Shown here piece by piece: positions 1 through 32,000 of a stretch of DNA of 32,000 nucleotides; positions within the stretch are counted from its first letter, which is position 1, and the number at the start of each line of letters is the position of its first letter. The notes beneath the pieces are model-generated. The model did not search any database and was not told the origin of the DNA. It was given only the letters and a program-made list of their open reading frames with translations. This stretch comes from Candidatus Scalinduaceae bacterium (lineage in GTDB: Bacteria > Planctomycetota > Brocadiia > Brocadiales > Scalinduaceae), in the NCBI GenBank assembly GCA_046759445.1, contig JBHICG010000025.1, positions 4,625 to 36,624 on the forward strand, in the 5' to 3' direction. The position numbers were made by a program, and so were the translations under genes.

Positions 1-1268
1 AGTACCATTTTTTTTATTTCTTTGTTATCATTCATAAGCTTATCATACTCCGCTAAAGGCATTTCATCAGACACATAAATGGTCTTATCATTAAGTGACT
101 TTATTTCTTCCTGATACATATCAATTTTAAAGAATTGATTGAAAACGTTTTTCACAGCCTTTCTTATGATCTTTTGAAGGATTGCATCTTCCCGCTCATC
201 ATCCATAGTCGTGTCCAGTTCAACCTTGCCTCTTGAAGAAGCAAAAATATGTCTTAAATCGCTTATTCTTGGCACTGCATCTTTTTCACCCACTCTGATA
301 GCTCGACGTTCCGCATTACTTATTAGTATCTCATAATTGCAGATAGACATCCTTGCGCTTACGCCTGATGATTGGTTTATTTCCTCACTGTCCCTCGCTA
401 TGTGTGAAATCTCCTCAATTATCTCCTTCATAAAACCTGGCACTTTTACTTTAATACCGCAATTTCTATCGATCCAGGCATTTTGTTCTATAATTTTTAT
501 ACCATCGTTACGAGTTAATGGATAATGAGTCGTTATTACGGAACCAATCCTGTCTTTAAGTGGGGTAACTATTCTTCCTCTATTCGTGTAATCTTCGGGG
601 TTAGCTGAAAAGACAATCATCACATCAAGAGGCAGTCTGACAGGATACCCCCTAATCTGTATATCTCTCTCCTGTAATACGTTAAACAGGCTTACCTGTA
701 TCTTTGGAGAAAGATCTGGCAACTCATTTATGGCAAGAATTCCCCTGTTAGTTCTTGGAATTAGACCAAAGTGCATTGTTAATTCACTTGAAAGGTATTT
801 ACCTTCCGCAACTTTCACCAGGTCTATCTCTCCAATCAAATCTGCAACCGTAACATCTGGTGTAGCCAGTTTCTCTCTATATCTGTATCCTTGAGACAAC
901 CAGGTTATTTCAGTATAGTCGCCATGCTCATTAATTTTTTCCGTGCATGCCCTGCAAACAGGGTGGAAAGGGTTGTCATTAATTTCGCAACCCTTAATAA
1001 TTGGAATCTCATCATCTAACAGGTTTATCAAGTTTCTCAAAATTCTTGTTTTTGCCTGTCCACGAAGACCAAGAAGTAGAATATCATGTTTGGAAAAAAT
1101 TGCATTTTCAATCTGAGGTATCACAGTATCATCGTAACCAATAATACCGGGAAAAAATTCCTTCTTTTCTTGTAATCCCATTATCAGATTTTTTCTCATC
1201 TCATCCTTAATAGATAATACTTTGTGACCAGATTCTCTTAATTCCTTGATTGTTTTTGGCTTTTTCAT
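1..1268 (-). CDS. AAA+ ATPase, Mg-chelatase ChlI/MoxR-like (partial; C-terminus lies beyond the window start)
   Basis: Absent from the ORF track because it has no stop in the window. My reverse-complement translation from the ATG (complement of 1266-1268) reads MKKPKTIKELRESGHKVLSIKDEMRKNL...FPGIIGYDDTVIPQIENAIFSKHDILLLGLRGQAKTRILRNL (P-loop-like GxxGxAKT)...NRGILAINELPDL (Walker B-like)...VFSANPEDYTNRGRIVTPLKDR, and stays open to position 1. It has a Cys-rich insert, CEINDNPFHPVCRAC. Family assignment is by motif recall only. Confidence 0.55.
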   Translation of the reverse strand, partial: MKKPKTIKELRESGHKVLSIKDEMRKNLIMGLQEKKEFFPGIIGYDDTVIPQIENAIFSKHDILLLGLRGQAKTRILRNLINLLDDEIPIIKGCEINDNPFHPVCRACTEKINEHGDYTEITWLSQGYRYREKLATPDVTVADLIGEIDLVKVAEGKYLSSELTMHFGLIPRTNRGILAINELPDLSPKIQVSLFNVLQERDIQIRGYPVRLPLDVMIVFSANPEDYTNRGRIVTPLKDRIGSVITTHYPLTRNDGIKIIEQNAWIDRNCGIKVKVPGFMKEIIEEISHIARDSEEINQSSGVSARMSICNYEILISNAERRAIRVGEKDAVPRISDLRHIFASSRGKVELDTTMDDEREDAILQKIIRKAVKNVFNQFFKIDMYQEEIKSLNDKTIYVSDEMPLAEYDKLMNDNKEIKKMV

Positions 1269-1391
1269 ATTACTATATATTCCGGGAAATATTCTGTGCC
1301 TTATCACTAAATCTACGAGGAAGGGTTTTTACGTGAGGAAACGGTTTGGTAAGCTTTTCGTTTGGGTTGCTCCATTTTACCGAGCTATGTG

Positions 1392-3854
1392 TTATTCGTC
1401 CTTCTCGGTTTGTTCTGATGTTATTTCTTCTTTAATATTACTCATAGCCCGTGCAACGGATACTAATTTATCTTCCTCTTCTAATGAAATAAGTTTTACA
1501 CCTTGCGTATTGCGTCCGATTGCCCTGATGGAATTGATGGTAGTGCGAATTATCATTCCTTTCGCCGTAATCATCATAAGCTCATCTTCATCTCTCACAT
1601 TTTTTAAACCAATGACTTTGCCATTCCTTTCTGTTGTTTTGATATTAATAACACCTTGTCCCCCTCTTCGTTGTACATTGTATTCACTATATCCTGTCCT
1701 CTTCCCATATCCATTTTCACATACTGTCAGGAGTGTGGCTCCCTTGTCAACTATAACGATGTCTTTTACATTCTCATCTTCTTGCAACTCAATGCCTTTT
1801 ACTCCACGGGTTGCACGTCCCATGCATCTTACATCTTTTTCTGAAAACCTTATCGCTTTTCCTTTTTCAGTCCCAATTACAATTTCCTGTTCCCCATGTG
1901 TCAATTTCACTCCTATAAGTTTGTCACCACCATCAAGAAGTATAGCAATTATTCCACCTTTTTTAGGATGGCCAAAGGCACTAAGGACAGTCTTTTTTAT
2001 TATTCCATTTTTAGTTGCCATAATTAACATTCTATCATCAAACTTGCGAATGGGGATCATCGAAGAAACATTTTCACCCTTTTCTAAATTTAAAAGATTA
2101 ACTATTGCACGTCCCCTTGCCGTTCGTCCTAATTGTGGAATATCGTATACCTTTTGCCAATATACCTTACCCAGATCTGTAAAGAAAAGTATATAGTCAT
2201 GCGTTGAGGCGATAAAAAGATGTTCAACAAAATCCCCTTCTTTCATATCAGCGCCCGTAACACCTTTTCCCCCTCTATGTTGTTTCCTGTAAGTGCTTAA
2301 GGGCAATCGCTTCGTATACCCTTCGTGAGTAACTATAACTGTTACATCTTCTTCTGAAATAAGGTCTTCCATCTCAAACTCGCCAATCTCATCGATGATC
2401 TCTGTCCTTCGTGGATCTCCGAACTTCTCTTTTATTTCATTCATATCTTTTCTGATAATATCTAAAACCAGTTTTTCATCAGCCAGAATAGCCTTGTATT
2501 CCTTAATGTTTTCACAGATTTTTTTATATTCTTCTTCGATCTTTGTTTGCTCGAGGTTTGTTAACCGTTGAAGTTTCATATCAAGGATCGCATTTGCTTG
2601 TACTTCTGTTAAGGAAAATTTAGACATTAATGAGCTTCTTGCCTCTTCGGCATTTTTAGAAGACCTGATCACCTTGATTACCTCATCTATGATTTTAAGT
2701 GCAATCCTCAATCCTTCCAGTATATGAGCTCTTTCTTCAGCACGAGCTAATAGGAAACGTGTTCTACGTCTAATAACATCCTTTCTATGATCGACATAAG
2801 CAACGATTATTTGCTTCAGGTTCAATGTTTGAGGTCGATTGTTTATTAAGGCAATCATAATTATACTATAAGAGTCTTGCAGTTTTGTGTGTTTATATAG
2901 CTGATTAAGTACAACTTCCTCTTCTACACCTTTTTTCACATCAATTACAATCCTGCTTCCTTCTCTATCACTTTCATTTCTAACATCTGTTATACCCTTT
3001 ATCAGTTCATCTTTAACTAATTCTGCTATTCTTTCTATTATCCTATCTCTATTAAGTTGATATGGTATTTCTGTAATAACTATATTCTTTTTGCCGCTCT
3101 CAGTCGTTTCAATATGCGCCCTTGCCCTAACAGTTATCGTGCCGCGACCGCTTTTGTACCCTTCCTTAATGCCCTTTGTACCAGATATTAGTGCGCCAGT
3201 GGGAAAGTCGGGACCTTTTATTATATCCATAAGTTCATCTATTGTTACATCTGGACTATTAATAACTTTTACTATACCCTCACATACCTCATTAACATTA
3301 TGCGGTGGTATGCTTGTGGCCATACCCACTGCAATACCTGAACTACCGTTGCAAAGAAGGTTTGGAAATCTTGAAGGAATTACAACTGGTTCCATGCGGG
3401 TTTCGTCATAATTAGGAACGAAATTGACTGTATTCTGCTTAATGTCTTCCATCATCACAGTTGAAGCATATGCCATCCTGGCCTCAGTATATCTCATTGC
3501 TGCAGGCGGATCACCGTCTATTGATCCAAAATTACCCTGCCCATTTATTAGGGTGTATCTACAGTTGAAGTCTTGAGCCATACGTACTAGTGTAGGGTAT
3601 ACTACCTGCTCACCATGCGGATGATAATTTCCCGTTGTATCACCACAGATCTTTGCACATTTCCTAAACTTGGATGTCGGGCCGAGGCCAAGATCATTCA
3701 TTGCAACGAGTATTCTTCTTTGCGATGGTTTCAAACCATCTCGCACATCAGGTAACGCCCGACTCATTATTACGCTCATTGCAAATGTCAAATACGAATT
3801 CTTCATTTCCTCTTCAATGAGGATGTCTTTTATGTTTCCCTTTTTTTCTATCAT
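1392..3854 (-). CDS. gyrA: DNA gyrase subunit A
   Basis: 820 aa. The N-terminus SYLTFAMSVIMSRALPDVRDGLKPSQRRIL is typical of GyrA/ParC. Active-site Tyr context AAMRYTEARM. GyrA-box-like QHRGGKGVTG in the C-terminal beta-pinwheel region favours GyrA over ParC. Confidence 0.95.
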   Translation of the reverse strand: MIEKKGNIKDILIEEEMKNSYLTFAMSVIMSRALPDVRDGLKPSQRRILVAMNDLGLGPTSKFRKCAKICGDTTGNYHPHGEQVVYPTLVRMAQDFNCRYTLINGQGNFGSIDGDPPAAMRYTEARMAYASTVMMEDIKQNTVNFVPNYDETRMEPVVIPSRFPNLLCNGSSGIAVGMATSIPPHNVNEVCEGIVKVINSPDVTIDELMDIIKGPDFPTGALISGTKGIKEGYKSGRGTITVRARAHIETTESGKKNIVITEIPYQLNRDRIIERIAELVKDELIKGITDVRNESDREGSRIVIDVKKGVEEEVVLNQLYKHTKLQDSYSIIMIALINNRPQTLNLKQIIVAYVDHRKDVIRRRTRFLLARAEERAHILEGLRIALKIIDEVIKVIRSSKNAEEARSSLMSKFSLTEVQANAILDMKLQRLTNLEQTKIEEEYKKICENIKEYKAILADEKLVLDIIRKDMNEIKEKFGDPRRTEIIDEIGEFEMEDLISEEDVTVIVTHEGYTKRLPLSTYRKQHRGGKGVTGADMKEGDFVEHLFIASTHDYILFFTDLGKVYWQKVYDIPQLGRTARGRAIVNLLNLEKGENVSSMIPIRKFDDRMLIMATKNGIIKKTVLSAFGHPKKGGIIAILLDGGDKLIGVKLTHGEQEIVIGTEKGKAIRFSEKDVRCMGRATRGVKGIELQEDENVKDIVIVDKGATLLTVCENGYGKRTGYSEYNVQRRGGQGVINIKTTERNGKVIGLKNVRDEDELMMITAKGMIIRTTINSIRAIGRNTQGVKLISLEEEDKLVSVARAMSNIKEEITSEQTEKDE

Positions 3855-4029
3855 TTCATTTCCTATTTATATACTCTTTAACTTATTATCCAGCCACAAA
3901 GAAATAGATACTTCTGGTTAAGTTGTTAGGCAAAGACAAAGATGCCAGTTTGGCCTATGGGTTAAGTAGTTGATCTCCTTATCCCAACATTAGTGTCTTC
4001 GTGCGCGGCCGAGTAGTTACAAATTTAAT

Positions 4030-4674
4030 TTACCAGAAATTGAACCTTTCTTGTTCCTCTTTCACAGTAGTAGATGAACCGTGCCCAGGATGAATGAGAG
4101 TTTCTTTATCAAGTGTAAAAACATGGTTTTTTATTGATTCTATAAGCAGGTCATAGTTACCACCTGGTAAATCGGTTCGGCCAATACCTCCTGCAAAAAG
4201 AGTATCTCCTGAAAATAATATTGGAGCTTCACCATTGCTTGTTGAATCAGTATATATCCCTATTCCTCCAGGTGTATGACCAGGGAGGTGCAAAACACTG
4301 AAGACATACTCATCAAACATAATCTTGTCATTGTGATTTAGGATTCGGTTTGCTGGTGGAGATGTATATCTTTTCCCTCCTAGAAGAGAAAGATTCTTAA
4401 ATGGATCAGTTAACATCTCGGCATCGTCAATATGAATGCAGATTTGAATGTCTGGAAACTTCCTCTTTAACTCCTTGTTACCTCCTATATGGTCGCCATG
4501 GCCATGAGTATTTATTAAAACAATTGGATTTAGATCCTTTTCGGCCAGACAGCCAATTATTCTCTCTGTGTCTCCTCCTGGGTCTATAATAATAGCATCT
4601 GAATAATTTCTTAAAGAAATTATGTAACAACAAGCTTCCAGAGGTCCAACTTTTAATAATTGAATATCTAACAT
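4030..4674 (-). CDS. MBL-fold metallo-hydrolase (hydroxyacylglutathione hydrolase-like)
   Basis: 214 aa with the HxHxDH metal-binding motif (NTHGHGDHIGG), later LPGHTPGG and a GDTLF segment, as in glyoxalase II-like MBL proteins. Substrate cannot be inferred. Confidence 0.8.
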   Translation of the reverse strand: MLDIQLLKVGPLEACCYIISLRNYSDAIIIDPGGDTERIIGCLAEKDLNPIVLINTHGHGDHIGGNKELKRKFPDIQICIHIDDAEMLTDPFKNLSLLGGKRYTSPPANRILNHNDKIMFDEYVFSVLHLPGHTPGGIGIYTDSTSNGEAPILFSGDTLFAGGIGRTDLPGGNYDLLIESIKNHVFTLDKETLIHPGHGSSTTVKEEQERFNFW

Positions 4675-4755
4675 AATCTGATCACTGCAAAAGGCACGGC
4701 ACTTAAAAACGTCTCGGGAGTTCTTATAAAACGAGATTAGAATACATTTGTATTT

Positions 4756-5964
4756 TTATCGTCTTCGTGAAGTGCCGCTATATTTGATATATCGATTTAT
4801 TATTTGCTTAACATCACAAGTCTTTTCATCTTTATCCAAACCGATGATTTTCCTTTCCCTGGTTGCGCTTTTAGTAGAATCAGATGCGTGTACGGCATTT
4901 CTCAGTATGTCCAGTCCATAAAACCTCCTGATACTAGAATACCTTGCCTTTTTTGGATCAGTGGCGCCTAAAAGTTCTCGAATAGTCTTAATTATATTTA
5001 TGCCCTGGTACAATATAGCAAGACAGATAGTATTCTTCCCATCTTCAGTTTTCTTGGTTTCAGCAAAGGCAGAAGGTGCGCGGCCTGTCATATACTGTAG
5101 TATATTGCCGAATTCACCTCTTACGGTAGGTTCCTTGAGTTGATCGGCCAATTTATTCAGGATAGCATCATTCAGCTCAAAAGGAAAATCCTGCTTGTTT
5201 AACGCTGTCTTCAACTTTTCAACCAGTTTCGGTTTAAATTTATCTTCGAAACTATCATAAAAGAAATCTTTCACAGGTGCATAAAATTCTTCTGCCTGTT
5301 TAGTGCTCATGTCAATAAGTTTTATTCCAACAATAAAGAAACCGGTCCTTGCAATCATATCTATTATGTTTCCAGGACGCGGATCATGCTTTTCAAATGG
5401 TTTTAGGATTATGAGCGAAGTTTCCGGTTTTTTGCCTTTACCAAAGTCTATAACCTTTTCTAAGACACCACCATCACTTAATGAATATTTTGCAAATAAA
5501 TTAAGTTGCTTAATGTTAGTAGCTTTATCTGCAGAAGTAAGGACTGCAGGCTCAAAATATTCAACTTTTCCGTTACCAGCTCTTATGCTGTCACCATATG
5601 TACCCCTAATCGTATTCCCCCTTAAAGGATCTGATGCGGATCCAATCACTTTATTATGGAGGATATTAACGGCATCCTCACCTTCAACAAGAAGAAGCAT
5701 GGCACGATTAGATATTCCAAGCTTGTTATTTTTCCTAAGTTTGTCATTTACATATTCTATCATGGCTTTTTTCCACAAAGGCTTCATTCTCCGCTTCTCA
5801 ATGGTTTCACAATACTCATCTAAAAACTTATCACTCGGGGTATACATTCTTGCACCAACAAGTTCCAGGTCAGACAAAGAAAGAAGCCTGCTGATTATGC
5901 CACCCGTTCTACTCTTTAATAAGCTATACGGCGTTATTAGTGCATAAGTTAATTCTTTTGCCAT
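4756..5964 (-). CDS. Tandem nucleoside-diphosphate-kinase-like domain protein
   Basis: 402 aa. Two NDK-like openings: LTYALITPYSLLKSRTGGIISRLL and TSLIILKPFEKHDPRPGNIIDMIARTGFFIVG. The C-terminal domain keeps the NDK catalytic signature RNAVHASDSTKSATRE. The N-terminal copy reads PAVLTSADKATNI at the equivalent place, with no His. Confidence 0.5.
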   Translation of the reverse strand: MAKELTYALITPYSLLKSRTGGIISRLLSLSDLELVGARMYTPSDKFLDEYCETIEKRRMKPLWKKAMIEYVNDKLRKNNKLGISNRAMLLLVEGEDAVNILHNKVIGSASDPLRGNTIRGTYGDSIRAGNGKVEYFEPAVLTSADKATNIKQLNLFAKYSLSDGGVLEKVIDFGKGKKPETSLIILKPFEKHDPRPGNIIDMIARTGFFIVGIKLIDMSTKQAEEFYAPVKDFFYDSFEDKFKPKLVEKLKTALNKQDFPFELNDAILNKLADQLKEPTVRGEFGNILQYMTGRAPSAFAETKKTEDGKNTICLAILYQGINIIKTIRELLGATDPKKARYSSIRRFYGLDILRNAVHASDSTKSATRERKIIGLDKDEKTCDVKQIINRYIKYSGTSRRR

Positions 5965-6148
5965 ATTTTCCTATACCTTCCTTCATCTAATTTATATCTG
6001 GATTAAGGGAATTGGCGACAAATAACATTAACAATATTATTTTTGAAATTATGGTATCGTATAAGTCCTTTTTACATTTTACAAATAATCGAGTTATCAA
6101 GAGCTAAAATTTTTCATGTTATTTATTGCCAATTCCTAAACATAACCT

Positions 6149-9100
6149 TCACATACTCTTTGAGACCAGACATCCTTCTCCAATAAGATTTCCTATTCCA
6201 TTAAACACCTTTTCGTTTAAAGTAACAGAATACTCTTCAGATGTTTTTATCTTTACAGATTTTTCGCCAGGTATCTCGAATTCTATAAATACAGGACAAT
6301 GCCCTTTATTTGTTGATAAGATTTTTTTTAAACGAGAGAGAACGTCATCATTAATTTGTGAATATTTTAGCTTTATTATAGCATTCTTGGGTGATTTGTT
6401 CTCTATTATTTTTTCTATATCTTCCGGAGTAATTATTTCTGTAACCCTTATAGAGGGTTCAGTATCTCTAAAACCAACTTTCCCTTTAATAAAAACCACC
6501 TCATCGGCATGAAGTAAATTATTGAGAGCGGTCAATTTCTTTTCGAATAATACGCACTTCACTATTCCTTCCATGTCTTCAATCGTAAAATATACAATTG
6601 GTTTGCCTTTTTTAGTGGTTGTATTGTTAATACTATCAATTATCCCTCCTATCAAGACTTCGGAACCTTCAGATGTTTCAGGCAGATTTCCGGCTGAAGT
6701 ATCTGAATATTTTTCTATTACTTTCTTATACCTTTTTAATGGATGAGAACTAACATAGAGGCCCAATGCCTCCTTTTCTGCTTTAAGTAACTGTTTTTCA
6801 GACCATTTCTCAGTATCAGTTAATTGTTGAAAAGAACTTGAATTTACTGTGTTTTCTTGTGTGCCAAAAAGGCTCATTTGACCCATACGCCGGTCTCTGT
6901 TTGATTGAGCTCCAATTTGCAACAATGTATCTATTCCTTCAAAGAATTGGGCCCTGTATCCTGGCAAAGCATCAAAGCAACCTGATTTGATAAGGTTTTC
7001 CATTACCTGTTTATTTACCAGACGTAAGTCTACACGTTCACAAAAGTCAAATATCGAAGAAAATTCTCCATCATTTTTTCTTGCTGTTATGATTGATTCT
7101 ATTGCCTTTTCACCAACATTCTTTATTGCCCCAAGACCGAACCTTATCTTTTTATCTGATACTATTGTAAAATCAGAATAGCTCTCATTTATGCATGGTG
7201 GTAGTAATTCTATGTCCATTCGATGACATTCATGCATATAGTCTACTATCTTTACGTTATTTTGCTTTTCACACGTCATCTGTGCGGCCATATACTGAGT
7301 AGGATAGTTTGCTTTTAAATAAGCCGTCTGATAGCAAACCATGGCATAAGCAGCAGAGTGAGATTTATTAAACCCATAGCCTGCGAAGTGTTTCATTAGC
7401 TCGAAAATTTTCTCAGCAATATTTTTTGGTATTTTATTCTGTACTGATCCATTAATAAATTGGTTTTTGAATTTTGCCATAACCTCGGGCTTCTTCTTTC
7501 CCATTGCCTTTCTCAAACTGTCGGCTTCATTCAGGGTAAAGCCTCCCAGTCTGTTTGCGATGCGCATTACCTGCTCCTGATATACAATCAAGCCGTATGT
7601 TTCCTTGAGTAACGGCTCGAGCTTCTCATGAAAATATGAAACGGATTCTCTACCATGTCTGCAATTTATGAATGTATCTACCATTCCACTCTGTAATGGT
7701 CCAGGTCTGTATAAGGCAACTAGAGGTAATATATCTTCAAATTTATCAGGTTTGAGCTTTATTAATAAGTCCCTAAAACCTCTACTTGTCTCCACCTGAA
7801 AGACACCCTTAACATCCCCTCGAGACAGCAATTCGTATGTATTTTTATCATCCAATGGAATTTTACTGACATCAATGTCCTTACCGATTGTTGCCCTTAT
7901 CAGTTTAGTTGCCTTGTCAATAACAGTGAACTTCCGTACTCCAAGGAAATCTGCCTTTAATAGACCTATCTTATCCACAAGGGTTTCACCATCGAATTGT
8001 GTTATTACAACATCCTTATTTTTTGCCAAAGGAACGTAATTAGTTAATGGTTCATCGGAAATAACCACACCTGCCGCATGTGTAGAAGCATGCCTGCGTA
8101 ATCCTTCAAGCTTTGAAGAAATATTGAATAGTTCCTGAATTTGCTTCTCATTTTTATGCATGGATTTTAGTTCCGGTTCTTGCTCAAGAGCTTCCTGCAA
8201 TGTAATACCTAGAGTGGGTGGGATTAATTTCGCCACTTTATTAACAACAGGTAATGGTATATCCATTACTCTGCCAACATCTCTAACGACTGCTTTGGCC
8301 TTCATTGTGCCAAAGGTGATAATCTGAGCGACATTGTTGTCACCTCCATATCTATTTCGTACATATTGTATTATCTTATCTCTGCCCTCAGCACAGAAAT
8401 CAATATCCAGATCAGGCATAGAAAGCCTTTCAGAATTGAGGAATCTTTCAAACAGTAAATCATATTTTATAGGATCTATATTAGTAATTCCCAGTACATA
8501 GGCAACTAAACTACCTGCACCTGAACCACGTGCAATCGCTGGTATATGGTTTTTTCTTGCAAAATCAATGAAATCCCAGACTATTAGAAAATAATCAACA
8601 AAATTAGTCTCCTCTATTACGTTGAGTTCATGTTCTAATCTTTCATTTATTACGCTATCAAGCTTTTTGTATATTTCTAATGCACCGTGTTTGCAGAGTT
8701 CTCTAAGGAGATGTTTATTTGTCATACCGGGTTTGTAACAAATAGAATCTTCCTGTGGGTGAAACCTGGGCAGGCGCATTTCGTTTAAATTTAATTCAAT
8801 GCAGCATCTATCTGAGATTTTTGATGTATTCATTAACGCTTCGGGTATATCTTTAAAAATTTCTTCCATCTGTTTCTGAGACTTAAAGTAAAATTCATTG
8901 GTGCTTAAACGCATTCTTTTGGTGTCTTGCAAGAGCTTTCCTGTGTTTATACACAAGAGTGCGTCATGTGCAAAATAATCATCAGGGTTCATATAGTGTA
9001 CGTCATTTGTGGCAACTGTTTTCAATCCCAAATCCTGACTAATTCTTTTTGCCATATTTACTAACTCATCTTGTCTTTCAATTTTATTGTCTTGTAGTTC

Positions 9101-9619
9101 CACAAAATAATTGTCTGTACCAAAGATGTCCTTGTATTGAGATGCAGAATTTAAAGCCTTATCATAATCATTATTTAAAAGGTTTTGATTTATTTCGGAT
9201 TTCATACATCCACTCAGACAAATTATTCCTTTCGAATATTTATTTAATAATTCTTTGTCTATTCGGGGCTTATAATAGAAGCCTTCCAAATACGAGGATG
9301 AGGCTAATTTTAATAAATTTCTATATCCATCATTGTTTTCCGCTAAAAGTGTTAAATGGTATATTTTTTGTTTACCACCTTCTTTCGCAAATCTACTTTC
9401 CTGGGCGACATAAGACTCAAAACCGAGAATGGGTTTTATCCCATTTTTCCTTGCATATTCGTAAAACCCAATTGCCCCAAACATGTTACCATGGTCTGTC
9501 AATGCCAGACTCTTCATGTTTAAAGCCTTGGTTTTGTCAACAAGATCATTAATCCTGCATGCACCGTCTAACAGGCTATAATCACTATGAACGTGCAAAT
9601 GTACAAAATTATTTTGCAT
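6149..9619 (-). CDS. dnaE: DNA polymerase III alpha subunit
   Basis: 1156 aa. N-terminal PHP domain FVHLHVHSDYSLLDGA and ALTDHGNMFG. Polymerase core motifs (MPDLDIDF, GLLKADFLG, YRPGP) and a C-terminal OB-fold region. Confidence 0.95.
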   Translation of the reverse strand: MQNNFVHLHVHSDYSLLDGACRINDLVDKTKALNMKSLALTDHGNMFGAIGFYEYARKNGIKPILGFESYVAQESRFAKEGGKQKIYHLTLLAENNDGYRNLLKLASSSYLEGFYYKPRIDKELLNKYSKGIICLSGCMKSEINQNLLNNDYDKALNSASQYKDIFGTDNYFVELQDNKIERQDELVNMAKRISQDLGLKTVATNDVHYMNPDDYFAHDALLCINTGKLLQDTKRMRLSTNEFYFKSQKQMEEIFKDIPEALMNTSKISDRCCIELNLNEMRLPRFHPQEDSICYKPGMTNKHLLRELCKHGALEIYKKLDSVINERLEHELNVIEETNFVDYFLIVWDFIDFARKNHIPAIARGSGAGSLVAYVLGITNIDPIKYDLLFERFLNSERLSMPDLDIDFCAEGRDKIIQYVRNRYGGDNNVAQIITFGTMKAKAVVRDVGRVMDIPLPVVNKVAKLIPPTLGITLQEALEQEPELKSMHKNEKQIQELFNISSKLEGLRRHASTHAAGVVISDEPLTNYVPLAKNKDVVITQFDGETLVDKIGLLKADFLGVRKFTVIDKATKLIRATIGKDIDVSKIPLDDKNTYELLSRGDVKGVFQVETSRGFRDLLIKLKPDKFEDILPLVALYRPGPLQSGMVDTFINCRHGRESVSYFHEKLEPLLKETYGLIVYQEQVMRIANRLGGFTLNEADSLRKAMGKKKPEVMAKFKNQFINGSVQNKIPKNIAEKIFELMKHFAGYGFNKSHSAAYAMVCYQTAYLKANYPTQYMAAQMTCEKQNNVKIVDYMHECHRMDIELLPPCINESYSDFTIVSDKKIRFGLGAIKNVGEKAIESIITARKNDGEFSSIFDFCERVDLRLVNKQVMENLIKSGCFDALPGYRAQFFEGIDTLLQIGAQSNRDRRMGQMSLFGTQENTVNSSSFQQLTDTEKWSEKQLLKAEKEALGLYVSSHPLKRYKKVIEKYSDTSAGNLPETSEGSEVLIGGIIDSINNTTTKKGKPIVYFTIEDMEGIVKCVLFEKKLTALNNLLHADEVVFIKGKVGFRDTEPSIRVTEIITPEDIEKIIENKSPKNAIIKLKYSQINDDVLSRLKKILSTNKGHCPVFIEFEIPGEKSVKIKTSEEYSVTLNEKVFNGIGNLIGEGCLVSKSM

Positions 9620-9730
9620 TAATTAGCTCTTCCTGTCGCTAATCTAAACTCATTTTGCGTATAAAAAAAATTCCAATCTCTATTTTACTCTTAAGCAACC
9701 ATTATATAACAATGCATAACATACTGTTTT

Positions 9731-11107
9731 CTATTTCATATTCAGGTCCTTCATCTTTTGTTGTAAGCTCTGTCTATGCATGCCCAGTGTTTCCGCTGCC
9801 TTGCTTATATTACCATTATTCTCTTTTAGTTTCTTGCTTACAAAATCTCTTTCAAAAGCTTCAACGATCAACCTTTTCGCATCTCTGAAAGACATGTTAT
9901 AGTCAATATTCGAAAACGGGTTACAATATGTATTTGAGTTTCTAATTTCTTCTGAAAAATCATTGAGTCCTAAAGTTTCTGTATTGGTCATTACAATTGC
10001 ACCTTCAATCGCATTCTGCAATTCTCGCACATTCCCAGGCCAGTTATACTTTGTTAAAATTTTTGCTGCTTCATTTGATATCGGCATCATGTTTTTATTA
10101 TGTTTTATAGAAAAGAACTGTACAAATTTATTTACCAACATCAGGATATCTTCCTTTCGGTCTCTCAACGGTGGAAGTATAATTTCAACAACCTTCAATC
10201 TATAATACAGATCTTCTCTGAACCTATTCTCCTTTATTTCTTTAATCAATTCCTTATGAGTCGCACTTATTACTCTTACATCAACGTGAAGGGTTTCAGT
10301 CCCTCCTAATCGTTCAAAACTTTGTTCTTGCAGGACGCGTAAAACCTTTGATTGTGTATTTGGGCTCATATCCCCTATTTCATCAAGAAAGATAGTCCCT
10401 TTATTGGCCAATTCAAATTTTCCCAGACGTCTCTCTGTAGCGCCCGTAAAGGCACCCCTTTCATGACCAAACAACTCACTTTCGATTAATGTCTCTGGCA
10501 ATGCTGCACAATTCATTATTATCATAGGCATATGTCTTCGAGCACTTCTTTTATGGATTTCCTTAGCCACCAGTTCTTTTCCACTTCCACTTTCACCCTG
10601 AATCAACACTGTTACGTCAGTCTGCCCCACTTTCTCTATCTTATTAAACACATCTTTCATGATCTGGCTTTTGCCCACTATTTCTCCCATTGACTCTAAT
10701 CTGTCAATTTCTGAACGTAACCTTGCGTTTTCCTCCTCAAGGATAAGTTTTTCAAACGCATTGTTGGCAATCAACCTAAGCTCATCGATTTCAAATGGTT
10801 TGGCAATATAATCATAAGCGCCTTTCTTCATAGCATCTACAGCTATTCTTTCAGATCCATAAGCAGTTACCATAACAATCATAGGAGGCTTGCTCATACG
10901 ACTTATTTTTTCAAGTACATTAATCCCATTAACACGTGGCATATTAATATCAAGGAAGATTATAGCAGGGTTCTCTGCTTTTATCATCTCAAAAGCAGAA
11001 ATACTGTCGCCAGCTTCCTTGACAATGTAACCATCCTTTTCTAAGGCCATTTTCATTCCAAACCTTGCAGCCTTCTCATCATCCACTATTAAAACTAATT
11101 TTTTCAT
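9731..11107 (-). CDS. Sigma-54-dependent response regulator (NtrC family enhancer-binding protein)
   Basis: 458 aa. REC domain (LIVDDE, phospho-acceptor context IIFLDINMP). AAA+ sigma-54 activation domain with Walker A GESGSGKE, the GAFTGA loop, and ELFGHERGAFTGA. C-terminal Fis-type HTH (NISKAAETLGMHRQSLQQKMK). Confidence 0.9.
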   Translation of the reverse strand: MKKLVLIVDDEKAARFGMKMALEKDGYIVKEAGDSISAFEMIKAENPAIIFLDINMPRVNGINVLEKISRMSKPPMIVMVTAYGSERIAVDAMKKGAYDYIAKPFEIDELRLIANNAFEKLILEEENARLRSEIDRLESMGEIVGKSQIMKDVFNKIEKVGQTDVTVLIQGESGSGKELVAKEIHKRSARRHMPMIIMNCAALPETLIESELFGHERGAFTGATERRLGKFELANKGTIFLDEIGDMSPNTQSKVLRVLQEQSFERLGGTETLHVDVRVISATHKELIKEIKENRFREDLYYRLKVVEIILPPLRDRKEDILMLVNKFVQFFSIKHNKNMMPISNEAAKILTKYNWPGNVRELQNAIEGAIVMTNTETLGLNDFSEEIRNSNTYCNPFSNIDYNMSFRDAKRLIVEAFERDFVSKKLKENNGNISKAAETLGMHRQSLQQKMKDLNMK

Positions 11108-11119
11108 AGGATTACTCCT

Positions 11120-13237
11120 TTACATGTTACTTACTAAAAAACTCTCTGATGATGGAATATCAACTACAAACTTTGTAGCTGATTCCGTACTCTCCACCTG
11201 AATCATACCCCCCACTTCCTCAAGCTTCTTTTTTACAATCGCCAATCCCAGACCAGTTCCAGTTTGTTTGGTTGTATAGAATGGTTCAAATATTTTATTG
11301 ATATTTTCTTCGGAGATACCGAGCCCTGTATCTTTAAAAATTACCCTAATATAATCACCCTCCCGTTCATAGCTGACAGAAATTGTCAATCTTCCTCCTG
11401 TTAACATAGCTTGAATGGCATTATGAATAATATTGAAGAAGACTTCCTTCAATGACGCTTCATCTGTCATAATTACAGGTATACTATCTGAAACTTCTAA
11501 ATTTATAACAATATTATTCATTGTTGCTTCATGCTTTATAACAACAATTACTTTATTTATTACATCATCAATCTTAACATCGGTATTTTTATCACCCTGT
11601 GGTTTAGCAAACTCCAAAAGTTGGTTTACAACTTTTGTTAAACGATCTATTTCCTCAACAATTATTGAAAGGCTTTTCTTTGTTTTATAATTATCCTTAA
11701 AATCCTCACTCAAAACCTGAACAATAGCTTTAATTGAACTCAAAGGATTCTTAACCTCATGAGCGACACTAGTAGATAGCCTCCCCAGACTAGATAATTT
11801 TTCGTTTTCATAAATCCTCCTCTCTAACTGTAGCTTTTCATCAATGAGCTCAGCTTTGGCTATTGCAGAACTAATTTGATTTGCAATAATCATTAACTGT
11901 TCAAGGTTATCGGCTGGCAATCTTAAACCCCTTATAGATTTACCAAGAGACAGCAAGCCTATTAACTTTCTATCCTTAAAAACAGGAAATATAAAAAACG
12001 CCTCCAACTGTTTCATCTCATTTATTATGGCAACATCTGTGACTTCATGTCTGTCAAGCACCGTAATCTCACCTTTATCAAAATTTTTTATTATATTTAA
12101 GATATCGTCTCTTGCCATAAAAGCACCCTTTCTGTATCCAATAACTTGTATTCTGCCACCCTTAAAGAGCACCAAACTAACGTTTTTAATTGCCGTTGCC
12201 TTTTTTATCGACTCTACAACATACTCCAATAAAAGTGATAAGTTTATCAGTAAATCCGCACCAATCTGATGGCTCAAATCATTTAGAAGATATTCGCTGT
12301 CGGCGATCCTCCTAAAAAGTAATTTTCGCATTAAGCCCTGGACTTTTTCTTTCAATTTTGGAAACCAATAAACCAGTGCTATAACAAACACCGCTTCCGA
12401 CACCTTTACATTAACTGAATAATTAAGTTCAAGATATTTACTCAACTGCTTTATTCCAAAATAATAAAGACAAATAACTATCAATACCAAGAAAGAATAA
12501 AACATACTGCGCCTGAGAACAAATTCCATATAATTGTAACGATACACATAATAAGAGAATATAATACTTGGAAAGATTGAGGAAAGCATTGTAGCCAGGA
12601 TTAAGTAATCACCAATATAAGAAATAGCTCTTCCTTCAAAAAGGATCGTAAACGCAACAAGTAATGCAATGAAAATAAGAATCCAGAAAATAGAGAAGTG
12701 GAATTTCCGCTCTTCCACCTCTTCTACCTTGGCAGAAAGTATGCGTGAGATAACGGCAGACGTAAATATCGAAAATAGTAACCATACAACAAAAGGTTTA
12801 ACAAAAGGTGACACGCTCATTAGCATACGGGTTTCTTCCGAAAATATTTGCATTTCGGCTGATAACAAGAGCGGAATAATAGGAAGGTAGATTACGGTAA
12901 CCATGGACAATCTTACTATTTTTTTGATATTCCAGCCGCTCTCTAGAAGAAACAATATAGCCGTATGCATAAGTAAGCTAGGCATCAAACCCATTCCCGC
13001 ACTTGCAACTGCGTTTGATGATTGAGTGATTACATAAATATTTTTTCCAAAAAGCATTATACTAAAAAGTGAGACGGCATTACCATAATGCCACATTGCA
13101 ACACTTATTACGAGACATAAAAAGACTAATTCACTTCCCTTTTTATTCTTCCTTTGGACTATAAGAATTGAAAGTACTGTATGAAGGATGGAGCCCAGAA
13201 TGAAACCTATTAATGCTACTATTTCAATCAATGTCAT
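11120..13237 (-). CDS. Sensor histidine kinase with polytopic membrane N-domain and GAF-like domain
   Basis: 705 aa. About 300 aa of repeated hydrophobic helices, then a central GAF-like region. H-box SVAHEVKNPLSSI, N-box NIIHNAIQAM, G-boxes DTGLGI and GTGLGLAIV. There is a 12-nt gap to the downstream response regulator, so operon pairing is likely. Confidence 0.88.
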   Translation of the reverse strand: MTLIEIVALIGFILGSILHTVLSILIVQRKNKKGSELVFLCLVISVAMWHYGNAVSLFSIMLFGKNIYVITQSSNAVASAGMGLMPSLLMHTAILFLLESGWNIKKIVRLSMVTVIYLPIIPLLLSAEMQIFSEETRMLMSVSPFVKPFVVWLLFSIFTSAVISRILSAKVEEVEERKFHFSIFWILIFIALLVAFTILFEGRAISYIGDYLILATMLSSIFPSIIFSYYVYRYNYMEFVLRRSMFYSFLVLIVICLYYFGIKQLSKYLELNYSVNVKVSEAVFVIALVYWFPKLKEKVQGLMRKLLFRRIADSEYLLNDLSHQIGADLLINLSLLLEYVVESIKKATAIKNVSLVLFKGGRIQVIGYRKGAFMARDDILNIIKNFDKGEITVLDRHEVTDVAIINEMKQLEAFFIFPVFKDRKLIGLLSLGKSIRGLRLPADNLEQLMIIANQISSAIAKAELIDEKLQLERRIYENEKLSSLGRLSTSVAHEVKNPLSSIKAIVQVLSEDFKDNYKTKKSLSIIVEEIDRLTKVVNQLLEFAKPQGDKNTDVKIDDVINKVIVVIKHEATMNNIVINLEVSDSIPVIMTDEASLKEVFFNIIHNAIQAMLTGGRLTISVSYEREGDYIRVIFKDTGLGISEENINKIFEPFYTTKQTGTGLGLAIVKKKLEEVGGMIQVESTESATKFVVDIPSSESFLVSNM

Positions 13238-13546
13238 AGCCTAAGAAATATGCGTCAATTTAGAAAATATTTGAAAAGTTTTTATTAAAATGTTTCACAG
13301 GTTATTGTGCTTCCGATACGTTGATTTAATAGTTGGATGGATTCTGAAAAAACAAATCAAGTGAAAATGTTTTATGCATTATGAAATAAAATTTATATTA
13401 TTATTAACCAAATTATCTGTCAATAAAAAAAGGCATTCAGCTATATAAAATAATAAATCAAGGTGTTAAGATACCTTGAAAACGATAATGAAATACATTC
13501 AGCACAGGATTCAGGATGACAATTATAGTGTTCCCGCAACATACTA

Positions 13547-14569
13547 CTAAAGATATAGATAATCATTTACTTTACAAGTATGGCAAATTGTTTCTGTTTT
13601 GTTTTTACGACCCAGAACTTCCTTACGTGCTGAAATGTATTTTTCATTATTCCATATTTCCTTAAATGAATTCTCCTTAATATTACCAAAAGAGTGAGCT
13701 TCGCTATATACAGAACAACATGGCAAAATAGAGCCATCCCAATTTATAACTGTCTCAGTCCATAATTGATTACAATTAAATTTATTTTTTGGTTTCTTTT
13801 CAGTCATGTTAAATATGTTATACTCTGGAATAAGAGGTAACCATTTATAATCACGTTCAATTGATTTTTCAGCAGTTTCAAAAATTTCTTTGCCCATATC
13901 GGTACGCATCTTGTTTATGACTAACTTTATGCCTATTTCCTTTGCCAAGGCTCTAGCCTTTTCAATCTCATGTTCATTATGTCTGAAGACATGAAACAAC
14001 CATATTATCTCAGTATAACGATTTTTTAACTTTTTCTTTTTTTCAATTAAAAGTTTCATATTTGATATAACTCTATTAAAGTCTCCATCAATATGATAAG
14101 TTGAATAAGTTGAATTACTGGCGCCATCGCAAGAAATATATATTTTTTGTAAATTAGCTATAATTAAGGCTTCAGCTAGAGAATCCTCAATGGGTAAACT
14201 CAGATTTGTGCTTATTTTTACGGCTATTTTTTTTTCGTTAGCATACTCTACCATTTTTATAATTTCTTTGTTTATAAGAGGTTCTCCCCAATTATACAAC
14301 CTTACCAAGATTAGATTTTTACCTATTTCGTCAATAAATTGTTTAAAATCAGAAAAGGATAGGAATCCTTTTCTGGCAGAATCATCTCTTTGCCCTGTAG
14401 GACAAAGTGGACAACGAAGGTTACATATATTACCTGAATCTATAGTAATCTTGGCAGGATAGTAATAAAGGCGCACGGAACCTATTGCATACTGAATTCT
14501 ACTCATCAAAAGATTATATAATTTTCTTATACTAAAAACGCTTATGCGCCTCCACAACTTATGAGACAT
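13547..14569 (-). CDS. Radical SAM enzyme with C-terminal SPASM/twitch-like auxiliary cluster motif
   Basis: 340 aa. Canonical CxxxCxxC (CNLRCPLCPTG) near the N-terminus. The C-terminus has CNQLWTETVINWDGSILPC (C-x12-G-x4-C) followed by a terminal CHTC. Transcribed divergently from the ACP operon. Confidence 0.8.
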   Translation of the reverse strand: MSHKLWRRISVFSIRKLYNLLMSRIQYAIGSVRLYYYPAKITIDSGNICNLRCPLCPTGQRDDSARKGFLSFSDFKQFIDEIGKNLILVRLYNWGEPLINKEIIKMVEYANEKKIAVKISTNLSLPIEDSLAEALIIANLQKIYISCDGASNSTYSTYHIDGDFNRVISNMKLLIEKKKKLKNRYTEIIWLFHVFRHNEHEIEKARALAKEIGIKLVINKMRTDMGKEIFETAEKSIERDYKWLPLIPEYNIFNMTEKKPKNKFNCNQLWTETVINWDGSILPCCSVYSEAHSFGNIKENSFKEIWNNEKYISARKEVLGRKNKTETICHTCKVNDYLYL

Positions 14570-14865
14570 CTTTTAATAAGGAAATGTAAAACATCACAAA
14601 TAAAAAGGATAATTTAAGAAAGCCATGAAGTTTTTTTGACTAATATCAAACGCGGAAAATAAACTATGTAATCCTCCTGAAAATACTTGCCTGACGGCAG
14701 ACAGGGAGGAAAAACACACCTTATCTTGCGGGGAACCAGTTTTTATACAATTTTAATAATTCGTGGTGACCCGAGAGGTATGAATGTTACACAAAAAAGT
14801 GCTTTCATGGCCTATAGGAACGATATCAAAAAGCATATTCCAAGTCAACTCGATTAATCTCAAAA

Positions 14866-14912
14866 ATTGACATAAGATTGTTATTGACATCTCTTTGTAA
14901 GTTTGTTAAGTT
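14866..14912 (+). promoter_or_regulatory. Candidate sigma-70-type promoter or operator upstream of the ACP operon (two ATTGACAT direct repeats)
   Basis: ATTGACAT occurs at 14866-14873 and 14883-14890, each containing the TTGACA -35 consensus. A weak -10-like TAAGTT lies 17 nt after the second box (14907-14912). No experimental support; the -10 is poor. Confidence 0.2.
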
Positions 14913-15094
14913 CCCGCATCCATCTTTTTTCTGAAATGTGTAGCATATTTAATTCACTTAATTACACAAACATATCTTAATATATAATAGTGGTTTAAAA
15001 CCCGAACTAAGTCAAAATAAAGTAAATTATTTGATTTCACTAAAAAGTTTGTTGTCTTAAACTTTTGTAGGTTTGTTTTTTGGGAGGTATTATA

Positions 15095-15346
15095 TTGGAT
15101 ATATCAAAAGAAGTCACTTCAATTGTTGCTGAAGTTACTGAGTTAGACGAAAAAGAAATATGGGAAAAAAGAGACGCCGATTTTTTTAAGGAATTAGAAA
15201 TAGATTCTTTGTTGGCATTAGAAATACTGGCGCTCATTGAAAAAAAATTCAAAATCCAAATACCAGAAGAAAAACTAGTCGACATTACCTCATTAAATGC
15301 AACAATTGAAATGACAAAATCAACGTTGGAAGAAAATGCAAAATAG
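15095..15346 (+). CDS. Acyl carrier protein (dedicated, cluster-associated)
   Basis: The track ORF starts at TTG 15080. I prefer TTG 15095 because GGGAGG at 15082-15087 sits 7 nt upstream. The phosphopantetheine attachment motif EIDSLLALE (DSL serine) lies in a four-helix-sized protein of about 83 aa. The start codon choice is uncertain. Confidence 0.85.
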   Translation: MDISKEVTSIVAEVTELDEKEIWEKRDADFFKELEIDSLLALEILALIEKKFKIQIPEEKLVDITSLNATIEMTKSTLEENAK

Positions 15347-15430
15347 CCATATATACTTTTTGCCTCCGCACCTCTTTCATGAATTTTAAAACAGTCCGTT
15401 TATGACCTTAAACAAGAAAGGTTTTTATAA

Positions 15431-15880
15431 ATGTCGAGTTTTGAGGAAATAAAGAAACTGATTCCTCAAAAAAATCCATTCTTATTTATTGATAAAGTTA
15501 TTGATTTCCAAAAAGAAAGGAAGATTGTTTGTCTAAAAAATGTCTCTGGTAATGAACCATTCTTCGTTGGGCACTTTCCAGATTTTGCCATAATGCCAGG
15601 AGTCCTAATCTTAGAAGCCCTGGCACAAGCCTCAATCTTACTCTTCAAAAAAAGTTTTAATACCGACAAGGATAAAGATAAGGTCTTTTTATTAGGCTCT
15701 GCTGACATCCGTTTTACAAAACCTGTTTTTCCAGGCGACCAACTTATTTTAGAAATAGAGGCTGAAAAAATAATCTCTAGAGCCGCAATAATAAAGGGTA
15801 TAGCCAGAGTAGGAGAAAAGGTAGTTTCAAAAGCTACATTAAGTTTTGGTATTGCAGAAAAAGAATCTCTAAATGATTAA
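15431..15880 (+). CDS. fabZ: 3-hydroxyacyl-ACP dehydratase FabZ-like
   Basis: 149 aa hotdog-fold protein with the FabZ signature FFVGHFPDFAIMPGVLILEALAQ (catalytic His and Glu context). Confidence 0.9.
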   Translation: MSSFEEIKKLIPQKNPFLFIDKVIDFQKERKIVCLKNVSGNEPFFVGHFPDFAIMPGVLILEALAQASILLFKKSFNTDKDKDKVFLLGSADIRFTKPVFPGDQLILEIEAEKIISRAAIIKGIARVGEKVVSKATLSFGIAEKESLND

Positions 15881-15898
15881 TTCAGCTTAATAGCCAAT

Positions 15899-17131
15899 AT
15901 GCAAGAAAATCTGAATAAAAGAATCGTAATCACTGGTCTGGGAGTAATATCCCCTATTGGTTGTCAAAAGGACACTTTCTGGAATGCTTTAATCAAGGGC
16001 GCATCCGGAGTATCAGAAGTCAAGGCGTTTGACACAACTGAATTTAAGGTACATAGAGGTTGTGAAGTTAAGGACTTCAAATATGAAGACTATGCAAGTA
16101 ATGGTTCAAATCGAAAAATTGGCAAGGGATCACAGTTTGCTATTGCTGCAACCAAACTTGCACTGGAGGATTCTAAGATAGACATAGTTAATGTAGATCC
16201 GGAAACAGTAGGAGTTTCAATTGGAACTACTGCAGGTGAGATTCAAATCCTAGAAAAAGTAAATCATTTAAGATGCGAAAACGGAGATGATCATGTAGAC
16301 TCTGACCTATTCCTTAAGCATCCATGCAACAATATCCCTTCTAACATATCTATTGAATTTGGCTTTAAGGGCCCAAGCACGATAATTCCTACTGCATGTG
16401 CTGCGGGAAACTATGCTATTGGTTATGCATGCGACCTAATAAAATTGGGAAGAGCAGATGTAATGTTGGCCGGTGGTACCGATCCATTTTCCAAAGTAGC
16501 TTATGTTGGTTTTGGTAGACTCAATGCTATAGCACCGGAAATTTGTCAGCCTTTTGACAAAAACAGAAAAGGTATGTTAATCGGTGAAGGTGCTGGAATG
16601 CTGGTATTAGAATCTTTGGAAGATGCATTGGCCAGGAATGCAAATATCTATGCAGAAATCCTAGGCTATGGCCTAAGCTGTGATGGATATCATATCACAA
16701 TTCCACAACCAGAGGGAAATGGTGTCGTATCAGCGATGAGAAAGGCATTAAAAGATGCCAAAATCAAGCCTGAGGACGTTCAACATATAAGCGCACATGG
16801 CACTGGAACTGTCGCTAATGACAAGGCCGAAACAATATCTATTAAGAAAGTCTTTGGTGAACATTCAAAGCGTCTGGCTGTAATTTCTATAAAATCAATG
16901 ATAGGGCATACTATGGGAGCTGCAAGTGCTATAGAAGCCATTGCATGTGCATTAGCTATTAAAGAAGATCTAGTGCCTCCCACGATAAACTATGAAACTG
17001 AAGACCCGGAGTGTGATTTAGATTTTGTTCCCAATGTAAAACGGGAAATGCGAGTCGATATAGCCTTAAACAATGCTTATGCCTTTGGTGGCAACAACAG
17101 CTGTCTTGTATTAAAGAAGTATACCGGTTAA
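15899..17131 (+). CDS. Beta-ketoacyl-ACP synthase II-like (FabF-like, catalytically intact)
   Basis: 410 aa. Active-site Cys in PTACAAG (Cys167, codon 16397-16399). First His in DGYHITIP, second His in ISAHGTGT, and [13 protein letters not shown]-terminal [14 protein letters not shown]. Confidence 0.9.
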
Positions 17132-17160
17132 GAGAGTATAATATAATTATCTTAATTAAT

Positions 17161-17199
17161 GTTAATGGTATCTTAAAATATATGCCATTAACTTTTTTA
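17161..17199 (+). terminator. AT-rich hairpin plus T-run between the two ketosynthase genes (possible attenuator or weak intrinsic terminator)
   Basis: GTTAATGG (17161-17168) pairs with CCATTAAC (17185-17192) and is followed by TTTTTT (17193-17198). The stem is AT-rich, so stability is modest. Confidence 0.3.
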
Positions 17200-17235
17200 T
17201 TTCTAGGGAAATAATTTTGTAAGAAATAAACAACA

Positions 17236-18471
17236 ATGAATAATCGTTTGGTTATAACGGGAATTAGCATTTTATCTCCAATTGGTCTAAATAAAGATGA
17301 ATTTTGGAACAATTTGATAAACGGTGTCTCTGGGATAAAGGATATTACATTATTTGATGTCTCCAAATACAGAAGCAAGAAGGCGGGTGAAATATCAGAT
17401 TTTAATGCCAAGACATTTTTGGGTAAGAAAGGTATCCGCCATATAGACAGGACTTCGCTATTAGTTTCCTCAGCCGCAAAACTCGTAATGGAAGATGCAA
17501 ATATTACTCACGAATCCTATACTGAGGATGACTTAGGAATTGTAATAGGTTCTACATACGGCAGTATAGATAGCATTAGTTCGTTTGACCTGGAAGCTTT
17601 AAAAGAAGGACCGAATTACGTTAATCCAATGGACTTCCCAAATACGGTTCTAAATGCTCCCGCAAGCAGAGCCTCTATTTTTTGTAAAGCCACTGGCCTC
17701 AACTCTACAATTTCGACAGGTGTTACCAGTGGACTTGACGCCATTATTTATGCTTCTGATTTCCTAAAGTTAGGCAGGGTAAAGGCCGTTTTAACTGGAG
17801 GTGTTCACGGTTTGACTCATGACATTTTTTGGGGTGCATATAGGTCAGGAGTATTATCAGGCAGCAAAGATAACACGGTCGAGATTTCTGCACCATTTGA
17901 CAAAAGGCGTAATGGACTTGTAATTGGTGAAGCTGCTGCATTGCTTATGATAGAAAGACTTGAAGATGCATTAAAAAGAAATGCAAAAATTTACGCTGAA
18001 ATCAAAGGTTATGGAAGCGTCTTTAACCCAAAAAAGATTCATCATGACAGTTTCGATACTGAAGAAGGTGTAAGATGCATTTCTCTGGCAATGAAAGATG
18101 CAGAACTTAATATTGACGATATTTCTTGTATATCAGCTTGTGCAAATTCCAGCAGAACTGGTGATATAATGGAAACAAAAGTTATTAAAGATTACTTTGG
18201 CAATTATGCCGATAAAGTTCCTATAAGTGCAATTAAATCTATGACAGGAGAATGCCTTGATGCATCAGGAGCAGTACAGTGCGTTGCAAGTATAATGGCA
18301 ATCAACAACGGCGTCGTTCCCCCGACAACAAATTACCAGGAAAAAGACGATGAATGCAATTTAGATTATGTATCTAATAAAAACAGAGAATTAGATGTAA
18401 AAAACGTCCTCGTGAACGCTTTTTCTGACACAGGTAACATCTCATCCATAATCATCTCAAGATATTCATAA
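17236..18471 (+). CDS. Ketosynthase paralog lacking the catalytic Cys (chain-length-factor-like / KS-beta-like)
   Basis: 411 aa, alignable along its length to the upstream KS. The active-site Cys position reads STGVTSG (Val163, codon 17722-17724). The AHGT His position reads SACANSS (Cys302). The GH of KSMxGH reads KSMTGEC (Glu339). Confidence 0.85.
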   Translation: MNNRLVITGISILSPIGLNKDEFWNNLINGVSGIKDITLFDVSKYRSKKAGEISDFNAKTFLGKKGIRHIDRTSLLVSSAAKLVMEDANITHESYTEDDLGIVIGSTYGSIDSISSFDLEALKEGPNYVNPMDFPNTVLNAPASRASIFCKATGLNSTISTGVTSGLDAIIYASDFLKLGRVKAVLTGGVHGLTHDIFWGAYRSGVLSGSKDNTVEISAPFDKRRNGLVIGEAAALLMIERLEDALKRNAKIYAEIKGYGSVFNPKKIHHDSFDTEEGVRCISLAMKDAELNIDDISCISACANSSRTGDIMETKVIKDYFGNYADKVPISAIKSMTGECLDASGAVQCVASIMAINNGVVPPTTNYQEKDDECNLDYVSNKNRELDVKNVLVNAFSDTGNISSIIISRYS

Positions 18472-18477
18472 CCTACA

Positions 18478-19932
18478 ATGGCTATCTCCTTAAATGATTT
18501 CCCCTCAAACAAATCCCAAATAAAATCGAAATACGACGTAATCATATTAGGTGCTGGTATTGGCGGATTAATCTGCGGAGCTTTCTTAGCAAAAAGTGAA
18601 AAAAAAGTGCTCATTATCGAACAACACAGTATACCCGGAGGTTATTGCACTTCTTTCAAAAGAAAGGGTTTTATTTTTGATGCAGCAGTCCATCACATCG
18701 GTGGATGCGGAAAATGGAGTATAGTTGGTAGAAGTCTTAAGGAATTGGATATAAACATTAATTTTTTAAGACTTGACCCTATGGACAGTATAAATTTTCC
18801 TTCTTTTTCTATAGATATTCCTGCCGAACTTGACGATTACATAAATTTGCTAAAACAAAATTTCCCATCCGAAAGTGAAAATTTGTCATCCTTTTTTAAA
18901 GAATTTGTCGGGCTTTATAGATCTACAGTTAGAATTGAAGGAAGCAAATTGCTAACTAAATACAAAGACACCACTTACAAAGAAATGTTAGATAAGTTTT
19001 TTGCTGACGAGAAACTCAAAATGACCCTATCTGCACAGTGGGGTTACATAGGCTCAAAACCTCATGAGGTATCGGCTATTGGAATGTGCCAAATGCTGGT
19101 GAATTACTTAAAAGATGGAGCTTTCTACCCTATGGGAAGTACTCAAAAATTCGCAGACGCAATAGCTCAAAAATTTATTGACTATGGTGGTCAAATTATG
19201 TTATCCTCTTTGGTAAACAAGATATACACAAAAGATGCACTTGCAAAAGGAGTTATAACAGATAAAGGGAAAGAGTTTTTTACTGATATTCTTGTCTCTA
19301 ATATCGACCCAAAACAAACATTTTTCAAATTAATAGAAGAAAAGGAAGTTAATAATTCCTATCTTCACAAGATCCAGTCAATGAAAGAAAGTATTTCATT
19401 TTTTTTATTATATCTGGGTCTTGATGGAGACATTGACTTAAAATCACTAAAAAGAGGTTTCTACCATACATCTGATGATATAAATTTTTCCAATGGATGG
19501 TTTTATATATCCATTCCTACAGAAATTGATCCAAATCTTGCCCCTGACAAAAAACAAATAATTACTATCGTTGCATCATTAAAAAGCAAATATGATGATA
19601 TAAAAGATTGGGCTGCCTTTAAAGAGAAAATGAAGAAACATACAATAAATTATTTAGAAAATTTTATTCCTAATATCCAAAACCATATTGAGGTAATCGA
19701 AACCGCAACACCAAAGACGCTTAATCGTTACACACTTAACTCAAAAGGCGCAGCTTATGGTTGGGCTGTTACCGTTGACCAAACATGGTCTAAAAGGCTC
19801 CAGCACACAACACCCCTCAAGAATATTTTTCTGGCAGGGCATTGGACAAACCCAGGACCAGGGATATGTGCGGTTGTATCTTCCGGTTGGAAGGTTGCTA
19901 ATCTGATTTTAAGTAGGAGGATAAAAAAATGA
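18478..19932 (+). CDS. FAD-dependent oxidoreductase, phytoene desaturase (CrtI/CrtD)-like
   Basis: 484 aa. N-terminal Rossmann dinucleotide motif YDVIILGAGIGGLICGAFLAKSEKKVLIIEQHSIPGGY. C-terminal FLAGHWTNPGPGI, typical of the CrtI/amine-oxidase superfamily. Starts 6 nt after the upstream stop. Confidence 0.8.
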   Translation: MAISLNDFPSNKSQIKSKYDVIILGAGIGGLICGAFLAKSEKKVLIIEQHSIPGGYCTSFKRKGFIFDAAVHHIGGCGKWSIVGRSLKELDININFLRLDPMDSINFPSFSIDIPAELDDYINLLKQNFPSESENLSSFFKEFVGLYRSTVRIEGSKLLTKYKDTTYKEMLDKFFADEKLKMTLSAQWGYIGSKPHEVSAIGMCQMLVNYLKDGAFYPMGSTQKFADAIAQKFIDYGGQIMLSSLVNKIYTKDALAKGVITDKGKEFFTDILVSNIDPKQTFFKLIEEKEVNNSYLHKIQSMKESISFFLLYLGLDGDIDLKSLKRGFYHTSDDINFSNGWFYISIPTEIDPNLAPDKKQIITIVASLKSKYDDIKDWAAFKEKMKKHTINYLENFIPNIQNHIEVIETATPKTLNRYTLNSKGAAYGWAVTVDQTWSKRLQHTTPLKNIFLAGHWTNPGPGICAVVSSGWKVANLILSRRIKK

Positions 19933-21395
19933 GGAAAATGATGCTCATAAATCCACACCCCCCAGGACGACATGGTGAGGAAAGTATAACCGTCATTGTA
20001 CAAATGCCACTTAATCTGGCTTATATTGCTGCCCTTACGCCGGGAGATTGGGAGTTTGACGTAATCGATGAGAATATAGAAAATGCTATTGATGAAAATG
20101 GTGAAATAACCTTTGAACCTGTTGATTTGGTATGTATTACTTCCGTTACCTATCAAGTAGCAAGCGCCTATAAGATAGCTGAAGCATGTAGAAGAAAAGG
20201 TATGACCGTAATCCTTGGTGGAATACATGCCTCCGTAATGCCTGATGAAGCATCTAAATATGTTGATGCCGTGTTTACGGGAGAAGCAGAAGCACTCTGG
20301 CCACAGGTAATAAAAGACTTTGAAAATGGTCAACTCAAAAAGGTTTATAATGGCGGTCTGCCAGCCTTGTCAGAAATGAAGCATGTTTTTCCCAACAGAG
20401 AACTCATGAAAAAGAAATATAACTATAAGTTTTCCTCTATCGTTACAACAAAGGGTTGTCCAAATTACTGTGATTTTTGCAGTGTACCAACCTTCCAGGG
20501 AAAAAAATTCAGGGAAAGGCCGTATGAAGATGTTCTCGATGAGATGGAGGCAACTGATTACAAGGGATTAATGTTTGCTGAAGATAATTTCTACGGCCAT
20601 AGTAAAAACTCCGCTAATAGAGCAAAGGCACTCTGGCGCGGAATGATTGAAAGAGGTATCGAAAAAGACTGGCTTGGATTTACGGCACTAAATATATCAC
20701 AGGATTCAGAGGCACTAGACCTTATGGCCAAGAGTGGAAATTTTGGATTTCTCTGCGGAATAGAATCAACAAATGAGGTTGTCTTAAAGAAGATGAATAA
20801 AAGGGTAAATCTAAGGCTTGGCACAGATAGTTATTTTGACTGCATTCAAAAGATTCACGATCACGGTCTTATCGTCTGGGGATCTATAGTCTTAGGAGCA
20901 GATGGAGACGATAAGGATTCTTTTAAAAGGATGACAGAATTTGTATTGGAAAACAACATTGACGTTCTTACTTTTGGTATCAATTGTCCATTTCCACAAA
21001 CTGAACTTTATCATAGATTAGATTCAGAAAAGAGGCTTTTCCGTAAGAATTATCCTGAAGACTGGAAATATTACGATACCGCACATGTAGTTCACAGATT
21101 TGTTGACATGACGTTAGAAAATTTTATTGATGGTATGCAATATATGTATGACCATCTTTATGCCGGTGACAACCTGAGAAAACGCTTTAGAAAATCAGCT
21201 AAAACAATTGGTAGTACAAGACATGGCAAACGCAATGCTATGTTTGCCTTCCGTGTCGGCTCTGACTGGCAACAGGTCTTTGAACAGGTACTGGAAAATC
21301 TACATAAACTATACGATTCTGGAGACTATTATCAAGACTGGTATAAAAGCAGCACAGTATCAACTCATGTAGAAAATGGTGTTACCGTAAGTTAA
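19929..21395 (+). CDS. B12-binding-domain radical SAM enzyme
   Basis: 488 aa. N-terminal cobalamin-binding-like Rossmann segment (DLVCITSVTYQVASAYKIAEACRRKGMTVILGGIHAS), then the radical SAM cluster motif KGCPNYCDFCSV. Its ATG overlaps the upstream stop (ATGA at 19929-19932). Confidence 0.85.
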   Translation: MRKMMLINPHPPGRHGEESITVIVQMPLNLAYIAALTPGDWEFDVIDENIENAIDENGEITFEPVDLVCITSVTYQVASAYKIAEACRRKGMTVILGGIHASVMPDEASKYVDAVFTGEAEALWPQVIKDFENGQLKKVYNGGLPALSEMKHVFPNRELMKKKYNYKFSSIVTTKGCPNYCDFCSVPTFQGKKFRERPYEDVLDEMEATDYKGLMFAEDNFYGHSKNSANRAKALWRGMIERGIEKDWLGFTALNISQDSEALDLMAKSGNFGFLCGIESTNEVVLKKMNKRVNLRLGTDSYFDCIQKIHDHGLIVWGSIVLGADGDDKDSFKRMTEFVLENNIDVLTFGINCPFPQTELYHRLDSEKRLFRKNYPEDWKYYDTAHVVHRFVDMTLENFIDGMQYMYDHLYAGDNLRKRFRKSAKTIGSTRHGKRNAMFAFRVGSDWQQVFEQVLENLHKLYDSGDYYQDWYKSSTVSTHVENGVTVS

Positions 21396-21756
21396 ACACT
21401 CTTATACCTTCATTAGAATAAAAATGATGCTATATTTGGTCATTCGTCAATAAATACTTTTTATTTTAGTCAAACCAATCTCTCCTAAATCCTCAAACAA
21501 AAACCATATAGACAGAAAGCACATAATACTAACCGTAAAATAATTGTGTTTTTGTTTTCATCTTGCAATCACGTATATGTATACTACATACCTTTTGTTA
21601 AGCGGTAGTTTAATGGCTTGATATTATATTTTCTCTTGCTTTGGTGATTGCATCTTTGTTAGATTAATAACTTTATGGAAACGCTTATTAAAACCATAAC
21701 TAATTGTATATTAAATGAAACTTATTATATAACCTTAAACAAATTTAGGAGGAAAA

Positions 21757-22290
21757 ATGGACAGTCTTAAAAATCGTATTATTAGGGCGGCAAAGCTGGA
21801 TGCTCACCTTTATGAAGAAGTAGAGGCAGACAAGAGTGCAATGAGTCAAGCCATGTTGGTTGTTGTTCTATCAGGTGTTGCAGCAGGTCTGGGAACTCTA
21901 GTAAAAGGGGGATTTTTAGGGATTTTACTTGGAACAATAACGGCCCTTGTTGGATGGTACATATGGGCGCTTCTTACCTTCTTGATTGGTACGAAGCTCT
22001 TGCCAGAACCTCAAACTAAGTCTGACATTGGTGAGTTGTTGAGAACTATTGGTTTCTCAAGCGCACCGGGATTGATTAGGGTATTTGGTGTTATTCCAGG
22101 AATAGAAGAGCTAGTCTTTTTTGTTGCTGCAATTTGGATGCTGGCAGCAATGGTAGTCGCAGTAAGGCAAGCCCTCGATTACACATCAACATTACGCGCT
22201 GTAGGCGTATGTGTGATTGGCTGGATTATTCAAATTTTAATTTTCATTTCATTATTTTATATTCTGGGCGGGTCACCAGGAACAACTTAA
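21757..22290 (+). CDS. Yip1-domain-like integral membrane protein
   Basis: 177 aa. An amphipathic N-terminus (LDAHLYEEVEADKSAMSQA) is followed by about 5 hydrophobic helices. A strong AGGAGG sits 5 nt upstream of the ATG. The family call is from recalled sequence pattern only. Confidence 0.5.
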   Translation: MDSLKNRIIRAAKLDAHLYEEVEADKSAMSQAMLVVVLSGVAAGLGTLVKGGFLGILLGTITALVGWYIWALLTFLIGTKLLPEPQTKSDIGELLRTIGFSSAPGLIRVFGVIPGIEELVFFVAAIWMLAAMVVAVRQALDYTSTLRAVGVCVIGWIIQILIFISLFYILGGSPGTT

Positions 22291-22395
22291 TGCCACTTTT
22301 CCTAAAAATATTTAATGAGTCAACTATAGCAAATGTGTTGTTATTGTAAAAACATTTGCATGGGCGACAATGCCCGCAAACCTACCACCTTAAAA

Positions 22396-23169
22396 ATGGC
22401 ATATAACAATTTAAAAGCAGTAGCTATCATACCTGCAAGATATGCATCAACCAGGCTACCCGGTAAGCTTATTAAATACGAAGCCAAAAAATACACGGGA
22501 AAATTTCTCATAGAGCATGTGTATGAAAAGGTAAGAGAGGCAAAAAACATTCAGGAAGTCATTATTGCAACAGATGATAAACGTATTTCCGAGGCAGTAT
22601 ACCAATTTGGTGGACATGTTAAAATGACGTCTGTTAATCATAAATCAGGTACTGATAGAATCGCTGAGGTAGCATCTAATTTAGATGCAGACTTTATAGT
22701 AAACATTCAGGGAGATGAGCCAGACGTTAGAGGAGACATGATAGATGCACTGATTAGGGCAATGTACGCTGAAAAAGAAGCAACCGTTTGCACACTGGCA
22801 AACGAAATAAGGTCTAAAGATGAACTCATCGATCCAAACATCGTAAAAGTTGTTCTAGACAAAGATGGTTATGCTATGTATTTTTCCAGAGCCTCTATAC
22901 CGTATATCAGGGATGGAAACAACAGCCCTAAATTTTCATCATTCCACTTCTTGAGGCACCTCGGTATATATATATACCGTAAAGATTTCTTGCTAGGGTT
23001 CTCAAACCTTCCTGTACCAGCGATAGAAGAGGCAGAAAAATTGGAACAACTCAGGGTTCTTTCAAATGGATACAAAATCAAGGTTGTTATCACACCTTAC
23101 ACATGTGAAGGCGTAGATACACCTGATGATTTTGAGAAATTCTTGGACAAATATCGGATTAAAACTTAG
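22396..23169 (+). CDS. kdsB: 3-deoxy-manno-octulosonate cytidylyltransferase (CMP-KDO synthetase)
   Basis: AVAIIPARYASTRLPGKL and IVNIQGDEP are hallmark KdsB motifs. The track ORF begins at 22333, but its first 21 residues (MCCYCKNICMGDNARKPTTLK) look non-homologous. ATG 22396 gives the usual length of about 257 aa. Confidence 0.88.
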   Translation: MAYNNLKAVAIIPARYASTRLPGKLIKYEAKKYTGKFLIEHVYEKVREAKNIQEVIIATDDKRISEAVYQFGGHVKMTSVNHKSGTDRIAEVASNLDADFIVNIQGDEPDVRGDMIDALIRAMYAEKEATVCTLANEIRSKDELIDPNIVKVVLDKDGYAMYFSRASIPYIRDGNNSPKFSSFHFLRHLGIYIYRKDFLLGFSNLPVPAIEEAEKLEQLRVLSNGYKIKVVITPYTCEGVDTPDDFEKFLDKYRIKT

Positions 23170-23245
23170 ATTTTTTACTTTCAATCTACTTACTATAAAT
23201 ATAAGCAAAAAAACTATAATGGGTTATATAAATTTCTTATTATTC

Positions 23246-23272
23246 GTTATTCGAGCTACGCAGCCGAATAAC
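23246..23272 (+). terminator. Candidate stem-loop downstream of kdsB
   Basis: GTTATTCG (23246-23253) pairs with CGAATAAC (23265-23272), with an inner GCT/AGC extension. A TTTTT run follows 8 nt later (23281-23285). The spacing to the T-run is non-canonical. Confidence 0.3.
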
Positions 23273-23367
23273 ATCTGACGTTTTTAAATACAATAGCAGA
23301 ATCAGGTATTGAATGTATAATTTAAGATATTCTTTGATGAAAATTTATAGAATTTCCAAGAATTAGT

Positions 23368-24969
23368 ATGACAAAACACATATTTGTTACAGGTGGTGTT
23401 GTTTCTTCCCTCGGAAAGGGTCTTAATGCGGCATCAATCGGCATGCTTCTGGAAAGCCACGGCCTCAGCATAAGTTTACAGAAGTTTGATCCTTATGTTA
23501 ACGTTGACCCAGGCACAATGAGCCCATTTGAACATGGCGAGATCTATGTTACTGACGATGGCGCTGAGACAGATCTTGATTTGGGTCATTACGAAAGGTT
23601 TACAAATGCAGTTACGAATAAGAATTGCAATTTTACTACAGGCTCAATCTATTATTCAGTAATAACAAAGGAACGTCAGGGAAAATACCTGGGTAAGACG
23701 ATACAAGTAATCCCTCATATAACAAATGAGATTAAAGACTGTATAGGGAAGTTGGCAGGTCCAGGTACAGATGTGGTAATTTCTGAGATAGGAGGAATAG
23801 TAGGAGATATTGAAAGTCAGCCGTTTCTGGAAGCCATTAGACAATTTGGGCAAGAAGTAGGCAGAGAAAACGTCCTATATATACATTTAACACTTGTACC
23901 TTATCTCCGGGCTGCAGATGAGATAAAAACAAAACCTACACAACACAGTGTTGGCATGTTACGCCAGGCGGGCATAGAACCTGACATTTTAATATGCAGA
24001 ACGGAGAAACCGCTTGCCAGCGACATAAAAGAAAAACTATCCCTCTTCTGTAATGTAGACAAAGAATCAATTATAGAAGAAATGGACGTGAAACCTTACC
24101 TATATGAGATTCCTTTGCTGCTTGTCGAACAAGGACTTGACAAAATAATCTTAAGAAAACTTCAACTAAACACAAATGGAAATACCCTTACCAAATGGAC
24201 CAAGATGTTGGACACACTAAAGAATCCTCAAAATGTCACCGAAATTGCCATCGTTGGGAAATATATTGGACTCCAATCTGCATACGAATCGATTTACGAG
24301 GCATTAATACACGGAGGCATTAGTGGTTCCGCAAGGGTAATAGAAAGGAGAATAGAATCAGAAGATATAGAGAAGGATGGCGCAGAAAAACATCTTCAAG
24401 GATGCAAGGGAATCTTAATACCAGGTGGATTCGGGGAAAGAGGTATTGAAGGAAAGATAGAAGCGGTAAGATACGCAAGGGAGAATAAAATACCATACCT
24501 GGGATTGTGTCTGGGAATGCACTGTGCAACTATAGAATTTGCGAGAAATGTATGTAATCTGAAAGATGCAAACACTACTGAGTTAGACATTAATACACCA
24601 CACCCGGTTATATGTTTATTAGAGGAACAGAAGAATATTGTGAGTAAGGGCGCTACTATGAGGTTGGGTGCACAACAATGCAAGTTAGAGACAAATACAA
24701 TTGCTTATAAAAGTTACGGTCAGGAGTTAATTTCCGAACGACACAGGCACAGATATGAGTTTAATAACAAATACAAGGATATGTTTGCATCTGAGGGGTT
24801 TATTTTCAGCGGGTTCACGCTGGATGATGAATTAGTAGAAATAATCGAGCTGAAAGACCATCCGTGGTTTGTGGCAGTACAATTTCACCCTGAGTTTAAG
24901 TCCAAACCAACTAATCCACATCCGCTTTTCAAAGAATTTATTAAAGCTTCATTGGAAATCAATAAATGA
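23368..24969 (+). CDS. pyrG: CTP synthase
   Basis: 533 aa. N-terminus [16 protein letters not shown]. Glutamine amidotransferase nucleophile context GLCLGMH. C-terminal [10 protein letters not shown]. Confidence 0.95.
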
Positions 24970-25011
24970 TATGTTGAAAAATATTTGATAAATTATGATG
25001 GAGGTTTAAAA

Positions 25012-25386
25012 ATGGGAGAAGAGGAAAAACTAGAACAGTCCGATTCGGGAAAAACTGTGGATGATGAATGGAAAAAAAAGGTTCAGGAAGAAAAAGAAAA
25101 GGTTAGCGAGAAAAAGCCATCACAAAAAACAAAGCAACAAATCCCCGAAGCAAGCTTCAGCTTATTTATATACAGCCTTGCCACACAAACATTAATAAAC
25201 TTAGGGGAAGTGGAAAACCCATTTAATAAGAAAAAAGAACAGGATTTAGATCAGGCAAAATTCACAATAGATACTATACAGATAATAAAAGACAAAACAA
25301 AAGGAAACCTTAGCGATGATGAGACTAAATATTTGGACTCTGTGCTCTATGATTTGAGCATGAAATATGTTGAAAAGAGTAAGTAA
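25012..25386 (+). CDS. DUF1844-like protein
   Basis: The track ORF starts at TTG 24985. ATG 25012 is preceded by GGAGG (25000-25004). A Lys/Glu-rich N-terminus is followed by EASFSLFIYSLATQTLINLGEVENPF...AKFTIDTIQIIKDKTKGNLSDDE...LYDLSMKYVE, which matches my recollection of the DUF1844 pattern. Confidence 0.55.
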   Translation: MGEEEKLEQSDSGKTVDDEWKKKVQEEKEKVSEKKPSQKTKQQIPEASFSLFIYSLATQTLINLGEVENPFNKKKEQDLDQAKFTIDTIQIIKDKTKGNLSDDETKYLDSVLYDLSMKYVEKSK

Positions 25387-25455
25387 TCTTTTCTATAGAA
25401 TTCCTTTTCAATAAAATGCTGATTATCCTTTAAAAAACACGGCAACCAGGCGTTG

Positions 25456-25680
25456 TCATAATATATTACGTGCTTCTTTTAGAAAATCTTCCTGAATTAT
25501 TTTCAAAAGATTTCTTGCTAGTTCGATATGACCCTTTTCTTCATTACTGATTGATTGTAAGGTATCAATGATGATTTTATCATCAAGTTCTTTGATACAA
25601 TCATCGTATAATGACTTGGCATCTTCTTCAAACTTTAGAACCCTTTGGAATATACTGGAAAGTGATTCACTAGAATACAT
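25456..25680 (-). CDS. Small helical protein, possible ferritin-like/rubrerythrin-like half-domain
   Basis: 74 aa, predicted two long helices. Helix 1 has LKFEEDAKSLY and helix 2 has NEEKGHIELARNLL (an ExxH motif), the arrangement used by di-iron four-helix-bundle proteins. Weak, motif-level evidence only. Confidence 0.3.
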   Translation of the reverse strand: MYSSESLSSIFQRVLKFEEDAKSLYDDCIKELDDKIIIDTLQSISNEEKGHIELARNLLKIIQEDFLKEARNIL

Positions 25681-25912
25681 TTTTATTACTCTCTTTTACA
25701 TCCTGTATTAATTTTTCTATTACATTTTTGTGTCTTTGTGTATCATCCCTTAATTTCGTTATTATTACCTTTATTTTCTCTTTTTTTTCTTCACTTAACC
25801 ACTCGTAATATTTAAGTGAGTTAATAGTATAATCATAGAAGTGATTGTTTGCTTCTTCTTCGCATTCCAGAGCGTTAAGTAGCGTTTTGATAAGGATTTT
25901 TTTCTTAATCAT
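25670..25912 (-). CDS. Small helical protein, paralogous in architecture to the downstream 74-aa gene
   Basis: 80 aa, two predicted helices (ALECEEEANNHFYDY and LRDDTQRHKNVIEKL). Its stop overlaps the downstream gene's start by 11 nt (ATGTATTCTAG). Coding status is supported mainly by that coupling and its helical periodicity. Confidence 0.3.
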   Translation of the reverse strand: MIKKKILIKTLLNALECEEEANNHFYDYTINSLKYYEWLSEEKKEKIKVIITKLRDDTQRHKNVIEKLIQDVKESNKNVF

Positions 25913-25962
25913 ATTTCATTACTATAACAAACAATCATTAAAGAAAACAAGTTTAAAAAAGA

Positions 25963-27507
25963 ATGAGTTATCCACTATTTGTTAAGAGAGATATAGATGG
26001 TTTTTTTGGTCTTGCCATCGATAATCTTATCCAATTAATACTCATTGTGAGTTTTTGCAAGACGCTTTGCGGTATGCCTGACGAACTTGTCTTCGGTGTA
26101 ATACTTCCCGGATCAGCTATTTCAATACTCCTGGGAAACCTTTTCTACTCATGGCAGGCAAGAAAGCTCGCAATCAAAACAAAAAGAAATGACGTAACAG
26201 CATTACCATACGGCATAAACACTGTTAGTCTTTTTGCCTTCATCTTCTTTATAATGCTTCCCGTTTATGAGGATACAAAAGACCCATACCTGGCATGGAA
26301 GATTGGAATGATTGCCTGTTTCCTTAGCGGAGTGATAGAGATGTTGGGGGCGTTGATTGGGGAAAGCCTGAGGCGGATTACTCCAAGGGCTGCCTTGCTG
26401 TCCACACTTGCGGGAATTGCAATTACATTTATTTCTATGGATTTTGCATTTAAGATATTTGAAAAACCCATAATAGCCCTGTTCCCGCTTGCGTTTATCC
26501 TTGTCCAGTATTTTTCAAAAGTAAGATTTCCATTGGGACTACCAGGAGGCCTAATTGCCATTGTCGTTGGCACAGGATTGGCCTGGCTGCTGGGTTATAT
26601 GGATGGTGGAAGCACTGTGACTGAAAATGGAGTCTTTCATTTTTCTCCACCGCACTTTAGCGGGGCAAGTATGATAGACATAATCCAGAGCAAATATATG
26701 CTTCAATATATATCTATCATTATTCCCATGGGAGTGTTCAATGTTGTGGGCTCTCTGCAAAATATTGAGAGTGCCGAGGCGGCAGGAGATAAGTATAACA
26801 CATTTTCATCACTATTAACTAATGGAATAGGTTCAGTTGTAGCATCAATATTTGGCAGTTGCTTCCCCACAACCATATATATAGGCCATCCCGGCTGGAA
26901 GGCAATAGGCGCCAGGGGCGGATATTCAATCCTGAACGGAATCTTTATAACAACCATATGTTTGACTGGATTTATAACCGTTATCCTCAAGGTTGTGCCA
27001 CTTGAAGCGGGAATAGGGATTTTATTATGGATAGGGATCGTAATAGTTGCACAGGCATTCCAGGAAACACCTAAACATCATGCTCCTGCCGTCGCCGTGG
27101 GTCTCTTCCCCGCAATTGCGGCATGGGGGTTGCTGATGGTTGAAAGTACTCTCAGGTCATCCGGGACTACCCTCTTTATCCTTGGCAAGGATGCATTTGC
27201 CAACAATCTGGCCATTCATGGAATGATATCACTCGAAAGAGGATTTATATTCACGTCCATGATACTAGCATCAATTTCAGTCTTTCTGATTGAAAAGAAA
27301 TTCCTGAGAGCATGTGCCTGGTCGCTTGGAGCAGCTCTGCTCTCTTACATAGGCGTTATCCATGCATACGCGCTCACACCTAATGGCGTGGTTAGTGTAT
27401 TTGGATTTGGGATGGCAAACGATTTCTCGATAGGTTATTGCTCCTTTGCCATACTATTCATTGCCATGTATTTTTATACACGTGGGAATGAGAAGATGTG
27501 TCCCTAA
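25963..27507 (+). CDS. Polytopic permease (possibly NCS2 / xanthine-uracil-vitamin C permease superfamily)
   Basis: 514 aa, about 12-14 hydrophobic helices throughout, noticeably more GC-rich than flanking DNA. The N-terminal DGFFGLAIDNLIQL pattern recalls a permease family annotated that way. The substrate is unknown. Confidence 0.45.
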   Translation: MSYPLFVKRDIDGFFGLAIDNLIQLILIVSFCKTLCGMPDELVFGVILPGSAISILLGNLFYSWQARKLAIKTKRNDVTALPYGINTVSLFAFIFFIMLPVYEDTKDPYLAWKIGMIACFLSGVIEMLGALIGESLRRITPRAALLSTLAGIAITFISMDFAFKIFEKPIIALFPLAFILVQYFSKVRFPLGLPGGLIAIVVGTGLAWLLGYMDGGSTVTENGVFHFSPPHFSGASMIDIIQSKYMLQYISIIIPMGVFNVVGSLQNIESAEAAGDKYNTFSSLLTNGIGSVVASIFGSCFPTTIYIGHPGWKAIGARGGYSILNGIFITTICLTGFITVILKVVPLEAGIGILLWIGIVIVAQAFQETPKHHAPAVAVGLFPAIAAWGLLMVESTLRSSGTTLFILGKDAFANNLAIHGMISLERGFIFTSMILASISVFLIEKKFLRACAWSLGAALLSYIGVIHAYALTPNGVVSVFGFGMANDFSIGYCSFAILFIAMYFYTRGNEKMCP

Positions 27508-27520
27508 CCAAGGGTAGGCA

Positions 27521-27612
27521 TAATCCCTGTTTAACGGTCGCTGTCCCTAGTTTCTGTCGTCCCTAGTTTCTGTCTAATCCCTGTTTAACGGTCGCTGTCC
27601 CTAGTTTCTGTC
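27521..27612. repeat. Tandem direct repeat (54-nt period) with nested 16-17-nt sub-repeat
   Basis: TAATCCCTGTTTAACGGTCGCTGTCCCTAGTTTCTGTC occurs identically at 27521-27558 and 27575-27612. The 16 nt between them (GTCCCTAGTTTCTGTC, 27559-27574) repeat the 3' part of the unit. A partial AATCCTGT follows at 27613. Confidence 0.9.
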
Positions 27613-27788
27613 AATCCTGTAGCTTTAAGATATTGAGCAGCTATTGCTTCCGGTGATGAGATTGAGCAAGGGGTTGCAGTCTAATTCGGATACAAAGATT
27701 TGATTGATGTATTAAAGGTGAAAAAATCATCATAAAAGGGTTGTATCCCTTTCAGCCCTTTTCGAAATTATTCAGAGAGTGATCCTAG

Positions 27789-28469
27789 ATGGTAAGGGCA
27801 TGCGATATTATTAATAAAAAATATAATAAACTAGAAAGTAAATACGGCTCCACACGCTCAACACTCTTTGGGAGATTTTACGAGAAGATAATATCCAAAT
27901 GGTTAGAAGAAAGAGAAAAGTATACTCTAGAACGATGGCCAAATAATAAAGTAGTGCGTAAGCCACGGATTTATTGGAACAATATCTTCTTAGACAATTT
28001 TAACTTTAGTAAAGATTGGTTTGTAAGAGATGAAGTTGAGGAATCTCTGAATTTTTTGAAGAACAAAAAAAGTCATTGCACACTCGACGGTACTTTTAAG
28101 AAAAATGACAAGTTCTACATATGGGAAGCAAAAAATTGGCCTTTGTATCCAGAAAAAGGACCAAAACATCAAATAAGGAAATATCTTACTAACAATCCTT
28201 GGATATTTGACAAGAAGTTTGACATTGGCGGTAAAAATTACGAAATATCAGGATTTTTATTTTCTTTCTGGAATATGGAACTAAAGGATAAAACAGAAAT
28301 CGAAGAAGGAGTAAACCAAATTATAGGAGAAAATAAATTTAAAATTATTCTAACTCAAGCGATATTAGATGATTGTTTAGGTAAACAATATGACTGGTAT
28401 CGTGAAATAATAAAGGAAGAGAAAGCAAATATTGATGATTTTTTTGATCAGCTTCTTAGTAGAAAATAG
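27789..28469 (+). CDS. PD-(D/E)xK nuclease-fold protein (restriction-endonuclease-like), uncharacterised
   Basis: 226 aa. An N-terminal helix with conserved acidic residues (FYEKIISKWLEE) is followed by HCTLD(100)G and FYIWE(113)AK(115)NW, giving the D...ExK signature in strand-like contexts. No closer family was recognised. Confidence 0.5.
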   Translation: MVRACDIINKKYNKLESKYGSTRSTLFGRFYEKIISKWLEEREKYTLERWPNNKVVRKPRIYWNNIFLDNFNFSKDWFVRDEVEESLNFLKNKKSHCTLDGTFKKNDKFYIWEAKNWPLYPEKGPKHQIRKYLTNNPWIFDKKFDIGGKNYEISGFLFSFWNMELKDKTEIEEGVNQIIGENKFKIILTQAILDDCLGKQYDWYREIIKEEKANIDDFFDQLLSRK

Positions 28470-28520
28470 TCCTTTCAAATAGGCATTATCACCTAATAGA
28501 GTGAACCTTCTTTAAAAAAC

Positions 28521-29393
28521 ATGAATAGTGTCAAATGGTTACAGTTTTTTGAGCGAATTAGCTGTTTTTACAGGCAAATGCTAATGCTCCCATTATGGAG
28601 TAAATATCCACATCATGTCACAGACGGATGGGACTCTTTAGCTATATTTTTAGAGGGCTATGCTTTTGAAAGACAAGGAAGACGACCGGATTATTCTCAT
28701 GTAGCGATAGATGCTTTGATTGATTGCAAAAAGCAAAATAATGGTAACCTGACTACAGGCATAGTTAATTATGTTTGGCAGAGCTTTAAGGATAAACTTA
28801 GTAATAAAAGTTTAAATTATCAAAATAATCCTCTGTGTCCAAGAGGAAAGGAATATTCAAAACGTTACAAACAATCTATAAAGCATTGTCACACTCAACA
28901 ACCTTCCTTAATAGAGATGTTCTTGGAAAAAATTATGCCACAGGAATTAACCTTAACATCATATTTTCAAAATCGAATTATAGAAGATAATGAATCTCGA
29001 CCTTCATACGATTTATTGAAATCTGTTCAAGGAATAGGGAAAAAGGTTTCCTCTTTTTATCTTAGAGACTTAACAGATATGATGGATAGCATCACTCTTG
29101 AAAAGTTAAAAGATAGGCAACTGTTACAACCAATAGATATTTGGGTTGAAAGAACAGTGAAAATTTTAGCTGAAAGTAAGAATATGAAAGAAGATGAAAT
29201 AGCCAAATGGATAGTCGATAATTCAATACCACATATAAATCCTGAACGGGTTAATATGGGGATTTGGTTTTTCTGTTCTTCAATAGCAGGTAGTGAGTAT
29301 AGACTTAATAACGCTTTAATCAGTTTGAATAATGCTCAAACCTTAGTAAATCTTTTTATGAATAGAATTAAAAATGTGTGTAAAGATTGCTAA
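28521..29393 (+). CDS. HhH-GPD superfamily DNA glycosylase-like protein (Ogg/AGOG-like), uncharacterised
   Basis: 290 aa. LKSVQGIGKKVSSFYLRDL (residues 166-184) resembles the helix-hairpin-helix of Ogg/EndoIII enzymes (GxGxK...FLRN). Lys175 sits at the position of the catalytic Lys in bifunctional glycosylases. A downstream QPID(206)IWVERT resembles the catalytic-Asp segment (VDxHV). The HhH-to-Asp spacing is longer than in EndoIII. Confidence 0.45.
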   Translation: MNSVKWLQFFERISCFYRQMLMLPLWSKYPHHVTDGWDSLAIFLEGYAFERQGRRPDYSHVAIDALIDCKKQNNGNLTTGIVNYVWQSFKDKLSNKSLNYQNNPLCPRGKEYSKRYKQSIKHCHTQQPSLIEMFLEKIMPQELTLTSYFQNRIIEDNESRPSYDLLKSVQGIGKKVSSFYLRDLTDMMDSITLEKLKDRQLLQPIDIWVERTVKILAESKNMKEDEIAKWIVDNSIPHINPERVNMGIWFFCSSIAGSEYRLNNALISLNNAQTLVNLFMNRIKNVCKDC

Positions 29394-29936
29394 ACTATAG
29401 GGAAAGTTCCATCAACGCTATACATATAAGGACAGACACTTTTTATTGCTTATTCTGGGTCAGGAGAGCAGGAGAGGGGTCAAGTCCTTCTTTGACTACA
29501 TGAAAAATATAGGGTTAGGTCTTGCAATATCACAAATAAACATAATCACATCTTTTTACCTTTGCCCCCTTTACTTCGGCAAGGAACAAATAAGGACCGT
29601 TTAAAAATTTATGAGGAAATACAATGGTAATTTGAAGTAGCTAAGAAAGAATGAAAGAAATTGTTTCGCAAGAAATTATAAAGAATAACCTGCATGCCTG
29701 TAGATCATCGAGAAATTCTTTTTGAAAATGCGAAATTACAATCTTTTGTACAATCAGGAAATTCGCCAAATGTTATATAGTTGTTGATATTTGTAGTATG
29801 TTTCTACATAATTACTTACATTGATTTGATTTGTGTTAAATAATTGATGCGAGATTGCAAAAAAAATCCATCTTTATCAAAAGAATAAAAAAAAAGTACA
29901 TATCGAGTATACATTATACTTTAAGGAATTATAAAT

Positions 29937-30266
29937 ATGAAACTTTCTATAAAAGAAAGAGCGATAGTTGAAGAATTCAGACAAATAATAAACGACAAAT
30001 TCCCTGATGAAATTATAGATGTATTGGTATTTGGCTCTAAAGCAAGGGGAGACGCAACGAAAGAATCAGATATTGATGTTTTAGTAATTACGTCATCAAA
30101 TAATTGGAAAAAAGGTGATGAAATTAGAGAGATCGGTTATGGACTAGACGATGAAATAGATTATAAATTATCAATTCAAGTTATTTCAAAATCACACCTT
30201 GATTATCTAAGGCAAAATAATTTTCAGTTTGTTGCAAATATAGAAAATGAAGGTATTATTGTATGA
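29937..30266 (+). CDS. Nucleotidyltransferase-domain antitoxin (MNT)
   Basis: 109 aa with the minimal nucleotidyltransferase signature VFGSKARGDATKESDIDVLV (GSxxRG...DxD). Overlaps the downstream HEPN gene by 4 nt. Confidence 0.85.
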   Translation: MKLSIKERAIVEEFRQIINDKFPDEIIDVLVFGSKARGDATKESDIDVLVITSSNNWKKGDEIREIGYGLDDEIDYKLSIQVISKSHLDYLRQNNFQFVANIENEGIIV

Positions 30267-30667
30267 AACATATCTATGAGGAAGAGATAAGACTAGAGAT
30301 AGAGAGAAGTAAAAAAGCATTGGATGCCGCTAAAAAGCTTTTTGAAGAAGAACTGTTTGAAGACGCAATTTCTCGTTCTTATTATGCGGTTTTACATGCA
30401 GCAAAGGCGGCTTTGCTTGGAGATCACATAATAGTTGATTCACATGAAGCAGTGAAAAGGCTCTTTGGTATGCATTTGGTCAAGACAGGAAAAGTTGATG
30501 CTAAATTCTCTAAGATTCTTCGAGAAGAGCAAGATGAACGTTTTTTGGCTGATTATGATGTATCATTTTCACCTGAAAAAGAACGCGTAGAAAAGAGAAT
30601 TAAAGACGCAGTGTGTTTTTTTGATGCAATGAGTTCATACCTTAAACAAAAGGATATTGATTTTTAA
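30263..30667 (+). CDS. HEPN-domain toxin
   Basis: 134 aa all-helical protein with the HEPN-family pattern (AISRSYYAVLHAAKAALL, RLFGMH as an Rx4H-like element, EEQDERFLADYD). ATGA overlap with the MNT gene at 30263-30266. Confidence 0.8.
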   Translation: MKHIYEEEIRLEIERSKKALDAAKKLFEEELFEDAISRSYYAVLHAAKAALLGDHIIVDSHEAVKRLFGMHLVKTGKVDAKFSKILREEQDERFLADYDVSFSPEKERVEKRIKDAVCFFDAMSSYLKQKDIDF

Positions 30668-30679
30668 CAATAATAACGA

Positions 30680-30700
30680 TTCGTTCCAAAGCTGAACGAA
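30680..30700. terminator. Hairpin in the convergent gap between the HEPN gene and proA
   Basis: TTCGTTC (30680-30686) pairs with GAACGAA (30694-30700) across a 7-nt loop. A T-rich tract follows only when read on the minus strand (downstream of proA). Short stem, so low confidence. Confidence 0.3.
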
Positions 30701-30778
30701 ATACAGTCAGGCGTAATCCTATTGTTGACGAATGATTCAATCCGCCAGGGTTATCTTTGCCATTTTTTCCAACGGATT

Positions 30779-32000
30779 TTACTGACGTATCTGCCCATTA
30801 CCGTGGACGATGTATTTGTATGATGTGAGCTCGTTCAGACCCATTGGACCACGGGCATGGAGTTTGTCTGTACTGATGCCAATTTCGGCTCCCATTCCGA
30901 ATTCATAACCATCGGTGAAGCGAGTGGATGCATTTACGTACACGGCTGCTGAATCAACCTCATCTGTGAATTTCTTCGCATTAGGTTCGTTCTCGGTTAT
31001 TATGGCATCCGAATGTGAGGAACCGTAAACTGTGATATGATCAATGGCCTCTTCAATAGAAGATACAATTTTTACTGAAAGTATCTTTTCCAGATACTCT
31101 GTTGACCAATCTTCTTCGGTGGCCGGTTTTATGTCAGGGAGAATCTTACGGCTCTTTTCACACCCCCTCAACTCGACCCCAGAATCTGATATACTCCTGG
31201 AAATATCTGAAAGGAATGTTTTTGATATCTTTTCATGCACCAGCATCGTCTCCATTGCATTACACGTACCCGGTCTCTGAATCTTTGCATTGAGGCATAC
31301 GTCCTTTGCCATGCTCAGATTGGCAAATTCATCTACATATATATGGCATATACCCTTAAAATGTTTAATTACGGGAATGGTTGAGTTCTCAACCACGTTT
31401 CGTATCAAACCCTCTCCACCTCGAGGAATCACCAAATCTACATATTCATCTGCCTTAAGAAGGCAGTCAACGGCCTCTCGATCAGTAGTTTCGATTACCT
31501 GAATGGCTTTTTTGTCAAGACCAACCTTTTCAAGTGCCAAACTCATTTGCTCGTAAATGGCAATATTGGAATTTATTGATTCCTTACCACCCCGAAGTAT
31601 TGTTGCATTGCCAGTCTTCAGGCAGAGAGAAGCAGCATCTGCTGTAACATTTGGTCTGGATTCATAGATAATTATTATAACGCCTATGGGCACTCTGACT
31701 TTTTGAATTTTTAAGCCATTTGGACGGACAATCTCTTCCAACATCTCACCAACAGGGTCTTTAAGGTTTATGACCTCTCTTATACCTTTTGCCATATCCT
31801 CTATTCGCGAATCCGTTAACCTCAACCTGTCAATCATGGCAGAAGATGAGCCAGCTTTTTCAGCGGCCTTTATGTCTTTTTCATTTTCTACCATTATGCT
31901 TGTCTTACCGTTCAAGAGATTGTGTGCCATTTGTTCAAGAGCGGCATTTTTTACTGAACTACTGGCAGTGGCCATTATGTTTGACGCTTTTTTGGCATCA
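30779..32000 (-). CDS. proA: Gamma-glutamyl phosphate reductase (partial; true N-terminus beyond the window end)
   Basis: Catalytic Cys context PGTCNAMETMLVH and ProA-like sequence throughout. The track ORF starts at Met 31975, but the frame stays open to 32000 (..DAKKASNI-MATASS..). That upstream stretch aligns with the usual ProA N-terminal AAKxAS region, so the start is off-window. Confidence 0.9.
   Translation of the reverse strand, partial: DAKKASNIMATASSSVKNAALEQMAHNLLNGKTSIMVENEKDIKAAEKAGSSSAMIDRLRLTDSRIEDMAKGIREVINLKDPVGEMLEEIVRPNGLKIQKVRVPIGVIIIIYESRPNVTADAASLCLKTGNATILRGGKESINSNIAIYEQMSLALEKVGLDKKAIQVIETTDREAVDCLLKADEYVDLVIPRGGEGLIRNVVENSTIPVIKHFKGICHIYVDEFANLSMAKDVCLNAKIQRPGTCNAMETMLVHEKISKTFLSDISRSISDSGVELRGCEKSRKILPDIKPATEEDWSTEYLEKILSVKIVSSIEEAIDHITVYGSSHSDAIITENEPNAKKFTDEVDSAAVYVNASTRFTDGYEFGMGAEIGISTDKLHARGPMGLNELTSYKYIVHGNGQIRQ

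Follow-up and report, generated by a model that had tools for sequence, protein, structure and literature searches.

A six-gene Scalinduaceae operon matching anammox 'Cluster I', a leading but unproven candidate locus for ladderane lipid biosynthesis

Cluster I of anammox bacteria, known from Kuenenia stuttgartiensis as KustE3603-3608 (Rattray 2009; Dietl 2023; Granatino 2026 preprint), is the foremost, though unproven, candidate for making ladderane lipids. According to the literature, every known ladderane producer has kept the cluster and expresses it strongly. Canonical FabF, FabZ and acyl carrier protein (ACP) genes are encoded separately in anammox genomes. The fatty-acid-like half of the cluster is known from in vitro work on orthologs. 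The dehydratase amxFabZ acts on (3R)-3-hydroxyacyl chains only when these are carried by amxACP, mainly up to C6-C8, is inactive with the organism's own canonical ACP and performs poorly beyond C8. The active ketosynthase (KS) pairs with its dead paralog in an obligate heterodimer resembling a KS/chain-length-factor (CLF) pair, which decarboxylates malonyl-ACP and so primes itself, yielding acetoacetyl-ACP; it prefers C6-C8 chains in crosslinking assays and did not elongate past acetoacetyl-ACP in vitro (bioRxiv 10.64898/2026.05.19.726425). The published changes in the dead paralog, amxFabFmut, are Cys to Val or Thr and His to Asn, Cys or Glu.

No protein of the cluster has been tied to ladderanes by experiment. 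When the Kuenenia candidate genes were expressed in E. coli, neither ladderanes nor polyunsaturated acids were formed (Javidpour 2016, PMC4790861), a failure that an earlier, preliminary description of the present locus had stated correctly. The Kuenenia flavoprotein kuste3607 failed to replace CrtI in the lycopene pathway. The route proposed in that description, in which a polyene is made first and then cyclised by radical chemistry, has the least backing in current publications: no polyunsaturated acids or intermediates have been detected in anammox bacteria, isotope labelling is at odds with it, and C6-C8 chains are preferred by both amxFabZ and the KS/CLF pair.

The locus presented here is itself not new: it is a published cluster, rediscovered in a 32-kb stretch of DNA (the window), and the operon has already been described and partly crystallised.

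Layout, host and conservation of the locus

The block at positions 15095-21395 (6301 nt, about 97% coding) comprises six genes on the forward strand: an ACP gene (15095-15346, with an alternative upstream ORF start at 15080), a FabZ-type dehydratase (15431-15880), an active KS orthologous to amxFabF2 (15899-17131), a dead KS paralog orthologous to amxFabFmut and a CLF-like partner (17236-18471), an FAD-dependent oxidoreductase of amine-oxidase/CrtI fold ('PDH', the KustE3607 ortholog; 18478-19932) and a cobalamin-binding radical SAM enzyme (the KustE3608 ortholog; 19929-21395). The intergenic gaps, recomputed from the ORFs, are 84, 18, 104, 6 and -4 nt. ORFs, Pfam matches and alignments thus confirm the co-directional arrangement, the gaps and all motifs quoted in the preliminary description, and support its view of a dedicated ACP-FabZ-KS-CLF-like-CrtI-like-B12 radical SAM operon. 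According to the ORF listing, the operon contains no gene for a ketoreductase (KR), an enoyl reductase (ER), a malonyl transferase or a thioesterase/acyltransferase; FabD, FabG, FabI and FabH are likewise not encoded in it.

All six proteins are identical to NCBI MFQ5964265-70 from a metagenome-assembled genome (MAG) labelled 'Candidatus Scalinduaceae bacterium'. By this label the host is a planctomycete of the anammox lineage, order Brocadiales, as had been suspected. Genes for hydrazine synthase and hydrazine dehydrogenase do not occur within the window, so that the host is taken to be an anammox bacterium from its NCBI label and from protein identity.

At least six further genomes of Brocadiales carry these genes in the same order (Kuenenia, Brocadia sinica, Scalindua sp., a Hainich Brocadiaceae MAG, RIFCSPHIGHO2_12_FULL_52_36 and locus L093), and the flanks of the operon differ in each genome compared. 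This recurrence is far beyond chance. The preliminary description was right that gene set and order match the Kuenenia ladderane candidate locus, KustE3603-3608 being colinear. Since the ACP, FabZ, KS and KS paralog also match solved anammox structures with E-values from 4e-39 to 4e-208, the block is almost certainly the Scalinduaceae ortholog of Cluster I. A divergent gene for a radical SAM protein with a SPASM domain (13547-14569; Pfam), which had been suggested for co-expression, adjoins the cluster in no other genome examined and is not a conserved neighbour.

Upstream of the ACP gene, TTATTGACA is invariant across five genera in an alignment of the window with Scalindua sp., Kuenenia, Brocadia sinica and L093, and in all five sequences it is followed after 17 nt by a TAnnnT hexamer; the surrounding region is otherwise unalignable (mean column identity 44%). 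In the window this promoter-like element (14884-14912, forward strand) consists of a -35 hexamer TTGACA (14884-14889), the 17-nt spacer and a -10-like TAAGTT (14907-14912). It was missed by a generic promoter scan because the -10 is weak. Judging from its conservation, the element, which lies roughly 200 nt ahead of the ACP gene, may act as the operon promoter.

The encoded proteins

The ACP gene starts with TTG, 7 nt past GGGAGG, and its 83-aa product (identical to MFQ5964265.1) scores 52 bits against Pfam PP-binding, above the gathering score, with the serine attachment site in EIDSLL. Its best structural matches are 7qv0_D (E=4.2e-39), the ACP chain in the S. brodae complex of amxACP with amxFabZ, and 7auf_A (1.1e-36), compared with about 1e-6 for ordinary ACPs. 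Identity to the Kuenenia, Brocadia and Scalindua orthologs is 82-85%, and the protein shares a two-residue insertion (EIWEKRD) relative to the E. coli ACP. The dehydratase (Pfam FabA-like, 88 bits, above the gathering score) carries the motif GHFP...PGVLILEALAQ, with the catalytic His48 and Glu62 in place in the alignment, and matches amxFabZ (8ayi_A, E=9.2e-73; 7qv0_A, 1.6e-72) far better than E. coli FabZ (5e-33). All three signature residues of amxFabZ as defined in Dietl 2023, namely Ile69, Thr96 and Ile115, are present.

Both KS genes match the N- and C-terminal ketoacyl-synthase families of Pfam above the gathering score. The first has the triad Cys167/His300/His337; at the same columns of a 31-sequence KS alignment it reads Cys/His/Lys/His and the second Val/Cys/Lys/Glu, in agreement with the published changes of amxFabFmut. 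The active KS (74-86% identical to its anammox orthologs) matches PDB 9s5h_B, one chain of the amxFabF heterodimer, with E=3.8e-208, and the paralog matches the other chain, 9s5h_C, with 1.5e-183 but falls under every NCBIfam FabF cut-off (334.6 versus 387). The KS/inactive-KS heterodimer that had been postulated for this locus has since been shown for the orthologs (bioRxiv 10.64898/2026.05.19.726425).

The flavoprotein contains the Pfam domains NAD_binding_8 and Amino_oxidase, above the gathering score, and a GAGIGG motif. It reaches 166 bits against NCBIfam crtI_fam, under the cut-off of 238.1; its nearest solved structure, Pantoea CrtI 4dgk, matches with only E=1.4e-25, and its identity to anammox orthologs (58-76%) is the lowest of the six proteins. 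The radical SAM enzyme, by contrast, is the most conserved (80-92% identity to other anammox genera). It combines B12-binding (40.6 bits), Radical_SAM (56) and DUF4070 (25.4) domains, all above cut-off, and its C177-PNY-C181-DF-C184 motif is invariant in a 14-sequence alignment; the PDB search returned no close structure (best 9ccb_A, E=3e-14). The start of its gene overlaps the stop of the flavoprotein gene by 4 nt, and the two genes lie -4 to +13 nt apart in each of the eight loci compared.

Possible role in ladderane biosynthesis and competing readings

As a whole, the locus is quite likely best explained as a Cluster I ortholog serving the proposed ladderane route, and it seems fairly likely that the cluster has a part in ladderane synthesis; that the flavoprotein and the B12 radical SAM enzyme form the rings is a more tentative proposal. 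Ortholog biochemistry was transferred to the window proteins by 63-90% identity and conserved signature residues. On this basis the ACP would come from the operon itself, the active KS would join its dead paralog in a heterodimer priming from malonyl-ACP with a preference for C6-C8, and the FabZ variant would dehydrate (3R)-3-hydroxyacyl chains on the operon ACP, mainly up to C6-C8. Because the operon lacks ketoreductase and enoyl reductase, ketoreduction, and enoyl reduction if any, would be carried out by enzymes encoded elsewhere. The flavoprotein and the radical SAM enzyme, whose genes are always adjacent and in the window translationally coupled, may act on an ACP-bound short or growing chain, the former bringing in or moving unsaturation and the latter forming the C-C bonds that close the cyclobutane rings. 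Ring closure would most likely proceed stepwise during elongation rather than by zipping of a finished polyene.

Alternatively, the cassette could be a general module, present in several phyla, that makes a short or modified acyl chain of an unusual kind, such as a primer or a radical-modified intermediate, with the cyclobutane chemistry of anammox bacteria residing elsewhere, e.g. in the paralogous B12 rSAM-KS-CLF-ECH-KR-MIase unit (Kuste2802-2805 type) or in other radical SAM clusters. Colinear homologous ACP-FabZ-KS-CLF-flavoprotein-B12 radical SAM cassettes, followed always by a KR gene and often with FabH nearby, occur in MAGs of 58-70% GC and without a Brocadiales label, assigned to Acidobacteria, Planctomycetota and probably Myxococcota (Acidobacteria bacterium 13_1_40CM_2_60_7 OLD61837/8; Planctomycetota TAH37090.1 and KAA3605164.1; GCA_964649065.1). 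These cassettes share with the window the dead CLF triad, the coupled flavoprotein and radical SAM genes, and FabZ Ile69 and the ACP insertion, both regarded as anammox-specific. Neighbour-joining (NJ) trees place their KS, CLF and flavoprotein as sister to the anammox clade. In two of them (L095, L097) a second B12 radical SAM-KS unit is fused on head-to-tail, and in the anammox locus L093 the two units are adjacent, which suggests that they cooperate; the C6-C8 preference of FabZ and KS/CLF, moreover, suits production of just the linear part. The preliminary description had named wide conservation of the same operon in organisms with only ordinary fatty acids as a finding that would speak against its reading, and this may apply in part: colinear cassettes do exist in non-anammox MAGs, but they are only 38-57% identical and more tightly packed. 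They weaken the case for regarding the cluster as confined to ladderane producers. The anammox clade is nevertheless separate and much more constrained, its B12 radical SAM enzyme being 80-92% identical across genera versus 56% to the Acidobacteria homolog; the non-anammox organisms might also make cyclised chains, and ring formation has been tied in the literature to no enzyme elsewhere either. We consider the general module unlikely and the ladderane route the better reading.

Far less probable is a type II polyketide synthase (PKS) or aryl-polyene-like cluster making a conjugated polyene pigment or similar compound instead of a membrane lipid. The KS/CLF architecture, the missing enoyl reductase, precomputed Pfam matches of ortholog FabZs to ApeI-like and ApeP-like families and sub-threshold NCBIfam matches to the cispentacin enzymes AmcE/AmcF (type II PKS-like) would suit it. 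However, no cyclase/aromatase, aryl-starter, glycosyl/acyl-transfer or export genes were found among the ORFs and Pfam matches, and the KS is nearer to FabF (4ls5, 7e-110) than to the act KS (1tqy, 7e-78). Where aromatic PKS CLFs have Gln, the window CLF has Val, its site reading Val/Cys/Glu. The failure to detect polyunsaturated acids in anammox bacteria also stands against a polyene, and the conservation and high expression described for ladderane producers are expected of a bulk membrane component. Finally, a redundant housekeeping FAS II set for ordinary straight-chain fatty acids is scarcely credible: FabZ passes NF000582 (146.4 versus 113) and KS the FabF subfamily model NF005589 (450 versus 387), but separate canonical genes exist, amxFabZ does not serve the canonical ACP and handles chains beyond C8 poorly, the second KS is dead, FabD, FabG, FabI and FabH are missing, and the flavoprotein and radical SAM enzyme have no FAS II role.

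Comparison with known systems

Like the type II PKS pairs of actinorhodin (ActI) and ishigamide (Iga11/Iga12), the window has an active KS followed by an inactive paralog and a dedicated ACP, and the anammox orthologs share with such pairs the heterodimer, priming by malonyl-ACP decarboxylation and a shaped acyl tunnel; unlike them, it lacks cyclases and aromatases, and its presumed product is a membrane fatty acid. With canonical FAS II (AcpP, FabZ, FabF) it shares folds, the FabZ His/Glu pair, the KS Cys-His-His triad and the DSL phosphopantetheine site. It differs in that Ile replaces the tunnel Gly of FabZ, where two basic residues for ACP docking are also lost, the ACP carries its two-residue insertion, the KS depends on a dead partner, there are no KR, ER or MCAT genes, and the flavoprotein and B12 radical SAM enzyme are additional. 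The flavoprotein has the FAD Rossmann GxGxxG and full-length amine-oxidase fold of CrtI phytoene desaturases, but it presumably acts on an acyl-ACP instead of a carotenoid. The N-terminal B12-binding domain, CxxxCxxC core and DUF4070 tail of the radical SAM enzyme are also those of class B enzymes (HpnR, HpnJ, BchE, PhpK), yet it scores only 75-89 bits against these families and TIGR04072 (NCBIfam cut-offs 360-650); despite its name, 'rSAM_ladder_B12', the TIGR04072 model does not include this protein, which lies far under the cut-off.

Closest by far is Kuenenia Cluster I, which matches the window in its six genes, their order and their orientation, has similar spacing, and shows 83/64/74/63/58/80% identity for ACP, FabZ, KS, CLF, flavoprotein and B12 radical SAM enzyme, respectively. 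The FabZ signature residues, the dead KS triad and the promoter box are kept in the window copy. The Kuenenia and Brocadia operons are followed by a 42-aa ORF and a pyridine-nucleotide-disulfide oxidoreductase gene, both missing in the window, and at the His298 position Cys is found in the window and the Scalindua-related loci compared, versus Asn in Kuenenia and Brocadia. Only lineage details, flanking genes included, thus separate the two loci.

The six-gene operon and anammox Cluster I

Six co-directional open reading frames occupy positions 15095-21395 on the + strand of the window, and the recomputed ORF list gives gaps of 84, 18, 104, 6 and -4 nt between them, identical to the spacing reported in the preliminary description; because these gaps are short, about 97% of the operon block is coding. 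The first gene starts at 15095 with a TTG codon, 7 nt after GGGAGG, and encodes an acyl carrier protein (ACP; Pfam PP-binding). It is followed by FabZ (FabA-like), two ketosynthases (KS; ketoacyl-synt N and C domains in each), a flavoprotein (NAD_binding_8 and Amino_oxidase) and a B12-binding radical SAM enzyme (B12 rSAM; B12-binding, Radical_SAM and DUF4070), with every Pfam assignment above the gathering score. All motifs quoted in the preliminary description were found in the translated sequences, and its distinction between an intact KS and a paralog without the catalytic Cys was borne out by an alignment of 31 ketosynthases, where the triad columns read Cys/His/Lys/His in the first protein and Val/Cys/Lys/Glu in the second (the dead KS). 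The pair thereby shows the published Cluster I pattern (Cys to Val/Thr and His to Asn/Cys/Glu in one paralog). In the B12 rSAM, PF02310 scored 40.6 bits (cut-off 32.1) and PF04055 56.2 (cut-off 29.5), C177/C181/C184 of the CxxxCxxC core are invariant in the alignment and cobalamin binding is predicted; its sequence places the enzyme in the cobalamin-dependent (class B) radical SAM superfamily. The GC content of the window is 36%, and nine of the ten window proteins looked up are exact NCBI entries in the range MFQ5964258-MFQ5964273, all on a single contig of 42,829 bp.

The best PDB matches of the window ACP were 7qv0_D (E=4.2e-39) and 7auf_A (E=1.1e-36), with ordinary ACPs at about 1e-6, and those of FabZ were 8ayi_A (E=9.2e-73) and 7qv0_A (E=1.6e-72), with E. 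coli FabZ at 5e-33. The 7qv0 and 8ay* entries are structures of amxACP and amxFabZ, the anammox orthologs, from S. brodae and Kuenenia (Dietl et al. 2023, PMC10139942). The active KS matched 9s5h_B best (E=3.8e-208) and the dead KS 9s5h_C (E=1.5e-183); 9s5h and 9s5i contain two distinct KS chains, to which 9s5i adds an ACP chain, and we infer that they represent the amxFabF heterodimer of B. fulgida, alone and in complex with ACP (bioRxiv 10.64898/2026.05.19.726425; the PDB codes are absent from the preprint text). These four proteins thus have crystallised orthologs, while the PDB sequence search gave no close solved structure for the flavoprotein and the B12 rSAM. At the residue level, amxFabZ is defined by Ile69 replacing the tunnel Gly, together with Ser/Thr96 and Val/Ile115 (Dietl et al. 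2023, PMC10139942). The window FabZ carries Ile69, Thr96 and Ile115; residues 96 and 115 of its basic patch are thereby substituted. The window ACP is likewise of the amxACP type, not a canonical AcpP, and has the 2-residue insertion common to amxACPs.

Gene order was compared in the surroundings of B12 rSAM homologs. The preliminary description had pointed to the same gene set and order in a candidate ladderane locus of Kuenenia and proposed a synteny comparison across Brocadiales; the order is indeed the same in K. stuttgartiensis CP049055 (L083), Brocadia sinica BAFN01 (L085), marine Scalindua sp. contigs (L087-L090), a Hainich groundwater Brocadiaceae MAG (L003), RIFCSPHIGHO2_12_FULL_52_36 (L004) and a 5.1-Mb ENA contig (L093). 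Identity between window and Kuenenia proteins is 83% for ACP, 64% for FabZ, 74% for KS, 63% for the dead KS, 58% for the flavoprotein and 80% for the B12 rSAM, the corresponding values for Scalindua sp. (L087) being 85%, 76%, 83%, 79%, 75% and 88%; Scalindua-lineage orthologs as a whole are 75-92% identical to the window proteins. The Kuenenia genes, KustE3603-3608, are named 'Cluster I' in the Figure 1 legend of the heterodimer preprint (bioRxiv 10.64898/2026.05.19.726425). At the level of sequence, the operon agrees with anammox Cluster I in every feature that can be tested, and from colinearity, the amxFabZ residues and the Cluster I definition we identify it as the published candidate ladderane cluster. 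As such it is already known and a specialist would recognise it; the copy itself adds one more ortholog.

The source MAG is labelled Candidatus Scalinduaceae in NCBI (order Brocadiales, phylum Planctomycetota). Since no hydrazine synthase (hzs) or hydrazine dehydrogenase (hdh) genes lie within the 32-kb window, the anammox status of the host is deduced from this label together with protein identity. The presence of the operon makes the MAG a probable ladderane producer and assigns it to the anammox lineage. To our knowledge, ladderanes are the sole natural linearly fused cyclobutanes, and the route of their biosynthesis has been an open question since 2002. Because the operon is the field's main ladderane candidate, its correct recognition matters for annotation.

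Limits of the unit and its neighbours in the window

The flanking genes change from genome to genome. In Kuenenia the operon is preceded by a gene of the isocitrate-dehydrogenase family, in Brocadia by genes without characterisation, in Scalindua sp. by one that is ParA/CbiA-like and in the window by a SPASM radical SAM gene together with a two-component system; downstream, Scalindua sp. has guaA and the window has a gene for a membrane protein of 177 aa, kdsB and pyrG. When 300 nt upstream of the ACP gene were aligned across five anammox genera, hardly anything aligned apart from an invariant TTATTGACA and a TAnnnT hexamer 17 nt further on, represented in the window by TTGACA at 14884-14889 and TAAGTT at 14907-14912 on the + strand. 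We read this element as a conserved putative promoter that moves along with the six genes. We regard the six genes as an autonomous unit, sharply delimited by synteny breaks and promoter, and the SPASM gene as a chance neighbour. A second TTGACA occurs at 14867-14872. A generic scan for promoters and terminators was uninformative (31 promoter-like sites, 34 expected), and Rfam at gathering thresholds gave no RNA family across the window, including the upstream gap of ~520 nt and the 104-nt gap between the KS and dead KS genes, both of which had been considered as sites of a riboswitch or similar RNA. The gap between KS and dead KS measures only 6 nt in the Scalindua sp. locus.

The divergent gene at 13547-14569 (-), a radical SAM gene according to the preliminary description, carries Pfam radical SAM and SPASM domains. 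It was rejected as a seventh member of the operon, as tblastn found no homolog in the loci searched and the upstream neighbours vary by genome; none of the other genomes compared has it next to the cluster. The best NCBIfam matches of its protein, cofactor or peptide maturases, are far under cut-off, and the protein has no exact-sequence entry in the protein collection, where the annotated start probably differs. The 177-aa membrane protein, KdsB and PyrG were also rejected as members, being missing 3' of the operon in every other locus, that of the closest relative (the Hainich MAG, L003) included; tblastn with the 177-aa protein gave nothing in the loci searched. Just 3' of the B12 rSAM, Kuenenia (L083:11520-13073) and Brocadia (L085:12025-13587) possess a 42-aa ORF and a pyridine-nucleotide-disulfide oxidoreductase of 474-477 aa, a pair missing 3' of the operon in the window and in Scalindua sp.

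The two-component system upstream of the SPASM gene (9731-13237, -) pairs a response regulator of the sigma-54 type with a histidine kinase that crosses the membrane several times. A sigma-54 regulator/kinase pair is also found upstream of a B12 rSAM-KS unit in locus L092; as the likeness of the two kinases is limited to the catalytic domain (36%), no conserved link is evident. Farther from the operon, a gene at 4756-5964 (-), between dnaE and a metallo-beta-lactamase-fold gene, encodes a 402-aa protein that matches the nucleoside diphosphate kinase domain, normally about 140 aa long, in three separate places; it is an oversized or interrupted NDK-like protein. A stretch of low GC (0.30-0.31) at 27789-30667 contains two ORFs (226 and 290 aa) without Pfam match, followed by NTP_transf_2 nucleotidyltransferase and HEPN genes that overlap by 4 nt, an arrangement typical of MNT-HEPN toxin-antitoxin pairs.

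Sister cassettes outside anammox bacteria and a paralogous unit

Searches with the B12 rSAM revealed a second tier of homologs with 50-64% identity, found in two kinds of genomic context; a GTDB scan with the B12 rSAM alignment, which is not a census, yielded mostly remote genes (~30% identity) among the matches listed. Five high-GC loci contain the full order ACP-FabZ-KS-dead KS-flavoprotein-B12 rSAM: L091:5476-12338 (OLD61837/OLD61838, 'Acidobacteria bacterium 13_1_40CM_2_60_7', 60% GC), L094:6859-13655 (TAH37090.1, 'Planctomycetota bacterium', 70% GC), L095:6807-17307 (GCA_008501825.1, 58% GC), L097:4841-15219 (GCA_964649065.1, labelled probably as Myxococcota, 69% GC) and a 121-kb contig of JGI 3300056388, read from its gene table. 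Three of them have a ketoreductase (KR) gene immediately behind the B12 rSAM, whereas in L095 and L097 the KR gene comes after a fused second B12 rSAM-KS unit; FabH lies near the cassette in 3/5. Between L091 and the window, identity is 48% for FabZ, 57% for KS, 38% for the dead KS, 42% for the flavoprotein and 56% for the B12 rSAM. In quick neighbour-joining trees, calculated without support values, the KS, dead KS and flavoprotein of the sister cassettes formed the sister clade of the anammox clade, with the paralogous unit outside both, the B12 rSAM tree being less clean. The sister FabZ proteins possess Ile69 and hydrophobic residues at 96 and 115, and the sister ACPs share the 2-residue insertion of the window ACP. 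Because Ile69 is present in non-anammox and Desulfobacterales homologs of FabZ, it is not exclusive to anammox bacteria.

Cluster I has repeatedly been termed unique to ladderane producers in the literature, an argument that sister cassettes outside anammox bacteria undercut. Publications on antiSMASH 'ladderane' clusters from other phyla give no account of the full architecture of these cassettes, and a limited literature search found no description of the sister clade. The preliminary description held that wide conservation of the operon in organisms with only ordinary fatty acids would refute its ladderane reading; the colinear homologs outside anammox bacteria raise this objection only in part, as they are distant and their hosts might make cyclised chains too. 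We suggest, with low confidence, that the six-gene cassette may be no anammox invention but one branch of a wider ACP/Ile69-FabZ/KS-CLF/flavoprotein/B12 rSAM family across several phyla. If the sister hosts do make radical-cyclised (cyclobutane or strained) acyl chains, ladderane-type chemistry would not be unique to anammox bacteria, and the non-anammox operons with KR and FabH would offer a better template for reconstitution than the Kuenenia genes tried. The sister cassettes bring in the missing KR and suggest new material for such work; this comparative result is more useful than the window copy, which makes the open question no more testable. A gene set in a Desulfobacterales MAG (L096:7089-15256) has the order OYE-flavodoxin-like-flavoprotein-KR-ACP-FabZ(Ile69)-KS-dead KS; its flavoprotein is 38% identical to the L091 homolog and a B12 rSAM gene is absent. 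The set is more distantly related to the cassettes, being built from the same parts, and probably corresponds to the Desulfotalea-type cluster of Rattray et al.

The paralogous unit has the order B12 rSAM-KS-dead KS-(OYE)-enoyl-CoA hydratase-KR-MIase and occurs in Brocadia sp. and Ca. Subterrananammoxibius, at loci that include L005, L006, L092 and L093; in L095 and L097 the second unit consists of B12 rSAM-KS-dead KS and then KR alone. The triad columns of its dead KS read Phe/Asn/Lys/Glu in L005, L006 and L093, the pattern given for Kuste2805 (Rattray et al.), with Ser instead of Asn in L092. In the anammox locus L093 (3035-17668) the second unit adjoins the six-gene cassette divergently, and in the non-anammox L095 and L097 it is fused to it head-to-tail, which suggests that cassette and paralogous unit function together. 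What interest remains attaches to the sister cassettes and to this fusion or adjacency of two units, as leads for reconstitution and for the question whether anammox bacteria are alone in having cyclised acyl chains. L093 harbours a further B12 rSAM gene (20394-21464, -), 6 kb from the second unit and 74% identical to the window enzyme over 352 residues, an extra Cluster I-type copy cut by the locus end.

Working model and comparison with named families

Biochemical work on the orthologs has shown that amxFabZ dehydrates (3R)-3-hydroxyacyl chains on amxACP, not on the canonical ACP of the same organism, and turns over C6 much faster than C8 chains, with C10-C12 barely converted (PMC10139942). 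In Kuenenia and B. fulgida, amxFabF2 and amxFabFmut are each inactive alone and co-purify when co-expressed; the heterodimer decarboxylates malonyl-amxACP and forms acetoacetyl-amxACP, further elongation was not seen, and in crosslinking C6/C8 probes were preferred over C16 (bioRxiv 10.64898/2026.05.19.726425). The Kuenenia flavoprotein could not substitute for CrtI in the lycopene pathway, E. coli expressing the candidate genes made no ladderanes (PMC4790861), and a 2026 review still lists three mechanistic classes, with no ring-forming enzyme identified (PMC13459092). Across the compared loci the flavoprotein and B12 rSAM genes are at most 13 nt apart and frequently overlap by 4 nt, a proximity that suggests that the two proteins may work as a pair. 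Among the operon proteins, conservation across anammox loci is highest in the B12 rSAM and lowest in the flavoprotein. Based on the ortholog biochemistry and the observations on this gene pair, we adopt a model in which the operon would encode a self-priming, short-chain, ACP-tethered module, whose ACP-bound chain would be modified by the flavoprotein/B12 rSAM pair, with ketoreduction provided in trans; the module may also form the rings.

With respect to named families, the flavoprotein has a CrtI fold and scores 166 bits against NCBIfam TIGR02734, the CrtI phytoene desaturase family, below the cut-off of 238.1. Assignment of the B12 rSAM to NCBIfam TIGR04072 'rSAM_ladder_B12' (lipid biosynthesis B12-binding/radical SAM protein) was rejected at 88.6 vs 360 bits, and by NCBIfam cut-offs the enzyme falls outside every named B12 radical SAM family. 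Housekeeping FAS II is characterised by a complete cycle (FabD, FabG, FabI, FabH) and a canonical FabZ/ACP interface, from which the window differs; no KR, enoyl reductase, MCAT or KAS III genes lie within it. Aromatic PKS systems include cyclase/aromatase or polyketide tailoring genes, none of which is found in or beside the operon, and their CLFs carry an active-site Gln, whereas the window CLF has Val at the Cys/Gln position. As cyclases and the CLF Gln are lacking and the operon KS is nearer to FabF than to aromatic PKS ketosynthases, the operon falls, judged from its genes, outside the aromatic PKS family. It resembles instead a KS/CLF module of the type II PKS kind that has been joined to components of FAS II, and the priming of type II PKS heterodimers by malonyl-ACP decarboxylation is shared by the Kuenenia and B. 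fulgida orthologs and predicted for the window pair.

Follow-up and report, generated by a model that had tools for sequence, protein, structure and literature searches.

The gene at positions 17236 to 18471 of the window, by which we mean the whole 32,000-nucleotide stretch of Candidatus Scalinduaceae bacterium DNA analysed here (assembly GCA_046759445.1, contig JBHICG010000025.1), very probably encodes the non-catalytic subunit of a heterodimer of amxFabF2 and amxFabFmut, one that constricts the acyl tunnel of its active partner. A dead ketosynthase (KS) of this kind is already known: its substitutions were tabulated in 2009 for the Kuenenia orthologue, and a heterodimer resembling those formed by chain-length factors (CLFs) was shown in 2026. 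Heterodimer formation, activity of the complex only and the effect on chain length are taken from this literature on orthologues; shown here for the window are the substitutions, orthology, synteny, conservation of the tunnel residues, purifying selection and co-phylogeny. The biosynthesis of ladderane lipids, molecules of extraordinary chemistry, is still unsolved, and the dead partner would help to decide which acyl chain is built by the anammox gene cluster in which it lies, though the link of that cluster to ladderanes is itself circumstantial.

The window comes from a marine anammox bacterium of the Scalindua group, and six of its genes, spanning positions 15080 to 21395, make up the anammox “Cluster I” (kuste3603-3608 in Kuenenia):

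15080..15346, forward strand: amxACP orthologue with a DSL phosphopantetheine motif, a divergent ACP for which the start codon is not firmly placed (TTG ORF)
15431..15880, forward strand: amxFabZ orthologue, a variant of 3-hydroxyacyl-ACP dehydratase (PDB 8AYI, 9e-73; also 7QV0_A)
15899..17131, forward strand: amxFabF2 orthologue (Kuste3605-type), the active partner, an intact KS of 410 aa
17236..18471, forward strand: amxFabFmut orthologue (Kuste3606-type non-canonical FabF), 411 aa in one ORF, a catalytically dead and probable partner subunit with the KS fold
18478..19932, forward strand: flavoprotein of the CrtI/phytoene-desaturase family (Kuste3607-type “PDH”)
19929..21395, forward strand: B12-binding radical SAM protein (Kuste3608-type), with a 4-nt overlap with the PDH stop

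The ACP matches known amxACP structures (PDB 7QV0_D, 5e-39; 9S5I_E, 2e-35), and the amxFabF2 orthologue matches chain B of PDB 9S5H with an E-value of 3.8e-208 and has the active-site residues Cys167, His300 and His337 together with the gating Phe396. When anammox loci were compared as far as each contig extends, the order ACP, FabZ, F2, MUT, PDH and B12 radical SAM was kept in every fetched locus (L003-L058 and L069), with the PDH syntenic in all those whose fetched DNA reaches that far and the B12 radical SAM protein 70-92% identical across them. The genes flanking Cluster I in the window, namely a radical SAM/SPASM gene at 13547-14569, an ORF at 21757-22290 and kdsB, gave no tblastn match in the other loci and lie outside the conserved block. 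A promoter and terminator scan of 14400-22400 returned counts not above the shuffled expectation, and we therefore make no claim about operon structure. Scans of the window for tRNAs and Rfam families found nothing; its G+C content is 36%.

The protein encoded by 17236-18471 is a full-length FabF-type ketosynthase carrying both ketoacyl-synthase domains (PF00109, 2.6e-36; PF02801, 5.5e-23) and sharing 36% identity with the adjacent upstream KS by BLASTP. Its AF2 model has a pLDDT of 95.1, with B. subtilis FabF as the best fold match (TM 0.94). We mapped the active site by BLASTP against the adjacent intact KS, by HMMER against B. subtilis FabF (4LS6) and by MAFFT together with E. coli FabF (EcFabF), the reference sequence of which is identical to PDB 6OKG_A at 413/413 positions. 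The active-site positions come out the same in all three independent alignments; these, with the segment expected to line the acyl tunnel, are as follows:

17722..17724, forward strand: Val163 (codon GTT, local motif STGVTSG), at the position of the nucleophilic Cys (EcFabF Cys163/164; ATACTSG / PTACAAG)
18139..18141, forward strand: Cys302 (codon TGT), at the position of the first catalytic His (AHGT)
18250..18252, forward strand: Glu339 (codon GAA), at the position of the second catalytic His (KSMxGH)
18427..18429, forward strand: Asp398 (codon GAC), at the position of the gating Phe in GFGG (EcFabF Phe400)
17635..17649, forward strand: F134-P-N-T137-V138, a helix-loop-helix corresponding to the tunnel-lining Phe135/Thr138/Val139 of the B. 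fulgida structure

The whole Cys-His-His triad and the gating Phe are thus replaced, and Lys334 of the KSM motif is kept. A first-pass annotation, made by eye from the letters, had already placed Val163 (GTT, 17722-17724) at the nucleophile, and proper alignment, which might have put a Cys there, puts Val there in each of the three versions; its reading of KSMxGH as KSMTGEC likewise holds in all of them, with Glu339 at the second catalytic His. The replacement of the AHGT His by Cys302 was also correctly seen, but this residue had been called the second His and is in fact the first. The one suggestion that fails is that a first His might survive in KIHHD. This stretch (residues 267-271) aligns with the non-catalytic “DAYHMTS” region of FabF and is variable among anammox orthologues, position 269 alone being occupied by 15 different residues in 120 orthologues, so that it is not a retained catalytic His.

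The orthology of the protein is clear. It matches chain C of PDB 9S5H, from B. fulgida, over residues 3-410 with an E-value of 1.5e-183, and is 79-89% identical to named Scalindua proteins (89% for Ca. Scalindua rubra) and 66-70% identical to Brocadia-type orthologues. It is thus an orthologue of amxFabFmut (Kuste3606 / Broful02170 / Scabro02228; chain C of 9S5H/9S5I) with the same six-gene synteny, and shares with these proteins the class of triad replacement (V or T / C or N / E), the F-x-x-T-V tunnel residues and the loss of the gating Phe. The individual residues differ between species: Val163 is Thr in the characterised amxFabFmut of S. brodae, Cys302 is Asn in Brocadia and Kuenenia, and Asp398 is Arg in Brocadia, Jettenia and Kuenenia. 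Scalindua genomes carry VCE or TCE at the triad positions, those of Brocadia, Jettenia and Kuenenia carry VNE, and a deep Brocadiales group has END.

The 120 homologues nearest to the protein have T (59), V (52), I (6) or E (3) at position 163 and C (98) or N (22) at position 302, and at position 339 all have E but one, which has D. F134, T137 and V138 never vary, either in these 120 or in any of the anammox and non-anammox loci. Beta-branched side chains are common to V, I and T, of which V and T are isosteric, and the constraint at position 163 is therefore probably steric rather than chemical. The near-invariant Glu339 suggests a structural role, perhaps pairing with the retained Lys334 and stabilising the dead pocket. 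Codons have turned over synonymously at the V, C and E positions of the triad, with both GAA and GAG used for Glu339. Measured against three Scalindua genomes, the dead gene has a dN/dS of 0.06-0.09 and the live KS gene one of 0.06-0.07. The dead gene is under strong purifying selection, like its active partner, and is no decaying copy.

Orthologues of this protein have been under study for some time. Rattray et al. 2009 (PMC2649909, Table 2) listed Kuste3606 as Val163/Asn298/Glu333/Arg392, judged it incapable of normal FabF chemistry and noted synteny with Desulfotalea, and Javidpour et al. 2016 called it a “non-canonical FabF”. The May 2026 preprint of Granatino et al. (10.64898/2026.05.19.726425), with PDB entries 9S5H/9S5I, named the pair amxFabF2 and amxFabFmut and reported that both FabF homologues of the cluster are expressed. 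In their hands the two K. stuttgartiensis proteins co-purify, and both are needed for decarboxylation of malonyl-amxACP and formation of acetoacetyl-ACP, either one alone being inactive. The crystallised B. fulgida heterodimer contains one catalytic tunnel, with Phe135, Thr138 and Val139 of amxFabFmut forming part of its lining, and the substitutions V139G and F135G/V139G shift which of the C6, C8 and C16 cross-linking probes is preferred. The amxACP docks at the amxFabF2 entrance, touching both subunits. The same authors found the nucleophilic Cys to be Val in most species and Thr in S. brodae, and His to be replaced by Asn, Cys or Glu (10.64898/2026.05.19.726425). In vitro the complex made only acetoacetyl-ACP, and C6 was not elongated. 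The S. brodae amxFabFmut, when expressed alone, crystallises as a homodimer, so the preference for the heterodimer has been seen only where both proteins are expressed together.

These results bear directly on the reading of the window. With Val163, Cys302, Glu339 and Asp398 in its pocket, the dead subunit would have no condensation or decarboxylation chemistry of its own. The product of 17236-18471 would pair with that of 15899-17131 (amxFabF2) in a heterodimer like those of a KS and a chain-length factor, in which F134, T137 and V138 of the helix-loop-helix would form part of the acyl-tunnel wall leading to the single active site, that of amxFabF2. It would thereby complete this site and bias it toward short acyl chains (about C6-C8) on amxACP, a bias that would match the preference of amxFabZ for short chains. 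That the behaviour of the orthologues in pairing, activity and chain length carries over to this Scalindua pair is likely, and the adjacency of the two genes, their mirrored phylogeny and their equal selective constraint lend indirect support to the heterodimer.

The first-pass annotation had pictured just such a dead, CLF-like partner that shapes the tunnel. The co-purification and co-crystallisation of orthologues agree with its heterodimer, and the tunnel-lining residues, the mutants of which shift chain-length preference, agree with its structural role (10.64898/2026.05.19.726425). Reading the letters alone thus reached the right answer, with the bookkeeping of the triad now corrected. It had further held that a Val subunit precludes decarboxylative priming. 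This is right for the chemistry of the subunit itself, but the complex as a whole does prime by decarboxylation; the dead subunit, though chemically uninvolved, cannot be dispensed with, as each orthologous protein is inactive by itself. Granatino et al. explain the avoidance of homodimers by an electrostatic asymmetry derived from 3-D surfaces. A crude count of net charge over the helix-loop-helix and the partner helix in the two proteins of the window, at -4 vs -4 and 0 vs +1, does not show this asymmetry and is uninformative on the point.

Two groups of known systems are useful for comparison. The CLFs (KS-beta) of type II polyketide synthases, such as the actinorhodin CLF (1TQY chain B) and Iga12 of ishigamide biosynthesis (6KXD), are likewise paralogues with the KS fold that lack the catalytic Cys and adjoin an intact KS, and orthologues of amxFabFmut resemble them in obligate heterodimerisation, in contributing to the tunnel and in influencing chain length; the comparison with the act CLF, Iga12 and aryl-polyene CLFs rests on Figure 1e of the preprint (10.64898/2026.05.19.726425). 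The present protein nevertheless differs from CLFs in several respects. It works in a fatty-acid-like context, with FabZ and a dedicated ACP, and falls in a separate degenerate FabF-like clade (100% bootstrap). The CLFs of actinobacterial aromatic PKSs carry Gln at the Cys position, where our protein has Val163, and throughout its family Gln is never conserved at position 163, which is V, T, I, E or F. It is also nearest to FabFs, scoring 275 bits against B. subtilis FabF with a TM of 0.94. After the orthologue, the top PDB matches by sequence and fold are FabFs, with the KS-alpha chains 1TQY_A and 6KXD_A lower, and no chain labelled as a CLF is among the 60 sequence matches listed or the 50 fold matches. 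The absent Gln and the closeness of sequence and fold to FabFs rule out membership of the actinobacterial CLF clade.

A similar picture emerges for canonical homodimeric FabF (KAS II), which has the same fold and length, is 31-38% identical and shares Lys334 of KSM and most of the glycine-rich structural motifs, but differs in that the triad and gating Phe are all replaced in the window protein. The dead protein also falls below the cut-offs of both TIGR03150 (345.1 vs 493.75) and PRK07314 (334.6 vs 387), the latter being passed by the amxFabF2 neighbour (450 vs 387). We do not expect the protein to act as a homodimeric enzyme.

Other explanations of the dead subunit were considered. That it is a functionless relic, a duplicate in decay, would fit the loss of all its catalytic residues, but this idea is already effectively refuted and we give it next to no credence: the ORF is intact and full length with fixed synteny in more than 55 anammox genomes, dN/dS is 0.06-0.09, the tunnel motif is invariant, and in the orthologous system both FabF homologues are expressed and the partner KS is inactive without the dead subunit (10.64898/2026.05.19.726425). 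A pseudogene is ruled out by dN/dS and conservation. Rattray et al. 2009 (PMC2649909) raised the idea of an enzyme with new chemistry, recruiting an external ladderane or a non-malonyl unit through what are here Cys302 and Glu339. The conservation of these residues (E339 in 119/120, C302 in 98/120) and the second tunnel of the B. fulgida structure, which leads to the mutated triad and can hold PEG (10.64898/2026.05.19.726425), count in favour of this idea. We nevertheless hold it to be very improbable, given that Asn replaces Cys302 in Brocadia, Jettenia and Kuenenia, as Ser, Gly or Ala does in the wider family, that 16 different residues occur at position 163 across representatives, and that, according to the same preprint, isolated amxFabFmut has no detectable activity and does not cross-link to alpha-bromoacyl-ACP probes, and ACP docking is predicted to avoid the entrance of the dead tunnel. 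As a new nucleophile, Cys302 is ruled out by the Asn, Ser, Gly or Ala at its position in relatives.

Hardly less remote, and likewise very improbable, is a passive role for the same tunnel, in which the dead subunit also parks an acyl or polyene intermediate, or presents it to the desaturase-like or radical SAM enzymes, without doing any chemistry. The tunnel is a defined one and holds PEG in the crystal (10.64898/2026.05.19.726425), the dead pocket retains Lys334 and Glu339 almost without exception, and purifying selection on the whole protein is as strong as on the active partner. This last point, however, is explained equally well by the demands of the fold and a large dimer interface, and the electrostatic docking of Granatino et al. 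shows no preference of the ACP for that entrance (10.64898/2026.05.19.726425). A constricting partner of amxFabF2 thus remains the reading that we strongly prefer.

Pairs of a dead and a live KS also occur outside anammox bacteria. This is an extension rather than a discovery, because antiSMASH calls of “ladderane-like” clusters in non-anammox phyla, including Omnitrophota, and the Desulfotalea synteny noted by Rattray et al. are already in the literature. Scanning a genome collection, we found homologues 46-50% identical to the window protein in many Omnitrophota MAGs and one SAG, as well as in some Planctomycetia, one Thermodesulfovibrionales MAG and one Actinomycetota MAG. Their triads are degenerate too, mostly F / N, S, G, C or T / E or D, with F..TV kept. 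Most lie near an ACP and a FabZ, several with a CrtI-like gene, and at most loci with enough flanking DNA there is an intact KS with the Cys-His-His triad, 52-59% identical to amxFabF2. A tblastn search of the fetched non-anammox flanks for the B12 radical SAM protein gave no homologue save one weak match. In a neighbour-joining tree (Kimura distance, 100 bootstraps) all the degenerate partners form one clade (100%) and the F2-type KSs another (61%), with mirrored internal topology, as would be expected if the two partners had evolved together for a long time.

It is possible, though we consider it rather unlikely, that the pair belongs to an old co-evolving module of ACP, FabZ, KS, dead KS and CrtI-like desaturase, shared with Omnitrophota, other Planctomycetota, Thermodesulfovibrionales and the Actinomycetota MAG, and is thus no ladderane invention, with anammox bacteria having added the B12 radical SAM gene. 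If so, the heterodimer would make a generic short or unsaturated acyl precursor, and setting clusters that have the radical SAM gene against those that lack it would isolate the step that forms the cyclobutanes. A bolder version would have the dead subunit's tunnel, with its conserved Lys334 and Glu339, hold an intermediate for the tailoring enzymes. Pairs that have no B12 radical SAM neighbour offer a comparative handle on ladderane-specific genes, and these homologous cassettes are the sole lead that we regard as worth following up.

In a library of 1.84 billion representative proteins, the best 150 matches were examined. Of these, 82 are degenerate with a single domain, 18 are intact and 40 are fusions about 800 aa long. 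Within this set, the position of the second His is Glu in 71 of the 82 single-domain degenerates, and the old Cys position is occupied by 16 different residues. In 38 of the 40 fusions an intact KS is followed by a degenerate one.

Homologues of the degenerate ketosynthase (the amxFabFmut orthologue), 46-50% identical to it, are also found outside the anammox bacteria, in MAGs and one SAG from Omnitrophota, some Planctomycetia, Thermodesulfovibrionales and Actinomycetota (loci L059-L082, fetched around these homologues). Their triads are mostly of type F/x/E at the Cys/His/His positions, and they retain the F..TV tunnel motif. Their neighbours include an ACP and FabZ in most loci, an intact ketosynthase in many and a CrtI-like gene in several, and no homologue of the B12 radical SAM gene was detected in the fetched flanks except for one weak match. 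Examples of such loci are:

L067, 7998-13318
L081, 3379-10040
L070, 6033-9215

The topology of the degenerate ketosynthase tree mirrors that of the intact ketosynthase tree. Of the 150 best representative matches (within P0124-P0270), about 40 are fused proteins of about 800 residues, where an intact CHH ketosynthase is nearly always followed by a degenerate ketosynthase domain that keeps F..TV; these look like KS-CLF-like pairs joined covalently in one chain. Locus L010 (CAXMPV010000082.1), labelled Thermodesulfobacteriota, carries a complete Scalindua-type Cluster I with proteins 75-86% identical to those of the window. The contig probably comes from Scalindua and was mis-binned, so that the cluster would not truly belong to Thermodesulfobacteriota.

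Within Cluster I the two ketosynthase genes are separated by a short spacer:

17132-17235, 104 nt, very AT-rich, between the intact and degenerate ketosynthase genes

No obvious Shine-Dalgarno sequence precedes the ATG of the degenerate ketosynthase in this spacer, and the corresponding gap in other Scalindua loci is about 10 to 160 nt between tblastn matches.

Upstream of Cluster I, on the opposite strand, lie:

9731-13237 (-), sigma-54-dependent response regulator and histidine kinase
13547-14569 (-), radical SAM/SPASM protein, divergent and just upstream of the cluster

The best NCBIfam match of the radical SAM/SPASM protein, scoring well under the cut-off, is a tungsten-cofactor oxidoreductase maturase. 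The gene probably does not belong to Cluster I, as it has no tblastn match near the cluster in any other fetched locus. A histidine kinase and response regulator likewise come after the Omnitrophota cassette of L067 (13309-16099), though the shared two-component neighbours may be a coincidence.

The remaining open reading frames considered in the window are:

4756-5964 (-), 401 residues, with a nucleoside-diphosphate-kinase domain
21757-22290 (+), between the B12 radical SAM gene and kdsB
25963-27507 (+)
27789-28469 (+)
28521-29393 (+)
29937-30667 (+), overlapping small pair, a minimal nucleotidyltransferase (PF01909, MntA-like) and a HEPN domain protein

Nucleoside-diphosphate-kinase domains are normally about 135-150 residues; that of the first frame was matched as two separate stretches, which suggests a kinase carrying a large extension or insertion. 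For the next four (177-514 residues), neither Pfam nor NCBIfam gives a match, even with permissive thresholds. The overlapping pair is a typical MNT/HEPN toxin-antitoxin module.

Follow-up and report, generated by a model that had tools for sequence, protein, structure and literature searches.

Two unannotated genes for a predicted PD-(D/E)xK nuclease and a candidate HhH-GPD glycosylase adjoin in a variable islet of one Scalinduaceae genome and most likely act independently

Introduction

When a putative nuclease gene and a putative DNA glycosylase gene lie side by side, do they constitute a system? The question is raised by a locus of Candidatus Scalinduaceae bacterium (GCA_046759445.1, contig JBHICG010000025.1), from which a stretch of 32,000 nucleotides was analysed as a whole (hereafter, the window). 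A first-pass annotation of this DNA, made from its letters, had proposed that two neighbouring genes, here named ORF1 and ORF2, form a base-excision restriction module, in which ORF2 attacks foreign or modified bases, leaving an abasic (AP) site or nick that ORF1 converts into a lethal break. Such a pairing, if real, would represent a new two-component mechanism of base-excision restriction, against which the comparative evidence argues.

Glycosylases are already known to serve in restriction, as with R.PabI, which adopts a half-pipe fold. Base excision is also directed against foreign DNA by Brig1, a member of the UDG family (PMC11078745); the concept would be common to both enzymes and ORF2, whereas the folds differ, ORF2 being of the HhH type.

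A variable islet between two core genes

The features of the locus are listed below in window coordinates.

25963-27507, + strand: left flank, core gene for an NCS2 (AGZA) adenine/guanine/hypoxanthine permease, so named by the sources of its Scalindua orthologues (81-93% identity).
27508-30778, unstranded: AT-rich, strain-specific accessory islet, bounded by the NCS2 purine permease and the presumed proA, containing ORF1, ORF2 and the MNT-HEPN pair.
27521-27612, + strand: direct-repeat block at the left islet edge, with a 38-nt unit in two copies (100% identical) and a 16-nt sub-unit in three.
27789-28469, + strand: ORF1, 226 aa, predicted stand-alone nuclease with a PD-(D/E)xK fold, from an undescribed family (ORF call, family alignment, AF2 model, Foldseek).
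28521-29393, + strand: ORF2, 290 aa, candidate divergent HhH-GPD-type DNA glycosylase/AP-lyase of an undescribed family (alignment, AF2 model, Foldseek, HMM).
29937-30266, + strand: MNT-type nucleotidyltransferase, type VII toxin-antitoxin (TA) antitoxin (PF01909, NTP_transf_2, 7.8e-13; PADLOC PDC-S09, 3.9e-20; NCBIfam MntA, 6.9e-7, below its cut-off).
30263-30667, + strand: HEPN-domain toxin (PF05168, 1.5e-16).
30779-31975, - strand: right flank, core gene, an aldehyde-dehydrogenase-family ORF (ORF call).

The right-flanking ORF we take, from its sequence, to be proA (gamma-glutamyl phosphate reductase); the corresponding site in one relative (L140), lying upstream of DivIC and enolase, carries an Aldedh-family gene. 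ORF1 and ORF2 are co-directional and separated by 51 nt, just as first described, and may be co-transcribed in this genome, given their common strand, short spacing and similar GC. The adjacent MNT-HEPN pair, which had likewise been recognised, shows the typical architecture of a nucleotidyltransferase gene overlapping the HEPN gene by 4 nt (ORF call and Pfam); it begins after 543 nt of non-coding sequence downstream of ORF2, and all four islet genes run in the same direction.

Upstream of the permease, gene order is syntenic in the three Scalindua relatives compared, whereas the downstream segment is different in each of them, and neither ORF1 nor ORF2 occurs at this locus in any of the three. 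The 3.3-kb AT-rich segment is therefore a strain-specific islet, and it marks a synteny breakpoint between the purine permease and proA. The conspicuous AT-richness attributed to it earlier is real (GC 0.327, versus 0.362 in the whole window and 0.43 and 0.42 in the two flanking genes) but moderate; the islet ranks within the lowest 9% of equal-sized windows. Another stretch of the window, at 13-15.5 kb, is equally AT-rich.

The islet holds no methyltransferase gene by ORF call and Pfam, an Rfam scan of it returned no RNA family, and no tRNA was found in the window. The copy numbers observed in the repeat block were reached in 0 of 100 shuffles; its predicted fold is unexceptional (z = -1.7), and neither the viral contigs nor any of the 141 fetched loci contain the block.

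ORF1 as a predicted stand-alone nuclease

Neither ORF has a match at E<=1 in Pfam, NCBIfam or PADLOC, in line with their description as unrecognised families. Across 41 relatives of ORF1 (36-70% identity), E32, D100, E113 and K115 are invariant, with the motif 'CTPDG...WEAKNWP'. In the AF2 model (pLDDT 91), D100 stands at the start of strand 101-105, which it precedes, E113 and K115 close strand 108-114, and helix 21-43 carries E32; the D...(D/E)xK residues are thus placed on the beta2-beta3 hairpin and the glutamate on helix alpha1, as in restriction-endonuclease-fold nucleases, the context in which D100, E113 and K115 had first been read. The leading Foldseek matches in the PDB are all PD-(D/E)xK nucleases (Can2, VC1899, McrC, EcoO109I, Cdn1, Avs4, AF1548 and Bax1), although individually weak (E 0.013-0.15, TM 0.25-0.30), and those in BFVD are endonuclease-like (best E 5e-4). 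The ORF1 profile retrieved nothing from the PDB, and single-sequence PDB searches gave noise only (kinesin, NTPDase). The model and its distant matches support a PD-(D/E)xK fold, and ORF1 is accordingly described here as a predicted metal-dependent DNA endonuclease that would use E32, D100, E113 and K115.

Classical type II restriction-modification implies an adjacent cognate DNA methyltransferase, which is missing in >90% of the ORF1-family loci; of the 129 genes lying no more than two genes from an ORF1 relative (~60 loci), only 3 are N6_N4 methyltransferases. ORF1 is therefore likelier to act alone (in a type IV-like manner) or from within an island than as a classical restriction enzyme. 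It is probably a stand-alone nuclease whose family sometimes resides in defence islands. One relative lies behind a WYL regulator and beside BrxABC, while Mrr, AIPR, AbiU or methyltransferase genes occur near ORF1 relatives in a minority of loci. With stand-alone PD-(D/E)xK defence nucleases, such as the Mrr-like AF1548 (1Y88), McrC and the nuclease domains of Can2/Card1 and Avs4, ORF1 has in common the core fold, the E...PD...ExK constellation, the missing methyltransferase partner and the occasional island placement (BREX and WYL). It differs from them in belonging to no Pfam or PADLOC family and in lacking a partner ATPase, a sensor domain and a reader domain for DNA modifications.

Carriage by phages was rejected for both families: the viral contigs yielded one match for ORF1 and none for ORF2, and the INPHARED phages none for either.

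ORF2 as a candidate glycosylase/lyase

The ATG at 28521 is likely the true start of ORF2, since the family conserves residues 1-21. G171, K175, D183, P204, D206 and W208 are invariant among 47 relatives (34-60% identity), and K175 and D206 are retained at >=90% in a broader alignment that reaches down to 19% identity. The AF2 model (pLDDT 96) places a helix-hairpin-helix at residues 160-187, composed of helix 160-167, the hairpin G171-I-G173 and helix 174-187, followed by P204-I-D206-I-W208, in which P204-I-D206 precedes helix 207-217. ORF2 thus combines the Gly-rich hairpin and the subsequent Pro/Gly loop with invariant Asp that characterise HhH-GPD proteins. Bifunctional glycosylase/lyases are distinguished by a lysine in the second helix of the HhH (EndoIII K120, OGG1 K249), and in the profile alignment K175 corresponds to the lysine of 'GVGPKVA' in CacOgg of C. 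acetobutylicum.

The likeness to Ogg/EndoIII-type enzymes, originally read from these motifs, found support in distant structural matches. The best Foldseek matches are CacOgg (3F10/3I0X) and MBOgg1 (4EJY), with probabilities of 0.90-0.97, and HMM alignments to these PDB chains are in register, the CacOgg segment 'GVGPKVAD...FPVDTWV' coinciding with the ORF2 motifs. With Ogg-type proteins (CacOgg, MBOgg1, archaeal Ogg2/AGOG and PF22175), ORF2 shares the Gly-x-Gly hairpin, the lysine opening the second helix and the Pro-x-Asp capping the following one; its all-helical architecture resembles that of Ogg2/AGOG, and, as in those enzymes, the secondary structure of the model includes no counterpart of the N-terminal beta-sheet domain found in OGG1. 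There are differences as well. The best PDB profile E-value, to Ogg-type chains, is a non-significant 0.017; a 12-residue insertion separates the Lys and Asp (spacing 31, versus ~19), and the ORF2 family has invariant motifs of its own (YAFERQG, SFYLRD and NxGxW), as well as an inserted beta-hairpin spanning residues 111-124. One member of the family matches PF22175 (Ogg-HhH) with E=0.003, and members with extra domains (P0101, P0103) carry no nuclease domain in Pfam.

Two other resemblances were rejected. Serum albumin headed the search of the PDB with the broad ORF2 profile (E 5e-4), a spurious match between the helical 'FLxxYAFERxxRxPDY' and albumin 'FLGMFLYEYARRHPDY', while Sis-HhH-GPD (PMC11754123) is an Fe-S, EndoIII-like protein in which Ser replaces the Asp.

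On the basis of alignment and model, ORF2 probably represents an undescribed family of bifunctional glycosylase/lyases and is probably active, serving either in defence, in a Dag-like manner, or in Ogg-like repair. It would flip out a non-canonical base, probably with W208 and W249 stacked upon it. K175, which opens the second helix of the HhH, would attack C1' to give a Schiff base with the assistance of D206, which caps the next helix, and beta-elimination would then nick the strand. Two targets are conceivable: a phage-type modified base, as expected in defence and demonstrated for the Dag enzymes, or an oxidised or alkylated purine, as expected in specialised repair.

No pairing of the two families in 133 loci

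Relatives of ORF2 were located in 63 loci and those of ORF1 in 70 by tblastn and six-frame profile-HMM searches, and in none of these 133 loci were both genes detected by either approach. Many of the metagenomic contigs compared are short, yet the flanks sufficed for the comparison: at least 300 bp of upstream flank was available in 60 of the ORF2-family loci and at least 900 bp in 54, the corresponding figures for the downstream flank of the ORF1-family loci being 46 and 35. The closest relatives follow the same pattern: downstream of an ORF1 relative at 69% identity (L132) lies an unrelated gene, and the ORF2 relatives at 60% (L133) and 58% identity (L134) have no ORF1 relative beside them. 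More generally, neither family has a conserved neighbour of any kind, as BLAST clustering of neighbours revealed no recurrent partner, and the few recurrences reflect near-duplicate contigs or lineage synteny (e.g. the DeoC aldolase in Phycisphaerae). The recurrence of neighbours in unrelated genomes that a conserved nuclease and glycosylase system should display is therefore lacking.

These observations bear directly on the proposed module, whose author had considered that it should be given up if the two genes never co-occurred elsewhere. Apparently intact catalytic residues in both proteins, the co-directional arrangement with a 51-nt gap and the position in an AT-rich islet by a TA pair are all compatible with it. 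It also has a precedent in fused form in the END nucleases, in which a PLD nuclease is joined to an inactivated EndoIII/Ogg-like sensor in order to attack modified phage DNA (PMC12191111). The latter, however, are single polypeptides that have lost the EndoIII catalytic residues, whereas here the genes are separate, the Lys and Asp of ORF2 are invariant, and the nuclease is of the PD-(D/E)xK type and not conserved as a partner; ORF1 and ORF2 hence do not belong among them. Nor would a partner be needed for cleavage, since the bifunctional Dag1 fragments modified DNA without one (bioRxiv 10.1101/2025.10.29.685425). Taken with the absence of pairs, this makes a two-gene module improbable.

Small PD-(D/E)xK-type genes of other families do flank some ORF2 relatives, namely PDDEXK_5 in L001 and L002 and, possibly, a weak UPF0102-like ORF in L128. 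Remote homology of such genes to ORF1 was considered and rejected (hhalign probabilities of 0.2% and 8%). A broader variant of the proposal would regard the ORF2 family as a new, horizontally spread clade of defence glycosylases in bacteria and archaea of anaerobic sediments, excising a virus-specific modified base and accompanied in some islands by interchangeable, non-homologous small nucleases (ORF1 among them) that act on the AP sites or nicks. Nuclease neighbours of this sort occur in ~3 of ~55 independent ORF2 loci, no more often than Mrr-type neighbours around ORF1 relatives, and because this is the background frequency, interchangeable partners are unlikely and the variant as a whole decidedly improbable.

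Since the two genes are adjacent in this genome only, a small variable islet most likely houses them as accessory genes independent of each other. The explanation we favour, with a probability of roughly 0.7, is that ORF1 and ORF2, both real genes, represent two enzyme families that are unrelated and unannotated, lie side by side with MNT-HEPN in the 3.3-kb islet of this Scalinduaceae genome, form no conserved two-gene system and most likely each act alone. A functional coupling peculiar to this genome may lie beyond the reach of comparative data alone. Within a variable islet, adjacency even of mechanistically complementary enzymes is weak evidence of a system.

Relation to the toxin-antitoxin pair

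The co-direction of all four islet genes could also suggest that ORF1, ORF2 and MNT-HEPN together constitute one larger multi-gene defence system. In one further locus (L007), MNT-HEPN lies just upstream of an ORF2 relative, with a HEPN protein in the same BLAST cluster as that of the window, and in another (L006) a DUF6036 nucleotidyltransferase gene precedes the ORF2 relative. MNT-HEPN is, however, a self-contained and very abundant TA module. It is present in only 2 of the 63 ORF2-family loci, with the gene order reversed between the two, and the combination was seen in no ORF1-family locus; in the window, moreover, ORF2 and MNT are set apart by the long non-coding interval noted above. A joint system thus has a very low probability, and independent action of each gene remains the preferred explanation.

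Repair or defence as the role of ORF2

With ORF1 and ORF2 considered as separate accessory genes, the role of the ORF2 family, which comprises 1,080 clusters (at 50% identity) among 1.84 billion, can be taken up by itself. The surroundings of its members are mixed. Many are solitary genes of large chromosomal contigs, surrounded by core genes; one is plasmid-borne, and others lie by TA modules, recombinases, transposases or methyltransferases, the neighbours including HicA/DUF2283, MNT-HEPN, the DUF6036 nucleotidyltransferase, a serine recombinase and transposases. ORF2 of the window, in an AT-rich, strain-specific islet next to a TA pair, belongs with the latter.

One possibility is that ORF2 acts in housekeeping repair, as a glycosylase of anaerobes that resembles Ogg or AGOG, removes 8-oxoguanine or alkylpurines and has no part in defence, and that ORF1, unrelated to it, is a nuclease of repair or recombination. 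This is consistent with 8-oxoguanine glycosylases being the best structural and profile matches of ORF2, with the JGI labels of two family members ('thermostable 8-oxoguanine DNA glycosylase' and 'endonuclease III'), with the members that stand alone amid core genes and, for ORF1, with a relative that adjoins an archaeal mutS. Some vertical inheritance is also suggested by a DeoC-family aldolase gene syntenic with ORF2 relatives in three Phycisphaerae/Sedimentisphaerales genomes. A housekeeping gene would not, however, be expected to be so rare or so patchily scattered, at 30-55% identity, over many bacterial and archaeal phyla; to have no copy at the corresponding locus of close Scalindua relatives; to have paralogues within single MAGs and a plasmid-borne member; or to lie repeatedly beside TA modules, recombinases and transposases. 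We therefore consider housekeeping repair somewhat unlikely.

The first-pass annotation had treated solitary placement as the norm of housekeeping HhH-GPD glycosylases. This mark proved unhelpful, because in all other loci the ORF2 family is itself solitary, and Dag1-Dag16 from Vibrio integrons, which are likewise solitary HhH glycosylases and have an active site of Lys, Asp and Trp, are demonstrated anti-phage genes (Getz et al., bioRxiv 10.1101/2025.10.29.685425). The defence-island score in that study was about 45% for the Dags, as opposed to 3% for housekeeping glycosylases. Compared by description, ORF2 resembles the Dags as a solitary, sequence-orphan protein of the HhH superfamily with a Lys/Asp pair and a stacking Trp, in its AT-rich and mobile or variable location, and in a bifunctionality that is predicted or shown. 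The residues are differently spaced, however (K118, D184 and W188 in Dag1, versus K175, D206 and W208), and the hosts differ, Vibrio integrons on the one hand and anaerobic-sediment bacteria and archaea on the other. On balance, the odds of a defence role for the ORF2 family are roughly even.

Both genes are reasonable single-gene candidates for defence screens, ORF1 as a representative of an unannotated family of solitary PD-(D/E)xK nucleases and ORF2 as that of an unannotated family of putative HhH-GPD glycosylase/lyases with intact catalytic residues. Given that solitary HhH glycosylases target modified phage DNA, ORF2 is additionally a candidate for a new base specificity. Its family extends to the archaea, where one member is carried by the 58-kb extrachromosomal element of M. 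jannaschii; a defence role, if true, would carry Dag-type immunity into that domain.

Organisation and genomic setting of the islet

The locus most likely holds two DNA enzymes from orphan families, independent of each other, and a toxin-antitoxin pair, all within a small variable islet. The islet was delimited from the stop codon of an NCS2 purine permease gene to that of proA (an aldehyde-dehydrogenase-family ORF, read as proA), at window positions 27508-30778, and includes the following features:

27789-28469, + strand: ORF1, PD-(D/E)xK nuclease-like gene, 226 aa (ORF listing)
28521-29393, + strand: ORF2, HhH-GPD glycosylase-like gene, 290 aa (ORF listing)
29937-30266: MNT nucleotidyltransferase gene (Pfam)
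30263-30667: HEPN protein gene, overlapping the MNT gene (Pfam)

ORF1 and ORF2 are co-directional and 51 nt apart, with the MNT-HEPN pair beside them, as described in the first-pass annotation; identical ORF1 and ORF2 proteins are on record from a Candidatus Scalinduaceae MAG. The stretch had also been singled out as AT-rich. Its GC content is indeed low (0.327, versus 0.362 for the whole window and 0.43 and 0.42 for the two flanking genes) and falls within the lowest 9% of equal-sized windows, but it is not unique, a second stretch at 13000-15500 being equally AT-rich (GC 0.30-0.31).

The permease at the left flank has Scalindua orthologues 81-93% identical, and three Scalindua relatives (loci L139, L140 and L141) share the upstream gene order of the window, comprising kdsB, pyrG, DUF1844, small reverse ORFs and the permease. 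The segment 3' of the permease is different in each: amidase and priA in L139; a VWA/OmpA gene, an aldehyde-dehydrogenase-family gene (proA-like), divIC and enolase in L140; and a PEP-mutase gene in L141. Since this downstream DNA differs in each relative, and neither the ORF1 nor the ORF2 family was found in these three loci, the islet is specific to this strain, inserted at a hotspot of rearrangement. It contains and adjoins no tRNA, integrase or Rfam element.

At the left edge of the islet, directly after the permease stop, where GC-rich DNA gives way to AT-rich DNA, lie two perfect copies of a 38-nt direct repeat (27521-27612), and the block holds three copies of the 16-nt unit GTCCCTAGTTTCTGTC. 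This repeat might be an insertion scar or an att-like site; it has no copy in the rest of the window, the 141 fetched loci or viral contigs, and its RNA fold is not exceptional. Further upstream, two small overlapping ORFs (25456-25912, - strand; 74 and 80 aa) gave weak rubrerythrin/ferritin-like matches, and their position between DUF1844 and the permease is kept in all three Scalindua relatives examined.

Predicted enzymes encoded by ORF1 and ORF2

The description of both genes as members of unrecognised families proved accurate, as searches of Pfam-A, PADLOC-DB and NCBIfam gave no match to either at E<=1. For ORF1, 48 relatives were recovered from a collection of 5.8 billion proteins. Residues E32, D100, E113 and K115, set within 'CTPDG...WEAKNWP', are invariant across 41 aligned relatives (36-70% identity). 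In the AlphaFold model (pLDDT 91), E32 lies within the first long helix, one beta-strand opens with D100 and the following strand closes with E113-x-K115, a modelled geometry that is the canonical PD-(D/E)xK arrangement. The leading Foldseek matches in the PDB, albeit at weak E-values (0.013-0.15), were all PD-(D/E)xK nucleases (Can2, VC1899, McrC, EcoO109I, Cdn1, Avs4 nuclease domain, AF1548 and Bax1), and matches in a viral structure library agreed with this result. Together, the invariant motif, model geometry and Foldseek matches support the PD-(D/E)xK call. ORF1 is most likely a Mg2+-dependent endonuclease without a methyltransferase, predicted to be type IV-like or simply island-borne.

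Genes within two positions of ORF1 relatives, identified with Pfam and PADLOC, form a heterogeneous mix: three DNA methyltransferases, three Mrr-type nucleases, two AIPR, two AbiU and two integrases, otherwise core metabolism. One relative (58% identity; P0130, on a 25-kb contig of JGI 3300075153, and L136 392-1063) lies 22 nt behind an HTH-WYL-WCX (BrxR-like) regulator; a 183-aa unknown gene comes next, with BrxA-BrxB-BrxC and a second WYL regulator within 6 kb; this region is a defence island. In two other loci, a short 205-aa family member, preceded by a conserved 47-aa ORF, is divergent beside an archaeal-type mutS (L137 3216-6618; L138 1270-4672), and a putative MutH-like role is conceivable for this subfamily.

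More than 157 relatives (90% clustering) belong to the ORF2 family, which at 50% identity forms 1,080 clusters out of 1.84 billion representatives and is thus real but rare. Across 47 sequences, G171, K175, D183, P204, D206 and W208 do not vary, and K175 and D206 are kept at 90% or more in a broad alignment reaching down to 19% identity. The model (pLDDT 96, pTM 0.92) is almost wholly helical, with a GIG hairpin between helices 160-167 and 174-187, and P204-I-D206 capping helix 207-217. The top Foldseek matches were the C. acetobutylicum and MBOgg1 8-oxoguanine glycosylases (probability 0.90-0.97), followed lower in the list by Mag2, EndoIII, MutY and AlkA. Family profile HMMs matched the same Ogg chains in register (E 0.26 for the narrow and 0.017 for the broad profile), aligning GxGxK over 'GVGPKVA' and PxDxW over 'FPVDTWV'. 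Support for the HhH-GPD assignment comes from the invariant HhH, Lys and Asp residues, the helical model, the Foldseek matches and this alignment. One family member also gave a sub-threshold Pfam match to PF22175 (Ogg-HhH), and two carry JGI labels of 8-oxoG glycosylase and endonuclease III.

NCBI's gene model of ORF2 (P0001, 269 aa) takes Met22 as its start. Residues 1-21 (WLQFFE.VSCFY; 28521-28586) are conserved family-wide, with F10 at 90% or more, so that the ATG at 28521 is likely the true start. Large extensions without Pfam match occur in family members P0101 (N-terminal, residues 1-193) and P0103 (C-terminal, ~290-443).

Co-occurrence of the two families

ORF1 and ORF2 had been proposed to act as a paired base-excision restriction module. 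Loci were fetched through conserved ORF2 peptides (57 genome loci) and conserved ORF1 peptides (70 metagenome loci), plus the closest homologues, and searched by tblastn with both proteins and by six-frame HMM search with both family profiles. The ORF2 family was present in 63 loci and the ORF1 family in 70, and no locus had both. Upstream flanks of ORF2-family loci reached at least 300 bp in 60 and at least 900 bp in 54, downstream flanks of ORF1-family loci did so in 46 and 35, and the flanking DNA covered exceeded 1.1 Mb in total, giving the test adequate power. The closest ORF1 homologue (L132, 69% identity) has an unrelated gene 73 nt downstream. Upstream of the closest ORF2 homologues lie a divergent gene (L133, 60%) and a HicA toxin gene (L134, 58%; DUF2283 on the other side). 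BLAST clustering of neighbours revealed no recurrent partner gene for either family. The paired module is therefore not supported: in the loci searched the two genes were never found together elsewhere, an outcome listed in the first-pass annotation as a refutation.

Interchangeable nuclease partners for ORF2 relatives would offer another form of pairing, as small nucleases do flank some of them: PDDEXK_5 in L001 and L002 and a weak UPF0102-like ORF in L128, none of them a homologue of ORF1 (0.2% and 8% probability by hhalign). Their frequency (~3 of ~55 independent ORF2 loci) equals that of Mrr-type neighbours around ORF1 relatives; they were thus treated as background of variable regions, and such partnerships are improbable. 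The PDDEXK_5 gene precedes the ORF2 relative in L001 (60-1736) and L002 (564-3085), a large serine recombinase following in the latter. The nuclease is 87% identical between these bins, labelled 'archaeon' and 'Caldisericales', which suggests a mobile element or mis-binning.

Distribution and putative role of the ORF2 family

Genes within two positions of ORF2 relatives (Pfam and PADLOC) were likewise heterogeneous, including three methyltransferases, transposases, two MNT genes, two PDDEXK_5 and two PDDEXK_1, otherwise core genes. MNT-HEPN adjoins the family in only two of 63 loci; in a Pirellulales MAG (L007 8929-10816) the pair immediately precedes an ORF2 relative (44% identity), in reversed gene order compared with the window, its HEPN sharing a BLAST cluster with the window HEPN. 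A DeoC-family aldolase is found downstream in three Phycisphaerae/Sedimentisphaerales genomes. Neither the ORF1 nor the ORF2 family is phage-borne, as judged from viral contigs (one hit for ORF1, none for ORF2) and INPHARED phages (none for either).

ORF2 would most likely act alone, as a base-flipping glycosylase/AP-lyase, with K175 as putative nucleophile, D206 as helix-capping acid and W208/W249 as probable stacking residues. Judging from sequence and model, it would functionally resemble Ogg/EndoIII-type bifunctional glycosylases, membership in a named family not being established. Brig1, of the UDG family, and R.PabI, with its half-pipe fold, are mechanistic analogues whose folds are unrelated.

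As to its role, defence is placed slightly ahead of specialised repair (roughly 50:35, the rest unknown). Dag1-16, solitary HhH glycosylases that are sequence orphans and have a Lys/Asp/Trp site, confer protection from 7-deazaguanine phages on Vibrio and E. coli, and Dag1 fragments modified DNA without a partner (bioRxiv 10.1101/2025.10.29.685425). ORF2 may share their lifestyle. The islet location, the patchy inter-domain distribution, the within-MAG paralogues and a plasmid copy fit such a lifestyle. Two distinct paralogues occur in each of two MAGs, one a Chloroflexota bin and one a Poribacteria bin (L014/L015, JAUWQP01; L019/L045, QNBQ01). The plasmid copy is a 426-aa 'hypothetical protein' on the 58-kb Methanocaldococcus jannaschii extrachromosomal element (L142 6815-8095, NC_001732.1 23295-24575; hhalign probability 99.6%), which retains GVGDK...LRD...PID and has an additional C-terminal region of ~75 aa. 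Specialised repair is favoured by the closest folds, which are 8-oxoG glycosylases, and by the many members lying quietly in core regions, several close relatives being solitary genes with housekeeping neighbours on either side (contigs of 72-520 kb).

The nuclease-plus-glycosylase idea exists in another form in END nucleases, in which a PLD nuclease is fused to an inactivated EndoIII/Ogg sensor (PMC12191111). In contrast, ORF1 and ORF2 are separate genes whose pairing is not conserved, and the predicted catalytic residues of ORF2 are intact. What is new here is limited to two unannotated families, both of known kinds, of which the ORF2 family is the part of the locus worth testing.

The cysteines of ORF2 are too few for the EndoIII/MutY Fe-S loop. 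Conservation of a C-terminal CxxC (C287 and C290; 29379-29390) and of Cys15 is confined to the close subfamily and does not extend to distant members; these residues might build a metal site or a disulfide.
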